Shown: positions 1 through 44,940 of the stretch, piece after piece
Numbering within the stretch: the stretch's first letter is position 1
Layout: the number at the start of each line of letters is the position of its first letter
Assembly (NCBI GenBank): GCA_041736175.1
Contig: JBGSUI010000111.1
Location: 1 to 44,940 of the forward strand
DNA from: Oligoflexales bacterium
GTDB lineage: Bacteria > Bdellovibrionota_B > Oligoflexia > Oligoflexales > CAIYRB01
Length of the DNA stretch: 44,940 nucleotides
Reading direction: 5' to 3'
Made by a program: the position numbers and the translations under genes
Notes under the pieces: generated by a model
Database searches by the model: none
What the model was told of the DNA's origin: nothing
The model's input: the letters and a program-made list of their open reading frames with translations, nothing else

Positions 1-48
1 CATACTGGACTCAATGCAAGAATTTAGGAAAAGGTGGTCATATCGGGT

Positions 49-81
49 GGCGCGACTGAAAAATCAGGCGCGCCTTTTTTA
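49..81 (+). terminator. Intrinsic terminator-like hairpin
   Basis: GGCGCG-A-CTGA / AAAA loop / TCAG-G-CGCGCC stem with one mismatch, followed by T7 (75-81). Confidence 0.65.
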
Positions 82-158
82 GGTCGTTTTTGTCTCCTTT
101 GGGATGAAACAGGATGTCTCATTGGGACTGAAACGCAACAATAGCCCTTGGGGCATTT

Positions 159-1331
159 ATGACGCGGGAATTTATGGAGGGGGATCAGGGACTGGCTTTT
201 GGTAATAGGATGATGTTTATGAAAAAATCTAAATCTAGCACCACGGTCACTGCTGGAACATTACATATGTGCGGTAATAACTATTACAAGCAGACCGGAT
301 TAAACCAAACCTACAGTAGCCCGGTACAGCTCGGTACCGCGACCAATTGGAGTCAGGTCGCGATAGGTTCCCGGCATGGCATGGGAATTCGCAAAGATGG
401 CACTTTGTGGGCGTTAGGCGGATTGAATGACTTTGGAGGGCTGGGTCTAGGGAATACCAGCCCTCGAAGCAGTCCCGTTCAGGTTGGTTCACTCAGCACG
501 TGGGCCACTCTTGATATAGGCAATAATTTCGGCGGCTGCTGTGGTCCGTATTCCTATAATACCATTGCCACCAGGATCGATGGAACTCTTTGGACCTGGG
601 GCCCAAATTCCTCGGGACAACTCGGTATTGGCTCATTTACTTCTTATAGTAGTCCAGTTCAGGTCGGAAACCTATCGGTTTGGAGCATGGTTGCCGCAGG
701 AATTAGTCACTGTTGTGCGATCCAAACCGATCAAACCTTGTGGGCTTGGGGAAACAACTACCAGGGCCTCCTTGGTCTGGGGAATACCACAGATAGGAGT
801 AGTCCCACTCAGGTCGGTACTTTGAGCACTTGGGCAGCCATAGCTGCCGATGCTTCTAATATTTTTGCGATTCGTACCGACGGGACATTATGGGGTATGG
901 GTCGAAATATCTTTGGGCAATTAGGGACTGGTGACACAATTGCACGGAGTAGCCCCACCCAAATCGGTAGTTTAAGTCAATGGAAAAAAGTCTCGTTTGG
1001 CGGTATGCATGTTCTGGCTACTCGCGTCGATGGCACGCTCTGGTCATTCGGTTATAACAACTCTGGGGCATTGGGTGACGGTTCAACGGTTTCCCGTAGC
1101 TCGCCGGTGCAAATCGGCAGCTTGAGCAACTGGCAGCAAATATCAGCTTTGGTGTATAGTAGCGCTGCTATAAGATCCGATGGTAGCGTGTGGGTTTTTG
1201 GGTCTAATGGTTATGGTCAACTCGGTCTAGGTGATATAATAAGCCGGAGCAGTCCTGTTCAGGTGGGTGCGCTTACCCAGTGGATTTCCCTCGCAAAAAA
1301 AGGCAGTTCGTTGGGTCTCATCAAAGGCTGA
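159..1331 (+). CDS. RCC1-repeat (7-bladed beta-propeller) protein
   Basis: Seven ~51-aa repeats ending SSP[VT]Q[VIL]G, with DGTLW.WG.N..GQLG.G motifs. Start codon uncertain (159, 174 or 210). No signal peptide. Confidence 0.9.
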   Translation: MTREFMEGDQGLAFGNRMMFMKKSKSSTTVTAGTLHMCGNNYYKQTGLNQTYSSPVQLGTATNWSQVAIGSRHGMGIRKDGTLWALGGLNDFGGLGLGNTSPRSSPVQVGSLSTWATLDIGNNFGGCCGPYSYNTIATRIDGTLWTWGPNSSGQLGIGSFTSYSSPVQVGNLSVWSMVAAGISHCCAIQTDQTLWAWGNNYQGLLGLGNTTDRSSPTQVGTLSTWAAIAADASNIFAIRTDGTLWGMGRNIFGQLGTGDTIARSSPTQIGSLSQWKKVSFGGMHVLATRVDGTLWSFGYNNSGALGDGSTVSRSSPVQIGSLSNWQQISALVYSSAAIRSDGSVWVFGSNGYGQLGLGDIISRSSPVQVGALTQWISLAKKGSSLGLIKG

Positions 1332-1920
1332 ACCACGATCATTGAGCGAACCAAACAGGTCGGAACCCGCAACGTAATCGGGGTTGATGGGATAGGACCC
1401 GTCTGAGTGCTGCAGGAACCAAGCACAACACCTGTCAGCCAGCGCCTCTACACAGACCATGCTATTAAGCGGCCCTTTTACGACCGAAAAAGTGTGACTT
1501 GAGCATCTATCACACTCGACGTGGCCAGGAATTGAGAAGACAGTAACGGCCCTTTTTGGTTTAGATCAACCATCGGCCGGCAAAGTATGCTTAGATGCGC
1601 TGCTAATAAATTCGACACCAGTCCAAAATCTAGTCTTTTTTTATAAAAAAAATCTAATCTATAGTCATTCAAATGATTGACCGACTTTCCTCTCTTTTTT
1701 GAGATTTAAGCCCTACCGTTGGCATTGAATCCTTTCCACTTTAACAACAAGACTCGGTCCTATGCACACCTTTTGTAAGGATTCCCAAATGTTAACGTCT
1801 TCCATTTGGAATCTCAGGTATTTTTTTTGTCACTCACCCTGCGACAATCTAGACGGTAGCCTTGTGTAGATTCCTTTCTAGCAAGCATGTCAAGGAACTT
1901 TTCGATTGATGAGTAAAAGG

Positions 1921-1936
1921 TGGCACGGTCGTTGCT
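1921..1936 (+). promoter_or_regulatory. sigma54 (RpoN) -24/-12 promoter
   Basis: TGGCACG-GTCG-TTGCT, an exact match to TGGCACG-N4-TTGCW, ~55 nt upstream of the ATG at 1992. Confidence 0.8.
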
Positions 1937-1991
1937 TAGATTGCTCCTTATGTACATGTTCGGGCATTTAATAAACAAACAAGGAATTATA

Positions 1992-2891
1992 ATGAAAATT
2001 AAATTTAAAATTGTCAATCTATTAGTACTGGTCGTAACCTTTTCCTCATGTGGAAAATCTAATGCACCTTCTAGCGACTTGAATCTTGTGAATGGCACTG
2101 TCGACTATAAATCTTCGCCAGGGGTCATAGGACTTTACATTAAAAGAACTGGCCACGGTAAACAAGAATGCACAGGAACGATTGTTAGGCATGACTTAGT
2201 GTTAACTGCTGCCCATTGTATATTAGAAGGTGTTGAAAACGTAGTCTTCCCATTTCGAAATTTGGCAGACGAAGGTGATCTAACAGGACTCGAATCAAGG
2301 GGGTTAAAGTCTAGCTTATTTGTGACTCACCCAAAATATCAAGAAGTAGATCATAGAAATTTGTACTCGTTTTTGAAAGCTGACGTTGCCTTTGTGATCT
2401 TTGAAAAAAATACCTTTATTAACTGGGCCAAACCATTAGTCATCTCAGAAAAATCTCCGAATCCAGGTGATTCTGTTAAATTAATCGGATACGGTCATGC
2501 AAGTATAAGTGAAGGATTAAAGTTCGGTATTCGAAGAAGCGGTACCGCTAAAGTCAATAGGATCCTATCAGATTTTTCAAATGCAATCCGTATAGGGCGC
2601 ACATGGGGAAGTAGAGATGCAGATCCCCAAGAAGGGGATTCGGGGGGACCCATGTTAAATGAGAAGGGCGAAATCCTTGGCACGCTTACGGGCGGTTGGG
2701 ATGCCAATCATTATGTCAACTTAAATGATAAAGGTATTAAAGCATTTATAGCTAGAGTGATGAGAGATCCTAATCCTACTAAGTCGACCGGTCAAAATAT
2801 CGATGCAGTAAACTTTGAGGATACTACTGGAATCAAGCAAGATTTGACTAAGAAAAATGCGCCGAAACCAAGTGTTCCTGACGAACTATAA
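1992..2891 (+). CDS. Trypsin-like (S1) serine protease lipoprotein
   Basis: Catalytic triad motifs LTAAHC, ADVAF, GDSGGP. Lipobox TFSS-C. Mature-type N-terminus LVNG. AAGGA at 1981 supports ATG 1992 over the GTG at 1920, which overlaps the promoter. Confidence 0.92.
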   Translation: MKIKFKIVNLLVLVVTFSSCGKSNAPSSDLNLVNGTVDYKSSPGVIGLYIKRTGHGKQECTGTIVRHDLVLTAAHCILEGVENVVFPFRNLADEGDLTGLESRGLKSSLFVTHPKYQEVDHRNLYSFLKADVAFVIFEKNTFINWAKPLVISEKSPNPGDSVKLIGYGHASISEGLKFGIRRSGTAKVNRILSDFSNAIRIGRTWGSRDADPQEGDSGGPMLNEKGEILGTLTGGWDANHYVNLNDKGIKAFIARVMRDPNPTKSTGQNIDAVNFEDTTGIKQDLTKKNAPKPSVPDEL

Positions 2892-3026
2892 AAATTAGAG
2901 AGGGGCACACTTGCTGGTCCGATGCCCCGTGGATTGAAATTTCACAGTCGTTCCCATAAAAAGAAGGAGGTTTTTCCATGAAAAAGCACCCTGGAAGTGG
3001 GCCCGGTCAAACCTGCCTATTGAAAC

Positions 3027-3042
3027 TGGGCGATTGGTTGCC
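3027..3042 (+). promoter_or_regulatory. Possible sigma54 promoter
   Basis: TGGGCGA-TTGG-TTGCC (GG-N10-GC) ~65 nt before ATG 3108. It also overlaps a weak sigma28-like GCCGACGA, so the call is ambiguous. Confidence 0.35.
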
Positions 3043-3107
3043 GACGAATCCCTAGGACCTGGGCTGTCGGGCTTAAGGCCATGACCGATCAACGTGGAGG
3101 GAATTAA

Positions 3108-5030
3108 ATGAAAATGCTATCGACCCAATCGCCTTTTTGGACCGTCCCGATGGTCTTAGGAAGCCTAGCGAGTGCCGCTTTTATGGGATGCCGCAAGAGC
3201 CGGTTTTGGGATGATCAACCAGCTCATCAGGAGTCTAAGTCCGTCCCATCTACGCCAAATACAAACAAAAATTTGCAACTCACCTCTCCATCGGCAAACG
3301 GCCAAGTCGAGCTAAACGTGATCCCTTTGGGGTCATGGGGATCATTCGGAGCTTTTTGGCGGGCTAAAAACCTCGCGGAAGAGACTCCTACTTCTCTGTT
3401 GGTTTTTGAGGATCTCTTAGATTCCCACGACCCTATGACCATGTCCACGAGTCCTATCTCAGGAGAACCTAAGGAGCCCGCTCAGGCTCCAACGGTCGAC
3501 AAGGATCCGCGAGCGCTGAGCCAGCCTGAGGGGATCGTCTTTAATATTAAAAAAATGGAGTTTATCAGTGACGAAAATCTGGCATCCCAACGCCCACCTG
3601 ACGAACCAAAACTGTCGAGCCGCGGCTTACGATCTTCATCTGTTGAACACCGAGAGAGTCATCCGTGGGTCCTTAAGTTAAACCCAAGCGTGACCAAAGA
3701 TCTGGTCGCTGTTTATGCCCTGCCTGACGACGAGGTTTTTAGTGGACTTGAGGATAAAATCTACACCAGTCCTGATGAGCTCCTAGCAGACTTGGAAAAA
3801 GAGCTGAAAGACCGCGGGATCCTCGGAGGAGATCCCAGCCGATTGCAAAAGGCTCAGGATGTCCTGGCGAGACATCTCGAAGACATGACGGTGGAGCAAG
3901 CTTTCGTTGGAGAAGTTGCTCCTCTGCCGTCACCTCGTTTGTCATCATCCCAAGATCAACACGCGAACACCTTTGGGCCGTTCTCTATCGAAATAGGGGT
4001 TCATGATACGCCCCTCATCTATAACGAAGGAAATGACCTAAAAACTCCCCCCGTGCTGACCTTAGCTCCGGGCCTCTACCGCACAGTGCGTGTCACCTGG
4101 GGAGCTGTTGCTCAGGTAAAAGGGTGTGTTGGAGTGGGCCAAGAGACGTTATGCACTCGCAGTAGCTCTTCTCCCTATGTGACTCATGCGTCTCTTCGGG
4201 ATTTTGCGACAAACTTACCTGAGTTTATGGATGTCCCCACCACCAATGACGACCCCAAGTGGCCTCTTAGTGGTGACTGGATCCAAGAGTACGGGATCGA
4301 TCTGGAAGTCAAGGCTGGATCCCTCAGCAGACTGAGTCTCCTATACCCCATGGCCGGATCTCTGAGATTCCATCAAACCGGCCATGACCAAGGCCTTCTT
4401 TCAGGGATGCCACGGGGCCGTCCGTATTTTTATATGCCATCCCTGCGAGAGCGATTGATGACGACAGCACATCCTCTAGGACGCCTCTATGATTTTGTGG
4501 GAACAGCGACCCTGTGTGAGTTTGAGCCCAACCAGGCCCAACCCGACTGCACGGGAGCTCCTCGAGAAACCTCTGGTACAGCACTCCAGATCGTTACTGA
4601 TTCCAATGGAGCGCCCCTCCGCGCCATTTGGCAATACCCCGAGGGTGGGGACCTCATAGGGACCGATCGAGAGGAAGTTAGGGGGGACGACCGTGAAGGG
4701 TTTAGGGCCACATTTTCTGATCCATCCCTATGGCTTGATCTTTTTTCCAGCGAGGCCGGAAACCGGGTCCAAGGGAGCCGTGGCGGCAGTGAGGAGGAGA
4801 CAGCACTCTGGCTACGCCCCGCTGGGAGTCTGGGAGGAGATTCTAGTGATTTGGTCAGACTCGAAAGTCTGCCCGTAGCCCTTGACCGCTGGCAGGTTGG
4901 TGAGACTAAGACCCTATGGGCTAAAAAAGTGCCGGTCAAATCCCCCCTTAAATCCCCCCTAAAATCCAAAAAATCAGGAGGCGATGGCCGGGAGTTAGGG
5001 GCAAAGGTCCTCCTGCAGCGGGTTCTTTAG
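3108..5030 (+). CDS. Hypothetical lipoprotein, 640 aa
   Basis: Long ORF with GGAGG RBS and a hydrophobic N-terminus ending AFMG-C. No family recognised. Confidence 0.75.
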   Translation: MKMLSTQSPFWTVPMVLGSLASAAFMGCRKSRFWDDQPAHQESKSVPSTPNTNKNLQLTSPSANGQVELNVIPLGSWGSFGAFWRAKNLAEETPTSLLVFEDLLDSHDPMTMSTSPISGEPKEPAQAPTVDKDPRALSQPEGIVFNIKKMEFISDENLASQRPPDEPKLSSRGLRSSSVEHRESHPWVLKLNPSVTKDLVAVYALPDDEVFSGLEDKIYTSPDELLADLEKELKDRGILGGDPSRLQKAQDVLARHLEDMTVEQAFVGEVAPLPSPRLSSSQDQHANTFGPFSIEIGVHDTPLIYNEGNDLKTPPVLTLAPGLYRTVRVTWGAVAQVKGCVGVGQETLCTRSSSSPYVTHASLRDFATNLPEFMDVPTTNDDPKWPLSGDWIQEYGIDLEVKAGSLSRLSLLYPMAGSLRFHQTGHDQGLLSGMPRGRPYFYMPSLRERLMTTAHPLGRLYDFVGTATLCEFEPNQAQPDCTGAPRETSGTALQIVTDSNGAPLRAIWQYPEGGDLIGTDREEVRGDDREGFRATFSDPSLWLDLFSSEAGNRVQGSRGGSEEETALWLRPAGSLGGDSSDLVRLESLPVALDRWQVGETKTLWAKKVPVKSPLKSPLKSKKSGGDGRELGAKVLLQRVL

Positions 5031-5274
5031 GGTGCCTTGCTAAAAAACAGCGGGTTAGAAAATTTTATGAAACTTTCTATCGAGTCTAATGATAGTCATG
5101 AGTTACCCAACCGAGATATGCTGAAGCTTTTTTTTAACAATCTGAAAATACTAAGATAAAATACTTTTTTCGAAAAACAGCCATAGCCCTGGATTTTTCT
5201 GGGGCCATAGCTTATAGACAACACGAGCGTTAGTGAGTGGTCTTAAAAAATTGAGTTTGTAAAGGAGAGAGTTT

Positions 5275-6276
5275 ATGACTCTTCGCATTGGGATCAATGG
5301 ATTTGGCCGGATCGGTCGTACAGTCTTGCGTGCTGCATTTGCAGACCAGAACAAAGATCTAGAAATTGTCCATATCAACGACCTGACCGATACCAAAACA
5401 CTGTCACACCTGCTTAAGTACGATAGTGTTCATGGGACGTTTGCAAAGGACGTAAGTGTCGATGGGGACGGACTCATTGTAAATGGTAAACCCATTTCGG
5501 TATCTGCCATCAAGTCTCCCGCAGAAATCCCTTGGAAAGCCAAGAAAGTGGATCTGGTTTTTGAATGCTCTGGTCTCTTCACCAACCGCTCCGACGCAGC
5601 GCTTCATATCCAAGCTGGAGCATCTAAAGTGTTGATCAGTGCCCCTGCAAAAGACGAAGACATCACGGTCGTCTATGGGGTGAACCATAAAAATCTAGAC
5701 TCCAAAAAACACCTTGTTGTTTCTAACGGCAGCTGTACCACCAACTGTCTTGCTCCCGTCGCACGGGTGATCCAAGATAACTTTGGTATTAAGTACGGAA
5801 TGATGACGACGATCCATTCCTATACCAACGACCAAAAAATCTTAGACTTGCCCCATAAAGACCTTCGCAGAGCACGAGCGGCAGCTCTCAACATGATCCC
5901 CACATCCACCGGAGCAGCCAAAGCCATCGGGCTCGTGATGCCAGAGCTCAAAGGTAAGATGGACGGACTTGCGATCCGCGTGCCGACTCCCAATGTTTCT
6001 CTGGTGGACGTCACTTTTCAAGTGGAAAAAAACACAACAAAAGAAGAAGTCAGCAGAGTCCTTAAAGAAGCCGCCCATGGTGCGCTTAAAGGTATCCTAG
6101 CTTTCTGTGAAGAACCGCTGGTATCCTCTGACTTTAACGGCAACCACCATTCATCCATCGTCGACGGCAGCAGCACCTTTGTCATGAACGGAAATATGGT
6201 TAAAATCCTTTCCTGGTATGACAACGAGACTGGGTTTAGCTGGCGGATGCTCGATGTTGCTCGATTGATGGCTTAG
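5275..6276 (+). CDS. gap: Type I glyceraldehyde-3-phosphate dehydrogenase
   Basis: INGFGRIGR NAD-binding motif, SNGSCTTNCLAP active site, SWYDNE. AAGGAG RBS. Confidence 0.98.
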   Translation: MTLRIGINGFGRIGRTVLRAAFADQNKDLEIVHINDLTDTKTLSHLLKYDSVHGTFAKDVSVDGDGLIVNGKPISVSAIKSPAEIPWKAKKVDLVFECSGLFTNRSDAALHIQAGASKVLISAPAKDEDITVVYGVNHKNLDSKKHLVVSNGSCTTNCLAPVARVIQDNFGIKYGMMTTIHSYTNDQKILDLPHKDLRRARAAALNMIPTSTGAAKAIGLVMPELKGKMDGLAIRVPTPNVSLVDVTFQVEKNTTKEEVSRVLKEAAHGALKGILAFCEEPLVSSDFNGNHHSSIVDGSSTFVMNGNMVKILSWYDNETGFSWRMLDVARLMA

Positions 6277-6290
6277 TTGGAGAAAAAGGC

Positions 6291-6698
6291 ATGACCAAGG
6301 ATACAACGAAACTCGTAAGTTTAAGCCGCAAAGAGATCATGGACATCATTGCGGACCGGAAGGATCTCCAGGGGCGGGATATTCGCAAAGCCAATTTGGT
6401 GAAAGTGGATTTCTCAGACTGTGATCTTCGAGGAACAAATTTTTCCTATTCCAATCTAAAAGACTGCTTGTTTCGTAACGCCGATCTCAGAGGGGCCTCT
6501 TTGTGGAACGCTAACCTTGAAGGGGCAGATTTCACCAATGCCAACCTTGAGGATGCTGATCTTGATTATGCCAAATTACGGGGTGCAGTCCTCTTTAGAG
6601 CTAATATTCGCCGCGCGTCTTTGCCGACGGAGTTGATTGCTAGAGAGGATATCTTAAACTCTGTAGAGAGCGGTACTAAGGTTGGAGTCAAAGGGTAA
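6291..6698 (+). CDS. Pentapeptide-repeat protein
   Basis: Tandem A[DN]LXX repeats (ADLRG ASLWN ANLEG ADFTN ANLED ADLDY). Starts 14 nt after gap, probably co-transcribed. Confidence 0.9.
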   Translation: MTKDTTKLVSLSRKEIMDIIADRKDLQGRDIRKANLVKVDFSDCDLRGTNFSYSNLKDCLFRNADLRGASLWNANLEGADFTNANLEDADLDYAKLRGAVLFRANIRRASLPTELIAREDILNSVESGTKVGVKG

Positions 6699-6708
6699 GT
6701 CCTGTCAA

Positions 6709-7662
6709 CTACGGCCCATAAGACCCTGTTCCTGTGTCGCTGGATGCAGGAACCCCGGATGTGCTGCCACCGGTTCCGCTGGTGCTTCCTGCTCCAGCGG
6801 GCGGGGTGGTCCCGTTACCTGTGCCTATTCCAAGACTCTCTAAGGTGACGCGGGGACAGGATGCAGGGGGAACTCCCGCCTGGGAGGTTTCTTCGATCCA
6901 AAAGGTGGCATAGGATACGCTGCCCGCCTGGGGAGCATTCACAAAATGAAAAGTAGTTTTGCGATTGCCATCCGTAGAGCATCCGTAGAGGGTAAAGCCT
7001 TTACCAGAGTAGTCGGCAAACTTGGGCTCGAGGGAGGATTTGTACCTGGGAAACTTAGCGATCACATCAGACTGGGTGCAGCAATAGTTGGCAAGACTTT
7101 CGCCACAGGTCCCTGACTTTCCAGGTGCGGAGCTGCTGACGGCGACCCAGACTTTGCCCTGATCGTAGCAGCTGGAGATTCCGGGACCTGGAGTCCAAGT
7201 AGAATAGGTGGTCCCTGGGGTTCCCGTGCCAGGGCTAGGTGCTGGGGTGGTTCCTGTGCTTCCCGGGCTTGAAGTGCCTGTCCCTGTGGATCCGTTTTGG
7301 CTGCCATTCCCTTCTCCATCCGTGTTCGGGGAGCTGTCGCTTGCCGTGGAGGGGGCTGGGCATTGGCTCGTCCCTGGCGTGCCGGTGGCGGTGTCCGTAG
7401 CGATCTTAGCTGGATCCTCCGGATCTTCGTTTGGTACATTGGCCTCTTCAGGGGGCGCGTCATCTGATTGGAGCTTGAGACAGGCCGTCGTCGACGGACT
7501 CGGTGGGGTCACCGCAGTATCGGTGGCGGTGCCCGTGGCGGGCGCTGGCCCACCCCCGCCTTTTCCACCCTTTTTTGATTCGCAGGCTGTCTGGGGTAGC
7601 AAAAGGAAACCGACAGTTAGAGCAAACTTGAGGCCAAGCGTTTGGGATTGAAGGGTTTTCAT
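6709..7662 (-). CDS. Hypothetical lipoprotein with Ser/Thr/Gly/Pro-rich linkers and a Cys-containing domain
   Basis: GGAG RBS before ATG 7662 (MKTLQ). Lipobox PQTA-C. Low-complexity GT/ST linkers flank a Cys-rich globular segment. Confidence 0.8.
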   Translation of the reverse strand: MKTLQSQTLGLKFALTVGFLLLPQTACESKKGGKGGGGPAPATGTATDTAVTPPSPSTTACLKLQSDDAPPEEANVPNEDPEDPAKIATDTATGTPGTSQCPAPSTASDSSPNTDGEGNGSQNGSTGTGTSSPGSTGTTPAPSPGTGTPGTTYSTWTPGPGISSCYDQGKVWVAVSSSAPGKSGTCGESLANYCCTQSDVIAKFPRYKSSLEPKFADYSGKGFTLYGCSTDGNRKTTFHFVNAPQAGSVSYATFWIEETSQAGVPPASCPRVTLESLGIGTGNGTTPPAGAGSTSGTGGSTSGVPASSDTGTGSYGP

Positions 7663-7732
7663 AGGTCTCCGCAATGATATGCCCGATAGGAACCGTGCAA
7701 AAAAATTAAGGCAACGATCAAAATCCGGCAAC

Positions 7733-7760
7733 TTATCGGCAGAATCCATAAGAATCTTTA
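7733..7760 (-). promoter_or_regulatory. sigma28 (FliA)-type promoter
   Basis: Minus strand TAAA-N16-GCCGATAA, ~70 nt upstream of ATG 7662. Confidence 0.7.
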
Positions 7761-7829
7761 ATGCACGCCTATACGTGCATATTGTTTAGCTGCAAAAGCA
7801 GTCTCGAAGTCGAAGTCAAATCATCCCGA

Positions 7830-8606
7830 TCACTGGGTTTGAGTTGAGGATTTGGCCAGGTAATTCTTGAGCTTTTCGTCGTCGTTGGCCCCTTCAGAAG
7901 CCGCGATCGCCGCTTGGTATTTTGCCAGCGATTCTGCCGCTTTGACTGACGAAGTATCACTCGGGTCCTGGCCCAAGGTAGCCTGGGAGGCTGCAAGCTG
8001 GGAAATGATCGACGAAGCTGAGGTGAGGCTCGCAATCTCGGTAAGACTTAGTTTGCCATCGTTGTCTTTATCGAGGATTTTAAGGCGCATCACAGACGCC
8101 GAAGTCTGAAAAATAGCGAGTTTAAACTGATCTCCAGGTAACCACTGGTCTTGTGATAGATCCACCGTCAAGATGGTCACCGCATAGCTGATATCATAAA
8201 CAGAATCTTCTGTGGCTTTAGGTGTGACTCCAAAAAGACTGATCAGAGAACTATTGCTTTGGTCTGATCCTCCAGACGAGCTGCTAGTCGTATCCCCGCT
8301 AGGAGATGCTAGGTTGCGTGCCATGGCGAGGGGCTCGATGCCTGCTCGTTGGGCATAGGCGGCGGAAAGCATCGACAGGAGTTTAGGATCCCCTGGGCTT
8401 TTGACTAGGGCTTTTTCAAGCAGCTTTATAGCGTCGTTTGGTTTATCTTTTTCGAGAAGCAGAGCTGCATCTTCGGCAGGATCAGACGTATCAGAGCCTT
8501 GAAATAGATTGCCACCACAGCCTAGGATCGCTCCAAATACGCTACAAAATACTAAATAATTTAATGTTGTATACGCCTTGGGATTTATGGGTTTTTTATG
8601 TTTCAT
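7830..8606 (-). CDS. TPR-like lipoprotein
   Basis: Lipobox AILG-C. Helical TPR-like segment (AIKLLEKALVKSPGDPKLLSMLSAAY). EF-hand-like DKDNDGKLSLTE. AGGAG RBS. Confidence 0.8.
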   Translation of the reverse strand: MKHKKPINPKAYTTLNYLVFCSVFGAILGCGGNLFQGSDTSDPAEDAALLLEKDKPNDAIKLLEKALVKSPGDPKLLSMLSAAYAQRAGIEPLAMARNLASPSGDTTSSSSGGSDQSNSSLISLFGVTPKATEDSVYDISYAVTILTVDLSQDQWLPGDQFKLAIFQTSASVMRLKILDKDNDGKLSLTEIASLTSASSIISQLAASQATLGQDPSDTSSVKAAESLAKYQAAIAASEGANDDEKLKNYLAKSSTQTQ

Positions 8607-8614
8607 AGCGTCTC

Positions 8615-9820
8615 CTAAAATCCTGCTTTAAACTGGAAAAAATACCGAGTATCTGGGCGCGTTCCAGCCCGGTTGCCCACTTCCTCCGTGTAAAACCCAA
8701 GGTCAAAACGCATAACATAGAGGTCCAAGTAAAGCCCGGCCGTGCCGTAGCCTTGGTTGAGTCCACCGGTTGCGCCGACGGCATCAAACACGTTGAGTTC
8801 GGTTCCTAAATGGACCCGTTTGTAGGGATTTTTAATGACGTTGCCCGCAGCATCCCGGTAGTCTGCTAGGAGGCGGAGCTTTGAGGTCTTAGTGCCCGGC
8901 TCTATGGCGACCCCAAGGTTGATGGTTTGCTTAAGGTCAAGATCCAGCTCCGTGGGCTCTTCTGGTGCGATCCGCGTATCTCCCACGTCGTTGATGGTGA
9001 TGCCAAAGGCAGTGTTCATGCGGCCTCCGCTTTGAAACATCAGTCCAAGATCTGCTCCCCCGCCCCGGCCTACACCTACAAAGTCACTCGTATTGTTAAG
9101 CTTGTCTTGGACGGTGTTAGCTTCAGCGGCACTGGCCTCGATTTGCCCCTTGGTGCGGACGAGATACTTGCCCGTGACACCCGCAAAAAACTTTCCTTTT
9201 CCAAAAGACTCCGCAAGAGTAAAGGTGCCCCCCGTGGTCTGGTCGACGTTGGCTTTAATCACTTCAAGGCCGCCTTTTTCGGGATCTTTGTAGGCAAGGA
9301 CATCGGCATTCGAGTTGGTGACGACCCCAAGGGCCGCTCTTCTAAACAAAATACCAGTAAAATTGCTGGCACCTACATGATTTGGTTTGCCGACGGCTGA
9401 CAGCACGGTATCGACGGCATCTGCGTTTTCTGCGCCAAGACGGCGGGCAATATCCCGGCTAGCTTGGGACATATGGATTTGGGGTGAGACCAAAACGGTT
9501 TTTTTATAAATCCCTTTTCCCAGAGCGATCCCCGCCGGATTGTAAAAGATGGCATCTTCATCATCTGCGATTGCGATTCCAGTATCTCCGCGCCCCAAAA
9601 AGTAAGCGCTGCGGTAAACTTTGGACGAATCGTCTCCCTGGTTAGCTAGAGAAGCCGAGGGAGACGTATCACCAAATAATTCCTGCCTAGGAAGGAGCAA
9701 GCAAAGGGCTCCTCCTATGATCAAGTGTTTTGTTGTTATAAGCTTATCCATGGCTTGGGGCTGCTTTCTATAATCAACTATGACTTTAAAAAGGTTTCCC
9801 CTAGAGGCGCATGTAACCAA
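8615..9820 (-). CDS. Outer-membrane beta-barrel of TraF-like/FadL-PorV fold
   Basis: N-terminal SAYFLGRGDTGIAIADDEDAIFYNPAG signature, alternating beta-strands and C-terminal Phe (YFFQFKAGF). Start may be 9751 (MDKLI). Confidence 0.75.
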   Translation of the reverse strand: MVTCASRGNLFKVIVDYRKQPQAMDKLITTKHLIIGGALCLLLPRQELFGDTSPSASLANQGDDSSKVYRSAYFLGRGDTGIAIADDEDAIFYNPAGIALGKGIYKKTVLVSPQIHMSQASRDIARRLGAENADAVDTVLSAVGKPNHVGASNFTGILFRRAALGVVTNSNADVLAYKDPEKGGLEVIKANVDQTTGGTFTLAESFGKGKFFAGVTGKYLVRTKGQIEASAAEANTVQDKLNNTSDFVGVGRGGGADLGLMFQSGGRMNTAFGITINDVGDTRIAPEEPTELDLDLKQTINLGVAIEPGTKTSKLRLLADYRDAAGNVIKNPYKRVHLGTELNVFDAVGATGGLNQGYGTAGLYLDLYVMRFDLGFYTEEVGNRAGTRPDTRYFFQFKAGF

Positions 9821-9907
9821 TCAATTCGCTTGCCTCCGGAGAACCTATGGTCCTCGTCGGGAAAATCCAGCGAAAGGTTTAAGAAAAGAGTCTATAGTCT
9901 TTTAAAT

Positions 9908-11224
9908 TCAAATGGTTGTAAGAGCGAGCCGTCGGCCTGCCTCGGCGAGTTGCTCTAGGGGTTTGCAAAAGGCAAACCGAGCCAGAGGTGTTTGGGGCAG
10001 ATTTTTTCGCGAGGTTTCACGACCGAGCGCTGGGTCTGAAAACGCACTAAACGGTATGGGGGTGACCCGCTGGCGGAGGCTTAGGTGCCTGCAGAAGTTG
10101 TAGTCGAGGCGCTGCTCAGTGATCGGATCCATGGGAATCCCGCGGAGCTTGATAAAATCCTGGTAGCCCCTTGGGGGATCCATAGCAAACTGCGGGGGGA
10201 CCTGGGAAAGATCTACCGGGATAAAAAAGCTCCCTTCTGGTTTGATAGGGGTCAGTCCAGCAGTGGTGAGACCATCCATAAGAAAATTTCTTTTTGTTTG
10301 GTAGTCCTGCTGCAACCACTGGTAGTAGCTGCTGCAGCCTTGGTAGGATTTTGGGGCGATATCGAGACAGTGGGCCACGGCTGCTTGTAGGGGAGTCGCT
10401 ACTGAGAAGACGACCCATTGCTGGCAGATCTGCAGACGCCTCACCAGTGTTTCTGGTCCGATGACCCAGCCTATCTTCCAGCCGGTAATACTAAAGGTTT
10501 TACCCGCAGAGTACAAAGATAGGGTCCGGTCATCCATTCCGGGCAAGGTGGCAAAGGGAGTATGAACGCTGCTTTCATAGACCAGATGTTCGTAGACCTC
10601 GTCACTGATGACGATGATCTGGGGATGCTTCTTAAGGAGTTTTGCGATCTCGGCCAGCTCATCGGCAGAGAACACTTTGCCGGTGGGATTGTGGGGCGTA
10701 TTTAGCAAAAAAGCTTTGGTGCGCGGTGTGATGGCCGCCTCGAGCTTTTGCAGATCCAAATGAAACTTGCCATCAACACCTAGCTCCAAGGGGACATACC
10801 GGGCTTTGCCCCCGATCATAGCCAAGGCACCCCCGTAGATATCAAAGGCTGGCTCCAAAAGGATCACCTCGTCTCCCGGATCAAGGATCCCCATAAAAGC
10901 GAGGAGGATGGCTTCGCTGCAACCGACAGTGACCAACACCTCCTGGTCCCAGCGGATGGTTTTTCTAAGTTGCGGGCCGTAGTGACGGGCGACCGCTTGG
11001 GTGAGGATTTGGGTGCCGGCCGAGCGGGCATACTGGGCATAGCAGCCCTGTCCTAGCATCTCTTGGCCCAAGGCTGTCACAAATTCAGGGGGGTCCCAGC
11101 CGGGAAAACCTTGGCCTAAGTTAACCGCCTCGCATGCGTTTGCAAGGGGAGAAAACTCCAGCCAAACAGATGGAGCACCAAATTGGCTGAGGCGTTCAGG
11201 GGTCGAGAAGGGGACAATAGACAT
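9908..11224 (-). CDS. PLP-dependent class I/II aminotransferase, kynurenine/glutamine transaminase-like
   Basis: Motifs VNLGQGFP, NTPHNPTG, SDEVY and SAGKTFSITGWKIGW (PLP-Lys), plus the C-terminal RFAFCK arginine. Confidence 0.92.
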   Translation of the reverse strand: MSIVPFSTPERLSQFGAPSVWLEFSPLANACEAVNLGQGFPGWDPPEFVTALGQEMLGQGCYAQYARSAGTQILTQAVARHYGPQLRKTIRWDQEVLVTVGCSEAILLAFMGILDPGDEVILLEPAFDIYGGALAMIGGKARYVPLELGVDGKFHLDLQKLEAAITPRTKAFLLNTPHNPTGKVFSADELAEIAKLLKKHPQIIVISDEVYEHLVYESSVHTPFATLPGMDDRTLSLYSAGKTFSITGWKIGWVIGPETLVRRLQICQQWVVFSVATPLQAAVAHCLDIAPKSYQGCSSYYQWLQQDYQTKRNFLMDGLTTAGLTPIKPEGSFFIPVDLSQVPPQFAMDPPRGYQDFIKLRGIPMDPITEQRLDYNFCRHLSLRQRVTPIPFSAFSDPALGRETSRKNLPQTPLARFAFCKPLEQLAEAGRRLALTTI

Positions 11225-11403
11225 CTAGAGCCTCGATAGACTGTGGCTTGAGGGTTTAGTACGGTATCTAATCTAACGAAAGGTTTCACCGCTGGCTAGG
11301 GACTCGGGTCACAAAAGTGCATACCCAGCTTCGGATAATATTCTGTTGCTCACCGAGGCCCATAAAGTTACAGTTATCTTTTCGTACATAATAAGGGGGA
11401 TCT

Positions 11404-12828
11404 ATGAAACACTCGGTTCGACAGACGGGCCTTTATAAATCAAAATTAGTTTTTTTAGTGGCCCTTGCACTGATGCTGGGCAACGCCATGCTGACTTCCT
11501 GCCGCCAAGAACCTTCACCATGGGTGGTCCAGGGGAGTGCCAGTGACGGGTCGTCGCAAACCTATGGGTTTCGGTTTGAACCAAAGAGTCACACCGAATT
11601 GATCGGTGACCGGTCTCTCTTGCGTATGGTAACCGACGACGAAGTCCTGACAGTCCTGAGACCTCTTGAGTCTTTTAAGGAGAAGGAGTTGGAGCAGGGG
11701 GAAATTGAGTGGATCGCCCCTCTCTTACCTGAAAACCGCCTTGTGATGGTGGAGCTGGATCATGAGTCGAGCCCCCTTGTCAGGGGAGAGCGCAAACGCT
11801 GGGGACCCTTGGCGCTGGTGGAACTCCCAGCTGCAGCATCGGCCCACAAGTGGCTTGGAACCCACCGCTTTTTTGTAGCAGAGCTGGAGACCTACGAGGG
11901 GCCTATGGTCCACGACACTTTGACCTACCGTTCCCCCTGGGCGCTGGGTGGGCATGATTTCGCGGGAAGCGATGTTGATCGGGCTTTTCTTGAGCAAAAG
12001 GTGGCGGAGTTTTCAGGAGCTAAGTCTTTTGAAACGGGATCAGGCTCGGCGCGGATTATGGAGCGAGGGTCGGATGCTGGGAGGCTCCTCGCCAGGAAGT
12101 GGATCAGAGAGCAGTTTGAGTCCATTGGCTACGTCGTCACGGAGCATACCTACCGAGGGAGATTCTCGGAGGGGGTTAACCTGGTGGCAGAAAAAGCCGG
12201 CAAAAACTCCGCGCGGTCCCTGATCCTTTCGGCCCACTACGACTCCGTAGGCAATGCGGGGGCTGATGACAATGGTGCTGGAGTGGTGGCCATGCTGGGG
12301 GTGGCCCAGGGTCTTAAAAATACTTTATTAGATATCAATCTGAAGATGGTGTTTTTCGACCAGGAGGAGAAGGGTTTGGTGGGATCTAAAGCCTATGTGG
12401 ACTTTCTTAAGAGCTCAGGTGAATTAGGCCAAGTGGTTGGCAATATCAACTTCGAAATGTTAGGGTTTAACGGGCGAAAGGACGGAGCTTTCCATGTGAT
12501 CGACTGCAACGAAAACACCTCGGCACGGCTAAGCCAGGGGTTTCTTGAAGTCCTCAACTCCCAGCCTGACTTGGAGTTACACCGCGTGAAGGCCTGTACC
12601 AACCGAAGTGATCATGCCAGTTTTTGGCGGTATGGTAAGCCTGCTGTGGTGGTGTCGCAAAACTTCTTTGGCGGCGACGGCAATCCATGCTATCACGAAG
12701 CCTGCGATAAGGTTGACCGAATGGATTTTGATTATATGCTACGGCTTACAAAGCTAACAGAGGGGGCTGTGCTCTCTTTGATAAGTCGAATGAAAGACGA
12801 AACAGATAGGGGGTTGTATGAAGGGTGA
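11404..12828 (+). CDS. M28 family zinc peptidase, lipoprotein
   Basis: Motifs [42 protein letters not shown]. Lipobox MLTS-C. Confidence 0.9.
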
Positions 12829-13288
12829 TCCTAAGGTTATTGAAATGTTAAACGATGTATTAACGGGTGAGTTAACTGCGATCAATCAGTATTTTCTTCA
12901 TGCCCGTATGTTGAAAAACTGGGGGTACGATAAGATTGGAAATACTGTCCATAAGGAATCCATCGATGAGATGAAACATGCCCAGAGCCTTACGGACCGG
13001 ATCCTCTTCTTAGAAGGATTTCCAAACCTCCAGCGGCTTGGCAAGCTTAACATCGGCGAGACGGTTCCCGAGCAGTTTGTGGCCGATCTCAAGCTTGAGC
13101 ACGAAGCGCTGCAAAAGCTTAAGAATGGTATTAAGCTATGCTTTGAAGCTGCGGACCATGTATCCCGGGAGTTGCTTGAGGATATTTTAATCGACGAAGA
13201 GCGCCATGTGGATTGGCTGGAGACCCAAATAGGGCTGGTTCAGAAACTAGGGGAGATCCCTTATCTTGCAGAGCAGTTGGGTGGATAG
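12818..13288 (+). CDS. bfr: Bacterioferritin
   Basis: MKGD start, [20 protein letters not shown] (ferroxidase Glu/His and heme Met), [12 protein letters not shown]. Overlaps the M28 stop by 11 nt. Confidence 0.97.
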
Positions 13289-13306
13289 AGTGCGTCGGTG
13301 GCGGGA

Positions 13307-13337
13307 AAGGGAGGGTCTCTAGGGAGACTCTCTCCTT
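13307..13337 (+). terminator. Hairpin downstream of bfr
   Basis: GAGGGTCTC-TAGG-GAGACTCTC stem (one G-U) with AAGG/CCTT outer pairs. No U-tract. Confidence 0.35.
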
Positions 13338-13542
13338 GCGGCCACTTTCACCATCCCTTATGATTCTATGGCGAAGCGATCCATCTGATGGGGAATCTAA
13401 TAGGTGCTTCCTCACATTCACAAAAGATTTTTTCAACCTTAAGATCTTTCCCAGGCTGCTAGGTGCATATTACCTGGACAACGACTGCAGAACGATCTCA
13501 AGGATTCTCTAATCATTCTGGCACTTACTTTTTCTGCTAACT

Positions 13543-13558
13543 TGGCACGGAAATTGAA
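13543..13558 (+). promoter_or_regulatory. sigma54 promoter
   Basis: TGGCACG-GAAA-TTGAA (perfect -24 element, GA variant at -12), ~100 nt before ATG 13659. Confidence 0.6.
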
Positions 13559-13658
13559 CGGTCACTTACCAATGGATAAGGATAAGTGACGGATGTCGGT
13601 TTACCAAAAGGTCAGAGTTGCAAAATCTAAATTAATTTTTTTGAAAGGTATAGTTGCC

Positions 13659-14501
13659 ATGATTTCACGAAAGATTCTTCTTTTAACTCTCGTCAGCGGC
13701 TGTCTTAATTCACCAGCTCCTGATAGTAAAGTCAACACATTAACACCTAATCAACCCTACTTTTTTTCCCAGTGTCGTGGGCCAGCTCAAATTGTAAAGC
13801 GCTTTCCTGGTTTAGACCTACAAATACGGGAAAATAAGACCTCCCGATTTCATCGTTTTGGATCGGCAGTCCCTGGACAATCGACCTACGTCCGGCAAGA
13901 GGTTAGACAAACAGAAACCACCTCTGAAAAAGGTATTCCCTGTGCCATGGCTCCTATCACAAGAATAGCAACTTTCTCTTCACCCATATATGACGAAGCC
14001 ATCAAGAAGGGGAGCATCGTGACGCCCATGGAAAACGGCGTACCAGACAATTATTCATGCGGAAAAGTGACCGAAATGCTCAATGTTGGAGATCTGAAGG
14101 AAGGAACGCAAGTTCTTATTCCCTTGGCACCCTATTTTGAATCTTCTCCTCCATGGAATGGCGCTGGCTACAAAAATCCCTATGCAATCTTCACGATCCA
14201 AAAGATCATAACAACAATCGGTGGGATTTCTTCTCCAGACATGTTGTCCCTGGAAGGGGTTTTTGAGCCTATCGAAATTACCAACTATACCGACACTAAA
14301 GTCATCGAGCCCACTCAGATATCCAAGGTTCTCACGGGCGCTCCCCTCTACAAGGGATGGGTGGCTATTGCGGATTCCTTGGATTTCATGCCTCAAGCCA
14401 CTTTTGGCTGGGTTCGGAGTGCTCTCTATCTTGAACGGATGGAACAGGTGAATGGTAAATTTCTACCAGCTATGAAGTTAGTGGTGGGTAACTGGAACTG
14501 A
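13659..14501 (+). CDS. Hypothetical lipoprotein
   Basis: MISRKILLLTLVSG-C lipoprotein signal from ATG 13659, AAGGT upstream. No family recognised. Confidence 0.75.
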   Translation: MISRKILLLTLVSGCLNSPAPDSKVNTLTPNQPYFFSQCRGPAQIVKRFPGLDLQIRENKTSRFHRFGSAVPGQSTYVRQEVRQTETTSEKGIPCAMAPITRIATFSSPIYDEAIKKGSIVTPMENGVPDNYSCGKVTEMLNVGDLKEGTQVLIPLAPYFESSPPWNGAGYKNPYAIFTIQKIITTIGGISSPDMLSLEGVFEPIEITNYTDTKVIEPTQISKVLTGAPLYKGWVAIADSLDFMPQATFGWVRSALYLERMEQVNGKFLPAMKLVVGNWN

Positions 14502-14532
14502 GCCTTCTAGGATGCGATTTTTTGTAATGCCG

Positions 14533-14910
14533 TTACTGTCGTATTTGTAAAGTCGATTTTCCTCGCACCGTCAAGCATAGATAGTCTCGGCCTTCGGGTA
14601 CACTTAGATATCGAGGCTGACTGGTGCCAATTCCCGTCGTAAACACAAAACGGTATTGATCATGATCCACAACGCACTGGATAAAGGCTGGATCGTTTTT
14701 GAGGTGGCAACACTTATCAGCAGTGGTCATTAAGACTTTCCAGTTGCAGGGTTGGGCAACAGCTCCAAGGGGTGGTGTTTTTTGTGCGCTCGCTGGATTG
14801 GACTCAGAGGCGGGCGGCTGCGTTTGCTGGGCGGTCCTACAGGCTCCAGTGATCACTGCTAAACAAAGGACGACTACCGATCCTAAGACACTCTTTTTTT
14901 TGCTTTTCAT
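14533..14910 (-). CDS. Small Cys-containing lipoprotein
   Basis: MKSKKK, hydrophobic stretch, then ITGA-C. Several further Cys. AAGGGA RBS. Confidence 0.75.
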   Translation of the reverse strand: MKSKKKSVLGSVVVLCLAVITGACRTAQQTQPPASESNPASAQKTPPLGAVAQPCNWKVLMTTADKCCHLKNDPAFIQCVVDHDQYRFVFTTGIGTSQPRYLSVPEGRDYLCLTVRGKSTLQIRQ

Positions 14911-14969
14911 AGGATGATCCCTTTTTTTGAAATTTCCGACTTTAATTCTATCTAATTGGTGATCTTTGC

Positions 14970-14985
14970 TGCAAAAGTTGATCCA
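14970..14985 (-). promoter_or_regulatory. sigma54 promoter
   Basis: Minus strand TGGATCA-ACTT-TTGCA, 60 nt upstream of ATG 14910. Confidence 0.6.
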
Positions 14986-15064
14986 AGTTTAGACCCGGTT
15001 TCTATTTTGACGCCATAGCTATCTTTTGGGCCGGAAAGCAGCTGGAACTGAACAGAAAGGAACC

Positions 15065-15080
15065 TGGCATAGATTTTGAT
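15065..15080 (+). promoter_or_regulatory. sigma54 promoter
   Basis: TGGCATA-GATT-TTGAT (GA variant at -12), ~60 nt before ATG 15142. Confidence 0.55.
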
Positions 15081-15141
15081 AAAGAGTGGGCATTCCATTG
15101 ATCCACCTTCTTTTATAATGGTGTTCGTTGAGGAGTGTTGT

Positions 15142-16446
15142 ATGCTTTTGTTACACATGGCTATAATCCTGTCAGTGAGTTTAGGTGGATGTCGCACCTC
15201 TCAGAGCAACGATTCTGGCTCGCAACTCCAAACCTCCGGAGTGGGCCTCCCCAGACCTTTGCGCATCCCCAACATCCAGCCGCAAGCCACGCGGCCGATC
15301 TTACAAAAACTACGTGGTGTTACCCTGGCGTCCAAGGTGGACCCACTCCAGAGAGTCACCCAGGAGATCTTAAAGGAGCTGATGGGCAATCACCTGGAAT
15401 ATGTTGATCATACCCCCTTGAACGTTCGGGACGAAAATACGGAACTTTATAATCTCGTCAGAGATCTGGTCCAGTTAGATAAGGATCAACATTTTCCAGC
15501 CATACTTCCTCCCCTATTCTCCGCATCACACACCACACCTATCGACGCAGCCTTATTTGATTCTGCGTATACTTATTTTGGCCCTTGGAAACTCATGTCT
15601 GCATTGACCCTTGAGGTCCATCGACAGAGGAATTTTCTCAAGCAAAAATCTACCCCTACTCCCCAAGATTTGAAGCGTATTGATGATTTAACTGCTATGC
15701 TCCTTGTTTTGGAGTTTAGATTTGTACCCATCACCACACCCGAATACCACTTTACCAAGCAAGCTGTCTTGGTCTCCGGCAAAGTCGATTTGGAGCAAAC
15801 TCTAGTTTCGGCTCGATACGTCGGAGAGATAGAAAACTCCCATCAACCCGTAAGCCCTACGCCAAGACAAGTGCTGAAAGATCACATCAGCTCGGGCGAT
15901 ATAGAACATATCAAGACCCTAGCCTCAGGCTATCACTACTATGCAACGGGGCGCATTCAACAAGTTAAAGAAAAAATCGGCCCGATTTTTGGCTGTTTGG
16001 CAGCACTGTATAAAACTTGGGCAGATTTCCGTAAAGCCATTAAACGATTTGACGATATTTTCAAACGACCGGATATACCTCGAGCCCCTGGCGAAGTTTT
16101 TCGAGGGATAGCCAACTTTCCAAAAGACGCCTTGGAAAATTGGCTCACTCTTGCTCGTCAGGGTAAGCCTCTCTATCTTGGACTCGACAACCAACCCGAG
16201 GTGATGTTTACCTCGAGGAGTTATAGAGTGGCCGTTGCCTATCGAGATAGGATTGACCATAGTCCTGGAAATTACCAAGTGATCCTTGCCATCACTCAGA
16301 AAAATGGAGTTAGTATTGAAAACATCGTCACTAATGCCAAACCCCAAGAAGTCATGATTCATAGCTCCCAACAATTTAGAGTGGAAGAGGTGTTAAAGGA
16401 TCCGAACACACCCATGGCGGTCGTGATCAAGCTTCAAGAAATTTAG
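15142..16446 (+). CDS. Lipoprotein with C-terminal ADP-ribosyltransferase (R-S-E clade)-like domain
   Basis: GAGGAG RBS and lipobox SLGG-C. C-terminal EVFRGI ... MFTSRSYRVA ... ILAITQKNGVSI ... PQEVMI ... FRVEEV follows the order and spacing of the ARTC fold. Confidence 0.7.
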   Translation: MLLLHMAIILSVSLGGCRTSQSNDSGSQLQTSGVGLPRPLRIPNIQPQATRPILQKLRGVTLASKVDPLQRVTQEILKELMGNHLEYVDHTPLNVRDENTELYNLVRDLVQLDKDQHFPAILPPLFSASHTTPIDAALFDSAYTYFGPWKLMSALTLEVHRQRNFLKQKSTPTPQDLKRIDDLTAMLLVLEFRFVPITTPEYHFTKQAVLVSGKVDLEQTLVSARYVGEIENSHQPVSPTPRQVLKDHISSGDIEHIKTLASGYHYYATGRIQQVKEKIGPIFGCLAALYKTWADFRKAIKRFDDIFKRPDIPRAPGEVFRGIANFPKDALENWLTLARQGKPLYLGLDNQPEVMFTSRSYRVAVAYRDRIDHSPGNYQVILAITQKNGVSIENIVTNAKPQEVMIHSSQQFRVEEVLKDPNTPMAVVIKLQEI

Positions 16447-16481
16447 AATTTTTTGGCAAAAATCTCTTCACCAAGAGTTAG

Positions 16482-16790
16482 TCAACCATTGGAGCTTCTA
16501 ATTTCAAATTCCCGACACCTAATCCGAGAGCATTCATTTCGCTTCCAGATATAATCAGCATTTTTCTTTGCAAAATCAGGATCTGAACGATCTGAACGAT
16601 CTAGTGGCTTTAGGCTATCGGCCTCAATGTCGCAGATGATCTTCTCCATACATGCGTTTGAACTATCCGTTCCCGAAACAGATGTGGTTTCTGATGGGGG
16701 AGAGGATTCAGAGCCCTCTTTAGAACATGCAGCCGAAAGCGCCATGATTAAGCATCCGGCGTAAACACTAAGTTTTGCATTCCCGTACAT
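16482..16790 (-). CDS. Small lipoprotein
   Basis: GGAG RBS, lipobox LSAA-C, Ser-rich linker and four further Cys. Confidence 0.72.
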   Translation of the reverse strand: MYGNAKLSVYAGCLIMALSAACSKEGSESSPPSETTSVSGTDSSNACMEKIICDIEADSLKPLDRSDRSDPDFAKKNADYIWKRNECSRIRCREFEIRSSNG

Positions 16791-16873
16791 TTAAAGACTC
16801 CGAATTGTTTTGTTAGACGCAAAGTTATAGACCATCCCTAAGAGTCCAAGAATCCTTGGAACCCTAGAGATCA

Positions 16874-16889
16874 TGCAAATTATGGTCCA
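16874..16889 (-). promoter_or_regulatory. sigma54 promoter
   Basis: Minus strand TGGACCA-TAAT-TTGCA, 84 nt upstream of ATG 16790. Confidence 0.55.
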
Positions 16890-16927
16890 TAAAACCCGCG
16901 AAACAAGCCACACGATCGCTCGATGGA

Positions 16928-17503
16928 TTAAAAGACCTCTTTTGATCCGCTATCACTCCAACTAATAGCTGCAAGGACTTCACTCAACTCTTTAAGTTCT
17001 GGTGATGGGTTATTTCTATAATCGTTATTTGTTTGGTTTATTACGTTCATAAATATGGGCTTTATCACGCGGCTGACCCTGATATCTGCATCTCTGTTGG
17101 TTGGGTCTTTAGGATCTGGAAAATGGGCTGAGCGACGGTCGTTTCCAGCGAGCGCGTCTGAATTGATAAGAGTTGTAATAAAAATTTCCTTTAGTTTAAA
17201 TGGGTTCGGGTAACCACCCGCAACGCTTCTTGCCTTAAGGAGACCCGTCTGGAGTTTTTTGGCCAAAAGAGCTGGCACAGTGCCGCCATTCATGATTGCT
17301 GCCCTAGCATTGGCGAAAAAAATCTCAGTGAATTTATTTTCCTGAACTTCATTTAATCCAAGGGTTTCCGTTCCTTTTATGTCCGAATCTGATGCGGATG
17401 GATGTGTTGAAGTCTTGCATGCAGGATAGATTGAGAGAAGCAGTAATAATAGAGTTGGTTTGCTAGCGAATCGAATCAATGGTCTCGATGCAAAGTAATA
17501 CAT
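16928..17503 (-). CDS. Hypothetical helical lipoprotein
   Basis: AAAGGG RBS. Leu-rich signal ending IYPA-C. Confidence 0.75.
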   Translation of the reverse strand: MYYFASRPLIRFASKPTLLLLLLSIYPACKTSTHPSASDSDIKGTETLGLNEVQENKFTEIFFANARAAIMNGGTVPALLAKKLQTGLLKARSVAGGYPNPFKLKEIFITTLINSDALAGNDRRSAHFPDPKDPTNRDADIRVSRVIKPIFMNVINQTNNDYRNNPSPELKELSEVLAAISWSDSGSKEVF

Positions 17504-17559
17504 AGTAGCCCTTTCTGAGTGTTATTTGAAAATCAATGATGCTAATTCACTGTTCTCGA

Positions 17560-17575
17560 AGCAAGAATTGAGCCA
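17560..17575 (-). promoter_or_regulatory. sigma54 promoter
   Basis: Minus strand TGGCTCA-ATTC-TTGCT, 57 nt upstream of ATG 17503. Confidence 0.7.
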
Positions 17576-17719
17576 AAAATCTCCTAACCTTTATTTGAAG
17601 TATGTTAGGAAGTTGGCTACTGGGAAAGCCTAGTAAACTGTTAAAAGGTTGAACACCTGGTAGGTACCGGTAAGTAACCATATGTCTATATTTTTATGGG
17701 GCTTATTGTTTTGGAAGGC

Positions 17720-17735
17720 TGGCATCAAATGTGCA
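17720..17735 (+). promoter_or_regulatory. sigma54 promoter
   Basis: TGGCATC-AAAT-GTGCA, 75 nt upstream of ATG 17810. Confidence 0.65.
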
Positions 17736-17809
17736 TAGGATTCTTCTCATAAAGTGATAGTCAAAAATGGTTTTAGACTTGATTTAAGCGAAACTAAATT
17801 GGAGATAAA

Positions 17810-19678
17810 ATGAAGACATTTGCATATGGGATGAAGACTCTACTGGTTGATTTCATACGATGCTTTGTGCCCTTGATGGGGACAATCCTATGGATGCAAG
17901 GTTGTATGAAAAGTCTAAATCCTCAAGATAAAGAGAGTTCATTAGATGGTGGGAGCGGTGCCATTGATGCCGTGTCTGTCGAGCATCCATTGACGCCACT
18001 GGCCCAAAAAATCAGAGAAAAGTCACTAGTGGCCTTAAAGGAAATCTACAAAAAGAATTTGTCGCCAGATCAACTTAAACTCAGTGCTGGTGATGGCGGG
18101 CTTCCTCAACCCGTTGCCGAAGCGATTCTTGAGGTGCTGAAGTCCCAGAGTAGCGGAGGTGATGTGAGTTCAGAAAAATATCCCTGCAAGATAAATAGCA
18201 ATTTAATAAAGCCCTATGAAGTGCTTTATGCACTACAGCGGGCTGGGCTTGGTCCGATGACAAGTGACGATAAATTAGGCGAGTTGTCAAGATTCCTCAC
18301 TAACAAGAGATGGATGGATGTGCTCGGGTATCCGTTAAAATCGACAGAGCTCATGATTGCCTTAGAAAAGTGGTTTACTCGTCTTGAGCGAGAGAATCCA
18401 CGAGAAGTCGGTATTCCGGAAGTTTCCCGTTCACTTGGGCTCAAGAAAGTCACGTTGCCGGACCGTTATTTCGATTTCGCGACCTTTGATAGAGATATGT
18501 TTCCTAATCCAGGTAACCTAGAGACCCACGTGAGCTGGATTAATCATATACTTAAAAAGAACGAAGTTCCGCTTATGGATAAAAATCAAAGGCAGCTGCG
18601 GTGTTTTGGGGCAGGGATCGTCACCCGCTTAATTTTTGTGAAAAATCCAAATGAAGGCTATAATTATTCCAACTTTTTTGAGAGTCTACGAAACGTTGAT
18701 GTTTTTGAATATGTGAAAGCCATCGAATCAAAAAACTTTATTTCAGAGCATAGGCCCGAGCGTAATGTGGACACTAAATCGTTAGTTAATTATATCAATA
18801 CGAAGAATCAAATTGATACTTTGGTCATCAATTTAAGTTTTCCCACTGATTCTATGCGAAGGAGTGGCTTTTTTGGTCAGGTGGATGTACCAATACTAAA
18901 ATCATTATCGGATCCAGTCCGCAATAGGATTAGGACGATTGTGTTCGATCTTTGGGGGCTGACAAAGGTTATTGAGGAAGATTCTTGTTCCTTCAGATTG
19001 TTGAAACCAGAGGCGGTCACTTCATTGCTAACCGAGGTGAAGAGGCTACTTCCTCAGGCCGTGAATTTTGGGGTAGATGACACTCATTACACGTGTAAAT
19101 ATGACCATAAAAGTATCGATGTCGATTTGGTACAGTCAGTGATCCAGGGAATCGATAAATTGGGCGCTGAAAAGCTGCTTCTAGAAACCCATAATAGAAA
19201 CAAAATTCTAGATAATTTTCCTACATTGAACAAAATTAAGTCAGTCAAGATTCAAGTTGATTCCAGTCAAAACAAACGCTGTGGGTACGGGATGTCTGAG
19301 TTTAAGCTAAGCAATCTTATGAGTAGCTTGAAAAATGTGAAAAACATCTGGTTTCAGGATGCTACAGATGGAGTTAATACAGAAAAATTAAACGATCTAT
19401 ATGAAAGTTGGAAAAAATCATCAACACACTCAAAGCTGGAAAAGATCCGCTTTTCCTGTACAGAAGGATTATCTTCTGGAACAAGTCAAAAGACAATTGA
19501 CCTTCCTTATACACATTTTCCGAGTCTTCGAACAATTGTCAGTGAAAATTGCAATCTTAACCTACCGACATCTCCGCTGATCTTAAAAAAGATTATACTT
19601 GGCAATCCCAATGGGGTGCAGTGGATTCCAAGGTCAGATATCGAAGAGCTTGTTTCAGAAAAGAGTGGCTTACAATGA
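17810..19678 (+). CDS. Large lipoprotein with C-terminal LRR-like repeats
   Basis: GGAG RBS and lipobox WMQG-C. C-terminal half has recurring [LIV]xx[LIV]x[LIVF] strands (IRTIVF, AEKLLL, IKSVKI, VKNIWF, LEKIRF, LRTIVS, LKKIIL). Confidence 0.75.
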   Translation: MKTFAYGMKTLLVDFIRCFVPLMGTILWMQGCMKSLNPQDKESSLDGGSGAIDAVSVEHPLTPLAQKIREKSLVALKEIYKKNLSPDQLKLSAGDGGLPQPVAEAILEVLKSQSSGGDVSSEKYPCKINSNLIKPYEVLYALQRAGLGPMTSDDKLGELSRFLTNKRWMDVLGYPLKSTELMIALEKWFTRLERENPREVGIPEVSRSLGLKKVTLPDRYFDFATFDRDMFPNPGNLETHVSWINHILKKNEVPLMDKNQRQLRCFGAGIVTRLIFVKNPNEGYNYSNFFESLRNVDVFEYVKAIESKNFISEHRPERNVDTKSLVNYINTKNQIDTLVINLSFPTDSMRRSGFFGQVDVPILKSLSDPVRNRIRTIVFDLWGLTKVIEEDSCSFRLLKPEAVTSLLTEVKRLLPQAVNFGVDDTHYTCKYDHKSIDVDLVQSVIQGIDKLGAEKLLLETHNRNKILDNFPTLNKIKSVKIQVDSSQNKRCGYGMSEFKLSNLMSSLKNVKNIWFQDATDGVNTEKLNDLYESWKKSSTHSKLEKIRFSCTEGLSSGTSQKTIDLPYTHFPSLRTIVSENCNLNLPTSPLILKKIILGNPNGVQWIPRSDIEELVSEKSGLQ

Positions 19679-19724
19679 AATGCGTCCCGTGGCAGAATCC
19701 TAAGATCATCCCCGCAAACGCTCG

Positions 19725-19910
19725 TTAGCAGTCATGTTGGTCTTGGGAGCAGTCGAGTTCTGTCAGGAGCTGCTTGGTTTGGCAAAGACAGCTTCCGCAG
19801 TCTCGACCAATGGGACAGACGGACATAAGCTCCTTCAGGCTCTTACAGCCCTCTTTGACCAACCTTTGAATGTCTTTATCTGAGATCACTTTGCATGAGC
19901 AAATAATCAT
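19725..19910 (-). CDS. bfd: Bacterioferritin-associated [2Fe-2S] ferredoxin
   Basis: MIICSC ... GRDCGSC (C-x-C ... C-x2-C) Bfd pattern, 61 aa, GAGGAGG RBS. Confidence 0.9.
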   Translation of the reverse strand: MIICSCKVISDKDIQRLVKEGCKSLKELMSVCPIGRDCGSCLCQTKQLLTELDCSQDQHDC

Positions 19911-19934
19911 CGTGTCTATCCCTCCTCACTCTTC

Positions 19935-19961
19935 TTATCGGCTATTTTATAATAAAATTGA
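19935..19961 (-). promoter_or_regulatory. sigma28-type promoter for bfd
   Basis: Minus strand TCAA-N15-GCCGATAA just upstream of the bfd RBS. Confidence 0.6.
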
Positions 19962-19973
19962 GAATCATTTTCA
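19954..19973. promoter_or_regulatory. Fur box
   Basis: AAAATTGAGAATCATTTTC matches GATAATGATAATCATTATC at 14/19. The 7-1-7 core TGAGAAT-C-ATTTTCA matches 12/14. Lies upstream of bfd, a classic Fur target. Confidence 0.8.
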
Positions 19974-20045
19974 AATGATTTTGGGTCCCAAAAATTCGTC
20001 AATAGTCTTAATAAGATGAGGAGGGGGGGAGGGCGCTTCCTGAGA

Positions 20046-20426
20046 TTAATTTAAGAGAGCGTCGCGGACTTCAGCCGGACTGCAGTAGGCGAGGCGACTT
20101 TGTCCCGTCAGGCGAGTATTGATAAAAAAAGCAATGGTTTCATAGTCATAGCCTAACTGGGCCAGCCCACGGGCCAGGCTTCTGAAATAATCTTCAACCA
20201 GAGTCTCAAGGGATTCGGATTCTTCCATAAAATTATGGCTTTGTAGGCGTTTGACCAGCTGGTCCAGATCTTTTTGATACCAGTCTTCTTGGGGGGGGAT
20301 CAAATTGCCGAGCTGATATTCAATATCCCGAATTTTAAGAATCAACTCATGGGCCCAGGGGGGGCATTGGTCTGGAATTTCGGGGTCAGGGGTCCTGGAA
20401 TCCGCGGGTTTTAATGGGGATGTCAT
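20046..20426 (-). CDS. Hypothetical protein
   Basis: 126-aa ORF with GGAGG RBS filling the intergenic space. Confidence 0.7.
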   Translation of the reverse strand: MTSPLKPADSRTPDPEIPDQCPPWAHELILKIRDIEYQLGNLIPPQEDWYQKDLDQLVKRLQSHNFMEESESLETLVEDYFRSLARGLAQLGYDYETIAFFINTRLTGQSRLAYCSPAEVRDALLN

Positions 20427-20591
20427 GTGTGTGGCCCTCCATAGTTCGCTTTAAGGCGATGATTCTTAAACACGATCCTTTTAGCAGATAAGGTGGGTGC
20501 TTTTCTACATTTTTTAGGAGTTTCCTAAAATAACCCTATTATATTCCCTTGGGGCCTGGAGAAGCCAGCTAACCAGGGCCAAATTTTAGTT

Positions 20592-20607
20592 TGGCTCGTA
20601 AACTGCC
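20592..20607 (+). promoter_or_regulatory. Possible sigma54 promoter
   Basis: TGGCTCG-TAAA-CTGCC (GG-N10-GC) ~60 nt before GTG 20668. Overlaps a weak GCCGACGG. Confidence 0.4.
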
Positions 20608-20667
20608 GACGGACTGTTGAGATTTCAGAACACTTTTTTTGACTAGGTCGGTTTACCAGAGGTCTAT

Positions 20668-21807
20668 GTGGCAGCAACCCGTTTTGGAAGTCCAGAATCA
20701 CTCCTTAAAGAAAATCTCCAAACCAAGCTCCAGCCCAAGCTCCCGGCCAAGAACCCCCCTTCGTCGCCAAAAGGTGCAGGGGCGGCTGGGTCCCCCAAAG
20801 ACGGGCGCAAGCGGCTGACTCCCGGTGAGATGCTCTTTGCCCAGGGTGATCCCGGAGGAGACCTCTACTTTATCGAAGAGGGGATTATCGAAATCTTTCA
20901 AGGCAAAGACACCGATGCCATCCACCTTGCAGATATGACCTCAGGAGAAATCATCGGCGTTATGACCTGCTTGACCAGTGAGCCGAGGATGGCCTCAGCC
21001 CGGGCTAAGACTTTGGTGGTTTGTAAAAAAGTTCCCCATGACGCCATTCGCAAAGTTTTGGCAGCGCTCCCCAACTGGCTTAAAATCGTGATCAAAGAAT
21101 TCACCATGCGCCTTTCCCATATGAACCGCCTTTATGGTGAATCCGTTGCCAAAATCAAGATCCTAGAACAAAAACAGATCAGCAATCTTTTTTTAGGGTC
21201 CCTGGTTGCCTCGGCCTTTTCGCAGGTTTCGGAGTTTATGGCCGTGAAATTCGAAGACACTAAAATGGTGGTTGTCGACGATGTGGTCCAACGACTCGAG
21301 CTGGTTCTTAACATTCCTAAAGACCACTTAGAAAAACTTTTTGCAGTACTGATTGATGCGGGGCTGATCAAACTCGAAATCGAACCTGAACGAAAAAAAA
21401 CCGTCACTAAGTTAGAAAATGCACAAAAACTAGGATATTTTTCCCAATTTGTTAAGGAATCTAAACATGGTCCTATGAAAAAATTGATCCGGGCAAAATT
21501 CTCAAACCGGGAAACCAGGGTCTTGTCAGCCGTCGTTAAATACGCGGCTCGACTCGAAATGGACCTATCCAAAGTCTGCCGCCTTAAGTTAAAAGATTTG
21601 GAAGCATCATTGGAGCGCACCACGGGTGTTAAGTTCGAACGGGACACCCTCCAAAAGGGGGTGGACCTCAAGCTCCTCACCCTTGAGGGGGCCGAGGGGG
21701 ATGAGTCCCTGGTGACCCGTCCTGTACAGCTTGGGCGGACGATTGCTTGCGTGGAAGCTATCCGAAGGTTTGAGACTCTCGAGCTAAAAGACGACAAAAC
21801 AACCTAG
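20668..21807 (+). CDS. Cyclic-nucleotide-binding-domain (Crp-like) protein
   Basis: PGEMLFAQGDPGGDLYFIEEGIIEI ... GEIIG ... PRMASARA cNMP fold, followed by helical/wHTH-like regions. Confidence 0.85.
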   Translation: MAATRFGSPESLLKENLQTKLQPKLPAKNPPSSPKGAGAAGSPKDGRKRLTPGEMLFAQGDPGGDLYFIEEGIIEIFQGKDTDAIHLADMTSGEIIGVMTCLTSEPRMASARAKTLVVCKKVPHDAIRKVLAALPNWLKIVIKEFTMRLSHMNRLYGESVAKIKILEQKQISNLFLGSLVASAFSQVSEFMAVKFEDTKMVVVDDVVQRLELVLNIPKDHLEKLFAVLIDAGLIKLEIEPERKKTVTKLENAQKLGYFSQFVKESKHGPMKKLIRAKFSNRETRVLSAVVKYAARLEMDLSKVCRLKLKDLEASLERTTGVKFERDTLQKGVDLKLLTLEGAEGDESLVTRPVQLGRTIACVEAIRRFETLELKDDKTT

Positions 21808-21822
21808 AAAGGGATATTTCCT

Positions 21823-24800
21823 ATGGTGACCCATAAATTAAGACTTGCTATCCATGTCCTGGTAATCGCCCTTATCAGCACCTACTTTTGGACCCAGTCT
21901 CGGTATCCAGATCTTAACCGCAAAGCCATGATGGCCAAGAACGCATCGGTTGCTGATACGATTTCCATGTATCCCATCTTTATCGTTAAACCTGAACATC
22001 CTACCTACCAAAAAATCGCTTATACAACGGCCAACTGGGTGAATGACAACAAAAAAGGCATGACCTTTGGGGTGATCATAGGGGCTATGTTTCTTTCTCT
22101 CATCGGCTATCTCAGGTTTAAACCTTCCGAAAACAAGTTGGTCAGTGCCCTCTACGGGACTATATTAGGGTCGCCCCTTGGAGTTTGTGTCAACTGTGCG
22201 GCCCCTATTTTTAAAGGAGTCCTCCAGTCTAAACAGATTGAGTTCTCCTTTGCGATGATGCTCAGCTCACCGACCATGAATATGGTCGTTGTCACCATGT
22301 TGTTTAGCCTTTTTCCTCTCTATATGGCTGTGACTAAAATAGCGTTTACCTTGATCGTCATTTTTGGTGTCGTACCGCTCCTCTCCCACACACTGGCTAA
22401 GACCGTTAAGATCCAGGGTTTTGAAGCTCTCTCACGCAAAGACCAAGGTTTTACCTTTGACGTCAAATCTAACCCCTCAGGAGCCCTTTTGGGCGAAATC
22501 TGGGGTGCGGTGGTGGATTTTTTTAAGGCTTTTATATTTCTAGGGGTGCGAACTGTGCCGCTGATGTTTGTCGCTGGATTTTTGGGTTCAGTGGTCTCCC
22601 ATCTTATTCCCTTCGAGGCTCTTAATGGTGCCCAAGGTCCCTTGGCCTTAATCGTTACCGCAGCGGTAGGGTTGTTTCTGCCGGTGCCCATGGCTTTTGA
22701 CTTGGTCCTCACCAACGCCCTTTTTGTCGGAGGACTCTCTCCATCCATTGTGATGACTCTCCTGTGCACCCTTGGAATCTTTAGCTCCTATTCGTTTATG
22801 ATCGTCTGGAACAGTGCCTCACCAAAGTGGGCCTTGAATCTTTCGGGGGCGATCTTTGCTTTAAGTCTGATCGCCGGATTTTTAGGCGACTGGATGGACC
22901 GGGTTTTTTACCTTAATCCCAATATCGCCGACTACCAAGCCCTGAGGCGTCCTACGAACCCCTCCACCCTAGGTCAAGGGATTAAACAAGCGGGTCCTGT
23001 CGAGGGGGCAACCCTTAGCCAAGGAGGCTTAAAGCCCGTAGAATGGGCAACTGTCTTTGAAGATGACACCCTGAGGGTGGCTTCCCAACCTTTTAAGGTA
23101 GGAGCCAAAGCGACCGGGCGTTTTGAAAAACACGAGGGTGTCGACCTAGGTTTGGTCCAAGGCTTTGTCTACGGGATTCGCGATTATCCAGACCCTTTCT
23201 GGTTTGGTCGTGGAACGGCTGGAGGTGACGTCAACCGGGACGGCTACGTCGACGTCGTGTTTGGATCCGATCATGGTCCGCGGCTTTATTTGAATCAGGG
23301 TGACCAAACCCATGGCCCCCGGTTTGGGGAGGTTCAAGATTTTATTCCCGAAATGAAAGACATGATGGTCTTTGCGGTCGCCTTGGTCGACTGGGATCAA
23401 GATGGCTGGCTTGATCTGTTTATGACGACTTTCAACAAAGGCAATTATCTTTCAAAAAACAATCAAGGACAGTTTGGTAGCCCCCTTAAAATCCCTAATC
23501 TGGGTGGGGTGATGACTATCAGTCCCGCCTTTGCTGATTTTAATGGCGATGGGCTTTTGGATGTTTATAACGGGAATATGGCCCTAGGAATCATCACTGG
23601 ATTTCGCGCCTATGGGCCAGGTCGTAGTAACGGCATGACCTTACAAAAACCAGGGGGAGGTTTCGAAGAGGTCCCCCTCGACGTCAAGGATGGTGAAACC
23701 ATGTCGACCATCGCCTCGGATGTTAACGATGATGGTTTTGTTGATATCTTTAACGGCAACGACTTTGTGGTCCCTGATTACTGGTTTCTGGGACAAAAAG
23801 ATGGCAAGTTTACCCCGGCGCCCCAACCGGGACTCGGCAGCCTAGCCACTCCCTTTTATTCGATGTCCGTGGATACGGGGGATCTTAACAACGATCTTAA
23901 GACGGATTTTGTCCTTACGGGAACCGTCCAGATGGCCCCTGGAGTCGGCGAAAGTCCAATCGATGGTGTGTCGGCACTGGACTATACCAGACGCAATGAT
24001 ACTGCAGAAGTCTGCACTAAAAGGATCAAGCAAACTTCTTTTAGAGATAATTGTTTACTTAACCGATCCACGGATCACCTCATACCTTTTTATAAAAACC
24101 GTAACCTAAACATCAAAGACTGTATGGTCCTTACGGATCCCGTGTCCAAGGACGACTGCCTCTTGTCGGTGATGTGGATGATTGTTACCTCCAATGTAAA
24201 CATCACCAACTGTGAGGAGCAGTTTGGGTTTGACAAAAAAATCAAAGAGGTGTGTGAAATCTTTATCAAAGCGGGAGCTACCAAGTATGCGGCGGAGTTT
24301 AGTGGTTTTGCCCCTCAGGTGGATGCTCCGGCTGTTTATTTAGGCCAAGGGCAAGGTCAATACACTCCTCTGGCCATAACCCATCCGGGTGGGTGGACGT
24401 GGAGTACTAAGTTTGCTGATTTTGATCGGGATGGTTTCCTCGATATCTTTAATGCCGAGGGTGTGGTGCGTGAGGGAGGATTTGGGTTTAATGTCCTCCT
24501 CCACAATCAGGGGTTAGGAGCGGCGGGTGGAAAGGGCTTTGAACAAAAACAGTTTTCTTGGAATCTTGTGGATCCGTTCTACCTCTTCTCATTTACCTTG
24601 ATAGACTACGATCATGATGGGGATCTGGATATGATCGGCAACTCATCCATCGGTCCCGTGCAGGTCTACGAAAACCGGCTTAACGATCACCAGGCCATCG
24701 CCTTTGCCCTTAAGTTTCCGGAGGGCAACACCTTTGGTCTGGGGGCTAGGGTCACTATCGAAGACGAAGCGGGGATGAAACAGATCCGTGAGGTCAAAGC

Positions 24801-24981
24801 GGGGGGTGGATTTCAAAGCTTTGACGCGCCCAGGGTGTATTTTGGACTGGGACAAAAAACGGTTATTAAAAGAGTGTGGATAAGCTACCGAGGCCAGGAG
24901 CGTGAGGTGGCCGTAGAGGCATTTAAGGCGGGGGCTCTTTATCATCTTGAGTTTAAAAAACCCCTGAAAAGCATTTTTTGA
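21823..24981 (+). CDS. Fusion of ArsP/DUF318-type permease with FG-GAP propeller and ASPIC/UnbV domain
   Basis: N-terminal ~360 aa is multi-TM with PLGVCVNCAAP and SSPTMN. Seven DxDxDGxxD-type Ca-binding motifs. C-terminal GARV ... REVKAGGGFQS ... YFGLG (ASPIC/UnbV). Confidence 0.85.
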   Translation: MVTHKLRLAIHVLVIALISTYFWTQSRYPDLNRKAMMAKNASVADTISMYPIFIVKPEHPTYQKIAYTTANWVNDNKKGMTFGVIIGAMFLSLIGYLRFKPSENKLVSALYGTILGSPLGVCVNCAAPIFKGVLQSKQIEFSFAMMLSSPTMNMVVVTMLFSLFPLYMAVTKIAFTLIVIFGVVPLLSHTLAKTVKIQGFEALSRKDQGFTFDVKSNPSGALLGEIWGAVVDFFKAFIFLGVRTVPLMFVAGFLGSVVSHLIPFEALNGAQGPLALIVTAAVGLFLPVPMAFDLVLTNALFVGGLSPSIVMTLLCTLGIFSSYSFMIVWNSASPKWALNLSGAIFALSLIAGFLGDWMDRVFYLNPNIADYQALRRPTNPSTLGQGIKQAGPVEGATLSQGGLKPVEWATVFEDDTLRVASQPFKVGAKATGRFEKHEGVDLGLVQGFVYGIRDYPDPFWFGRGTAGGDVNRDGYVDVVFGSDHGPRLYLNQGDQTHGPRFGEVQDFIPEMKDMMVFAVALVDWDQDGWLDLFMTTFNKGNYLSKNNQGQFGSPLKIPNLGGVMTISPAFADFNGDGLLDVYNGNMALGIITGFRAYGPGRSNGMTLQKPGGGFEEVPLDVKDGETMSTIASDVNDDGFVDIFNGNDFVVPDYWFLGQKDGKFTPAPQPGLGSLATPFYSMSVDTGDLNNDLKTDFVLTGTVQMAPGVGESPIDGVSALDYTRRNDTAEVCTKRIKQTSFRDNCLLNRSTDHLIPFYKNRNLNIKDCMVLTDPVSKDDCLLSVMWMIVTSNVNITNCEEQFGFDKKIKEVCEIFIKAGATKYAAEFSGFAPQVDAPAVYLGQGQGQYTPLAITHPGGWTWSTKFADFDRDGFLDIFNAEGVVREGGFGFNVLLHNQGLGAAGGKGFEQKQFSWNLVDPFYLFSFTLIDYDHDGDLDMIGNSSIGPVQVYENRLNDHQAIAFALKFPEGNTFGLGARVTIEDEAGMKQIREVKAGGGFQSFDAPRVYFGLGQKTVIKRVWISYRGQEREVAVEAFKAGALYHLEFKKPLKSIF

Positions 24982-25026
24982 GATATGCTGAATCCCCCAG
25001 CTTTTAACAAACTAAAGGAGTCTTCT

Positions 25027-25557
25027 ATGAAAAACCTCATCCTGCTTAAGCTCGGTACGACCATGGTTATGGGCTTTTTAGCCTATACACCCCCCCTTAA
25101 GGCAGCAGCTAAGCCCCTGTGGGTGCAGTTAATCTCTGGAAAGGGACAGTCGGTTAAGGGCAAGCTCGAATTTAAAGAGACGCCCTCGGGAGTCGCGATC
25201 ACTGGAAATATTGAGGGGCTTGGGCCAGCAGGCAAACACGGGATTCATATCCATGAAAACCCAAAAAACGACACCTGCAAGGGGGATTTTACCTCTGTTG
25301 GCGGTCACTTTAATCCCACGGGCAAACCCCACGGGACTCCCGAGAAACCCACCGAATCCCACAGCGGAGATCTAGGAAATGTGGTCGCCGATGCAACAGG
25401 CAAAGGAGCTGTATCCATCACCCGTCCTGACCTCAAACTCACGGGACCCCAGGGGATCAAGGGAAGAGCAGTCATCGTTCATGCTAAGGTTGACGATCTT
25501 GCGACCCAACCAACCGGCGGAGCGGGAGACCGGATCGCCTGTGGGATCATCAAGTAG
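25027..25557 (+). CDS. sodC: Periplasmic Cu/Zn superoxide dismutase
   Basis: Ligand motifs HGIHIHE, GGHFNP, HSGDLGN, IVHA and RIACG all intact. Signal peptide. AAGGAG RBS before ATG 25027. Confidence 0.95.
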   Translation: MKNLILLKLGTTMVMGFLAYTPPLKAAAKPLWVQLISGKGQSVKGKLEFKETPSGVAITGNIEGLGPAGKHGIHIHENPKNDTCKGDFTSVGGHFNPTGKPHGTPEKPTESHSGDLGNVVADATGKGAVSITRPDLKLTGPQGIKGRAVIVHAKVDDLATQPTGGAGDRIACGIIK

Positions 25558-26623
25558 AGGCAGAGAGGGGAGCCCTGGCCTGACCTTTGTTGGGGCTCGA
25601 CCAACGTTTTAACTTTTGTTTCAGGGCCCGTAACATGTCTTGTCTATGGGCCCTGTCCCTGCGGAACTCGTTTTCGAGGCGTTGGCGCAGGCTCACGATC
25701 TTTCCGCTTCCTGTCTCCTGGAGCTTTTGAAAGTCCCAATGGGGCTCGTCCCTGGCAAAGACCAGCTTACGGCGGATTTCCCGGAGTTGGTGATTGATTT
25801 TGCTGACAAGGGTCATGAGCTCACCAAGGGGGAGTTCTTCTAAAGATGGTTCGTTCCGGCTTGTGCCTTTGGTATTGCCGAGGATCTTGTCGTAGAGTTC
25901 ACGCATCTTTGCAACATCCTGGTAGCGGTAGGCGTCTTGAACCGCAGCCCACCTGTGGGACTGTTCGTCGTTGGTCTCATGGCCTAAGTCTGGATGGAGG
26001 GCCCGTACCAGCTTGCGATAGAGATCTTTAAGGAGAGAATTCCCATCCGCGGAAGCCCGCTGGCTAGAAGCCGAAGCATCTCTGGGACCCTCTTGCCAAA
26101 AATCTCCCTTAGAATCTTGGTGGCAAAAGTCTTCGGACTGGTTGCCACCAAAAAAACCAAAGAGATCTTCGAAGTCACTGGAATGATCGCTTCGAAATAG
26201 ATCATGCTCGCGGCAATGGACTCCCATGAATTCTTCTAGGGTGCCGTCTGCTTGTGCTGCCGAGACCTTAAGGTAGCTTTGGTAGCGGGATTCACCTGTG
26301 GCATCTTGGTATCTTCGCAGGGATCTTAACAGCTCATCGAGGCGCTGGATTTCCCCCGCAAGAGTCTCCATTTCGTCGATACGCGGCAAAAAAATCCCAC
26401 TGACCCACCGTCGAAAGGCTTCGGCATCTTCGTCTTCGTGTTTTTTTAGTATTTGAGTTAAGCGACTAAACTCTTTTGTTTGCTGTAAGTACTTTTTGAG
26501 TACTTTGCGGCGCCGCTTCGAGGCATCGGTCCAGACGAGGGCTTTGGAAGTGACTTTGTTGCTGTGCTTTAAGGAGGACATGACGAGAGCCTCAAAGATG
26601 GGGGCTTTGGGTGCCGTGGGCAA
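25550..26623 (-). CDS. Coiled-coil protein with internal J-domain
   Basis: LYRKLVRALHPDL (HPD motif) ... VQDAY flanked by long helical segments. Start may be 26581. Confidence 0.8.
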   Translation of the reverse strand: MPTAPKAPIFEALVMSSLKHSNKVTSKALVWTDASKRRRKVLKKYLQQTKEFSRLTQILKKHEDEDAEAFRRWVSGIFLPRIDEMETLAGEIQRLDELLRSLRRYQDATGESRYQSYLKVSAAQADGTLEEFMGVHCREHDLFRSDHSSDFEDLFGFFGGNQSEDFCHQDSKGDFWQEGPRDASASSQRASADGNSLLKDLYRKLVRALHPDLGHETNDEQSHRWAAVQDAYRYQDVAKMRELYDKILGNTKGTSRNEPSLEELPLGELMTLVSKINHQLREIRRKLVFARDEPHWDFQKLQETGSGKIVSLRQRLENEFRRDRAHRQDMLRALKQKLKRWSSPNKGQARAPLSAST

Positions 26624-26732
26624 CGTTTATGAACTGTGATTTATAGTGGATGGACCACTTAAAAACAAGTACCATCAACTGGCATTGATTTGTTGGATAA
26701 ATTGAGGCCGTTAGGTCCAGAGGAGACCCGTC

Positions 26733-27491
26733 ATGATCAAGGTAAGTCTTATCATCCCCATCTATAACGAAGCAGGGCATCTCGCTGACTTTCTCAAGCG
26801 AATAGACAATCTTGACCTGGGTGTTCCAAAGGAGCTGGTCTTTGTCAATGACTGTTCAAAAGACGGATCAGAAAAAATTCTTACAGGCTACCCGTTTAAG
26901 TCCGAACACCAAATCTTCCATCATCCAGCCAATCGGGGTAAAGGCGCTGCCATCCAGCTGGGGATCAGCAAGGCGAGGGGCGATATCGTCGGAGTCCAGG
27001 ATGCTGACTTTGAATATGATATGAATGATATCCCAACACTGATCGAGCCGATTCTCGGCAATAAAGCTGATGTGGTTTATGGATCCAGGTTTAAGAAATC
27101 TGGCGAACAGGTCCATCGAACAATGCACTATATCGTCAACCGATTTCTTACCTTTTTAAGCAATCTTACCACAGGAATCTATCTCACGGACATGGAGACT
27201 TGTTACAAATTTTTTCGCCGCGAGATCATCCAAAATATCAAATTGGATTCACAAAGGTTTGGTTTTGAACCAGAAATCACCGCCAAGATCGCCTACCTTA
27301 AAGTTAGAATCATGGAATATGCCATCTCCTATTATCCGCGCAACTATTTTCAAGGCAAAAAAATCACGTGGAAAGATGGCATCGCCGCCGTGCGGCATAT
27401 CTTTTATTATAGTTTTTTAGTTAAACCCGAGGACTATCTCAAAAAAGAACTCCCCGAAGCCTATCGTCCCCAGGGAAAGCAGTGGCTCTGA
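26733..27491 (+). CDS. Glycosyltransferase family 2 (DPM1-like)
   Basis: Motifs IIPIYNE, VNDCSKDGS, NRGKGAA, QDADFEY, VYGSRF, TDMETCYK, FGFEPEIT. Confidence 0.95.
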   Translation: MIKVSLIIPIYNEAGHLADFLKRIDNLDLGVPKELVFVNDCSKDGSEKILTGYPFKSEHQIFHHPANRGKGAAIQLGISKARGDIVGVQDADFEYDMNDIPTLIEPILGNKADVVYGSRFKKSGEQVHRTMHYIVNRFLTFLSNLTTGIYLTDMETCYKFFRREIIQNIKLDSQRFGFEPEITAKIAYLKVRIMEYAISYYPRNYFQGKKITWKDGIAAVRHIFYYSFLVKPEDYLKKELPEAYRPQGKQWL

Positions 27492-27582
27492 TAGGGTTTG
27501 TAGGAATCTGCCAACTTTGAACTGGGTTGGGATCACAGGAATAGCTTGGGTAGCAGGTTTTCCTTTGCCGAACTATAAGATC

Positions 27583-27648
27583 TTGATACTACGATATTTC
27601 GAAGTTATACTTCGAAATATCATCTAATTTCGAGGTTTCACTTCGATG
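27583..27648 (+). promoter_or_regulatory. sigma70 promoter overlapped by tandem palindromic operators
   Basis: TTGATA(27583)-N17-TATACT(27606). Perfect 13-bp inverted repeat GATATTTCGAAGT-TAT-ACTTCGAAATATC (27593-27621). Second degenerate copy at 27627-27648 reaching the ATG. Confidence 0.75.
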
Positions 27649-28794
27649 AAGTATAACAGGTTGATTAATTTAAGAAATATCCTTGACCAAAAATCCCATT
27701 TTCTTTTTGGCCCACGGCAAGTGGGTAAGTCCACAGCCATTGAACAACAGTTACCAGATGCTTATGTTGTCGATCTCCTAGATTCAGATCAATTCAACAC
27801 CTACTTACGTCGACCCAAAGCGCTTGGTGAGGAATTGGAACATAGTCAGGCTCGGATTGTCGTGATCGATGAAATTCAAAAGCTGCCTGAACTGCTTGAC
27901 GAAGTGCAGCGCCTCTTAAAATCTGGGCGTTGGACCTTTCTGTTAACTGGAAGTAGTGCGCGCAAACTGAAACGCAAAGGTAGCAATCTCCTTGGCGGTA
28001 GGGCGTGGACGAAGCATATGTTTCCTCTGGTCTATGCGGAGATTAGTGGGTTCGATCTGATGCAGTACTTACGAAACGGTGGACTTCCGTCAATTTATCT
28101 GAGCAAGTTTCCCGATCAAGAACTCAAAGCTTATGGTCAAACCTACCTGAAACACGAGATTCAGGACGAAGCATTGGTGCGCAACCTTAGGGCGTTTAGT
28201 GCTTTTCTCGATTTCATGGGAAAAACCAATGGATGCGAGCTTAACTACACTTCCATAGCTCAAGACTGCGGTGTCAGTGATCACACGATTCGCTCTTACA
28301 TAGAGATTCTCGAAGACACTCTGATTGGGTTTAAACTGCCTGCCTTCACCCAGTCCAAAAAAAGGACAGCACAAAAACGAGCTAAGTTTTATTTTTTTGA
28401 TACCGGAGTGGCGCGAATCTTAGCGCGGCACGAGGACCTCAATCAAGACCACCCAGCTTTTGGTACCTATTTTGAGCAGTTTATCATAAACGAAGTGCGT
28501 GCTTACCTGTCCTATCACACGAAGGATATCATGTGTGCCTATTGGCGAAGTCAGTCAGGTTTTGAGGTGGACCTAGTCGTTGGTACCACTTTGGCCATCG
28601 AAGTCAAGAGTACTGATCTTGTCAAGGAAAAGCACCTAAAAGGTTTACTCGCACTGGCTGACGAGCAGTTGTTTGAGCGATACATCATCGTAAGCCAAGA
28701 CAGACAAAGGCGTTCGTTGGGGGCGATTGAGGTATGGCCATGGGAGCTTTTTCTGCAAAGTCTTTGGCGAGGTGAATTTACTTTTCGACCCTGA
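27646..28794 (+). CDS. AAA_14 ATPase with DUF4143 (PD-(D/E)XK-like) C-terminus
   Basis: Walker A GPRQVGKS, Walker B VIDEIQ, LTGSS, KFYFFDTG, YWRSQSGFEVDLV, AIEVKS. Confidence 0.92.
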   Translation: MKYNRLINLRNILDQKSHFLFGPRQVGKSTAIEQQLPDAYVVDLLDSDQFNTYLRRPKALGEELEHSQARIVVIDEIQKLPELLDEVQRLLKSGRWTFLLTGSSARKLKRKGSNLLGGRAWTKHMFPLVYAEISGFDLMQYLRNGGLPSIYLSKFPDQELKAYGQTYLKHEIQDEALVRNLRAFSAFLDFMGKTNGCELNYTSIAQDCGVSDHTIRSYIEILEDTLIGFKLPAFTQSKKRTAQKRAKFYFFDTGVARILARHEDLNQDHPAFGTYFEQFIINEVRAYLSYHTKDIMCAYWRSQSGFEVDLVVGTTLAIEVKSTDLVKEKHLKGLLALADEQLFERYIIVSQDRQRRSLGAIEVWPWELFLQSLWRGEFTFRP

Positions 28795-28844
28795 ATGTGC
28801 TGGAGATTTATGCGGCCAATAGGTCACTCAGGAGCTCTGAGTGG

Positions 28845-31800
28845 TTACTGGATGTTTCCCAAGGAGGCTATCTTACCAAATGCCATCGCCCCCTCGATTT
28901 GGAGTCCTCCCAGGGCCGTGAGCCCCTGGAGCACCCCGAGGTCGCTGCGCAAGACTTGCTCGTCAGCTTTTTGGACCTCGGAGCTGGTGGTCAAACCAGC
29001 CTGCCAGGACCCTTGCACCGCTTTTTGGGCCTTCAGAGCAGCCTCCCTAAGGGATAAGGCAGACCTGAGGACATCGAGGGCCTGGGACCACCGGACCTGG
29101 TAGGAGGCGCGGATATCCTTAAAGTTAGAGTCGAGTTCCTGCCGCTGGGCGGCGAGTTCGAGCCTTTGCCGGGTGGCGTCTGCCACTTGGCGGTGACGGG
29201 TTCCTCCGTCGAGGAGAGTCCATTGGAGTTCGACAGCGGCGATATGTTGGGGGTCTTGGTTGGGGTTGCCTTCAAACCATTGGCTTGACCGACTGAGACT
29301 GAGGCCGACGGTTGGATAAAAGGCTGCATCCTGGGTCTTAGCCGTGGCCTCAAGCACTTTTTCAGCTTGCTGTAAGGATTCGACGCTTTTGATCCCTAAA
29401 CTATCTTGGACGCCCATCCCAGCCAGTGGCGGAAATCGCGGATGTCCTGGGGGAACAGGACCCGTCAGCTTAAACTTCCGGGCCAAGGCCATATAAAGCT
29501 GCTTTTCCCGAGCCACCGCCTGATGCATTTCGAGGCGGCTTTGTTGGTAGGAAGCCTCTGCCTGGGTCAGGTCGATCGTCGCGAGAGTTCCCGCCGTTAC
29601 GCGATCCTTGATAAGATTCATCCGCCGGAGAGCGACTTGGGAGGCTCGGGTTAAAATCTCGGCGAGGGACCGTGCCGCTGAGTATTCCAAGAGGACTTGG
29701 GAATGCTGCAAAAAACGAGCTTCCTTTAGGGCTCCCGTCTGGATCTCTTTTTGGGCTAGGACCGCTTTGGCTAGGTCTAAGCCGACGATGGCCTGGGTGT
29801 TGTAGAGGGGAATTTTGGCGCCTATAGTCACCTGATCTTGTTGTTTAGGGATGATCACCGTGTTGGTTTGGATCGGGCCTCCTAAGGTGTCAGGAAGGGG
29901 AAGGGTGATCGCCTGGGTAAACCCTGGTTGAGCCCATTGGCGGCCCGCTGTCACCTGGACACCACCCGCAAAGGCAAGTCGTGAGCTGAGGGTCGCCGCA
30001 TCGGAGGTGACTTGGAGGGCTTCTAGCTTGAGGACTTCGCTGCCAGTAGGATCCACATAGTTAAGGACTTGTTTGGTGAAGGAGGCTGGCATCTCACCTA
30101 AAAGTTGAAAGGCCTCGTTGATTTCAGGCACGGGGGCTTGAGCCCGGCTTTCACCCCCTCGACCGCCTACCAACACAAAACAAATAAGTGTTGAGGCTAT
30201 TTTTTTGGTGTTATAATCTAAGTCAGGCGCCTCCTTGCCTTTCCTGCGGCGTTGCTGCCAGGAGCGGATCTTTCCGATAAACCCAAAGATAGCGGGGACC
30301 ACCACCAGGGTCAGAAAGGTCGAAGAGAGGACGCCGCCGATGATGGCGATCGCCATGGGGCTGCGAAACTCCGAGCCACCACCGCGCATCAAGGCTGTTG
30401 GGATCATCCCGGCGACCATGGCGGCGGAGGTCATAAAAATAGGACGGCAGCGCTCTCGGACACTTGCTGAGACCGCCTCGCTTAGGGAAACCCGTTTTTC
30501 CCATTGGCCGATGGCGTCCACGAGGAGGATGCCGTTTTTTGCCGCAAGACCCATCACAAAAATCATGCCAATGATAGATCCCATGGCGAGGCCATGGCCC
30601 GAAAGGGCTAGGGCATAAAAGGCACCTACGGTCGCCAGGGGAAGGGATAATATGATCACAAAGGGTCGCAGCAGGTTTTCAAACTGGGCCGCTAGCACCA
30701 CAAAGATGCAGAACACGGCCCCTAGGAGTGCGATCATAAAATTTTCGATCATCTCCTCAAACATCTCGGCATCTCCGGCGATGGCTCCCGAGTTTGGTGG
30801 GGAGATCCCGGCGATGACTTCCTTCTTAATCTGGTCGAGGATCTGATCTAAAGGGCGCGTTCGGTCTAGGGTTGCCCAAAGAATCATGGCACGGCTTCGC
30901 TGCTCCCGATCGATCGCCGTCGCCCGTTGGGTGGTTTTTTGTTGGACCAGAGGAAACAGCGGTACGAGGCCTTTGGGTCCAGGAATCAACAAATAAGAGT
31001 TTAGCGATTCGAGATTGCGATCCTCCTCGCGCATCCGCACCACAAAAGGGATATTGTCATCCCCGACATTTCCCGCATCTAGACCGGTCAGGGCAAGACG
31101 CCCCGAAAGCTCAACGGCCTCGGACGAGGTTCCTCGGTAGGCCAGCTCGGTCCGGTCGATCACCACATCGAGGGCGGGACCAAAGGAGCCGGTGTCGATT
31201 CTTGCATTGGCTATGCCCGGAATAGCGAGCAGACGCTCACGGGCTTTTTGGGCCTCCAGGTCAAGCTGGACCAGATCGCTGCCATAGATGGTGAGCATCA
31301 CGGGAGCCTGCATCCCGGCGCCCTCAAAAGGCGGAGGGTCGAGGATCAGCCAGTCGGCTTCGAGACCTTTGAGCCGTCCCAGAGCTTCTTGGATCAGATC
31401 CAGGAGCCCCCGTTGGCGGAGGGTTTTATGGACAAACATCACCCTGATATCGGCGGTGTTGGCAGCGTTTTTTCCGCCCTCCCTGGCAAAAACATCGGTC
31501 ATCCCTTCGAGACCTTGCAGTCTTTTGGCGGCATCGCGGACTGTTCTTTGAAACTCCGCCCGGGTGGTCCCTGGTTTTGCCTTAAGGGAGAGCACAAACT
31601 GGCCGCGGTCTTCGAAGTTTAAAAAATCCATGCCCTTTTGGCCGATAAGATACACTCCAGACAATAAGATTAGGATCGTTGCGACGGAGACCCAGAAAGG
31701 CCTGGTGAAAGCCCACCGCCCCACTTTTTCAAAGAAGATTTCGAATTTTTCGAGACCACCGCGCCATCTCTGCCAAAAGGCACCTTGCAGCATCGAAGGT

Positions 31801-33263
31801 GTAGCCGCAAATTTAGAGGAGAGCATGGGATCCAAGGTAAAGGCCACCCACATGGAAATCAGCGTTGCTATCACAATCGTAAGCCCAAACTCCCTAAAAA
31901 ATTGCCCCACCATTCCACCCATCAGCGCGACGGGGAGGAACACGGCGACGATGGCCAAGGTCGTCGCTAAGACAGCGGCGGCGACTCGCTCCGTGCCACG
32001 GATGGCGGCGTCAGCTCCGTAGTGCCCCTTTTCCATTTCGGTGTAAATAGCCTCGCGGACTACGACCGCATCATCGATTAAAAGTCCTATGGCTAAGGCG
32101 AGGGCTAAAAGAGTGATCATATTGATGCTAAATCCCATCACATGAAAAAAGATAAAGGTACCCACCACCGCCACCGGCAAAGCCGTCGCTGAGATAAGGG
32201 CGCTTTTAATATCAGTGAGTGCTAGAAAAATAATGATCACTGCAAAAAGACCACCAGCGATTAAGGCGATCCAGACTTCGTGTTCGTTTTCCTTGATCAT
32301 CTCTGATTGGTCGACGATGGGAAACAGACGGATCCCATCAGGCAAAGGATGGTTGGCGAGCCATTTTTTGACGGCAGCCACAGTCGTGACCGTGTTGCCA
32401 TCGGCTCTTTTGGTCACGACGAGGCCAAGGCCCTTGACGCCGTTGATTTCGACGGTTTCAGCGTCTTGGTCGGTGGTCTTGACGACGTCGCCTACGTGGG
32501 AGAGGACGACCCTGCGACCGTCGGGGAGGGCTACCTGGGTCTGCATCCAAAGGTTGGGGTCATCCGCTGCCTGGACCGAGGCCACGTTGGCTGCGACTTT
32601 TTCTCCTTCCACTTGGCCCCAGGGCACCAGCGCCAACCTTTGGCGGATCGCCTGATAGAGGTCGAGGGCACCCATCTGCCTGGCACTGAGTTGTTGGGCA
32701 TTGAGTTGGAATTCTAACCGGTCCTCCCCAATCCCGACAATCGTCGCATCGTTGACCCCTTCGAGCCGTTGCAGGGATTGCAGCACCGTGTCTTTGAGCT
32801 GTTTTCTGGCTTCGACAGCCCCCATTTTAGTCTCGATACCGTAGATCAAAACCGGCGAAGCTCCCACGTCGACACGGCGGACGACGGGGTCTCGGATGTC
32901 TCGGGGCAGCTCGTCTCGGACACCAGCGATCCTTTCTTTGACCGAATCCAGAGCTTCCCGGTCACTGACGGTGAGCCTAAACTCAAAAATCATAAAAGCA
33001 AATCCAGTCCGAGACTGGGCCGTGATCTTTTTTAGGCCTTTAATCCCGGAGGCAGCGGCCTCTAAGGGTTTTACAATCTTTGATTCGATCTGTTCAGGGG
33101 CTGCGCCGGGGTAGGGGACTAGCACGGTGATAAAGGGAAAGGTGACTTGGGGCCAAAGAGCGACGGGGAGGCGCAGCATAAAAAAGAGCCCTACAAAAAA
33201 CAACGCCGCACTTATGATTCCCGCCGTGACGGGTCTCTGTACGGAAAAACGGGCGAGATTCAT
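28845..33263 (-). CDS. AcrB-type (HAE1) RND transporter fused to a C-terminal TolC-like outer membrane factor
   Basis: First ~1000 aa is RND with proton-relay motifs GLLIDDAVVVRE, GLAAKNGILLVD and RPIFMT. Last ~430 aa has OMF motifs (AGTLATIDLTQAE, FYPTVGL, WTLLDGG, AGLTTSSEVQKA). Confidence 0.9.
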   Translation of the reverse strand: MNLARFSVQRPVTAGIISAALFFVGLFFMLRLPVALWPQVTFPFITVLVPYPGAAPEQIESKIVKPLEAAASGIKGLKKITAQSRTGFAFMIFEFRLTVSDREALDSVKERIAGVRDELPRDIRDPVVRRVDVGASPVLIYGIETKMGAVEARKQLKDTVLQSLQRLEGVNDATIVGIGEDRLEFQLNAQQLSARQMGALDLYQAIRQRLALVPWGQVEGEKVAANVASVQAADDPNLWMQTQVALPDGRRVVLSHVGDVVKTTDQDAETVEINGVKGLGLVVTKRADGNTVTTVAAVKKWLANHPLPDGIRLFPIVDQSEMIKENEHEVWIALIAGGLFAVIIIFLALTDIKSALISATALPVAVVGTFIFFHVMGFSINMITLLALALAIGLLIDDAVVVREAIYTEMEKGHYGADAAIRGTERVAAAVLATTLAIVAVFLPVALMGGMVGQFFREFGLTIVIATLISMWVAFTLDPMLSSKFAATPSMLQGAFWQRWRGGLEKFEIFFEKVGRWAFTRPFWVSVATILILLSGVYLIGQKGMDFLNFEDRGQFVLSLKAKPGTTRAEFQRTVRDAAKRLQGLEGMTDVFAREGGKNAANTADIRVMFVHKTLRQRGLLDLIQEALGRLKGLEADWLILDPPPFEGAGMQAPVMLTIYGSDLVQLDLEAQKARERLLAIPGIANARIDTGSFGPALDVVIDRTELAYRGTSSEAVELSGRLALTGLDAGNVGDDNIPFVVRMREEDRNLESLNSYLLIPGPKGLVPLFPLVQQKTTQRATAIDREQRSRAMILWATLDRTRPLDQILDQIKKEVIAGISPPNSGAIAGDAEMFEEMIENFMIALLGAVFCIFVVLAAQFENLLRPFVIILSLPLATVGAFYALALSGHGLAMGSIIGMIFVMGLAAKNGILLVDAIGQWEKRVSLSEAVSASVRERCRPIFMTSAAMVAGMIPTALMRGGGSEFRSPMAIAIIGGVLSSTFLTLVVVPAIFGFIGKIRSWQQRRRKGKEAPDLDYNTKKIASTLICFVLVGGRGGESRAQAPVPEINEAFQLLGEMPASFTKQVLNYVDPTGSEVLKLEALQVTSDAATLSSRLAFAGGVQVTAGRQWAQPGFTQAITLPLPDTLGGPIQTNTVIIPKQQDQVTIGAKIPLYNTQAIVGLDLAKAVLAQKEIQTGALKEARFLQHSQVLLEYSAARSLAEILTRASQVALRRMNLIKDRVTAGTLATIDLTQAEASYQQSRLEMHQAVAREKQLYMALARKFKLTGPVPPGHPRFPPLAGMGVQDSLGIKSVESLQQAEKVLEATAKTQDAAFYPTVGLSLSRSSQWFEGNPNQDPQHIAAVELQWTLLDGGTRHRQVADATRQRLELAAQRQELDSNFKDIRASYQVRWSQALDVLRSALSLREAALKAQKAVQGSWQAGLTTSSEVQKADEQVLRSDLGVLQGLTALGGLQIEGAMAFGKIASLGNIQ

Positions 33264-33268
33264 AGGAG

Positions 33269-33859
33269 CTACCTTATTTTCTCAGATCCAGAACAATTTC
33301 CCTTCTGGATCTGGTTTACGTCCGCCGTCGTTTCCACGTAGCCTAAAAACTGCCCAAACTGAACAAAAAGACCTTTAACCCGTGGCAACCCACGGACCAC
33401 GCCAGCTATTTCCGCTTTAATTTTGGTATCGGCAATCTGGATTTTGAGTCGTTCTACCACGGCCATGGCCTGGGCAACTCCTGCCCGCGCCTGGGCAAGC
33501 CTAAGATTCGACTCTACGACTTGTTGTTTTGATACAGAGTCACCACCCTTTAGGCTTGCCACCCGGTCAAAGGCATCTTTAGCTAGATTTTCCTGAGATC
33601 TTGCCATGAGAAGAGCTGCCTCGGCCTCCTTGAGCCCCACGACGAGGATCCGGTCGTCGAGGGTTAAAATGACGTCGCCAGGGGAGACGGGACTGTTTTC
33701 TGATTTTTCTACCGACGCTAGGATGCCGGACGTGCGGCTGGTGAGTTCTTGGCGTAAAAAGCAGCTTTCAGCCCGCGAAGGATTGGTCCAGAGGATGAGT
33801 ATAAGAGCTCCTCCTAAAATCGGGACTAAAGTCTTTATGGTATAATCGATTCGTTCCAT
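33269..33859 (-). CDS. Short RND periplasmic adaptor (lipoyl plus alpha-hairpin only)
   Basis: AAGGA RBS before ATG 33859. Signal peptide ending SRA. Lipoyl halves (SRTSGIL...PVSPGDVILTLD and IKAEIAGVV...G) around a coiled coil. 196 aa. Confidence 0.8.
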   Translation of the reverse strand: MERIDYTIKTLVPILGGALILILWTNPSRAESCFLRQELTSRTSGILASVEKSENSPVSPGDVILTLDDRILVVGLKEAEAALLMARSQENLAKDAFDRVASLKGGDSVSKQQVVESNLRLAQARAGVAQAMAVVERLKIQIADTKIKAEIAGVVRGLPRVKGLFVQFGQFLGYVETTADVNQIQKGNCSGSEKIR

Positions 33860-33897
33860 ATTGGGTCCTTTTGAATTGAAACAGTCCTTCAGAAAAT

Positions 33898-33924
33898 TTA
33901 TCGGCTTAATGAAGTTAGGCTTTA
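33898..33924 (-). promoter_or_regulatory. sigma28 (FliA) promoter for the adaptor-RND operon
   Basis: Minus strand TAAA-N15-GCCGATAA, the exact consensus, 39 nt upstream of ATG 33859. Confidence 0.8.
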
Positions 33925-33929
33925 GGAGA

Positions 33930-33938
33930 GGGGGGGGG
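33930..33938 (+). repeat. G9 homopolymer between RBS and start codon
   Basis: AGGAGA-GGGGGGGGG-ATG at 33924-33941. Confidence 0.85.
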
Positions 33939-35261
33939 ATGAATCTCATACAGGTTGCTATCCGTAATGTAGGTCGCAACAAGAGACGCAGTTTCATCAC
34001 AATGTTAACCGTATTCCTGGGGGTCGTCGTCTCAACCCTGACCCGGGGGCTTCTCGATGGACTGCAAGGCGAAATCAAGAGCAATCTTACGCGAAAGATG
34101 TACGGAGACCTCCAAGTTCATAGGAAAGGCTATCAAGATACCTTGGAAAGCCAACCCTATAAACTCCTGATACCTCAAAAAATCCAAAATCTAACTTGGG
34201 ATCAAGCCCCAAGGCTCAAGGTGATGGCTTTAGTCAACCACCAAAAAAGCCAGTCAACGACACCGGTCATGATCACAGGAATCGACTCGACCCTGGAAAA
34301 TATCGTTTGCCCTCGATTTATGTCCGCCGTGCAAACAGGAAAGATGCTAGATTCGACTCTTGAACGTGGCCCCGTCTCTTCCACTCCCACCTCCCAGGAA
34401 GCAGAGGATCTAGGAGAAGCCTCCGGCCTTGGGAGCCAACAAGATGATCAATCCTTAAAGGGTGTAGGTCCACGGGCCGAAGGATTTCAGCAGATCCTGC
34501 TGACTCCGAGTCTTGTGCGGGGAATGGGTGCAGAAGTAGGCGATGAAATGATCGTGCTTATCGCAGATAAAGACAATATGCAGCAGGCCATCATCGCCCG
34601 CTTGGTCGGTGTGATCGACTTAGGGATCCCGGGGGCCGCGGCGCGCATGGCCTGGATGGACCTCGCTCAGTTGCAAAAGACTTTAAACGTCCAGGGCCAA
34701 GCTTCCGAAATCGCTATTCGCCTCCCTGTAAGCACAGACCTTAGGGATGGACAAAACCATCTTTTGAGCTACCTAGGTGCGGATCAAATGGTGGAGACTT
34801 GGGAGGAGTTGGGAGGTTTTCTCCGGGACGCAATGGCCTTGCAAAATGTGGTGTTTACCGCAGTGGTTGGCATTATGTTTGCCATTGTGATGGCTGCCAT
34901 CGTCAACACATCTCTGATGACGGTCATGGAGCGAACCCGCGAAATCGGCAGCCTTATGGCTCTAGGATATCGTCGAAAACATATTCTCACTCTTTTTCTG
35001 GTGGAATCTGCAGTCATAGGGGGCCTGGGCGGGGTGCTAGGGCTTATGACTGGAGTCTTCGGAATTGGGATCCTTAATTTTACGGGAATCAGCCTTAAAC
35101 TCCCAGGTCAAGTTATTGCAACGACCCTCTATCCCACCGTGTCTCTAACGTTCTTATGTTTGCTTTTTTCACTGGCAGTGGGTTCTGCCCTATTGGCAGG
35201 CTTTATACCTGCCCACCGCGCCAGTCACCTAAAACCTGTAGATGCTTTGACATCGACTTAA
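33939..35261 (+). CDS. FtsX/LolE-like ABC transporter permease
   Basis: AIRNVGRNKRRSFIT N-terminus, one TM, a large periplasmic domain, ERTREIGSLMALG and LKPVDAL. Confidence 0.92.
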   Translation: MNLIQVAIRNVGRNKRRSFITMLTVFLGVVVSTLTRGLLDGLQGEIKSNLTRKMYGDLQVHRKGYQDTLESQPYKLLIPQKIQNLTWDQAPRLKVMALVNHQKSQSTTPVMITGIDSTLENIVCPRFMSAVQTGKMLDSTLERGPVSSTPTSQEAEDLGEASGLGSQQDDQSLKGVGPRAEGFQQILLTPSLVRGMGAEVGDEMIVLIADKDNMQQAIIARLVGVIDLGIPGAAARMAWMDLAQLQKTLNVQGQASEIAIRLPVSTDLRDGQNHLLSYLGADQMVETWEELGGFLRDAMALQNVVFTAVVGIMFAIVMAAIVNTSLMTVMERTREIGSLMALGYRRKHILTLFLVESAVIGGLGGVLGLMTGVFGIGILNFTGISLKLPGQVIATTLYPTVSLTFLCLLFSLAVGSALLAGFIPAHRASHLKPVDALTST

Positions 35262-35264
35262 CTG

Positions 35265-36014
35265 ATGGAGTCTTTTTCGATGAATCTATCTAGAAGAATC
35301 ATAAACCTGTTTGCAGCTGTCACCCTTAACCTTAACTCAATCCCTATTCTCTTGGCCCAGGATGCTGTGGAAATCATCAAAAAAGTCGAAGAGATGTTGG
35401 GGCCAAAAAATTTAAAGGCCAGCTACAGATTTGTGAACCATCGTCTTGATGGCACCACGTCAGAGTATCAAGTCAACTTTTCCATGCGCGATGCTGAGCG
35501 AAGTCATGTGCAGTTTATTTTTCCAGAAAGGGAAAAAGGCCGCGAAGTCCTTCGACTTGATAATGATATCTGGTCCTTTGTCCCTGGAGTCAGTCGGGTG
35601 GTACGCATCGCTGATCGCGATAGTTTTGCGGGGGGGGATTTCTCAAACGCCGATGTGCTCAGGATTGATTGGCTCAAAAAGTATGTGCCTAAGGTGCTCA
35701 AGGATCTCCCTAATCAGTGGATAATCCAAATGGACGCAAAACCAGCGACCTCAGCACCCTATGCGAAGATGAGGCTTTGGGTCGATAAAAAAACCGGGCA
35801 GCCGGTGCAGCAACATTACTATGATTCCAATGGAACCTTGCTCAAGCGTTGTCTTTATGGCGAAACCAAAAAATTTGCGGTGATCGAGCGGCCAGCGCGC
35901 TTGGTGATGGAAAATGTGATTACCAAACAAAAAAGCGAGCTTACAGTCTTGGATTTTCAAATGATTGCGGGATTTCCAGATAGCCGATTTATGGTCGAAA
36001 ATCTTGGGAAGTAA
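35265..36014 (+). CDS. LolA-like outer membrane lipoprotein-sorting protein
   Basis: Signal peptide. F.FPEREKGREVL, IWSFVP, SFAGGDFSNADV, YAKMRLWVDK and YYDSNGTLLK are typical of the LolA-like/DUF1329 family. Confidence 0.88.
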   Translation: MESFSMNLSRRIINLFAAVTLNLNSIPILLAQDAVEIIKKVEEMLGPKNLKASYRFVNHRLDGTTSEYQVNFSMRDAERSHVQFIFPEREKGREVLRLDNDIWSFVPGVSRVVRIADRDSFAGGDFSNADVLRIDWLKKYVPKVLKDLPNQWIIQMDAKPATSAPYAKMRLWVDKKTGQPVQQHYYDSNGTLLKRCLYGETKKFAVIERPARLVMENVITKQKSELTVLDFQMIAGFPDSRFMVENLGK

Positions 36015-36019
36015 AATTT

Positions 36020-37201
36020 ATGTATCATGACCTTATTTCATGCCGGTTTGTCACCGTCTTTTTAACTCTATTGATCGCTCTTGAGGCCAAGGGTCTGGGC
36101 CAGACGACATCCCCTAAAACACCCTTGCCAGAAGACACAGATCTTGGGGAGGCCACTGGACTAGCACCTGTCAATGACGCCAAAAAAGCCACCATAGCTA
36201 CCCCTGCACCAGAGGAGAGATCCTGGAGCCCGTTAAGGGGGCTTTCGGGACGAGGGTCGCTTATATTTCAGGGGAGATACATCAGAAAACCAAAGGAGAC
36301 CGAGGCCCACCTCAGCGGGCCATTGATCGAAATGGGTTTAGCCAGTGACTATAAACCGACGGAAAAAATAGCTGTGTTTGGGGAAGGGCGACTTTTCTAT
36401 GACCATGATTTACTGGGACATAGGAACCAAGGTTTTCTCGATCAGGGAGGCATACGCCTAAGGCCGGTCGATCAGATGTTGTTTGTGATTGGTAAGGAAC
36501 GAAATCGAAGATCCCCTGGTCTTTTATTGTCCCCCAGTGACTTTTTACATTCATCCCAAAGCCCCCCTGGATTAAGAGAGGACCGCAGTGGGGTGTGGCA
36601 GGTACGGACAAGCCTTCAACTGGAAAACCATTCGATCGATGCCATTCACTTGCCGATCGCTGATGTGGGTTTAAATGGTATGCCAGCAAAGGGTGGAGGG
36701 GGTGGAAATGCCCTGCGTTATTTTGGTCGATTCCCCACAGGTATCGATCTTGGCCTGGAGATGGCCCGTCTTAAAGGTGATCTCCTAGGAGGGGCCTTTA
36801 CCCAAGTCATGATCGCCCAAGTTTATAAGGTCTACCTGGAAGTCGGTGTTGACCGAGAAAAAGCGGCAAACAGCTACCTCCTTGGAACGAGCTACGAAGG
36901 ACTGGCAGATACCCTGGTAAGGTTTGAATACTACGAGTCCGAAGCCGGTTGGTCACAGAAATCACCTTTTTTTCAGGATCATAAATATGCCATCGTGAGT
37001 TTGAGTCTTGCCGAAATCAAAAATGAGTTTAACCTTACGGACACCCTGGTCAAAAGTCTCGAAACCGAGGATTTGGTGCATGTGCTCCGTGGCGAATGGA
37101 TCTTTTCATCTTGGCAAACTGCGGGACTTAGCACCACCCATATCGTCAGGGACCAAGGCTACCAATGGCAAGCCCTCGGGGACTGGAAACTCAGCTTTTA
37201 A
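36020..37201 (+). CDS. Putative outer-membrane beta-barrel
   Basis: Signal peptide, disordered N-terminal extension, amphipathic strands and C-terminal WKLSF. Confidence 0.75.
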   Translation: MYHDLISCRFVTVFLTLLIALEAKGLGQTTSPKTPLPEDTDLGEATGLAPVNDAKKATIATPAPEERSWSPLRGLSGRGSLIFQGRYIRKPKETEAHLSGPLIEMGLASDYKPTEKIAVFGEGRLFYDHDLLGHRNQGFLDQGGIRLRPVDQMLFVIGKERNRRSPGLLLSPSDFLHSSQSPPGLREDRSGVWQVRTSLQLENHSIDAIHLPIADVGLNGMPAKGGGGGNALRYFGRFPTGIDLGLEMARLKGDLLGGAFTQVMIAQVYKVYLEVGVDREKAANSYLLGTSYEGLADTLVRFEYYESEAGWSQKSPFFQDHKYAIVSLSLAEIKNEFNLTDTLVKSLETEDLVHVLRGEWIFSSWQTAGLSTTHIVRDQGYQWQALGDWKLSF

Positions 37202-37211
37202 GGAGATCGCG

Positions 37212-37886
37212 ATGATCAGGCTCGAAAAAATCGGCAAATCATACACGACGGGCAAACTAAAAGTCCCGGTGTTAAACCAGTTGGATTTTAAAGTGACCGA
37301 GGGAGATTTTACCATTATACGCGGACCCTCTGGGTCTGGGAAAAGCACCTTACTCAATCTCCTTGGACTCCTTGATGAACCGACTGAAGGCAACGTTTTT
37401 TTGGACGGGAGATTAGTGAGTTTCCTTGATTTTGACCAACTTGCCGAAGAGCGGTCGCGATCCATCTCCTTTATCTTTCAATCGTTTCATCTAAACCCGG
37501 TGCTGACTGCCGAAGAAAACGTTATGATCCCGCTCCTGATACGCAAAGACATTCCCTTGGACGAACGCGTGCATCGAGTCACCCACTGGGTTGATCAAGT
37601 AGGACTCCGTGACCATCGCCACCAACGCCCCGATGAGCTGTCTGGTGGTCAGAGGCAACGGGTTGCAATCGCCCGCGCCTTAGTCAGCGGTCCTCGCCTT
37701 GTGATTGCCGATGAACCGACTGCCAATCTAGATTCGAAAACATCCCATACGATTTTGCAGCTGATGAGTCAGCTCAACAGGGACAAGGGCATAGCGTTTG
37801 TCTTTGCGACCCATGACCCGACTTTAGATGCCTATGCCCGTACCGAACTCCTTATGAAAGATGGTCACCTAGAACAGGTACGCTGA
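37212..37886 (+). CDS. ABC transporter ATP-binding protein (LolD/MacB-like)
   Basis: Motifs GPSGSGKST, LSGGQRQRVAIARAL, ADEPTANLD, ATHD. AAGGAG RBS before ATG 37212. Confidence 0.95.
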   Translation: MIRLEKIGKSYTTGKLKVPVLNQLDFKVTEGDFTIIRGPSGSGKSTLLNLLGLLDEPTEGNVFLDGRLVSFLDFDQLAEERSRSISFIFQSFHLNPVLTAEENVMIPLLIRKDIPLDERVHRVTHWVDQVGLRDHRHQRPDELSGGQRQRVAIARALVSGPRLVIADEPTANLDSKTSHTILQLMSQLNRDKGIAFVFATHDPTLDAYARTELLMKDGHLEQVR

Positions 37887-37911
37887 AGATACTTGTAGCA
37901 GCTCGTCTACT

Positions 37912-38091
37912 TTAGGAGCGATCAACCCGGCAGACGATACGTCCTTGCCGTGTGACCCTAATGGCAAGATTGATTGGACGGCAGCACACCTGGCAGTCTT
38001 CGATGTAGGATTGCGCACCTGCCGATACATCAACGAAGGTCACAAAACTTTCTCCACACCAGGGACACTGGACTGTCGTTGGTTCTTCCAT
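37912..38091 (-). CDS. CPXCG-motif cysteine-rich small protein (59 aa, absent from ORF track)
   Basis: Manual translation: MEEPTTVQCPWCGESFVTFVDVSAGAQSYIEDCQVCCRPINLAIRVTRQGRIVCRVDRS. CPxCG ... YxEDCxVCCRP is the family signature. Confidence 0.9.
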   Translation of the reverse strand: MEEPTTVQCPWCGESFVTFVDVSAGAQSYIEDCQVCCRPINLAIRVTRQGRIVCRVDRS

Positions 38092-38095
38092 GGGC

Positions 38096-38743
38096 TTAGT
38101 AACCTAACCCCCAGCATTTTTTTGAAAACTCATCGGTATTTGCGGCTTTAATCATAAAATGCGCCACATCGGCGCGAGAAATCTTTAGGGCCTTTTCAGA
38201 CTGAAACCGAAGCTGGACTCGGTATTTTCCCGTAAGGGGACCATTGGTCAGCATGCCTGGTCGAGCCACCACCCACTCTGTCCCTGAAGTTTCTAGTAGG
38301 GTCTCTACGGCTTCGTGGTCTAAATAGGACTCTTTAATAAGCAGTGGCAGCAAAATCTTTCCAAAAAAGAAGGGCAAGTCTTCCCGAGTTTCCCGAGTTC
38401 CATAGGCACTGCAATGGATGATCCGTTTGACTCTCGCTTCTAGCAACGTCTTTATGACTCGACTCATCATAAGGGACTGCTTGTAGGAGCTAAGTCCTAG
38501 ATTCGCTTTGAGCTGGGCTCCATAGTCCGTATGGCCTAAGGTACAAAATACAACATCATTTTGTGAGGCCCATTCTTTAAGGGCTCTTTCATTTTGCAAT
38601 TCACCTTGAGTGATTCGGAGTTTGTCTCTAGGAGTGATGCGACTGGAATTGCGGACATACACAGAAACTTGTTCCTTTGCGAGTTGTTTTGTGAGTTCTA
38701 AACCCGTTGGACCTGTCGCGCCAATAATGCCGTACTGCATCAA
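38096..38743 (-). CDS. NAD(P)H-binding oxidoreductase (flavin/biliverdin-IXbeta reductase-like atypical SDR)
   Basis: Motifs IIGATGPTG, YVRN, WVVARPGML, ISRADVAHFM. Confidence 0.9.
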   Translation of the reverse strand: MMQYGIIGATGPTGLELTKQLAKEQVSVYVRNSSRITPRDKLRITQGELQNERALKEWASQNDVVFCTLGHTDYGAQLKANLGLSSYKQSLMMSRVIKTLLEARVKRIIHCSAYGTRETREDLPFFFGKILLPLLIKESYLDHEAVETLLETSGTEWVVARPGMLTNGPLTGKYRVQLRFQSEKALKISRADVAHFMIKAANTDEFSKKCWGLGY

Positions 38744-39012
38744 TCACTCCCGCACCCTCCGAGGGACGCTGCTTAGTCCGTTATCAGGACTTGCTGATTA
38801 TATCTAATAAAGATGCCGGGGCGCTATGGGATTTGTAAGCATCAATAGCGGTTAGCGCAGGGTTCCTCCCAGGCTCACTATTTTTATCGAACTCTTAGCT
38901 AAAAACTGCTAGACGTTAGTTTAGATGTTCTAGACGCCAGCTGTAGGGGATTTGAGTCATAAGTGACTCTTAGAGTTCCCTAAAAAGTTTTTGAGAGGTC
39001 ATCAAATTATCG

Positions 39013-40002
39013 ATGAATCAAACGCAAAATCCAAGTGATGAACGCTCTGGGCTGCCTATGGGGCTCGGCCGTAAAGGGCTTAAATCCCAAGATGGGCAGA
39101 TCGTCAGCGGATGGCTTGCACCCCATCCCCCCCATCTTGTCTATGGGGAGAATCCCCCCCAAAACGAACCCCGGTCCCAAGGGGGATGGGAGACTCTTCG
39201 CTGGGCCTATGACCGTTGCCGTGCCAGGATTGCCACCCAAAAACCCGACGTTATCATCGTCCATACTCCCCATTGGCAGACCTGTGTGGGTCACCATCTT
39301 TTGGGGATCAACCAACTTTCTGGCGTCTCCATAGACCCGATTTTTCCCCATCTCTTTCGGTTTCGTTACCAGGTTAATTGTGACGTTGCCCTCAGTGAGG
39401 CGATCTGCCAGGAGGCCCGTTCCCGCGGCCTCAAAAGTAAACTCATGAAAAACCCAAACCTCAGGGTCGACTATGGCACTATCGTCACCTTGCATATGAT
39501 GAATCCCAACTGGGACATCCCCGTGGTGGTGATGAGCGCCCATAGCAGCCCCTATTTTTTCGACCAAAGGCGCTATGACGACGAGATGGTAGAGCTAGGC
39601 ATCGCCACGCGCCAGGCGGTGATCCAAAGCGGAAAAAAGGTCGTCCTCGCGGCGAGCAATAGCCTCTCTCACCGGCATTTTGACTACGAGCCCGATCCAA
39701 GCTGTCCCGAAGACATGAGCCGGGAGCATATTTACAGCCACAGCCAGTACCGCTGGGATATGGAAATCCTCCAGCTGATGGCCCAGGGAAAAATGGACCA
39801 GCTCCTTTCGAAACTCCCCGAGTTTGTCACCGAGGCCAAGGCCGAAGTCAAGGCAGGAGGATTGATGTGGATGCTGTCTGCCATGGGCTTTCCTCGCACT
39901 CCTGCTACGGTCTACGGCTATGGGTCCGTGATTGGCACGGGAAACGCGGTGGTCGAATGGAATCCAGATTTTAAAAAAAGTTCCCATCAATCTTTAATTT
40001 AA
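39013..40002 (+). CDS. amnB: 2-aminophenol 1,6-dioxygenase beta (catalytic) subunit-like, LigB family
   Basis: APHPPHLVYGENPPQNEPRSQGGWE.LRWAY, HTPHW, RVDYGT, SNSLSH, AEVK and YGSVIGTGNAV match AmnB/CnbCb as I recall them. Confidence 0.88.
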   Translation: MNQTQNPSDERSGLPMGLGRKGLKSQDGQIVSGWLAPHPPHLVYGENPPQNEPRSQGGWETLRWAYDRCRARIATQKPDVIIVHTPHWQTCVGHHLLGINQLSGVSIDPIFPHLFRFRYQVNCDVALSEAICQEARSRGLKSKLMKNPNLRVDYGTIVTLHMMNPNWDIPVVVMSAHSSPYFFDQRRYDDEMVELGIATRQAVIQSGKKVVLAASNSLSHRHFDYEPDPSCPEDMSREHIYSHSQYRWDMEILQLMAQGKMDQLLSKLPEFVTEAKAEVKAGGLMWMLSAMGFPRTPATVYGYGSVIGTGNAVVEWNPDFKKSSHQSLI

Positions 40003-40083
40003 TCTAAAAAATGTTTAGGGAGCTCGAAGCGGCTTGCTCCTCCCCGTGGTGAAATATCCTGAATCGATAACGAGGGATTTCCA

Positions 40084-40944
40084 ATGTCTGACACCCAAAC
40101 TCAAACCATCCCATCCCATAACCTTCTGGTGGGTGCTTGGGTTCCTGGTATGCCCCATCTCCTTAAAGAGTCTAAATCCTATGCTCAGCTTGCAAAAGCC
40201 ATGGAGTCCATTGGACACCAATGGGCTCAGGCTGGGGTGAAGCAGATTTTGTTTTTTAGCACCCAATGGCGGTCCGTCCTCGGCCATATGTTTCTGGCAG
40301 GACCTGATGCAGCCGGAATCCACGTGGATGACAATTGGTACGACTTAGGAGATATTTCTTACCAGCTAAACTTTGACCCCAAGCTCGTGGAAGACTGCGC
40401 CCATGCCGCTGAAATCCGTGGATTTCAGACTAAGGTGATCCGCTATCCCGGATTTCCTATCGATACCGGGACTCTGGTCGCCCACAATCTTATCTTAAAG
40501 GGGGCTCGTCAGCACCACCCAGACCATTCCTTTAAGGTAGGTGCTGTCTCCTGTTCGATCTATTCCGACTATCTTGATACCTTTGAGTTAGCTTGCAGCC
40601 TCCAAGCAGTCCTGAAAGACCAGGGAACTCCGACGGGCGTCGTCGTGGTGTCCCTGCTATCAGGGCGCACTCTTAGCGACGACTTTGGCGAAGTTCCAGA
40701 GCAGATCGCGTCGCAGGCAGACGAGATCTTTAACCAGGAGTGTCTCCAGGCGATCGACCATGCTGATATTGACCACCTTAAGTCTCTGGTCGAAACTAAA
40801 GGCGGAGCTTCTTGCGCTGATATGGGACTCCGTGGCCTTGCCTTTCTAGAGGGCCTAGGGCTGTGGACTGCAACCCAAGGTGGTCAGTTGATGGCCTATG
40901 GGCCGATCCACGGCACAGGGGGAGCGGTGATCAGCTTCGGCTAA
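40084..40944 (+). CDS. amnA: 2-aminophenol 1,6-dioxygenase alpha (non-catalytic) subunit-like
   Basis: Motifs VPGMP, STQW, GIHVDDNWYDLG, GFPIDTGT, DMG, YGPIHGTGGAVI. Lies directly downstream of the beta subunit. Confidence 0.82.
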   Translation: MSDTQTQTIPSHNLLVGAWVPGMPHLLKESKSYAQLAKAMESIGHQWAQAGVKQILFFSTQWRSVLGHMFLAGPDAAGIHVDDNWYDLGDISYQLNFDPKLVEDCAHAAEIRGFQTKVIRYPGFPIDTGTLVAHNLILKGARQHHPDHSFKVGAVSCSIYSDYLDTFELACSLQAVLKDQGTPTGVVVVSLLSGRTLSDDFGEVPEQIASQADEIFNQECLQAIDHADIDHLKSLVETKGGASCADMGLRGLAFLEGLGLWTATQGGQLMAYGPIHGTGGAVISFG

Positions 40945-41955
40945 ACACCTGAACGATGGAGAATGTCGCCCGAAAACCCTCCATATCATCATCAGGCACT
41001 CCAGAGTCCTTAAATATCCGCATCCAGTGGGTGCGAATGGATGCTACCATTTCGTTTAGGAGGTGTTGGGCCTCTTGCCGCGAGAGAGCAAATACCTCGG
41101 ACCTCGACAAAAAATTCTCCACAGTACAAAGATTGCCTTGGTCGCCAAAACCTTGGTTGAGCCGACGGTCCTCGATGTCACGAAACGGCCGGGGAACAAC
41201 GTCAAATAACGGAGATAATCTCCACCCACGGGGAGTCCAATTAAATCCATGGTTCCTAAGGTGATCATCATCGTTTCCCACCATAGCGTTGAAGACCATT
41301 CGTCTAAACAGCTCTTGCTGGTCAGCCTGGGGGCTCTGTGAAACGGATCCAACGGTGGTAGCCATAGCCAGGTAGGACCCATCAACTTGGGGTTTTATAA
41401 CTTTTTTTGGATAGCCAATGGCAGCAAACATGGAAAGGAATCCGCTTCGTTTGACCATGTCGTTTTCAATAAGACGATCAAAACGCTCGATCAGGTAAAC
41501 ATCTTTGCCGTTAACGGAGATGATTTTGACTTCGGGGGTAAGGAGGCCGCACGCCTTGTGTCCAGTCCATAAGCCAAAAAGCCAGAGCGGTCTTCGCCCG
41601 AAGCTAAAATATATTCGATGGTAGACATCTTATCTCGACCAGCATGCTTGAGCATACGAGCTCTGCCCCAGGCGTCGGGGATAGAGTCGTACAAGACGCT
41701 AAAGGCTTCCTGACCGTCTTTTTCGTCTGTCTCGTAAATATGGTCAGCAGATTGTTTAAAGGGGAGTCTGAGGGGATCGATTTCGATGCGGTTTGGGCGC
41801 AAAAAATAGGACTCAGCGTACTTAAAAAGAGCTTTTTTTTGGTTTGTGACTCTGTCTCCCACAGACGTCATCTTTCCCGCCAAAACAGGATCAATTGCCC
41901 CTGGTAGGTAGACGTAAACGTAAATATCTTGGACCTTTAAGGTCTTTTCCTTCAC
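40931..41955 (-). pseudogene. HipA-family kinase toxin gene with internal deletion and frameshift
   Basis: N-part has DSIPDAWGR ... DRSGFLAY. At ~41557 the other frame reads KACGLLTPEVK...YLIERFDR ... GNDDDHLRNHGF ... LSPLFD. The Gly-rich loop and catalytic-Lys region is missing. Confidence 0.8.
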
Positions 41956-42299
41956 AGCTTTTCCCTTAGCATCTTAATGCGTAGCTCCTCGATGGCCCGA
42001 ATAAATGCCGTTTTGTCCGCGTTTTCGCTTAACTCCATAAAAGCCTTCGTTAAGGAGTCTAAAAAGAGAGATCCGGCGCCTAGGATATTGAGGTAAGCCA
42101 CAAGGACTCTGATACTGACTCCGCAGTCGCCGGTTTCAATGCGACGGATGGTCGCTGACGAGAGGCCTGTGATCTGAGCCGCCCTTTCGTAGGAGATGCC
42201 AAGAAATTCTCTGCGCTCGCGGAAGCTGGTCCCTAGATTAGCCATGGCTTTTGTCATCGCTGTAGGGATTGCCTGGTCTTTTTTCGTTTTTTTGCCCAT
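41952..42299 (-). CDS. XRE-family HTH protein (HipB-like antitoxin)
   Basis: RERREFLGISYERAAQITGLSSATIRRIETG. GGAGG RBS before ATG 42299. 4-nt overlap with the hipA start. Confidence 0.85.
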   Translation of the reverse strand: MGKKTKKDQAIPTAMTKAMANLGTSFRERREFLGISYERAAQITGLSSATIRRIETGDCGVSIRVLVAYLNILGAGSLFLDSLTKAFMELSENADKTAFIRAIEELRIKMLREKL

Positions 42300-42465
42300 C
42301 GCCCGCCTCCACATCAGAGTCTATACGGTGCCGCACTCAGACTCAACACGGGGCTCAGTGCAGTACCATAAAATGTTGACAATCCTATTCATTTAAGTGT
42401 AACCATTCAAAAGTTCAGTAGTGCTCAATTGAGCTTTAAAAATGATCTTTCAAGGAGGAATGACC

Positions 42466-42531
42466 ATGAAAGTATCTATGGGACATGCAGCTTTGACTGG
42501 CGGTGTCTCAGTAACCACCTTAAGACGATAA
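42466..42531 (+). pseudogene. Remnant of a MerR-like/IS607-type N-terminal HTH
   Basis: Strong AGGAGG RBS, then MKVSMGHAALTGGVSVTTLRR-stop, resembling SIGEAA.LLGVSVTTLRRW. Confidence 0.35.
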
Positions 42532-42537
42532 GGGTGA

Positions 42538-42897
42538 ATGAGAATGGCGAAGAGATTGACTATACCGCGCCACCACTTGGCAGATGCGAGATCCAAGAGA
42601 AAAATATGCCTATACTATACCGACGATCTGGAATACATCCGCGAGCAGATCAAAGATCACGACATCCATGATCGGTTCGACGCTCTTTGCGTTTTCGAAT
42701 TTAAACTCATCGACTCTTTGCGTGAATATGGCGAGATTTCTGACGAGTTTGACAGGATGTACAAGATGTATGTGTTTTACCGAGGTTGCGTTGACAGCGC
42801 AGCGCTTTTGGCAGAAATGGCATCACTTGGTCTTGTTACGTCGATCGACAGAAGAACCCATGGCCAGAGCCTCGTCAAATCCTTCCTCCAAAACTAG
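42538..42897 (+). CDS. Hypothetical protein
   Basis: 119-aa protein-like ORF without a clear RBS. Its 3' end overlaps the convergent ORF by 75 nt. Confidence 0.4.
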   Translation: MRMAKRLTIPRHHLADARSKRKICLYYTDDLEYIREQIKDHDIHDRFDALCVFEFKLIDSLREYGEISDEFDRMYKMYVFYRGCVDSAALLAEMASLGLVTSIDRRTHGQSLVKSFLQN

Positions 42898-43224
42898 GTA
42901 ACGATTTTTTTTCCAAAAGATATCCAGCACCAGATCGGGGTTGGAATCGCCATTGGCGAGCATATAGAGGTTGTTATTTGGAACAAATCTGTTTTCCAAT
43001 CGCTCAGGTCGGGTGAGGGTGACGATGTGATGATCTGGGTTTTCCGTACAAAACTCCTGCAACATTCCGATTTGCGATTGGTCGAACACAGCAATGATCT
43101 CGCTAATTTCGAGGCCGAGCGGCCTGAGTTGCCGATAGGTTTTAAGTAATCCTATCCTGCTATAAAATGCGGAAGCATCGTTAGTTATCTCCGCTTGATG
43201 CTCAAATTTCGATGCACCGCTCAT
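42823..43224 (-). CDS. Hypothetical protein
   Basis: 133 aa, GGAGG RBS and an upstream sigma28-like promoter. Confidence 0.65.
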   Translation of the reverse strand: MSGASKFEHQAEITNDASAFYSRIGLLKTYRQLRPLGLEISEIIAVFDQSQIGMLQEFCTENPDHHIVTLTRPERLENRFVPNNNLYMLANGDSNPDLVLDIFWKKNRYLVLEEGFDEALAMGSSVDRRNKTK

Positions 43225-43247
43225 ATTCCGTTGCCTCCCGGGCCTTA

Positions 43248-43274
43248 TTATCGGAAAAGCTCAGAAACAATTGA
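43248..43274 (-). promoter_or_regulatory. sigma28-type promoter
   Basis: Minus strand TCAA-N15-TCCGATAA. Confidence 0.5.
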
Positions 43275-43446
43275 GCACTGGGAAGCGGGAAGTTAATCAG
43301 ACAACGAATGGTCTCGATTCACTTACAGGCTTCCATTAATAATTTCATGATGTTATATCTGAATTCCAAGCGATGATGGCGGTTCGAAGATTGTTCGCTG
43401 GTCGGATGAGCCTGCACCCTACGCGACTTTCCTTGGTACTCTTTTG

Positions 43447-43599
43447 CTACAGCCCTCGGCGCAAACCTCCATCGACGGGGATCATACATCCTGTGATATA
43501 GGTGGCCAGCGGAGAAGCCAAAAAGGCGACCACAGCACCAAACTCCTCTGGTCGTCCAAGCCGTCCCATGGGGATCGACTCGGCGGTAAGACTCACCAT
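43447..43599 (-). pseudogene. 3' fragment of a classical SDR oxidoreductase
   Basis: Manual translation [50 protein letters not shown] is the canonical SDR C-terminus. An in-frame TGA lies three codons upstream. Confidence 0.85.
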
Positions 43600-43680
43600 G
43601 CGGCCTCAATTCGAGCATTATGGATAAGACAGACCTAATAATAATCAATAAAAACAAAATATTATAGATAGTCCTAAAGT

Positions 43681-43701
43681 TATACGGCAAAATACCGTAT
43701 A
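43681..43701. promoter_or_regulatory. Palindromic operator of the DUF1778-GNAT TA operon
   Basis: TATACGG-CAAAATA-CCGTATA inverted repeat overlapping a TATAGT -10-like hexamer (43698). Confidence 0.7.
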
Positions 43702-43757
43702 GTACTCTAGGGACGTGGCGGGACTAAAACAGCCGACCGACAGGGGGATTCTGTTCT

Positions 43758-44021
43758 ATGGAAAATGGAAAACGAGACAGGGGTACCGAAATAAAACTCA
43801 GCACTGACGAACGGGCTCTCATACTTGAGGCTGCTTCAAGCCGTTTCTATGTTGATAAGATCACTCCGGCGATAAAAATGTTAGCGCTTGAGAATGCCCG
43901 TCACATTGTCGAAGATAGATATAAAGTTTTTATGACTTTATCCGCATTTGAACAATTCTCTGGACAACTCCAGGATGAAGCTGATGAACCTAACGACGCG
44001 TTAAAGGCACTCGTAAAATAA
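43758..44021 (+). CDS. DUF1778 (RHH) antitoxin
   Basis: ERALILEAA ... ALENARHIV ... AFEQF ... EPNDALKAL. Abuts the GNAT start. Confidence 0.82.
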   Translation: MENGKRDRGTEIKLSTDERALILEAASSRFYVDKITPAIKMLALENARHIVEDRYKVFMTLSAFEQFSGQLQDEADEPNDALKALVK

Positions 44022-44534
44022 ATGTTGCTGTACAAAGTTCTTTCACTAGCAGATGACATCATAGGCTTTCATTGTTCCTCCCATCCTCTGAATGAGTTTC
44101 TGGTTAAATCAGCTTTGACACACCAGAATATGGGTTTTTCTAAAACGGTGTGTGTCTATGATGAGGCTGGAATGTTGGTTGCTTATTACACTCTAGCGTC
44201 GTCAACGATTGAGCCAGATGAACTGCCTCGAGGGGTCACTCGTGGTAGTCCCGGGTACAAAATACCGACCATTGTGATCGCTAAGTTTGCCGTCGACACG
44301 CGTTTTTCAGGCCAAGGCTACGGGACAGAGATATTTAGTAAGATTTTGGAGGTTATTTCAACTTATTTAAAGACTGCGCCCCTAAGCGCTCGTACTGTGA
44401 CTATTGATACTCGTGATGCTGAATCTCAAGACAAAATAAAGTCTTTTTATAGAAGCTTCGGCTTTACAGAGTATCCTGAAAACTCAGGGCAAATGTATAT
44501 TAAGGCAAGCAAGATCAAAAATTTGTTTTCGTAA
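44022..44534 (+). CDS. GNAT acetyltransferase toxin (TacT/AtaT-like)
   Basis: Motifs FHCSSHPLNEFL, YYTLAS, IAKFAVDTRFSGQGYG (acetyl-CoA motif), FYRSFGF. Confidence 0.88.
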   Translation: MLLYKVLSLADDIIGFHCSSHPLNEFLVKSALTHQNMGFSKTVCVYDEAGMLVAYYTLASSTIEPDELPRGVTRGSPGYKIPTIVIAKFAVDTRFSGQGYGTEIFSKILEVISTYLKTAPLSARTVTIDTRDAESQDKIKSFYRSFGFTEYPENSGQMYIKASKIKNLFS

Positions 44535-44712
44535 AGATCCCCGGAGTGCCACCAGCATTTGCTAAATCGCTAAGTTGTCGGGATTAAAAACCGGTCCTTC
44601 ATACGAAGAATTCGGGACTACGACAACTAAGCAGTATAGTCGCAGCAAAGCACTTAGGCGTCCACCCCGACAGGATGGCTCAAACCGCCGGGGTTGCTCC
44701 AAAGTTTTTGCT

Positions 44713-44799
44713 CTATAAATCCTGGAGGATCTTGCTTAGTTGGTCTTCGGTCATTTCGAGGATTTTAGCTACTTCTAAAAGGTTTAGCCCTCTTGCAAG
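44713..44799 (-). pseudogene. Possible C-terminal remnant of an Rpn/YhgA-like protein
   Basis: LARGLNLLEVAKILEMTEDQLSKILQDL-stop resembles the Rpn C-terminal helical tail. An in-frame TAG lies immediately upstream. Confidence 0.35.
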
Positions 44800-44940
44800 C
44801 TACTGTTCCGGGTACTGTGAACGACTCCCCTGCTGATAATGGGTATGATGCTGTCACTGAGGTTTCATAACAGGATCTTAGTGAGGAGCATTAATTCGCA
44901 TAGGATGATGTGGTTTCGTAAACAGGGGGAGGGAGCTGAT

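Follow-up and report, generated by a model that had tools for sequence, protein, structure and literature searches.

Six probable single-gene units with predicted sigma-54 promoters form the densest local cluster of a predicted lipoprotein-rich RpoN regulon in an Oligoflexales bacterium

Six genes and their predicted promoters

We analysed a 44,940-nt stretch of DNA (the window) from an Oligoflexales bacterium of the Bdellovibrionota (assembly GCA_041736175.1, contig JBGSUI010000111.1). It carries an array of six genes, g1 to g6, each preceded by a predicted -24/-12 element. Elements were scored with a PWM built from the same genome, with a site threshold of at least 13.

1921..1936, + strand: promoter of the trypsin gene, consensus sigma-54 site TGGCACGGTCGTTGCT, score 17.2
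1992..2891, + strand: trypsin-like lipoprotein gene, ATG at 1992, N-terminus MKIKFKIVNLLVLVVTFSSC
12818..13288, + strand: bacterioferritin gene (bfr), left border of the insertion
13543..13558, + strand: g1 promoter, TGGCACGGAAATTGAA, GA at -12, PWM score 16.2
13593..14501, + strand: g1, probable lipoprotein, no Pfam family, no homologue found
14533..14910, - strand: g2, predicted lipoprotein of 125 aa (…LAVITGAC), no Pfam family
14970..14985, - strand: g2 promoter, TGGATCAACTTTTGCA, score 15.75
15065..15080, + strand: g3 promoter, TGGCATAGATTTTGAT, GA at -12, score 14.0
15142..16446, + strand: g3, probable lipoprotein of 434 aa (MLLLHMAIILSVSLGGC), weakly ART-like C-terminal domain at about residues 310-434
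16482..16790, - strand: g4, predicted lipoprotein of 102 aa (…LIMALSAAC), GGAG 7 nt before the ATG
16874..16889, - strand: g4 promoter, TGGACCATAATTTGCA, score 15.0
16928..17503, - strand: g5, predicted exported protein of 191 aa, non-canonical lipobox (LLLLLSIYPAC)
17560..17575, - strand: g5 promoter, TGGCTCAATTCTTGCT, score 20.7, the highest of the six
17720..17735, + strand: g6 promoter, TGGCATCAAATGTGCA, GTGC at -12, score 13.0, the lowest of the six
17810..19678, + strand: g6, predicted lipoprotein of 622 aa (…ILWMQGC) from a tiny lipoprotein family, weakly LRR-like over the C-terminal two-thirds
20046..20426, - strand: conserved 126-aa gene (h126), right border of the insertion

The initial annotation had described these genes as not forming an operon, which agrees with their mixed orientation (+ - + - - +), the absence of Pfam assignments among them and the lack of repeats linking them in our searches. 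It had also placed a -24/-12 element before every gene, and all six lie where it put them, each oriented toward its gene, with the g3 promoter back to back with that of g2. In the sequence scan they scored 13.0-20.7, and at -12 g1 and g3 carry GA in place of the conserved GC. Counted from the -12 base, the start codon lies 61 nt downstream for g2, 63 for g3, 85 for g4, 58 for g5 and 76 for g6; for g1 the spacing is 36 nt if translation starts at 13593 and 102 nt if it starts at the ATG at 13659, which yields MISRKILLLTLVSGC. The overall range is 36-102 nt. The coding score of g2 is low, yet an SD-like motif and a promoter are present.

A lipobox had been proposed for all six. Each of the six proteins has a hydrophobic N-terminus ending in Cys. 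A strict PROSITE-like rule accepted three of the six (g2 and g6 by script, g4 by reading the same rule): g1 misses it by one residue, g3 (LGGC) has an n-region without basic residues and the g5 lipobox (IYPAC) departs from the canonical form. The trypsin-like gene was correctly recognized as having the same design, with TGGCACGGTCGTTGCT at 1921-1936 followed by the ATG at 1992 and then MKIKFKIVNLLVLVVTFSSC. Scanning both strands of the window revealed only nine sites scoring at least 13, namely those of the six array genes and the trypsin gene and two in coding sequence, at 7636 (-) and 34868 (+).

Sigma-54 sites and lipoprotein genes across the genome

The 250 nt upstream of genes contained sense-oriented sites scoring at least 13 at a density of 382 per Mb; for other intergenic DNA the density was 42 per Mb and for coding DNA 25 per Mb, so that sense-upstream DNA is 9-15 times denser in such sites than the rest. 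In the PWM seed set, the unselected W position after TTGC was A/T in 93% of cases and a T precedes TGG, as in sigma-54 promoters. As a positive control, a flgF/G-like gene has a site here (18.8) and in two relatives. The six array promoters look real on these sequence criteria. The false-discovery rate derived from the site densities is about 11% overall and 3-22% by score bin, and roughly one of the six could therefore be spurious.

The genome encodes RpoN (464 bits against a cut-off of 277), 15 strong Sigma54_activat proteins (enhancer-binding proteins), all with GAFTGA-like loops, and two copies each of Lgt and LspA.

The enrichment of sigma-54 motifs before lipoprotein genes that the initial annotation anticipated was strongly positive. 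With genes called by our own crude ORF caller, which missed g4, and lipoproteins by a regular expression, predicted lipoproteins made up 107 of the 290 genes with a site and 369 of the 5155 without (OR 7.6, p=3e-43), and 22% of the predicted lipoproteome carries a sigma-54 site. The link held when restricted to genes with at least 120 nt of upstream intergenic DNA (78/202 versus 181/1997 lipoproteins, OR 6.3, p=8e-26) and when sites had to lie strictly upstream of the longest ORF (87/476 lipoproteins versus 150/4969 other genes, OR 7.2); the antisense-strand control gave an OR of 0.73, which was not significant. A perfect TGGCAC-N5-TTGCW site lay before a lipoprotein gene in 14 of 33 cases; for random positions the figure was 25 of 1500. 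In lipoprotein genes, the spacing between the -12 base and the start codon was tightly distributed (median 59 nt, IQR 47-76.5). The link was weaker in two sampled relatives, where perfect sites preceded a lipoprotein gene in 2/15 and 4/15 cases.

Genes with sigma-54 sites had a lower GC content (median 45.8-46.3% versus 49.0-49.1%, p about 1e-11 to 1e-13). Being an orphan, by contrast with what had been suggested, is no hallmark of sigma-54 control, since a Pfam hit was lacking in 15 of 20 lipoproteins sampled from those with a sigma-54 site and in 14 of 20 sampled from those without. Hydrolases also occur among the other sigma-54 lipoproteins (trypsin-like, C-type lysozyme, amine oxidase).

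ART-like and LRR-like readings of g3 and g6

The initial annotation had named an ART-fold protein among the products. A language-model look-alike search (Atlas) of the g3 C-terminus gave 0.96 with 185 features in common, and placed residues 290-434 beside PF03496 (ADPrib_exo_Tox) clusters. Matches to Pfam ART (PF01129) were sub-threshold for g3 (E 0.045) and a paralogue (0.27). As in R-S-E type ADP-ribosyltransferases (PF03496, PF01129), g3 has an invariant Arg in VFRG, followed by 'FTSRS', which is rich in S/T, and by 'PQEVMI' with its Glu, at the spacing of the R-S-E type. It differs from them in its sub-threshold Pfam scores, its predicted lipid anchor, its helical N-terminal part of 300 residues and the Ala that its only homologue has at the position of the putative catalytic Glu. 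The AF2 model of g3 was unusable (pLDDT 39). The g3 C-terminus thus appears weakly ART-like.

For g6, described as LRR-like, the model alternates strand/helix repeats over approximately residues 270-600, as do RNI-like/F-box-type leucine-rich repeat proteins. A Foldseek search of the PDB with this model gave 34 matches at E<=0.001, the top-ranked being LRR proteins such as NLRP9, D3/MAX2, COI1 and NLRP3, at TM-scores of no more than 0.26 for the LRR matches on a model of pLDDT 58. In contrast to these proteins, g6 has no Pfam LRR match, and only 15 representatives of its family, this genome's own members included, occur among 1.84 billion. The model weakly suggests an LRR-like fold.

The array within a probable regulon

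We consider it likely, with a probability of about 0.72, that g1 to g6 are separate single-gene transcription units, each with its own predicted RpoN promoter, within a genome-wide regulon mostly of exported proteins and above all of lipoproteins. The array is the densest local cluster of this large regulon of approximately 240-290 promoters: in 2000 permutations, 43 reached five of seven consecutive genes and none reached six. Because the sigma-54/lipoprotein enrichment is genome-wide, the array is not the self-contained, discrete six-gene system put forward as a candidate, and we found no functional link among its genes beyond position and promoter type. It occupies a lineage-specific insertion or expansion site of 6.7 kb, flanked by bfr and a conserved gene pair; in the relative G001, the h126-cNMP gene pair lies 395 nt from bfr, and a search of 40 relatives yielded no homologue of g1, g3, g5 or g6. 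The genes of the site are low in GC, have few or no homologues and are preceded by the same predicted promoter type as much of this lineage's lipoproteome.

By analogy with sigma-54 systems that have been characterised, RNA polymerase-sigma54 would wait as a silent closed complex on each -24/-12 element until at least one of the 15 AAA+ enhancer-binding proteins hydrolysed ATP and opened the promoter; the short-leader mRNA would then be translated, and the product, once exported, would receive its lipid through Lgt and LspA at the Cys ending the signal peptide. Co-dependence of the six genes on RpoN plus an enhancer-binding protein, as originally proposed, is the best reading of the sequence, and on this reading the six promoters would fire and the genes be co-expressed. 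A single enhancer-binding protein common to the array is not indicated. Neither a k-mer search nor a Gibbs sampler found a common upstream activator site before the sigma-54 lipoprotein genes (best k-mer TGAGCA, 17/107 versus 59/1224, p=1.8e-5 over 852 tests; A/T-rich motif only, 8.0-8.5 bits versus 6.4 bits in shuffled sequences), so co-regulation by one signal is unproven.

A tentative alternative, which we regard as rather unlikely, is that the regulon serves envelope remodelling, stress or development and swaps surface and periplasmic lipoproteins on starvation or envelope stress, the six being structural or scavenging surface proteins rather than weapons. Hydrophobic N-termini, in 202/290 sigma-54 genes versus 1866/5155 others, fit this, as do the eight of the 20 top non-lipoprotein targets that have a Pfam family, including OmpA, BON, HSP20, cytochrome c and a GH32/68-like enzyme. 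Francke et al. 2011 (PMC3162934) likewise describe sigma-54 as a 'central controller of the bacterial exterior' across phyla, lipoproteins included, and Leptospira interrogans EbpA-RpoN governs two lipoprotein genes and amtB, according to a review (PMC12655853). However, an ART-like domain is no obvious envelope building block, and lineage-specific low-GC genes fit accessory rather than core envelope functions.

We consider it improbable that the six constitute a set of lipid-anchored effectors that is dedicated to predation or inter-bacterial antagonism and co-regulated by one enhancer-binding protein, with g2 and g4 perhaps immunity or helper proteins for g3. The placement of the organism within Bdellovibrionota, the resemblance of the g3 C-terminus to ADP-ribosyltransferase exoenzymes, the LRR matches of g6 and the trypsin-like, lysozyme and amine oxidase proteins elsewhere in the regulon speak for it; a run of six sigma-54 genes would not be expected even at the 22% lipoprotein rate (0.22^6 ~ 1e-4), and the very tight off-states that Haft et al. 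2006 (PMC1569441) ascribe to sigma-54 promoters would suit toxic cargo. Against it, the 44.9-kb window contains no enhancer-binding protein gene and no secretion or delivery apparatus, the searches gave no common enhancer site, and g3 is weakened by its homologue's Ala and its unusable model. Pfam content is also alike in sigma-54 and other lipoproteins, and the regulon includes OmpA-, BON- and HSP20-type envelope or stress genes and a flagellar rod gene.

It is very improbable that the motifs match by chance or lack function, with the genes read from another, unrecognised promoter type: three of the six sites are off consensus at -12 or near threshold, and the coding-sequence match at 7636 scores 15.9, so strong false matches occur, but a background of 42 per Mb amounts to 0.006-0.01 per 150-250 nt upstream region, which makes six of six by chance negligible, the orientation, spacing and lipoprotein link are all non-random, and the number of sigma-70-like matches in the region fits chance (15 versus 12.9±3.3).

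For a regulon of single-gene units, the closest known design is that of the PEP-CTERM/PrsR single-gene sigma-54 operons. As described in Haft et al. 2006 (PMC1569441), the PEP-CTERM/EpsH system with PrsR-PrsK comprises many unrelated exported proteins that have only a sorting signal in common, mostly in single-gene operons behind a sigma-54 -24/-12 motif at a mean of 71 nt from the start codon. Here, the median for lipoprotein genes is 59 nt, and the signal is an N-terminal lipobox instead of a C-terminal sorting signal. No exosortase was found in the genome (91.6% complete), no protein reaches the PrsR family cut-off (best 393 bits versus 502.6) and the conserved 'motif 1' enhancer site of the PEP-CTERM type was not found upstream. 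The bias to envelope or exported components, lipoproteins and flagellar genes is common to this regulon and the view in PMC3162934. That paper deals with biosynthesis and transport genes that are conserved across phyla, whereas here more than 100 lipoprotein genes have a promoter each; most of these genes lack a Pfam family and many are restricted to the lineage. Lipoprotein genes are also under sigma-54 in Leptospira, with two direct targets in the account cited, and in Borrelia, where control by Rrp2-RpoN-RpoS is indirect, via RpoS (PMC3162934); the scale here is approximately fifty-fold larger and the control, by promoter prediction, direct. About a fifth of this bacterium's predicted lipoprotein genes are preceded by sigma-54 sites, a tightly gated promoter type.

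Predicted promoters and signals of the six lipoprotein-like genes

Between a bacterioferritin gene (bfr) and a conserved 126-aa gene (h126) lie six neighbouring candidate lipoprotein genes, g1 to g6, in the order + - + - - +. By reading, each has a Shine-Dalgarno-like motif ahead of its start. The genes, the ends of their predicted signals and the scores of their putative sigma-54 promoters are as follows.

12818-13288: bacterioferritin gene, left border
13593 or 13659 to 14501, +: g1, signal end LVSGC, promoter score 16.2
14533-14910, -: g2, signal end ITGAC, promoter score 15.75
15142-16446, +: g3, signal end LGGC, promoter score 14.0
16482-16790, -: g4, signal end LSAAC, promoter score 15.0
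16928-17503, -: g5, signal end IYPAC, promoter score 20.7
17810-19678, +: g6, signal end WMQGC, promoter score 13.0
20046-20426: conserved 126-aa gene, right border

Scores come from a position weight matrix. Its seed was a set of 114 gene-facing sites in the intergenic DNA of this genome that match TGGCAC-N5-TTGC, up to one mismatch being allowed. In this seed set an A or T follows TTGC in 93%, a sigma-54 hallmark that had not been selected for. Sites scoring at least 13 occurred at 382 per Mb in sense-upstream sequence (204 in 534,382 positions), compared with 42 per Mb in other intergenic sequence (46 in 1,097,536 positions) and 25 per Mb in coding sequence (268 in 10.5 million positions), which gives a false-discovery rate of about 11%.

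For the array, we looked for gene-facing TGGCAC-N5-TTGCW elements in which the GG and GC doublets stand at a distance of exactly 10 nt. Reading the sequence directly, we found all six motifs where the initial annotation had placed them. The GG doublet, spacing and orientation were correct at every promoter, while the -12 doublet was GC in four and GA in g1 and g3; scores ranged from 13.0 to 20.7. The whole window contains only nine sites scoring at least 13, seven of which belong to g1-g6 and to a trypsin gene (1992..2891, +; site at 1921, score 17.2). Sigma-70-like matches in the array region were at chance level (15 versus 12.9±3.3).

Two sigma-54-like matches, 7636 (-) and 34868 (+), fall within coding sequence and were for that reason discarded as promoters. 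The former (7621-7636, -, score 15.9) falls in the signal-peptide coding part (…LGLKFAL…) of a lipoprotein-like gene (6709-7749, LLPQTAC) and probably represents a false hit, an example of how leader sequences rich in Leu and Ala can mimic the sigma-54 motif.

The machinery for such promoters is encoded in the genome, with an rpoN gene (464 bits) and 15 strong PF00158 (Sigma54_activat) proteins, all carrying GAFTGA-like loops. A gene of the flgF/G type, a classical kind of sigma-54 target, has a site here (18.8) and in two family relatives. Sigma-54 promoters act as all-or-none switches, and the reason why particular genes are placed under them is still debated.

Lipoprotein signals were called with a regular expression coding a PROSITE PS51257-type rule (basic n-region, uncharged h-region, lipobox Cys at 14-40). 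A lipobox had been assigned to all six genes. This held in so far as each product has a hydrophobic signal ending in Cys; g2 and g6 matched the rule by script and g4 by reading, while the remaining three are near misses or non-canonical, g1 being off by one residue, g3 having no K/R and g5 carrying IYPAC. Both Lgt and LspA are encoded, with two matches each above the cut-offs.

Sigma-54 sites and lipoprotein genes across the genome

The enrichment of sigma-54 motifs before orphan lipoprotein genes, raised as a check in the initial annotation, was analysed in 5445 genes from our own ORF caller (which missed g4). A site scoring at least 13 within -250 to +60 of the longest-ORF start was present in 290 genes. 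Predicted lipoproteins made up 107 of these 290 (37%) versus 369 of the 5155 others (7.2%), a strongly positive result (OR 7.6, p=3e-43). Hydrophobic N-termini were found in 202/290 and 1866/5155, respectively. The association persisted among genes with at least 120 nt of intergenic sequence upstream (78/202 versus 181/1997 lipoproteins, OR 6.3) and for sites wholly upstream of the longest ORF (87/476 lipoprotein genes versus 150/4969 other genes, OR 7.2). Antisense sites, used as a control, showed no association with lipoproteins (OR 0.73). Perfect TGGCAC-N5-TTGCW sites preceded a lipoprotein gene in 14 of 33 cases, versus 25 of 1500 random positions. Across lipoprotein genes the median distance from the -12 base to the start codon was 59 nt (IQR 47-76.5), a range into which g1-g6 fit. 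Sigma-54 genes were also lower in GC content (medians 45.8% and 46.3% versus 49.1% and 49.0%; p=2.8e-11 and 5.9e-13); g1-g6 have 41-49%.

The restriction to orphans did not survive. At E<=1e-5, 15 of 20 sigma-54 lipoproteins drawn at random from 104 eligible ones had no Pfam match, versus 14 of 20 from the 307 lipoproteins without a site; sigma-54 genes therefore do not stand out by having no Pfam family. The five sampled sigma-54 lipoproteins with a Pfam match were an amine oxidase, a trypsin plus pentapeptide protein, an SH3_3 protein, a RoxA-like cytochrome and a C-type lysozyme. Among the best 20 of 107 eligible non-lipoprotein targets, 12 had no family; the 20 include OmpA, BON, HSP20, a GH32/68-like enzyme, oxygenases and cytochrome c.

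The array in its lineage and its candidate regulators

The array is the densest sigma-54 cluster in the assembly, with five called genes plus g4 within 6.1 kb; the next densest regions have four in 7 kb. In 2000 permutations, five of seven consecutive genes were reached in 43 and six in none. In the relative G001, bfr (75% identity) lies only 395 nt from the pair formed by h126 and a gene for a cNMP-binding protein, and the 6.7 kb found here therefore represent an insertion or local expansion. In the relatives G002 and G006, the 20 kb examined yielded the cNMP-binding homologue alone. Each of g1, g3, g5 and g6 was found in none of 40 relatives, of which 11 belong to the family and 29 to the order. 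We found no repeats, mobile-element signs or promoter-carrying cassette. The array had been proposed as a candidate new system; the description that fits it best is not a self-contained unit but the densest part of a large RpoN regulon of lipoproteins that has expanded in this lineage. The observation in the initial annotation is confirmed and its interpretation supported in part, the products being possible effectors of predation.

RpoN places the organism in the Oligoflexales; its best matches were to a metagenome-assembled genome (MAG; 71%), a Pseudobacteriovorax MAG (66%) and Oligoflexus MAGs (~60%). Perfect sites numbered 33 here, 11-27 in 11 family relatives and 2-23 in 29 order-level relatives, versus 0-6 matches to a reversed control pattern in every genome, so that possession of a large sigma-54 regulon is a trait of the family. 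The link to lipoproteins looks weaker in two relatives, in which perfect sites preceded a lipoprotein gene in 2/15 (G001) and 4/15 (G002) cases. Five trypsin-like paralogues of this genome (contig coordinates C250:1992, C232:21907-22671, C16:4172-4993, C136:57077-57829 and C47:23840-24487) all have an upstream sigma-54-type motif (17.2, 13.0, 11.0, 17.6 and 14.0), at least 13 in four of the five. None of six sister-genus trypsin-like homologues, five of which are lipoproteins, has a site scoring at least 13 (best scores 1.7-4.7). This contrast suggests lineage-specific rewiring, though 35-41% identity does not establish orthology.

No AAA+ enhancer-binding protein (EBP) was found within the window. 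Searches for a shared enhancer site upstream returned no common k-mer, dyad or Gibbs motif, although several EBP-specific sites would escape such tests. The strongest candidate was a weak, A/T-rich motif, TGTCAA-N-TTTTTTG, which resembles an IHF site. A REC-AAA+-HTH subfamily of EBPs has four copies in this genome (C261:10727-12214, C209:43605-45089, C12:21512-22978 and C92:4026-5516), two of them 91% identical. At E<=1e-60 it has one to three copies in four of eight sister-genus genomes and none in the three genomes of the two remaining genera. This subfamily may regulate the expanded regulon, but only as a candidate. EBP genes also adjoin high-scoring sigma-54 targets in two regions, C178:8212-10925 with a WelO5-like 2OG oxygenase (21.5) and C171:18370-20747 with a protein of the haem-oxygenase type (20.6). 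Both resemble the classical pairing of an EBP gene with a local target, which the lipoprotein genes do not.

Cargo, neighbouring genes and related systems

Pfam assigned no family to any of g1-g6, with only a sub-threshold MpPF1 match for g6. For g1, g2, g4 and g5 there was no family in Pfam or PHROGs (g2 and g4 were searched there only); PHROGs gave weak matches only, to the C-termini of phage head-protein families. A large protein search with g1, and a word-indexed one with g6, returned only the query itself.

Residues 290-434 of g3 adjoin ADP-ribosyltransferase-exoenzyme clusters in an Atlas feature search, with a score of 0.96 and 185 features in common; this serves as a lead only. A pairing of g3 with g2 or g4 as toxin and immunity protein is at most a possibility. 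Neither PF03496 nor PF01129 gave a significant profile match, the latter staying below threshold (E=0.045, 13.5 bits against a 22.3-bit cut-off), and no PDB sequence matched g3. We compared it with the R / S-T-S / E catalytic triad motif of these enzymes. The Arg does not vary. The Glu occurs both in g3 itself and in a paralogue of this genome (QKE), but a 66%-identical metagenome fragment, the only homologue that the search returned, has Ala there. There was no match to g3 in metagenome_contigs. The AF2 model (pLDDT 39) was unusable. The paralogue, at C51:3691-4236 (L007:1399-1944), is a 181-aa non-lipoprotein version of the ART-like domain with the Q-x-E motif IQKEILL. It has a sub-threshold Pfam ART match (E 0.27) and no sigma-54 site (best score 3.4).

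The g6 family has three in-genome paralogues (24-27% identity) with an invariant lipobox Cys, only one of which has a sigma-54 site. The family is tiny, with 15 representatives in 1.84 billion proteins, several with lipoboxes. There was no match to g6 in genome_contigs, and a search with its homologue P0011 gave no locus. The g6 model (pLDDT 58) shows strand-helix repeats, and in Foldseek against the PDB it matched LRR proteins best (E 2.6e-5 or weaker, TM <=0.26). Atlas scores for g6 were at most 0.87, and Pfam gave no LRR match.

Other genes of the window were noted in passing. A 1052-aa fusion (21823-24981, +) of an ArsP-like permease (102-354), FG-GAP repeats and an ASPIC/UnbV domain stands directly after the cNMP-binding protein conserved across the family. 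A 1472-aa fusion (28845-33263, -) has a complete RND pump of the AcrB type (residues 4-996) and an OEP domain of the outer-membrane-factor kind (1126-1261) in an unusual single chain. An FtsX/MacB-like permease, a LolA-like protein and a 393-aa gene follow in a row (33861-37201, +) and may form a lipoprotein-sorting or export module. A three-gene HipBA-like module (40931-42314, -) represents either a split hipA or a broken gene; the split is reminiscent of the tripartite HipBST arrangement.

41952-42314, -: Xre-type HTH protein
41491-41955, -: separate HipA N-terminal 'Couple_hipA' protein
40931-41458, -: short HipA_C kinase part, 175 aa

The nearest described design to this regulon is PEP-CTERM/PrsR, in which unrelated exported proteins share a sorting signal and come mostly from single-gene operons with a sigma-54 motif ~71 nt before the start codon (PMC1569441). 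No PEP-CTERM domain was found on g1-g6 by Pfam, the exosortase EpsH (PF09721) was not found in this genome, and the best match to PrsR (TIGR02915) reached 393 bits, below the 502.6 cut-off. The regulon is therefore like PEP-CTERM/PrsR in its working, without being a member. It agrees with the thesis that sigma-54 controls the cell exterior (PMC3162934). It is much larger than in Leptospira, for which two direct lipoprotein targets are known (PMC12655853). We found no description of such a lipoprotein sigma-54 regulon in the literature on sigma-54 with lipoproteins, Bdellovibrio or Oligoflexia, subscription-only papers being outside this scope.

A less likely, more far-reaching reading, at a probability of about 0.3, is that sigma-54 may have become the usual kind of promoter for newly arisen exported proteins in this Oligoflexales lineage. 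Lineage-specific, low-GC lipoprotein genes would gain their own -24/-12 promoters, building up a large, strictly silent, activator-gated surface and effector arsenal. The bfr-h126 site would then act as a hot spot gathering members that include an ART-like toxin candidate.

With about a fifth of the predicted lipoproteome (107/476) under individual putative sigma-54 promoters, this genome would illustrate with unusual clarity the role of sigma-54 as a cell-surface sigma factor. Most lipoproteins with a sigma-54 site have no Pfam family and are compositionally atypical. The pattern points to a way in which newly arisen genes for exported proteins may be wired into a tight regulatory circuit. 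It also yields a list of candidates for surface or attack proteins from a branch of Bdellovibrionota, a predatory phylum, that has hardly been studied.

Follow-up and report, generated by a model that had tools for sequence, protein, structure and literature searches.

In the window analyzed here, a stretch of 44,940 nucleotides from an Oligoflexales bacterium, an ABC permease and an outer-membrane barrel encoded close to one another carry nearly the same eight-residue peptide. We asked whether this likeness is a compositional coincidence or a shared docking element, and, if the latter, for which partner. As a sequence-only reading of this DNA had reported, the permease frame contains DLGEASGL (GAT CTA GGA GAA GCC TCC GGC CTT, positions 34407-34430, with E directly before it) and the barrel frame contains DLGEATGL (GAT CTT GGG GAG GCC ACT GGA CTA, positions 36140-36163), both on the forward strand; the two translations were confirmed at these coordinates. 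Five of the seven identical residues are encoded by differing synonymous codons, and at the DNA level 16 of 24 bases are identical; with only these 16 bases in common, the copies do not represent a DNA repeat. The sequence-only reading had taken the synonymous codons as evidence for conservation at the protein level. The codon differences are real, but codons alone do not exclude chance.

In a six-frame scan of the whole 6.08-Mb assembly (12.2 million residues), the 8-mer was found at these two sites only, and the same two sites were the only ones returned by the looser pattern [DEN][LI][GESDTNQ]EA.GL. A peptide matching at 7 of 8 positions was common to 101 of the 10,842 gene pairs lying less than 3 kb apart in this genome, about half of these being isolated single matches like the permease/barrel pair. 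This frequency speaks for a coincidence between two acidic low-complexity segments, and the match by itself, within one genome, is not beyond chance. It is placed beyond chance because orthologues conserve the motif, as described below.

The two motif-bearing proteins are encoded in a set of four genes on the forward strand. The first gene (33939..35261) encodes a MacB/LolC-like type VII ABC permease, 440 aa long if the ATG at 33939 is taken as its start; the listed open reading frame begins at a TTG at 33861, and the starts of the orthologues agree with an N terminus at the ATG. The permease matched the Pfam families FtsX (PF02687; 2.3e-14, 53.9 bits, cut-off 25.5) and MacB_PCD (PF12704; 3.6e-07, 31.1 bits, cut-off 27), and its PDB matches were MacB, LolE, LolC, and LolF. 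In the AF2 model (overall pLDDT 65.9), transmembrane helices at residues 15-55 and from residue 293 on are separated by a mixed alpha/beta domain, giving the arrangement that defines the type VII ABC class: four FtsX-type helices, the first two separated by a large periplasmic domain. Against the lolCE model TIGR02212, the permease scored 81.2 bits (cut-off 362.45); judged by this score, it is not LolC/E itself.

The second gene (35265..36014) encodes a soluble LolA_like periplasmic carrier of 249 aa, with a signal peptide and without a lipobox cysteine. It belongs to PF17131 (LolA_like; 1.3e-36, 126.4 bits, cut-off 30), matches PDB entry 3BUU at 1.4e-17, and shows 49-65% identity among 16 orthologues. 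Its Pfam matches were PF17131 and DUF1329 only, with none to PF03548 (LolA). The canonical LolA is present elsewhere, as the single PF03548 match of the genome (contig C158), and six genes of the genome exceed the PF17131 cut-off.

The third gene (36020..37201) encodes the porin-like outer-membrane beta-barrel of 393 aa. Its AF2 model (pLDDT 80.7) has a signal-peptide helix at residues 5-23 and 18 strands between residues 75 and 392, and Foldseek matched it at a probability of 1.00 to OmpU, OmpF, MOMP, and OprD-family chains (TM 0.45-0.56, ∼10% identity). The model thus places the barrel among general porin/OprD-like barrels of 16-18 strands, a likeness that holds at the level of the fold only. 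Profile searches of Pfam and NCBIfam gave no family, and a search of the ESM Atlas returned unnamed clusters only. Family alignments contain a signature of invariant columns, GKERNRRSPG...SPSDF (residues 158-178; 36491..36553, forward strand), which begins at the end of strand 153-161 and continues into a non-strand stretch reaching residue 190. With 62 cluster representatives at E <= 1e-30 among 1.84 billion, this appears to be a small, unnamed family, which we place as the outer-membrane end of a transport route of the kind proposed below.

The fourth gene (37212..37886) encodes a LolD/MacB-type ABC ATPase of 224 aa (PF00005, 3.4e-34), which is the fourth gene in every related locus that reaches that far (20 related loci, 60-67% identity). 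It scored 230.2 bits against the LolD model TIGR02211 (cut-off 307.75), so that permease and ATPase both fall under the equivalog cut-offs and the set is not LolCDE proper. Only 15 of 131 genomes sampled from the phylum have the system; a Pseudobacteriovorax-type record was one of the sources of its loci. Of the sequencing runs listed for this DNA, none was of RNA, and the four DNA runs that contain it in full may represent the source samples. The sequence-only reading had named the neighboring adaptor and RND genes as further partners; in related loci they are not kept as neighbors of the operon, and they probably have nothing to do with it. Both the adaptor and the RND+OEP genes, which lie on the opposite strand, were rejected as members of the system because no RND match was present in related loci, and two short "adaptor" matches (L018 and L039) proved to be an antisense reading of the conserved 5' end of the permease gene.

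The sequence-only reading depended on the motif being present in orthologues, and we checked this in the related operons. All 18 orthologous operons of the order permease, LolA_like, barrel, and ATPase in which both regions lie on the contig have the core L-x-E-A-x-x-L in permease and barrel alike. These operons represent 16 distinct motif pairs, with barrels 30-42% and permeases 50-61% identical. The motif was also found in all 24 barrel N termini recovered from loci, and its strict pattern lay near the N terminus in 35 of 75 library barrel representatives; most of the remaining full-length representatives keep a degenerate acidic/hydrophobic version, as judged by eye. A related operon type with two permeases (3 loci in 2 genera) has neither the permease insertion nor the barrel motif. 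At the variable positions of the motif, co-variation within operons did not exceed that of shuffles: 59 of 144 comparisons were identical against a shuffle mean of 57.0, and 5,987 of 20,000 shuffles reached the observed value. In one locus (L028), the usually constant E is A in both proteins, a single event.

Both copies lie in segments that are otherwise free to vary. The permease copy is located in a loop inserted into the periplasmic domain (residues 144-197; 34368..34529), which is hypervariable in sequence and leaves about 15-30 residues on each side of the motif. Across 14 orthologues, A161 and L164 of this loop are invariant and L158 and E160 nearly so, and the flanks cannot be aligned. 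The barrel copy lies a few residues past the signal peptide, in the N-terminal arm of the mature protein (residues 24-71; 36089..36232), about 27 residues before the first strand. Alignments of this arm are gap-rich and variable except at the motif, where A45 and L48 are invariant in 31 family members and L42 and E44 are at least 90% conserved; some barrels have two tandem copies. That both contexts are disordered or of low complexity had already been proposed, and the AF2 models agree, with pLDDT below 50 in both segments and no secondary structure in the permease loop. In both proteins, the motif therefore has the properties of a short linear motif, with invariant A and L, near-invariant L and E, unalignable flanks, and pLDDT below 50.

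The permease copy does not correspond to the LolC Hook, since it is part of a disordered insertion, and the stretch alignable to LolE/LolF (from about residue 142 on) lies downstream of it. A likelier positional equivalent of the Hook is a beta-hairpin at residues 203-221 (34545..34601, forward strand; strands 203-209 and 215-221 in the AF2 model), with an invariant tip (D210, M214, Q215, Q216, and A217) about 45-55 residues beyond the motif loop. This equivalence is approximate, as it was derived from offsets only (profile position 184 corresponding to LolE 142, together with the Hook residues 167-179 given in PMC10865981), and sequence searches did not align the periplasmic loop of the permease to LolC.

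A second, paralogous system (G000 C225) has a different peptide, acidic-x-x-[ILM]-F-G, which is common to its 700-aa permease and its barrel. Of 21 loci, 20 have this peptide in the N-arm of the barrel and one has an I-L-G variant there; of 18 loci, 16 have it in the loop of the 700-aa permease and two have variants that differ by one residue. The second permease of this system is without it. The barrels of the two systems are distant homologues (hhalign, 93.3%, E 2.8e-7) whose relationship is visible by profile comparison only, pairwise BLASTP giving no significant match, and hhalign aligned the signature described above with the corresponding signature of the system-2 barrel.

These data weigh heavily against coincidence. 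The core is kept in both proteins of every one of the operons compared while the flanks diverge freely, the second system does likewise with another peptide, and the motif occurs nowhere else in the translated genome. The comparative data thus effectively refute a chance origin, to which we assign a negligible probability. Another reading is that the peptide is a signal for processing, sorting, or quality control, for example a protease or chaperone site, which both envelope proteins need independently. The position of the barrel copy, just past the region of signal-peptide cleavage, would suit such a role, but the permease copy belongs to an internal loop that connects two transmembrane helices. 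Moreover, a general envelope signal would be expected in other proteins, whereas the motif is confined to these two genome-wide, and the use of a different peptide in system 2 is more readily explained by recognition specific to each system than by one housekeeping factor common to both. We therefore regard a signal of this kind as very improbable.

The remaining question concerns the receptor. The sequence-only reading had proposed that the peptide docks on the LolA-like protein encoded between permease and barrel, and for the barrel copy a co-folding prediction supports this. Using alignments made for this analysis, we co-folded the LolA-like protein (residues 31-249) with the barrel arm (residues 24-75). 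All three runs gave an ipSAE of 0.78, and the best of three controls scored 0.00. Of 157 solved complexes, 116 pass the mark applied to this score, as do 2 of 215 mismatched pairs; a pass is read as support only. The runs had at least 73% of their contacts in common, with a partner pLDDT of 48-49, so that the fold of the peptide is of low confidence. On the peptide side, the predicted interface consists of exactly residues 42-48, that is, the motif and nothing else. On the carrier (35697..35906, forward strand), it comprises 17 positions (145-146, 148-151, 153, 172, 181-182, 197-200, 210, 212, and 214), seven of which (Q151, I153, W172, Q182, Y198, G199, and P210) are invariant in the 16 carrier orthologues. 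Seven of the 17 positions are invariant in the motif-bearing orthologues and differ in the relatives that lack the motif, where 3.1 would be expected (hypergeometric P = 0.019, uncorrected and with only 3 outgroup sequences).

The peptide could also be functional with a receptor other than the LolA-like protein, such as the periplasmic domain of the permease, the barrel, or a periplasmic factor encoded elsewhere; in one form of this explanation, the two copies would compete for a single site on the permease or barrel and so bring the inner and outer membranes into direct contact. Conservation and the pattern of both copies being present or both absent couple permease and barrel and leave the receptor unnamed, and among the positions that separate the carriers of system 1 from those of system 2, 4 of the 17 interface positions were found against 3.4 expected, which is not significant (P = 0.46). 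Against this explanation, the co-fold places precisely the motif on the LolA-like protein, and no other conserved product of the operon, permease and barrel apart, is exposed to the periplasm. In the monomer models, both copies are low-confidence coil that does not pack against the protein carrying it. On balance, a different receptor seems rather unlikely.

We consider it moderately probable that the peptide is a system-specific docking element for the LolA-like carrier on both donor and acceptor, which by analogy would make it a linear-motif variant of the logic of the LolC and LolB Hooks. Under this proposal, the four genes would encode an accessory route of export across the envelope, in which a homodimeric type VII ABC transporter would draw hydrophobic cargo out of the inner membrane, the soluble LolA-like protein would ferry it, and the porin-like barrel would take it in at the outer membrane. 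The peptide, which is short, acidic, and amphipathic and has the core L-x-E-A-x-G-L, would be presented by permease and barrel alike on a disordered and flexible leash: an insertion loop of the periplasmic domain in the former and the extreme N terminus of the mature protein in the latter. The peptide from either end would bind one site on the carrier, keeping it close to the donor while it is loaded and catching it at the acceptor, where it would be unloaded. The model predicts binding of the barrel copy; binding of the permease copy we infer, as we do the direction of the shuttle, the hand-off, the insulation between systems, and the cargo. Since the same peptide at both ends would address a single site, direction would have to come from elsewhere, for example from ATP-driven loading or from dimer avidity. 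We further propose that the peptide may serve as a system-specific address separating parallel routes, because the cell has six LolA_like paralogues in addition to its canonical LolA.

The same components could instead form a static bridge, in which carriers are permanently leashed to permease and barrel and touch each other in the manner of LptC-LptA-LptD, with no free shuttle. Both leashes are long and flexible, the tandem motifs of some barrels could hold two carriers, and at one locus the permease and the LolA-like protein are in a single open frame. However, the LolA-like protein is not known to self-associate, and bridge-forming jellyroll edges are not known for its fold. A permanent bridge appears quite unlikely, and we retain the docking of a soluble shuttle as the preferred reading.

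Targeting of a carrier to its donor and acceptor is, to our knowledge, understood in structural detail only for LolA, through the LolC and LolB Hooks, and although PF17131 LolA-like proteins are widespread, we know of no characterized route that uses one. Our literature search for these proteins found only annotations, mentions in proteomics studies, and one computational study in Borrelia. In the canonical pathway, the LolC Hook (aa 167-179) is a small protruding element inserted into LolA on the donor side (PMC10865981), and the LolB Hook (T65-T71) is its counterpart on the acceptor side (bioRxiv 10.64898/2026.09.01.748475). In these accounts, donor and acceptor each offer an element to the carrier, as proposed here; likewise, the system-2 peptide is found on one of two permeases, and LolC, not LolE, binds LolA. 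The Hooks, however, are structured beta-hairpins of unrelated sequence, whereas here one linear motif occurs in disordered segments of both partners. The acceptor LolB is a lipoprotein and here is an integral barrel, the canonical carrier belongs to PF03548 and this one to PF17131, and the permease lies far below the LolC/E cut-offs. The hand-off had been thought undescribed in the sequence-only reading; analogous donor and acceptor elements are already in print for Lol, and what is new is a shared linear motif in disordered segments.

The BBJ23-29 cluster of Borrelia, described computationally and proposed to export a non-polar ligand, combines a MacB-like ABC transporter, a LolA-like protein, and an Omp85-family barrel (PMC13078400). 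According to that description, it resembles the present operon as an accessory cluster in which a LolA-like protein and an outer-membrane barrel accompany a homodimeric type VII ABC transporter, and differs in the barrel type, Omp85 rather than porin-like, and in having extra TPR proteins; its abstract and section 8 do not mention a shared docking peptide. MacAB-TolC shares the permease superfamily and the ATPase type with the present system, whose conserved operon lacks an adaptor and TolC and has a carrier and a porin-like barrel in place of a continuous duct. In TonB-dependent transporters, which are outer-membrane barrels, the TonB box is likewise a short linear motif; it lies in a flexible N-terminal segment and recruits a periplasm-spanning partner. 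Its sequence is unrelated to the motif described here, it is not duplicated on an inner-membrane donor, and in the present system there is no plug domain and the partner would be a carrier rather than an energy transducer.

A shared linear motif at both ends offers a directly testable handle, and it suggests a simple "address tag" for the movement of cargo across the bacterial envelope. As a bioinformatic rule, a search for peptides common to permease loops and barrel N-arms could assign orphan barrels to their transporters and allow predictions of which paralogous routes are kept apart. With a confidence just short of even, we extend the proposal to Bdellovibrionota-type bacteria in general, which would have several parallel ABC/LolA-like/barrel routes, each wired by its own address peptide on the donor and acceptor leashes, with a single carrier site setting the place of loading and unloading. 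If true, this would constitute a modular, re-codable routing principle for trans-envelope transport. The design is not universal, since at the C90 locus the putative barrel and its permeases have no common peptide; local alignment found no shared peptide at the C90 and C78 LolA_like paralogue loci of G000. The C259 LolA_like locus has no permease for comparison, and a 708-aa ORF on C88 with a similar acidic-LFG peptide was rejected as it is not a permease homologue. On sequence comparison, two codes seem already visible, L-x-E-A-x-G-L and acidic-x-x-[ILM]-F-G, and in one system-2 clade L-E-[DE] precedes the peptide in both proteins.

The window's four-gene operon lies on the + strand and encodes a permease with FtsX and MacB_PCD domains (33939–35261; the listed ORF begins from TTG at 33861), a LolA_like protein (PF17131, 1.3e-36; 35265–36014), a 393-aa protein without a known family (36020–37201), and, as its fourth gene, an ABC ATPase (37212–37886). 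The permease scored 81 bits against the LolC/E equivalog cut-off of 362 and the ATPase 230 bits against the LolD cut-off of 308, both well under; a canonical LolA is encoded on a different contig of the same genome; and this operon type (system 1) was found in 15 of the 131 genomes of the phylum sample. The operon therefore encodes an accessory route distinct from housekeeping Lol trafficking. The AF2 model of the 393-aa protein showed a confident fold (pLDDT 80.7), with a signal-peptide helix (residues 5–23), a disordered arm (24–71), and 18 strands spanning residues 75–392, and Foldseek matched it to porins and OprD-family chains (TM 0.45–0.56, ∼10% identity), in agreement with the sequence-only reading, which had called it a barrel. 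The LolA-like protein is soluble because it has a signal peptide and lacks a cysteine. Beyond the four genes, no conserved neighbors hinting at the cargo were found in related loci.

The same reading had picked out DLGEASGL in the permease loop (34407–34430) and DLGEATGL in the N-terminal arm of the barrel (36140–36163), and both 8-mers were located there in those frames, with synonymous codons differing at 5 of the 7 identical residues. In a six-frame scan of the assembly (12.2 million residues, ORFs ≥100 aa), neither the 8-mer nor a looser pattern occurred again. Among 4,400 long ORFs called in this genome, 10,842 pairs lie less than 3 kb apart; when all were compared, 101 shared a 7-of-8 peptide, about half of them as isolated single matches like that of the window. 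The match in a single genome thus has no significance on its own, and such matches could be expected now and then when scanning a 45-kb window.

Barrel orthologues 30–42% identical were collected from relatives, and their permeases were recovered from the upstream DNA. In all 18 operons whose contig includes both regions (16 different motif pairs), the core L/I/V-x-E/A-A-x-x-L was kept in both proteins. The 50-residue insertion of the permease was unalignable save for the invariant Ala-161 and Leu-164 and the near-invariant Leu-158 and Glu-160. Among 31 aligned barrels, Ala-45 and Leu-48 were invariant and Leu-42 and Glu-44 at least 90% conserved within a gap-ridden arm, and the motif was present in 24 of 24 locus-derived N termini (23 distinct contigs), with Ile replacing the first Leu in two. 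AF2 placed both copies in low-confidence coil, and a conserved core in such a segment is the hallmark of short linear motifs. Out of 1.84 billion, an exhaustive library search returned 173 representatives of the barrel at E ≤ 0.001 and 62 at 1e-30, which makes this a small family. The strict pattern lay within the first 130 residues in 35 of the best 75 representatives; of the other 40, 13 lacked the N terminus, and most of the rest, as judged by eye, had a degenerate acidic/hydrophobic form of it immediately behind the signal peptide. A distant operon type of the same phylum (two permeases, a LolA_like protein, a barrel, and an ATPase; 3 loci in 2 genera) has neither the insertion loop in its permeases nor the motif in its barrels; thus, the motif occurs in both proteins or in neither. 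The comparison with orthologues establishes the match as real despite the chance rate. A tandem double motif was seen in the arm of three family members; two-copy barrels are recorded at locus L019 (1498–2673) and as barrel family proteins P0009, P0034, and P0057.

A paralogous operon on contig C225 of the same genome (system 2) encodes an ATPase, a 700-aa permease, a 489-aa permease, a LolA_like protein, and an unnamed 489-aa protein. The unnamed protein matched the window barrel in hhalign (93.3%, E 2.8e-7, 269 columns, family signature aligned); a pairwise BLASTP was not significant. It is, on the profile alignment, a distant homologue of the window barrel. Unlike in system 1, the mature N terminus of the system 2 barrels carries a conserved acidic-x-x-[ILM]-F-G with a low-complexity linker after it, and the 700-aa permease has the same peptide in a loop of low complexity. 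The barrel peptide was present in 20 of 21 loci, the remaining one having an I-L-G variant, and L-F-G was found in 16 of the 18 loci holding the 700-aa permease, the other two differing at a single residue; in the loci compared, the second permease never carried the peptide. One clade has L-E-[DE] before the peptide in both proteins, and the other loci have R-D before the barrel peptide and A-E before the permease peptide. System 2 was also commoner than system 1 (46/131 genomes). The two paralogous systems thus each link permease loop and barrel arm by a peptide of their own. This system-wide co-variation is the strongest argument that the peptides are important and couple donor to acceptor, and the peptide very probably has a function in coupling the permease with the barrel.

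Besides the permease and barrel, the LolA-like protein is the sole periplasm-exposed product conserved in the operon. We co-folded its residues 31–249 (16-row alignment) with the barrel arm, residues 24–75 (30-row alignment), in three runs; for the controls, an unrelated partner was substituted twice and an unrelated receptor once. The ipSAE was 0.78 in all three runs and 0.00 for the best of the three controls; the mark used is reached by 116/157 complexes of solved structure and by 2/215 mismatched pairs, counts that apply only roughly with these alignments. The runs had at least 73% of contacts in common (partner pLDDT 48–49), and on the peptide only residues 42–48, exactly L-G-E-A-T-G-L, belonged to the confident interface. 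Of the 17 interface positions on the carrier (145–146, 148–151, 153, 172, 181–182, 197–200, 210, 212, and 214), seven were invariant in 16 orthologues (Gln-151, Ile-153, Trp-172, Gln-182, Tyr-198, Gly-199, and Pro-210). Seven of the 17 were conserved (at least 15/16) in motif-bearing carriers and differed in three motif-less ones, with 3.1 expected (P = 0.019, uncorrected, with a small outgroup of three sequences). However, the interface was not enriched in residues separating system 1 from system 2 carriers (4 versus 3.4 expected, P = 0.46), and the variable positions of the two copies did not track within operons (59/144 versus a shuffled mean of 57.0); both results count against the carrier as receptor. 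The proposal that the motif is a docking peptide for the LolA-like protein is supported for the barrel copy by the confidence of a model, and we consider the LolA-like protein more likely than not to be the receptor.

E. coli LolC recruits LolA through its Hook (aa 167–179), together with a Pad (163, 181, and 182) (PMC10865981). A 2026 preprint describes insertion of a LolB Hook (T65–T71, apex L68) into the LolA cavity as “highly reminiscent” of LolC and reports that it dislodges cargo (10.64898/2026.09.01.748475); on these accounts, donor and acceptor showing analogous elements to the carrier are already known. The permease motif is not the Hook: the permease profile aligns to LolE/LolF only after the insertion (profile 184 = LolE 142). 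A separate Hook-equivalent would lie, by approximate mapping, at about residues 203–221, where the permease model has a hairpin whose tip residues Asp-210, Met-214, Gln-215, Gln-216, and Ala-217 are invariant in the permease alignment. We envisage a tethered shuttle in which the disordered leash of the permease, with its address peptide, would capture the carrier and the structured hairpin would engage it for loading, the two loops of the ABC dimer keeping an empty carrier near. At the other membrane, the arm of the barrel would use the same address to catch the loaded carrier, whose cargo would be unloaded to the barrel, and the peptide sequence would separate the six LolA_like routes of the cell.

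In the full-text literature available without subscription, no description of a peptide shared by an ABC permease and a barrel was found. For operons that combine PF17131 with an ABC transporter and a barrel, the same literature yielded no functional work apart from a computational analysis of one Borrelia cluster (PMC13078400). The barrel of that cluster is described there as Omp85-type, whereas the window barrel is porin-like. Carrier docking in a Lol-like route is already known; new here is the use of one linear motif at both ends, in an uncharacterized transporter-carrier-barrel family with at least two motif “codes.”

The window barrel also carries the signature GKERNRRSPG...SPSDF (36491–36553, residues 158–178), which is invariant in the family, aligns with a matching signature of system 2 barrels, begins at the end of strand 153–161, and extends into a non-strand stretch to residue 190; it may be a lumen loop or cargo site. 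The six PF17131 genes of the genome occupy varied contexts (contigs C90, C78, C259, C225, and C190, loci L042–L046); three adjoin FtsX-type permeases and one adjoins a 1589-aa protein without a family. A 708-aa ORF on contig C88 (18818–20941) has an acidic-LFG peptide resembling the system 2 motif and was rejected as a permease, having no permease homology. On the − strand of the window, a 1472-aa ORF (28845–33263) encodes a complete AcrB-type RND pump (PF00873, 1e-191) fused to a C-terminal TolC-like OEP domain (PF02321); this gene is not kept next to the operon in related loci. At 33939–34084, the start of the permease is overlapped from the − strand by a short RND adaptor ORF of 271 aa (33269–34084, −). 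In related loci this ORF matched only where the conserved 5′ end of the permease is read antisense, so those matches were discarded; the ORF probably has its true start further downstream. Near each of the two motif-bearing systems of the genome there is a DUF4143/AAA_14 ATPase gene (window 27646–28794, +; L045:8077–9231), which may be coincidence. A relative holds a decayed barrel gene copy with many in-frame stops (G013:C2:195472–196576), and in a groundwater MAG contig (L023:2986–4998), the permease and LolA-like protein share one open frame of 671 aa, which reflects either a natural fusion or the loss of a stop codon.
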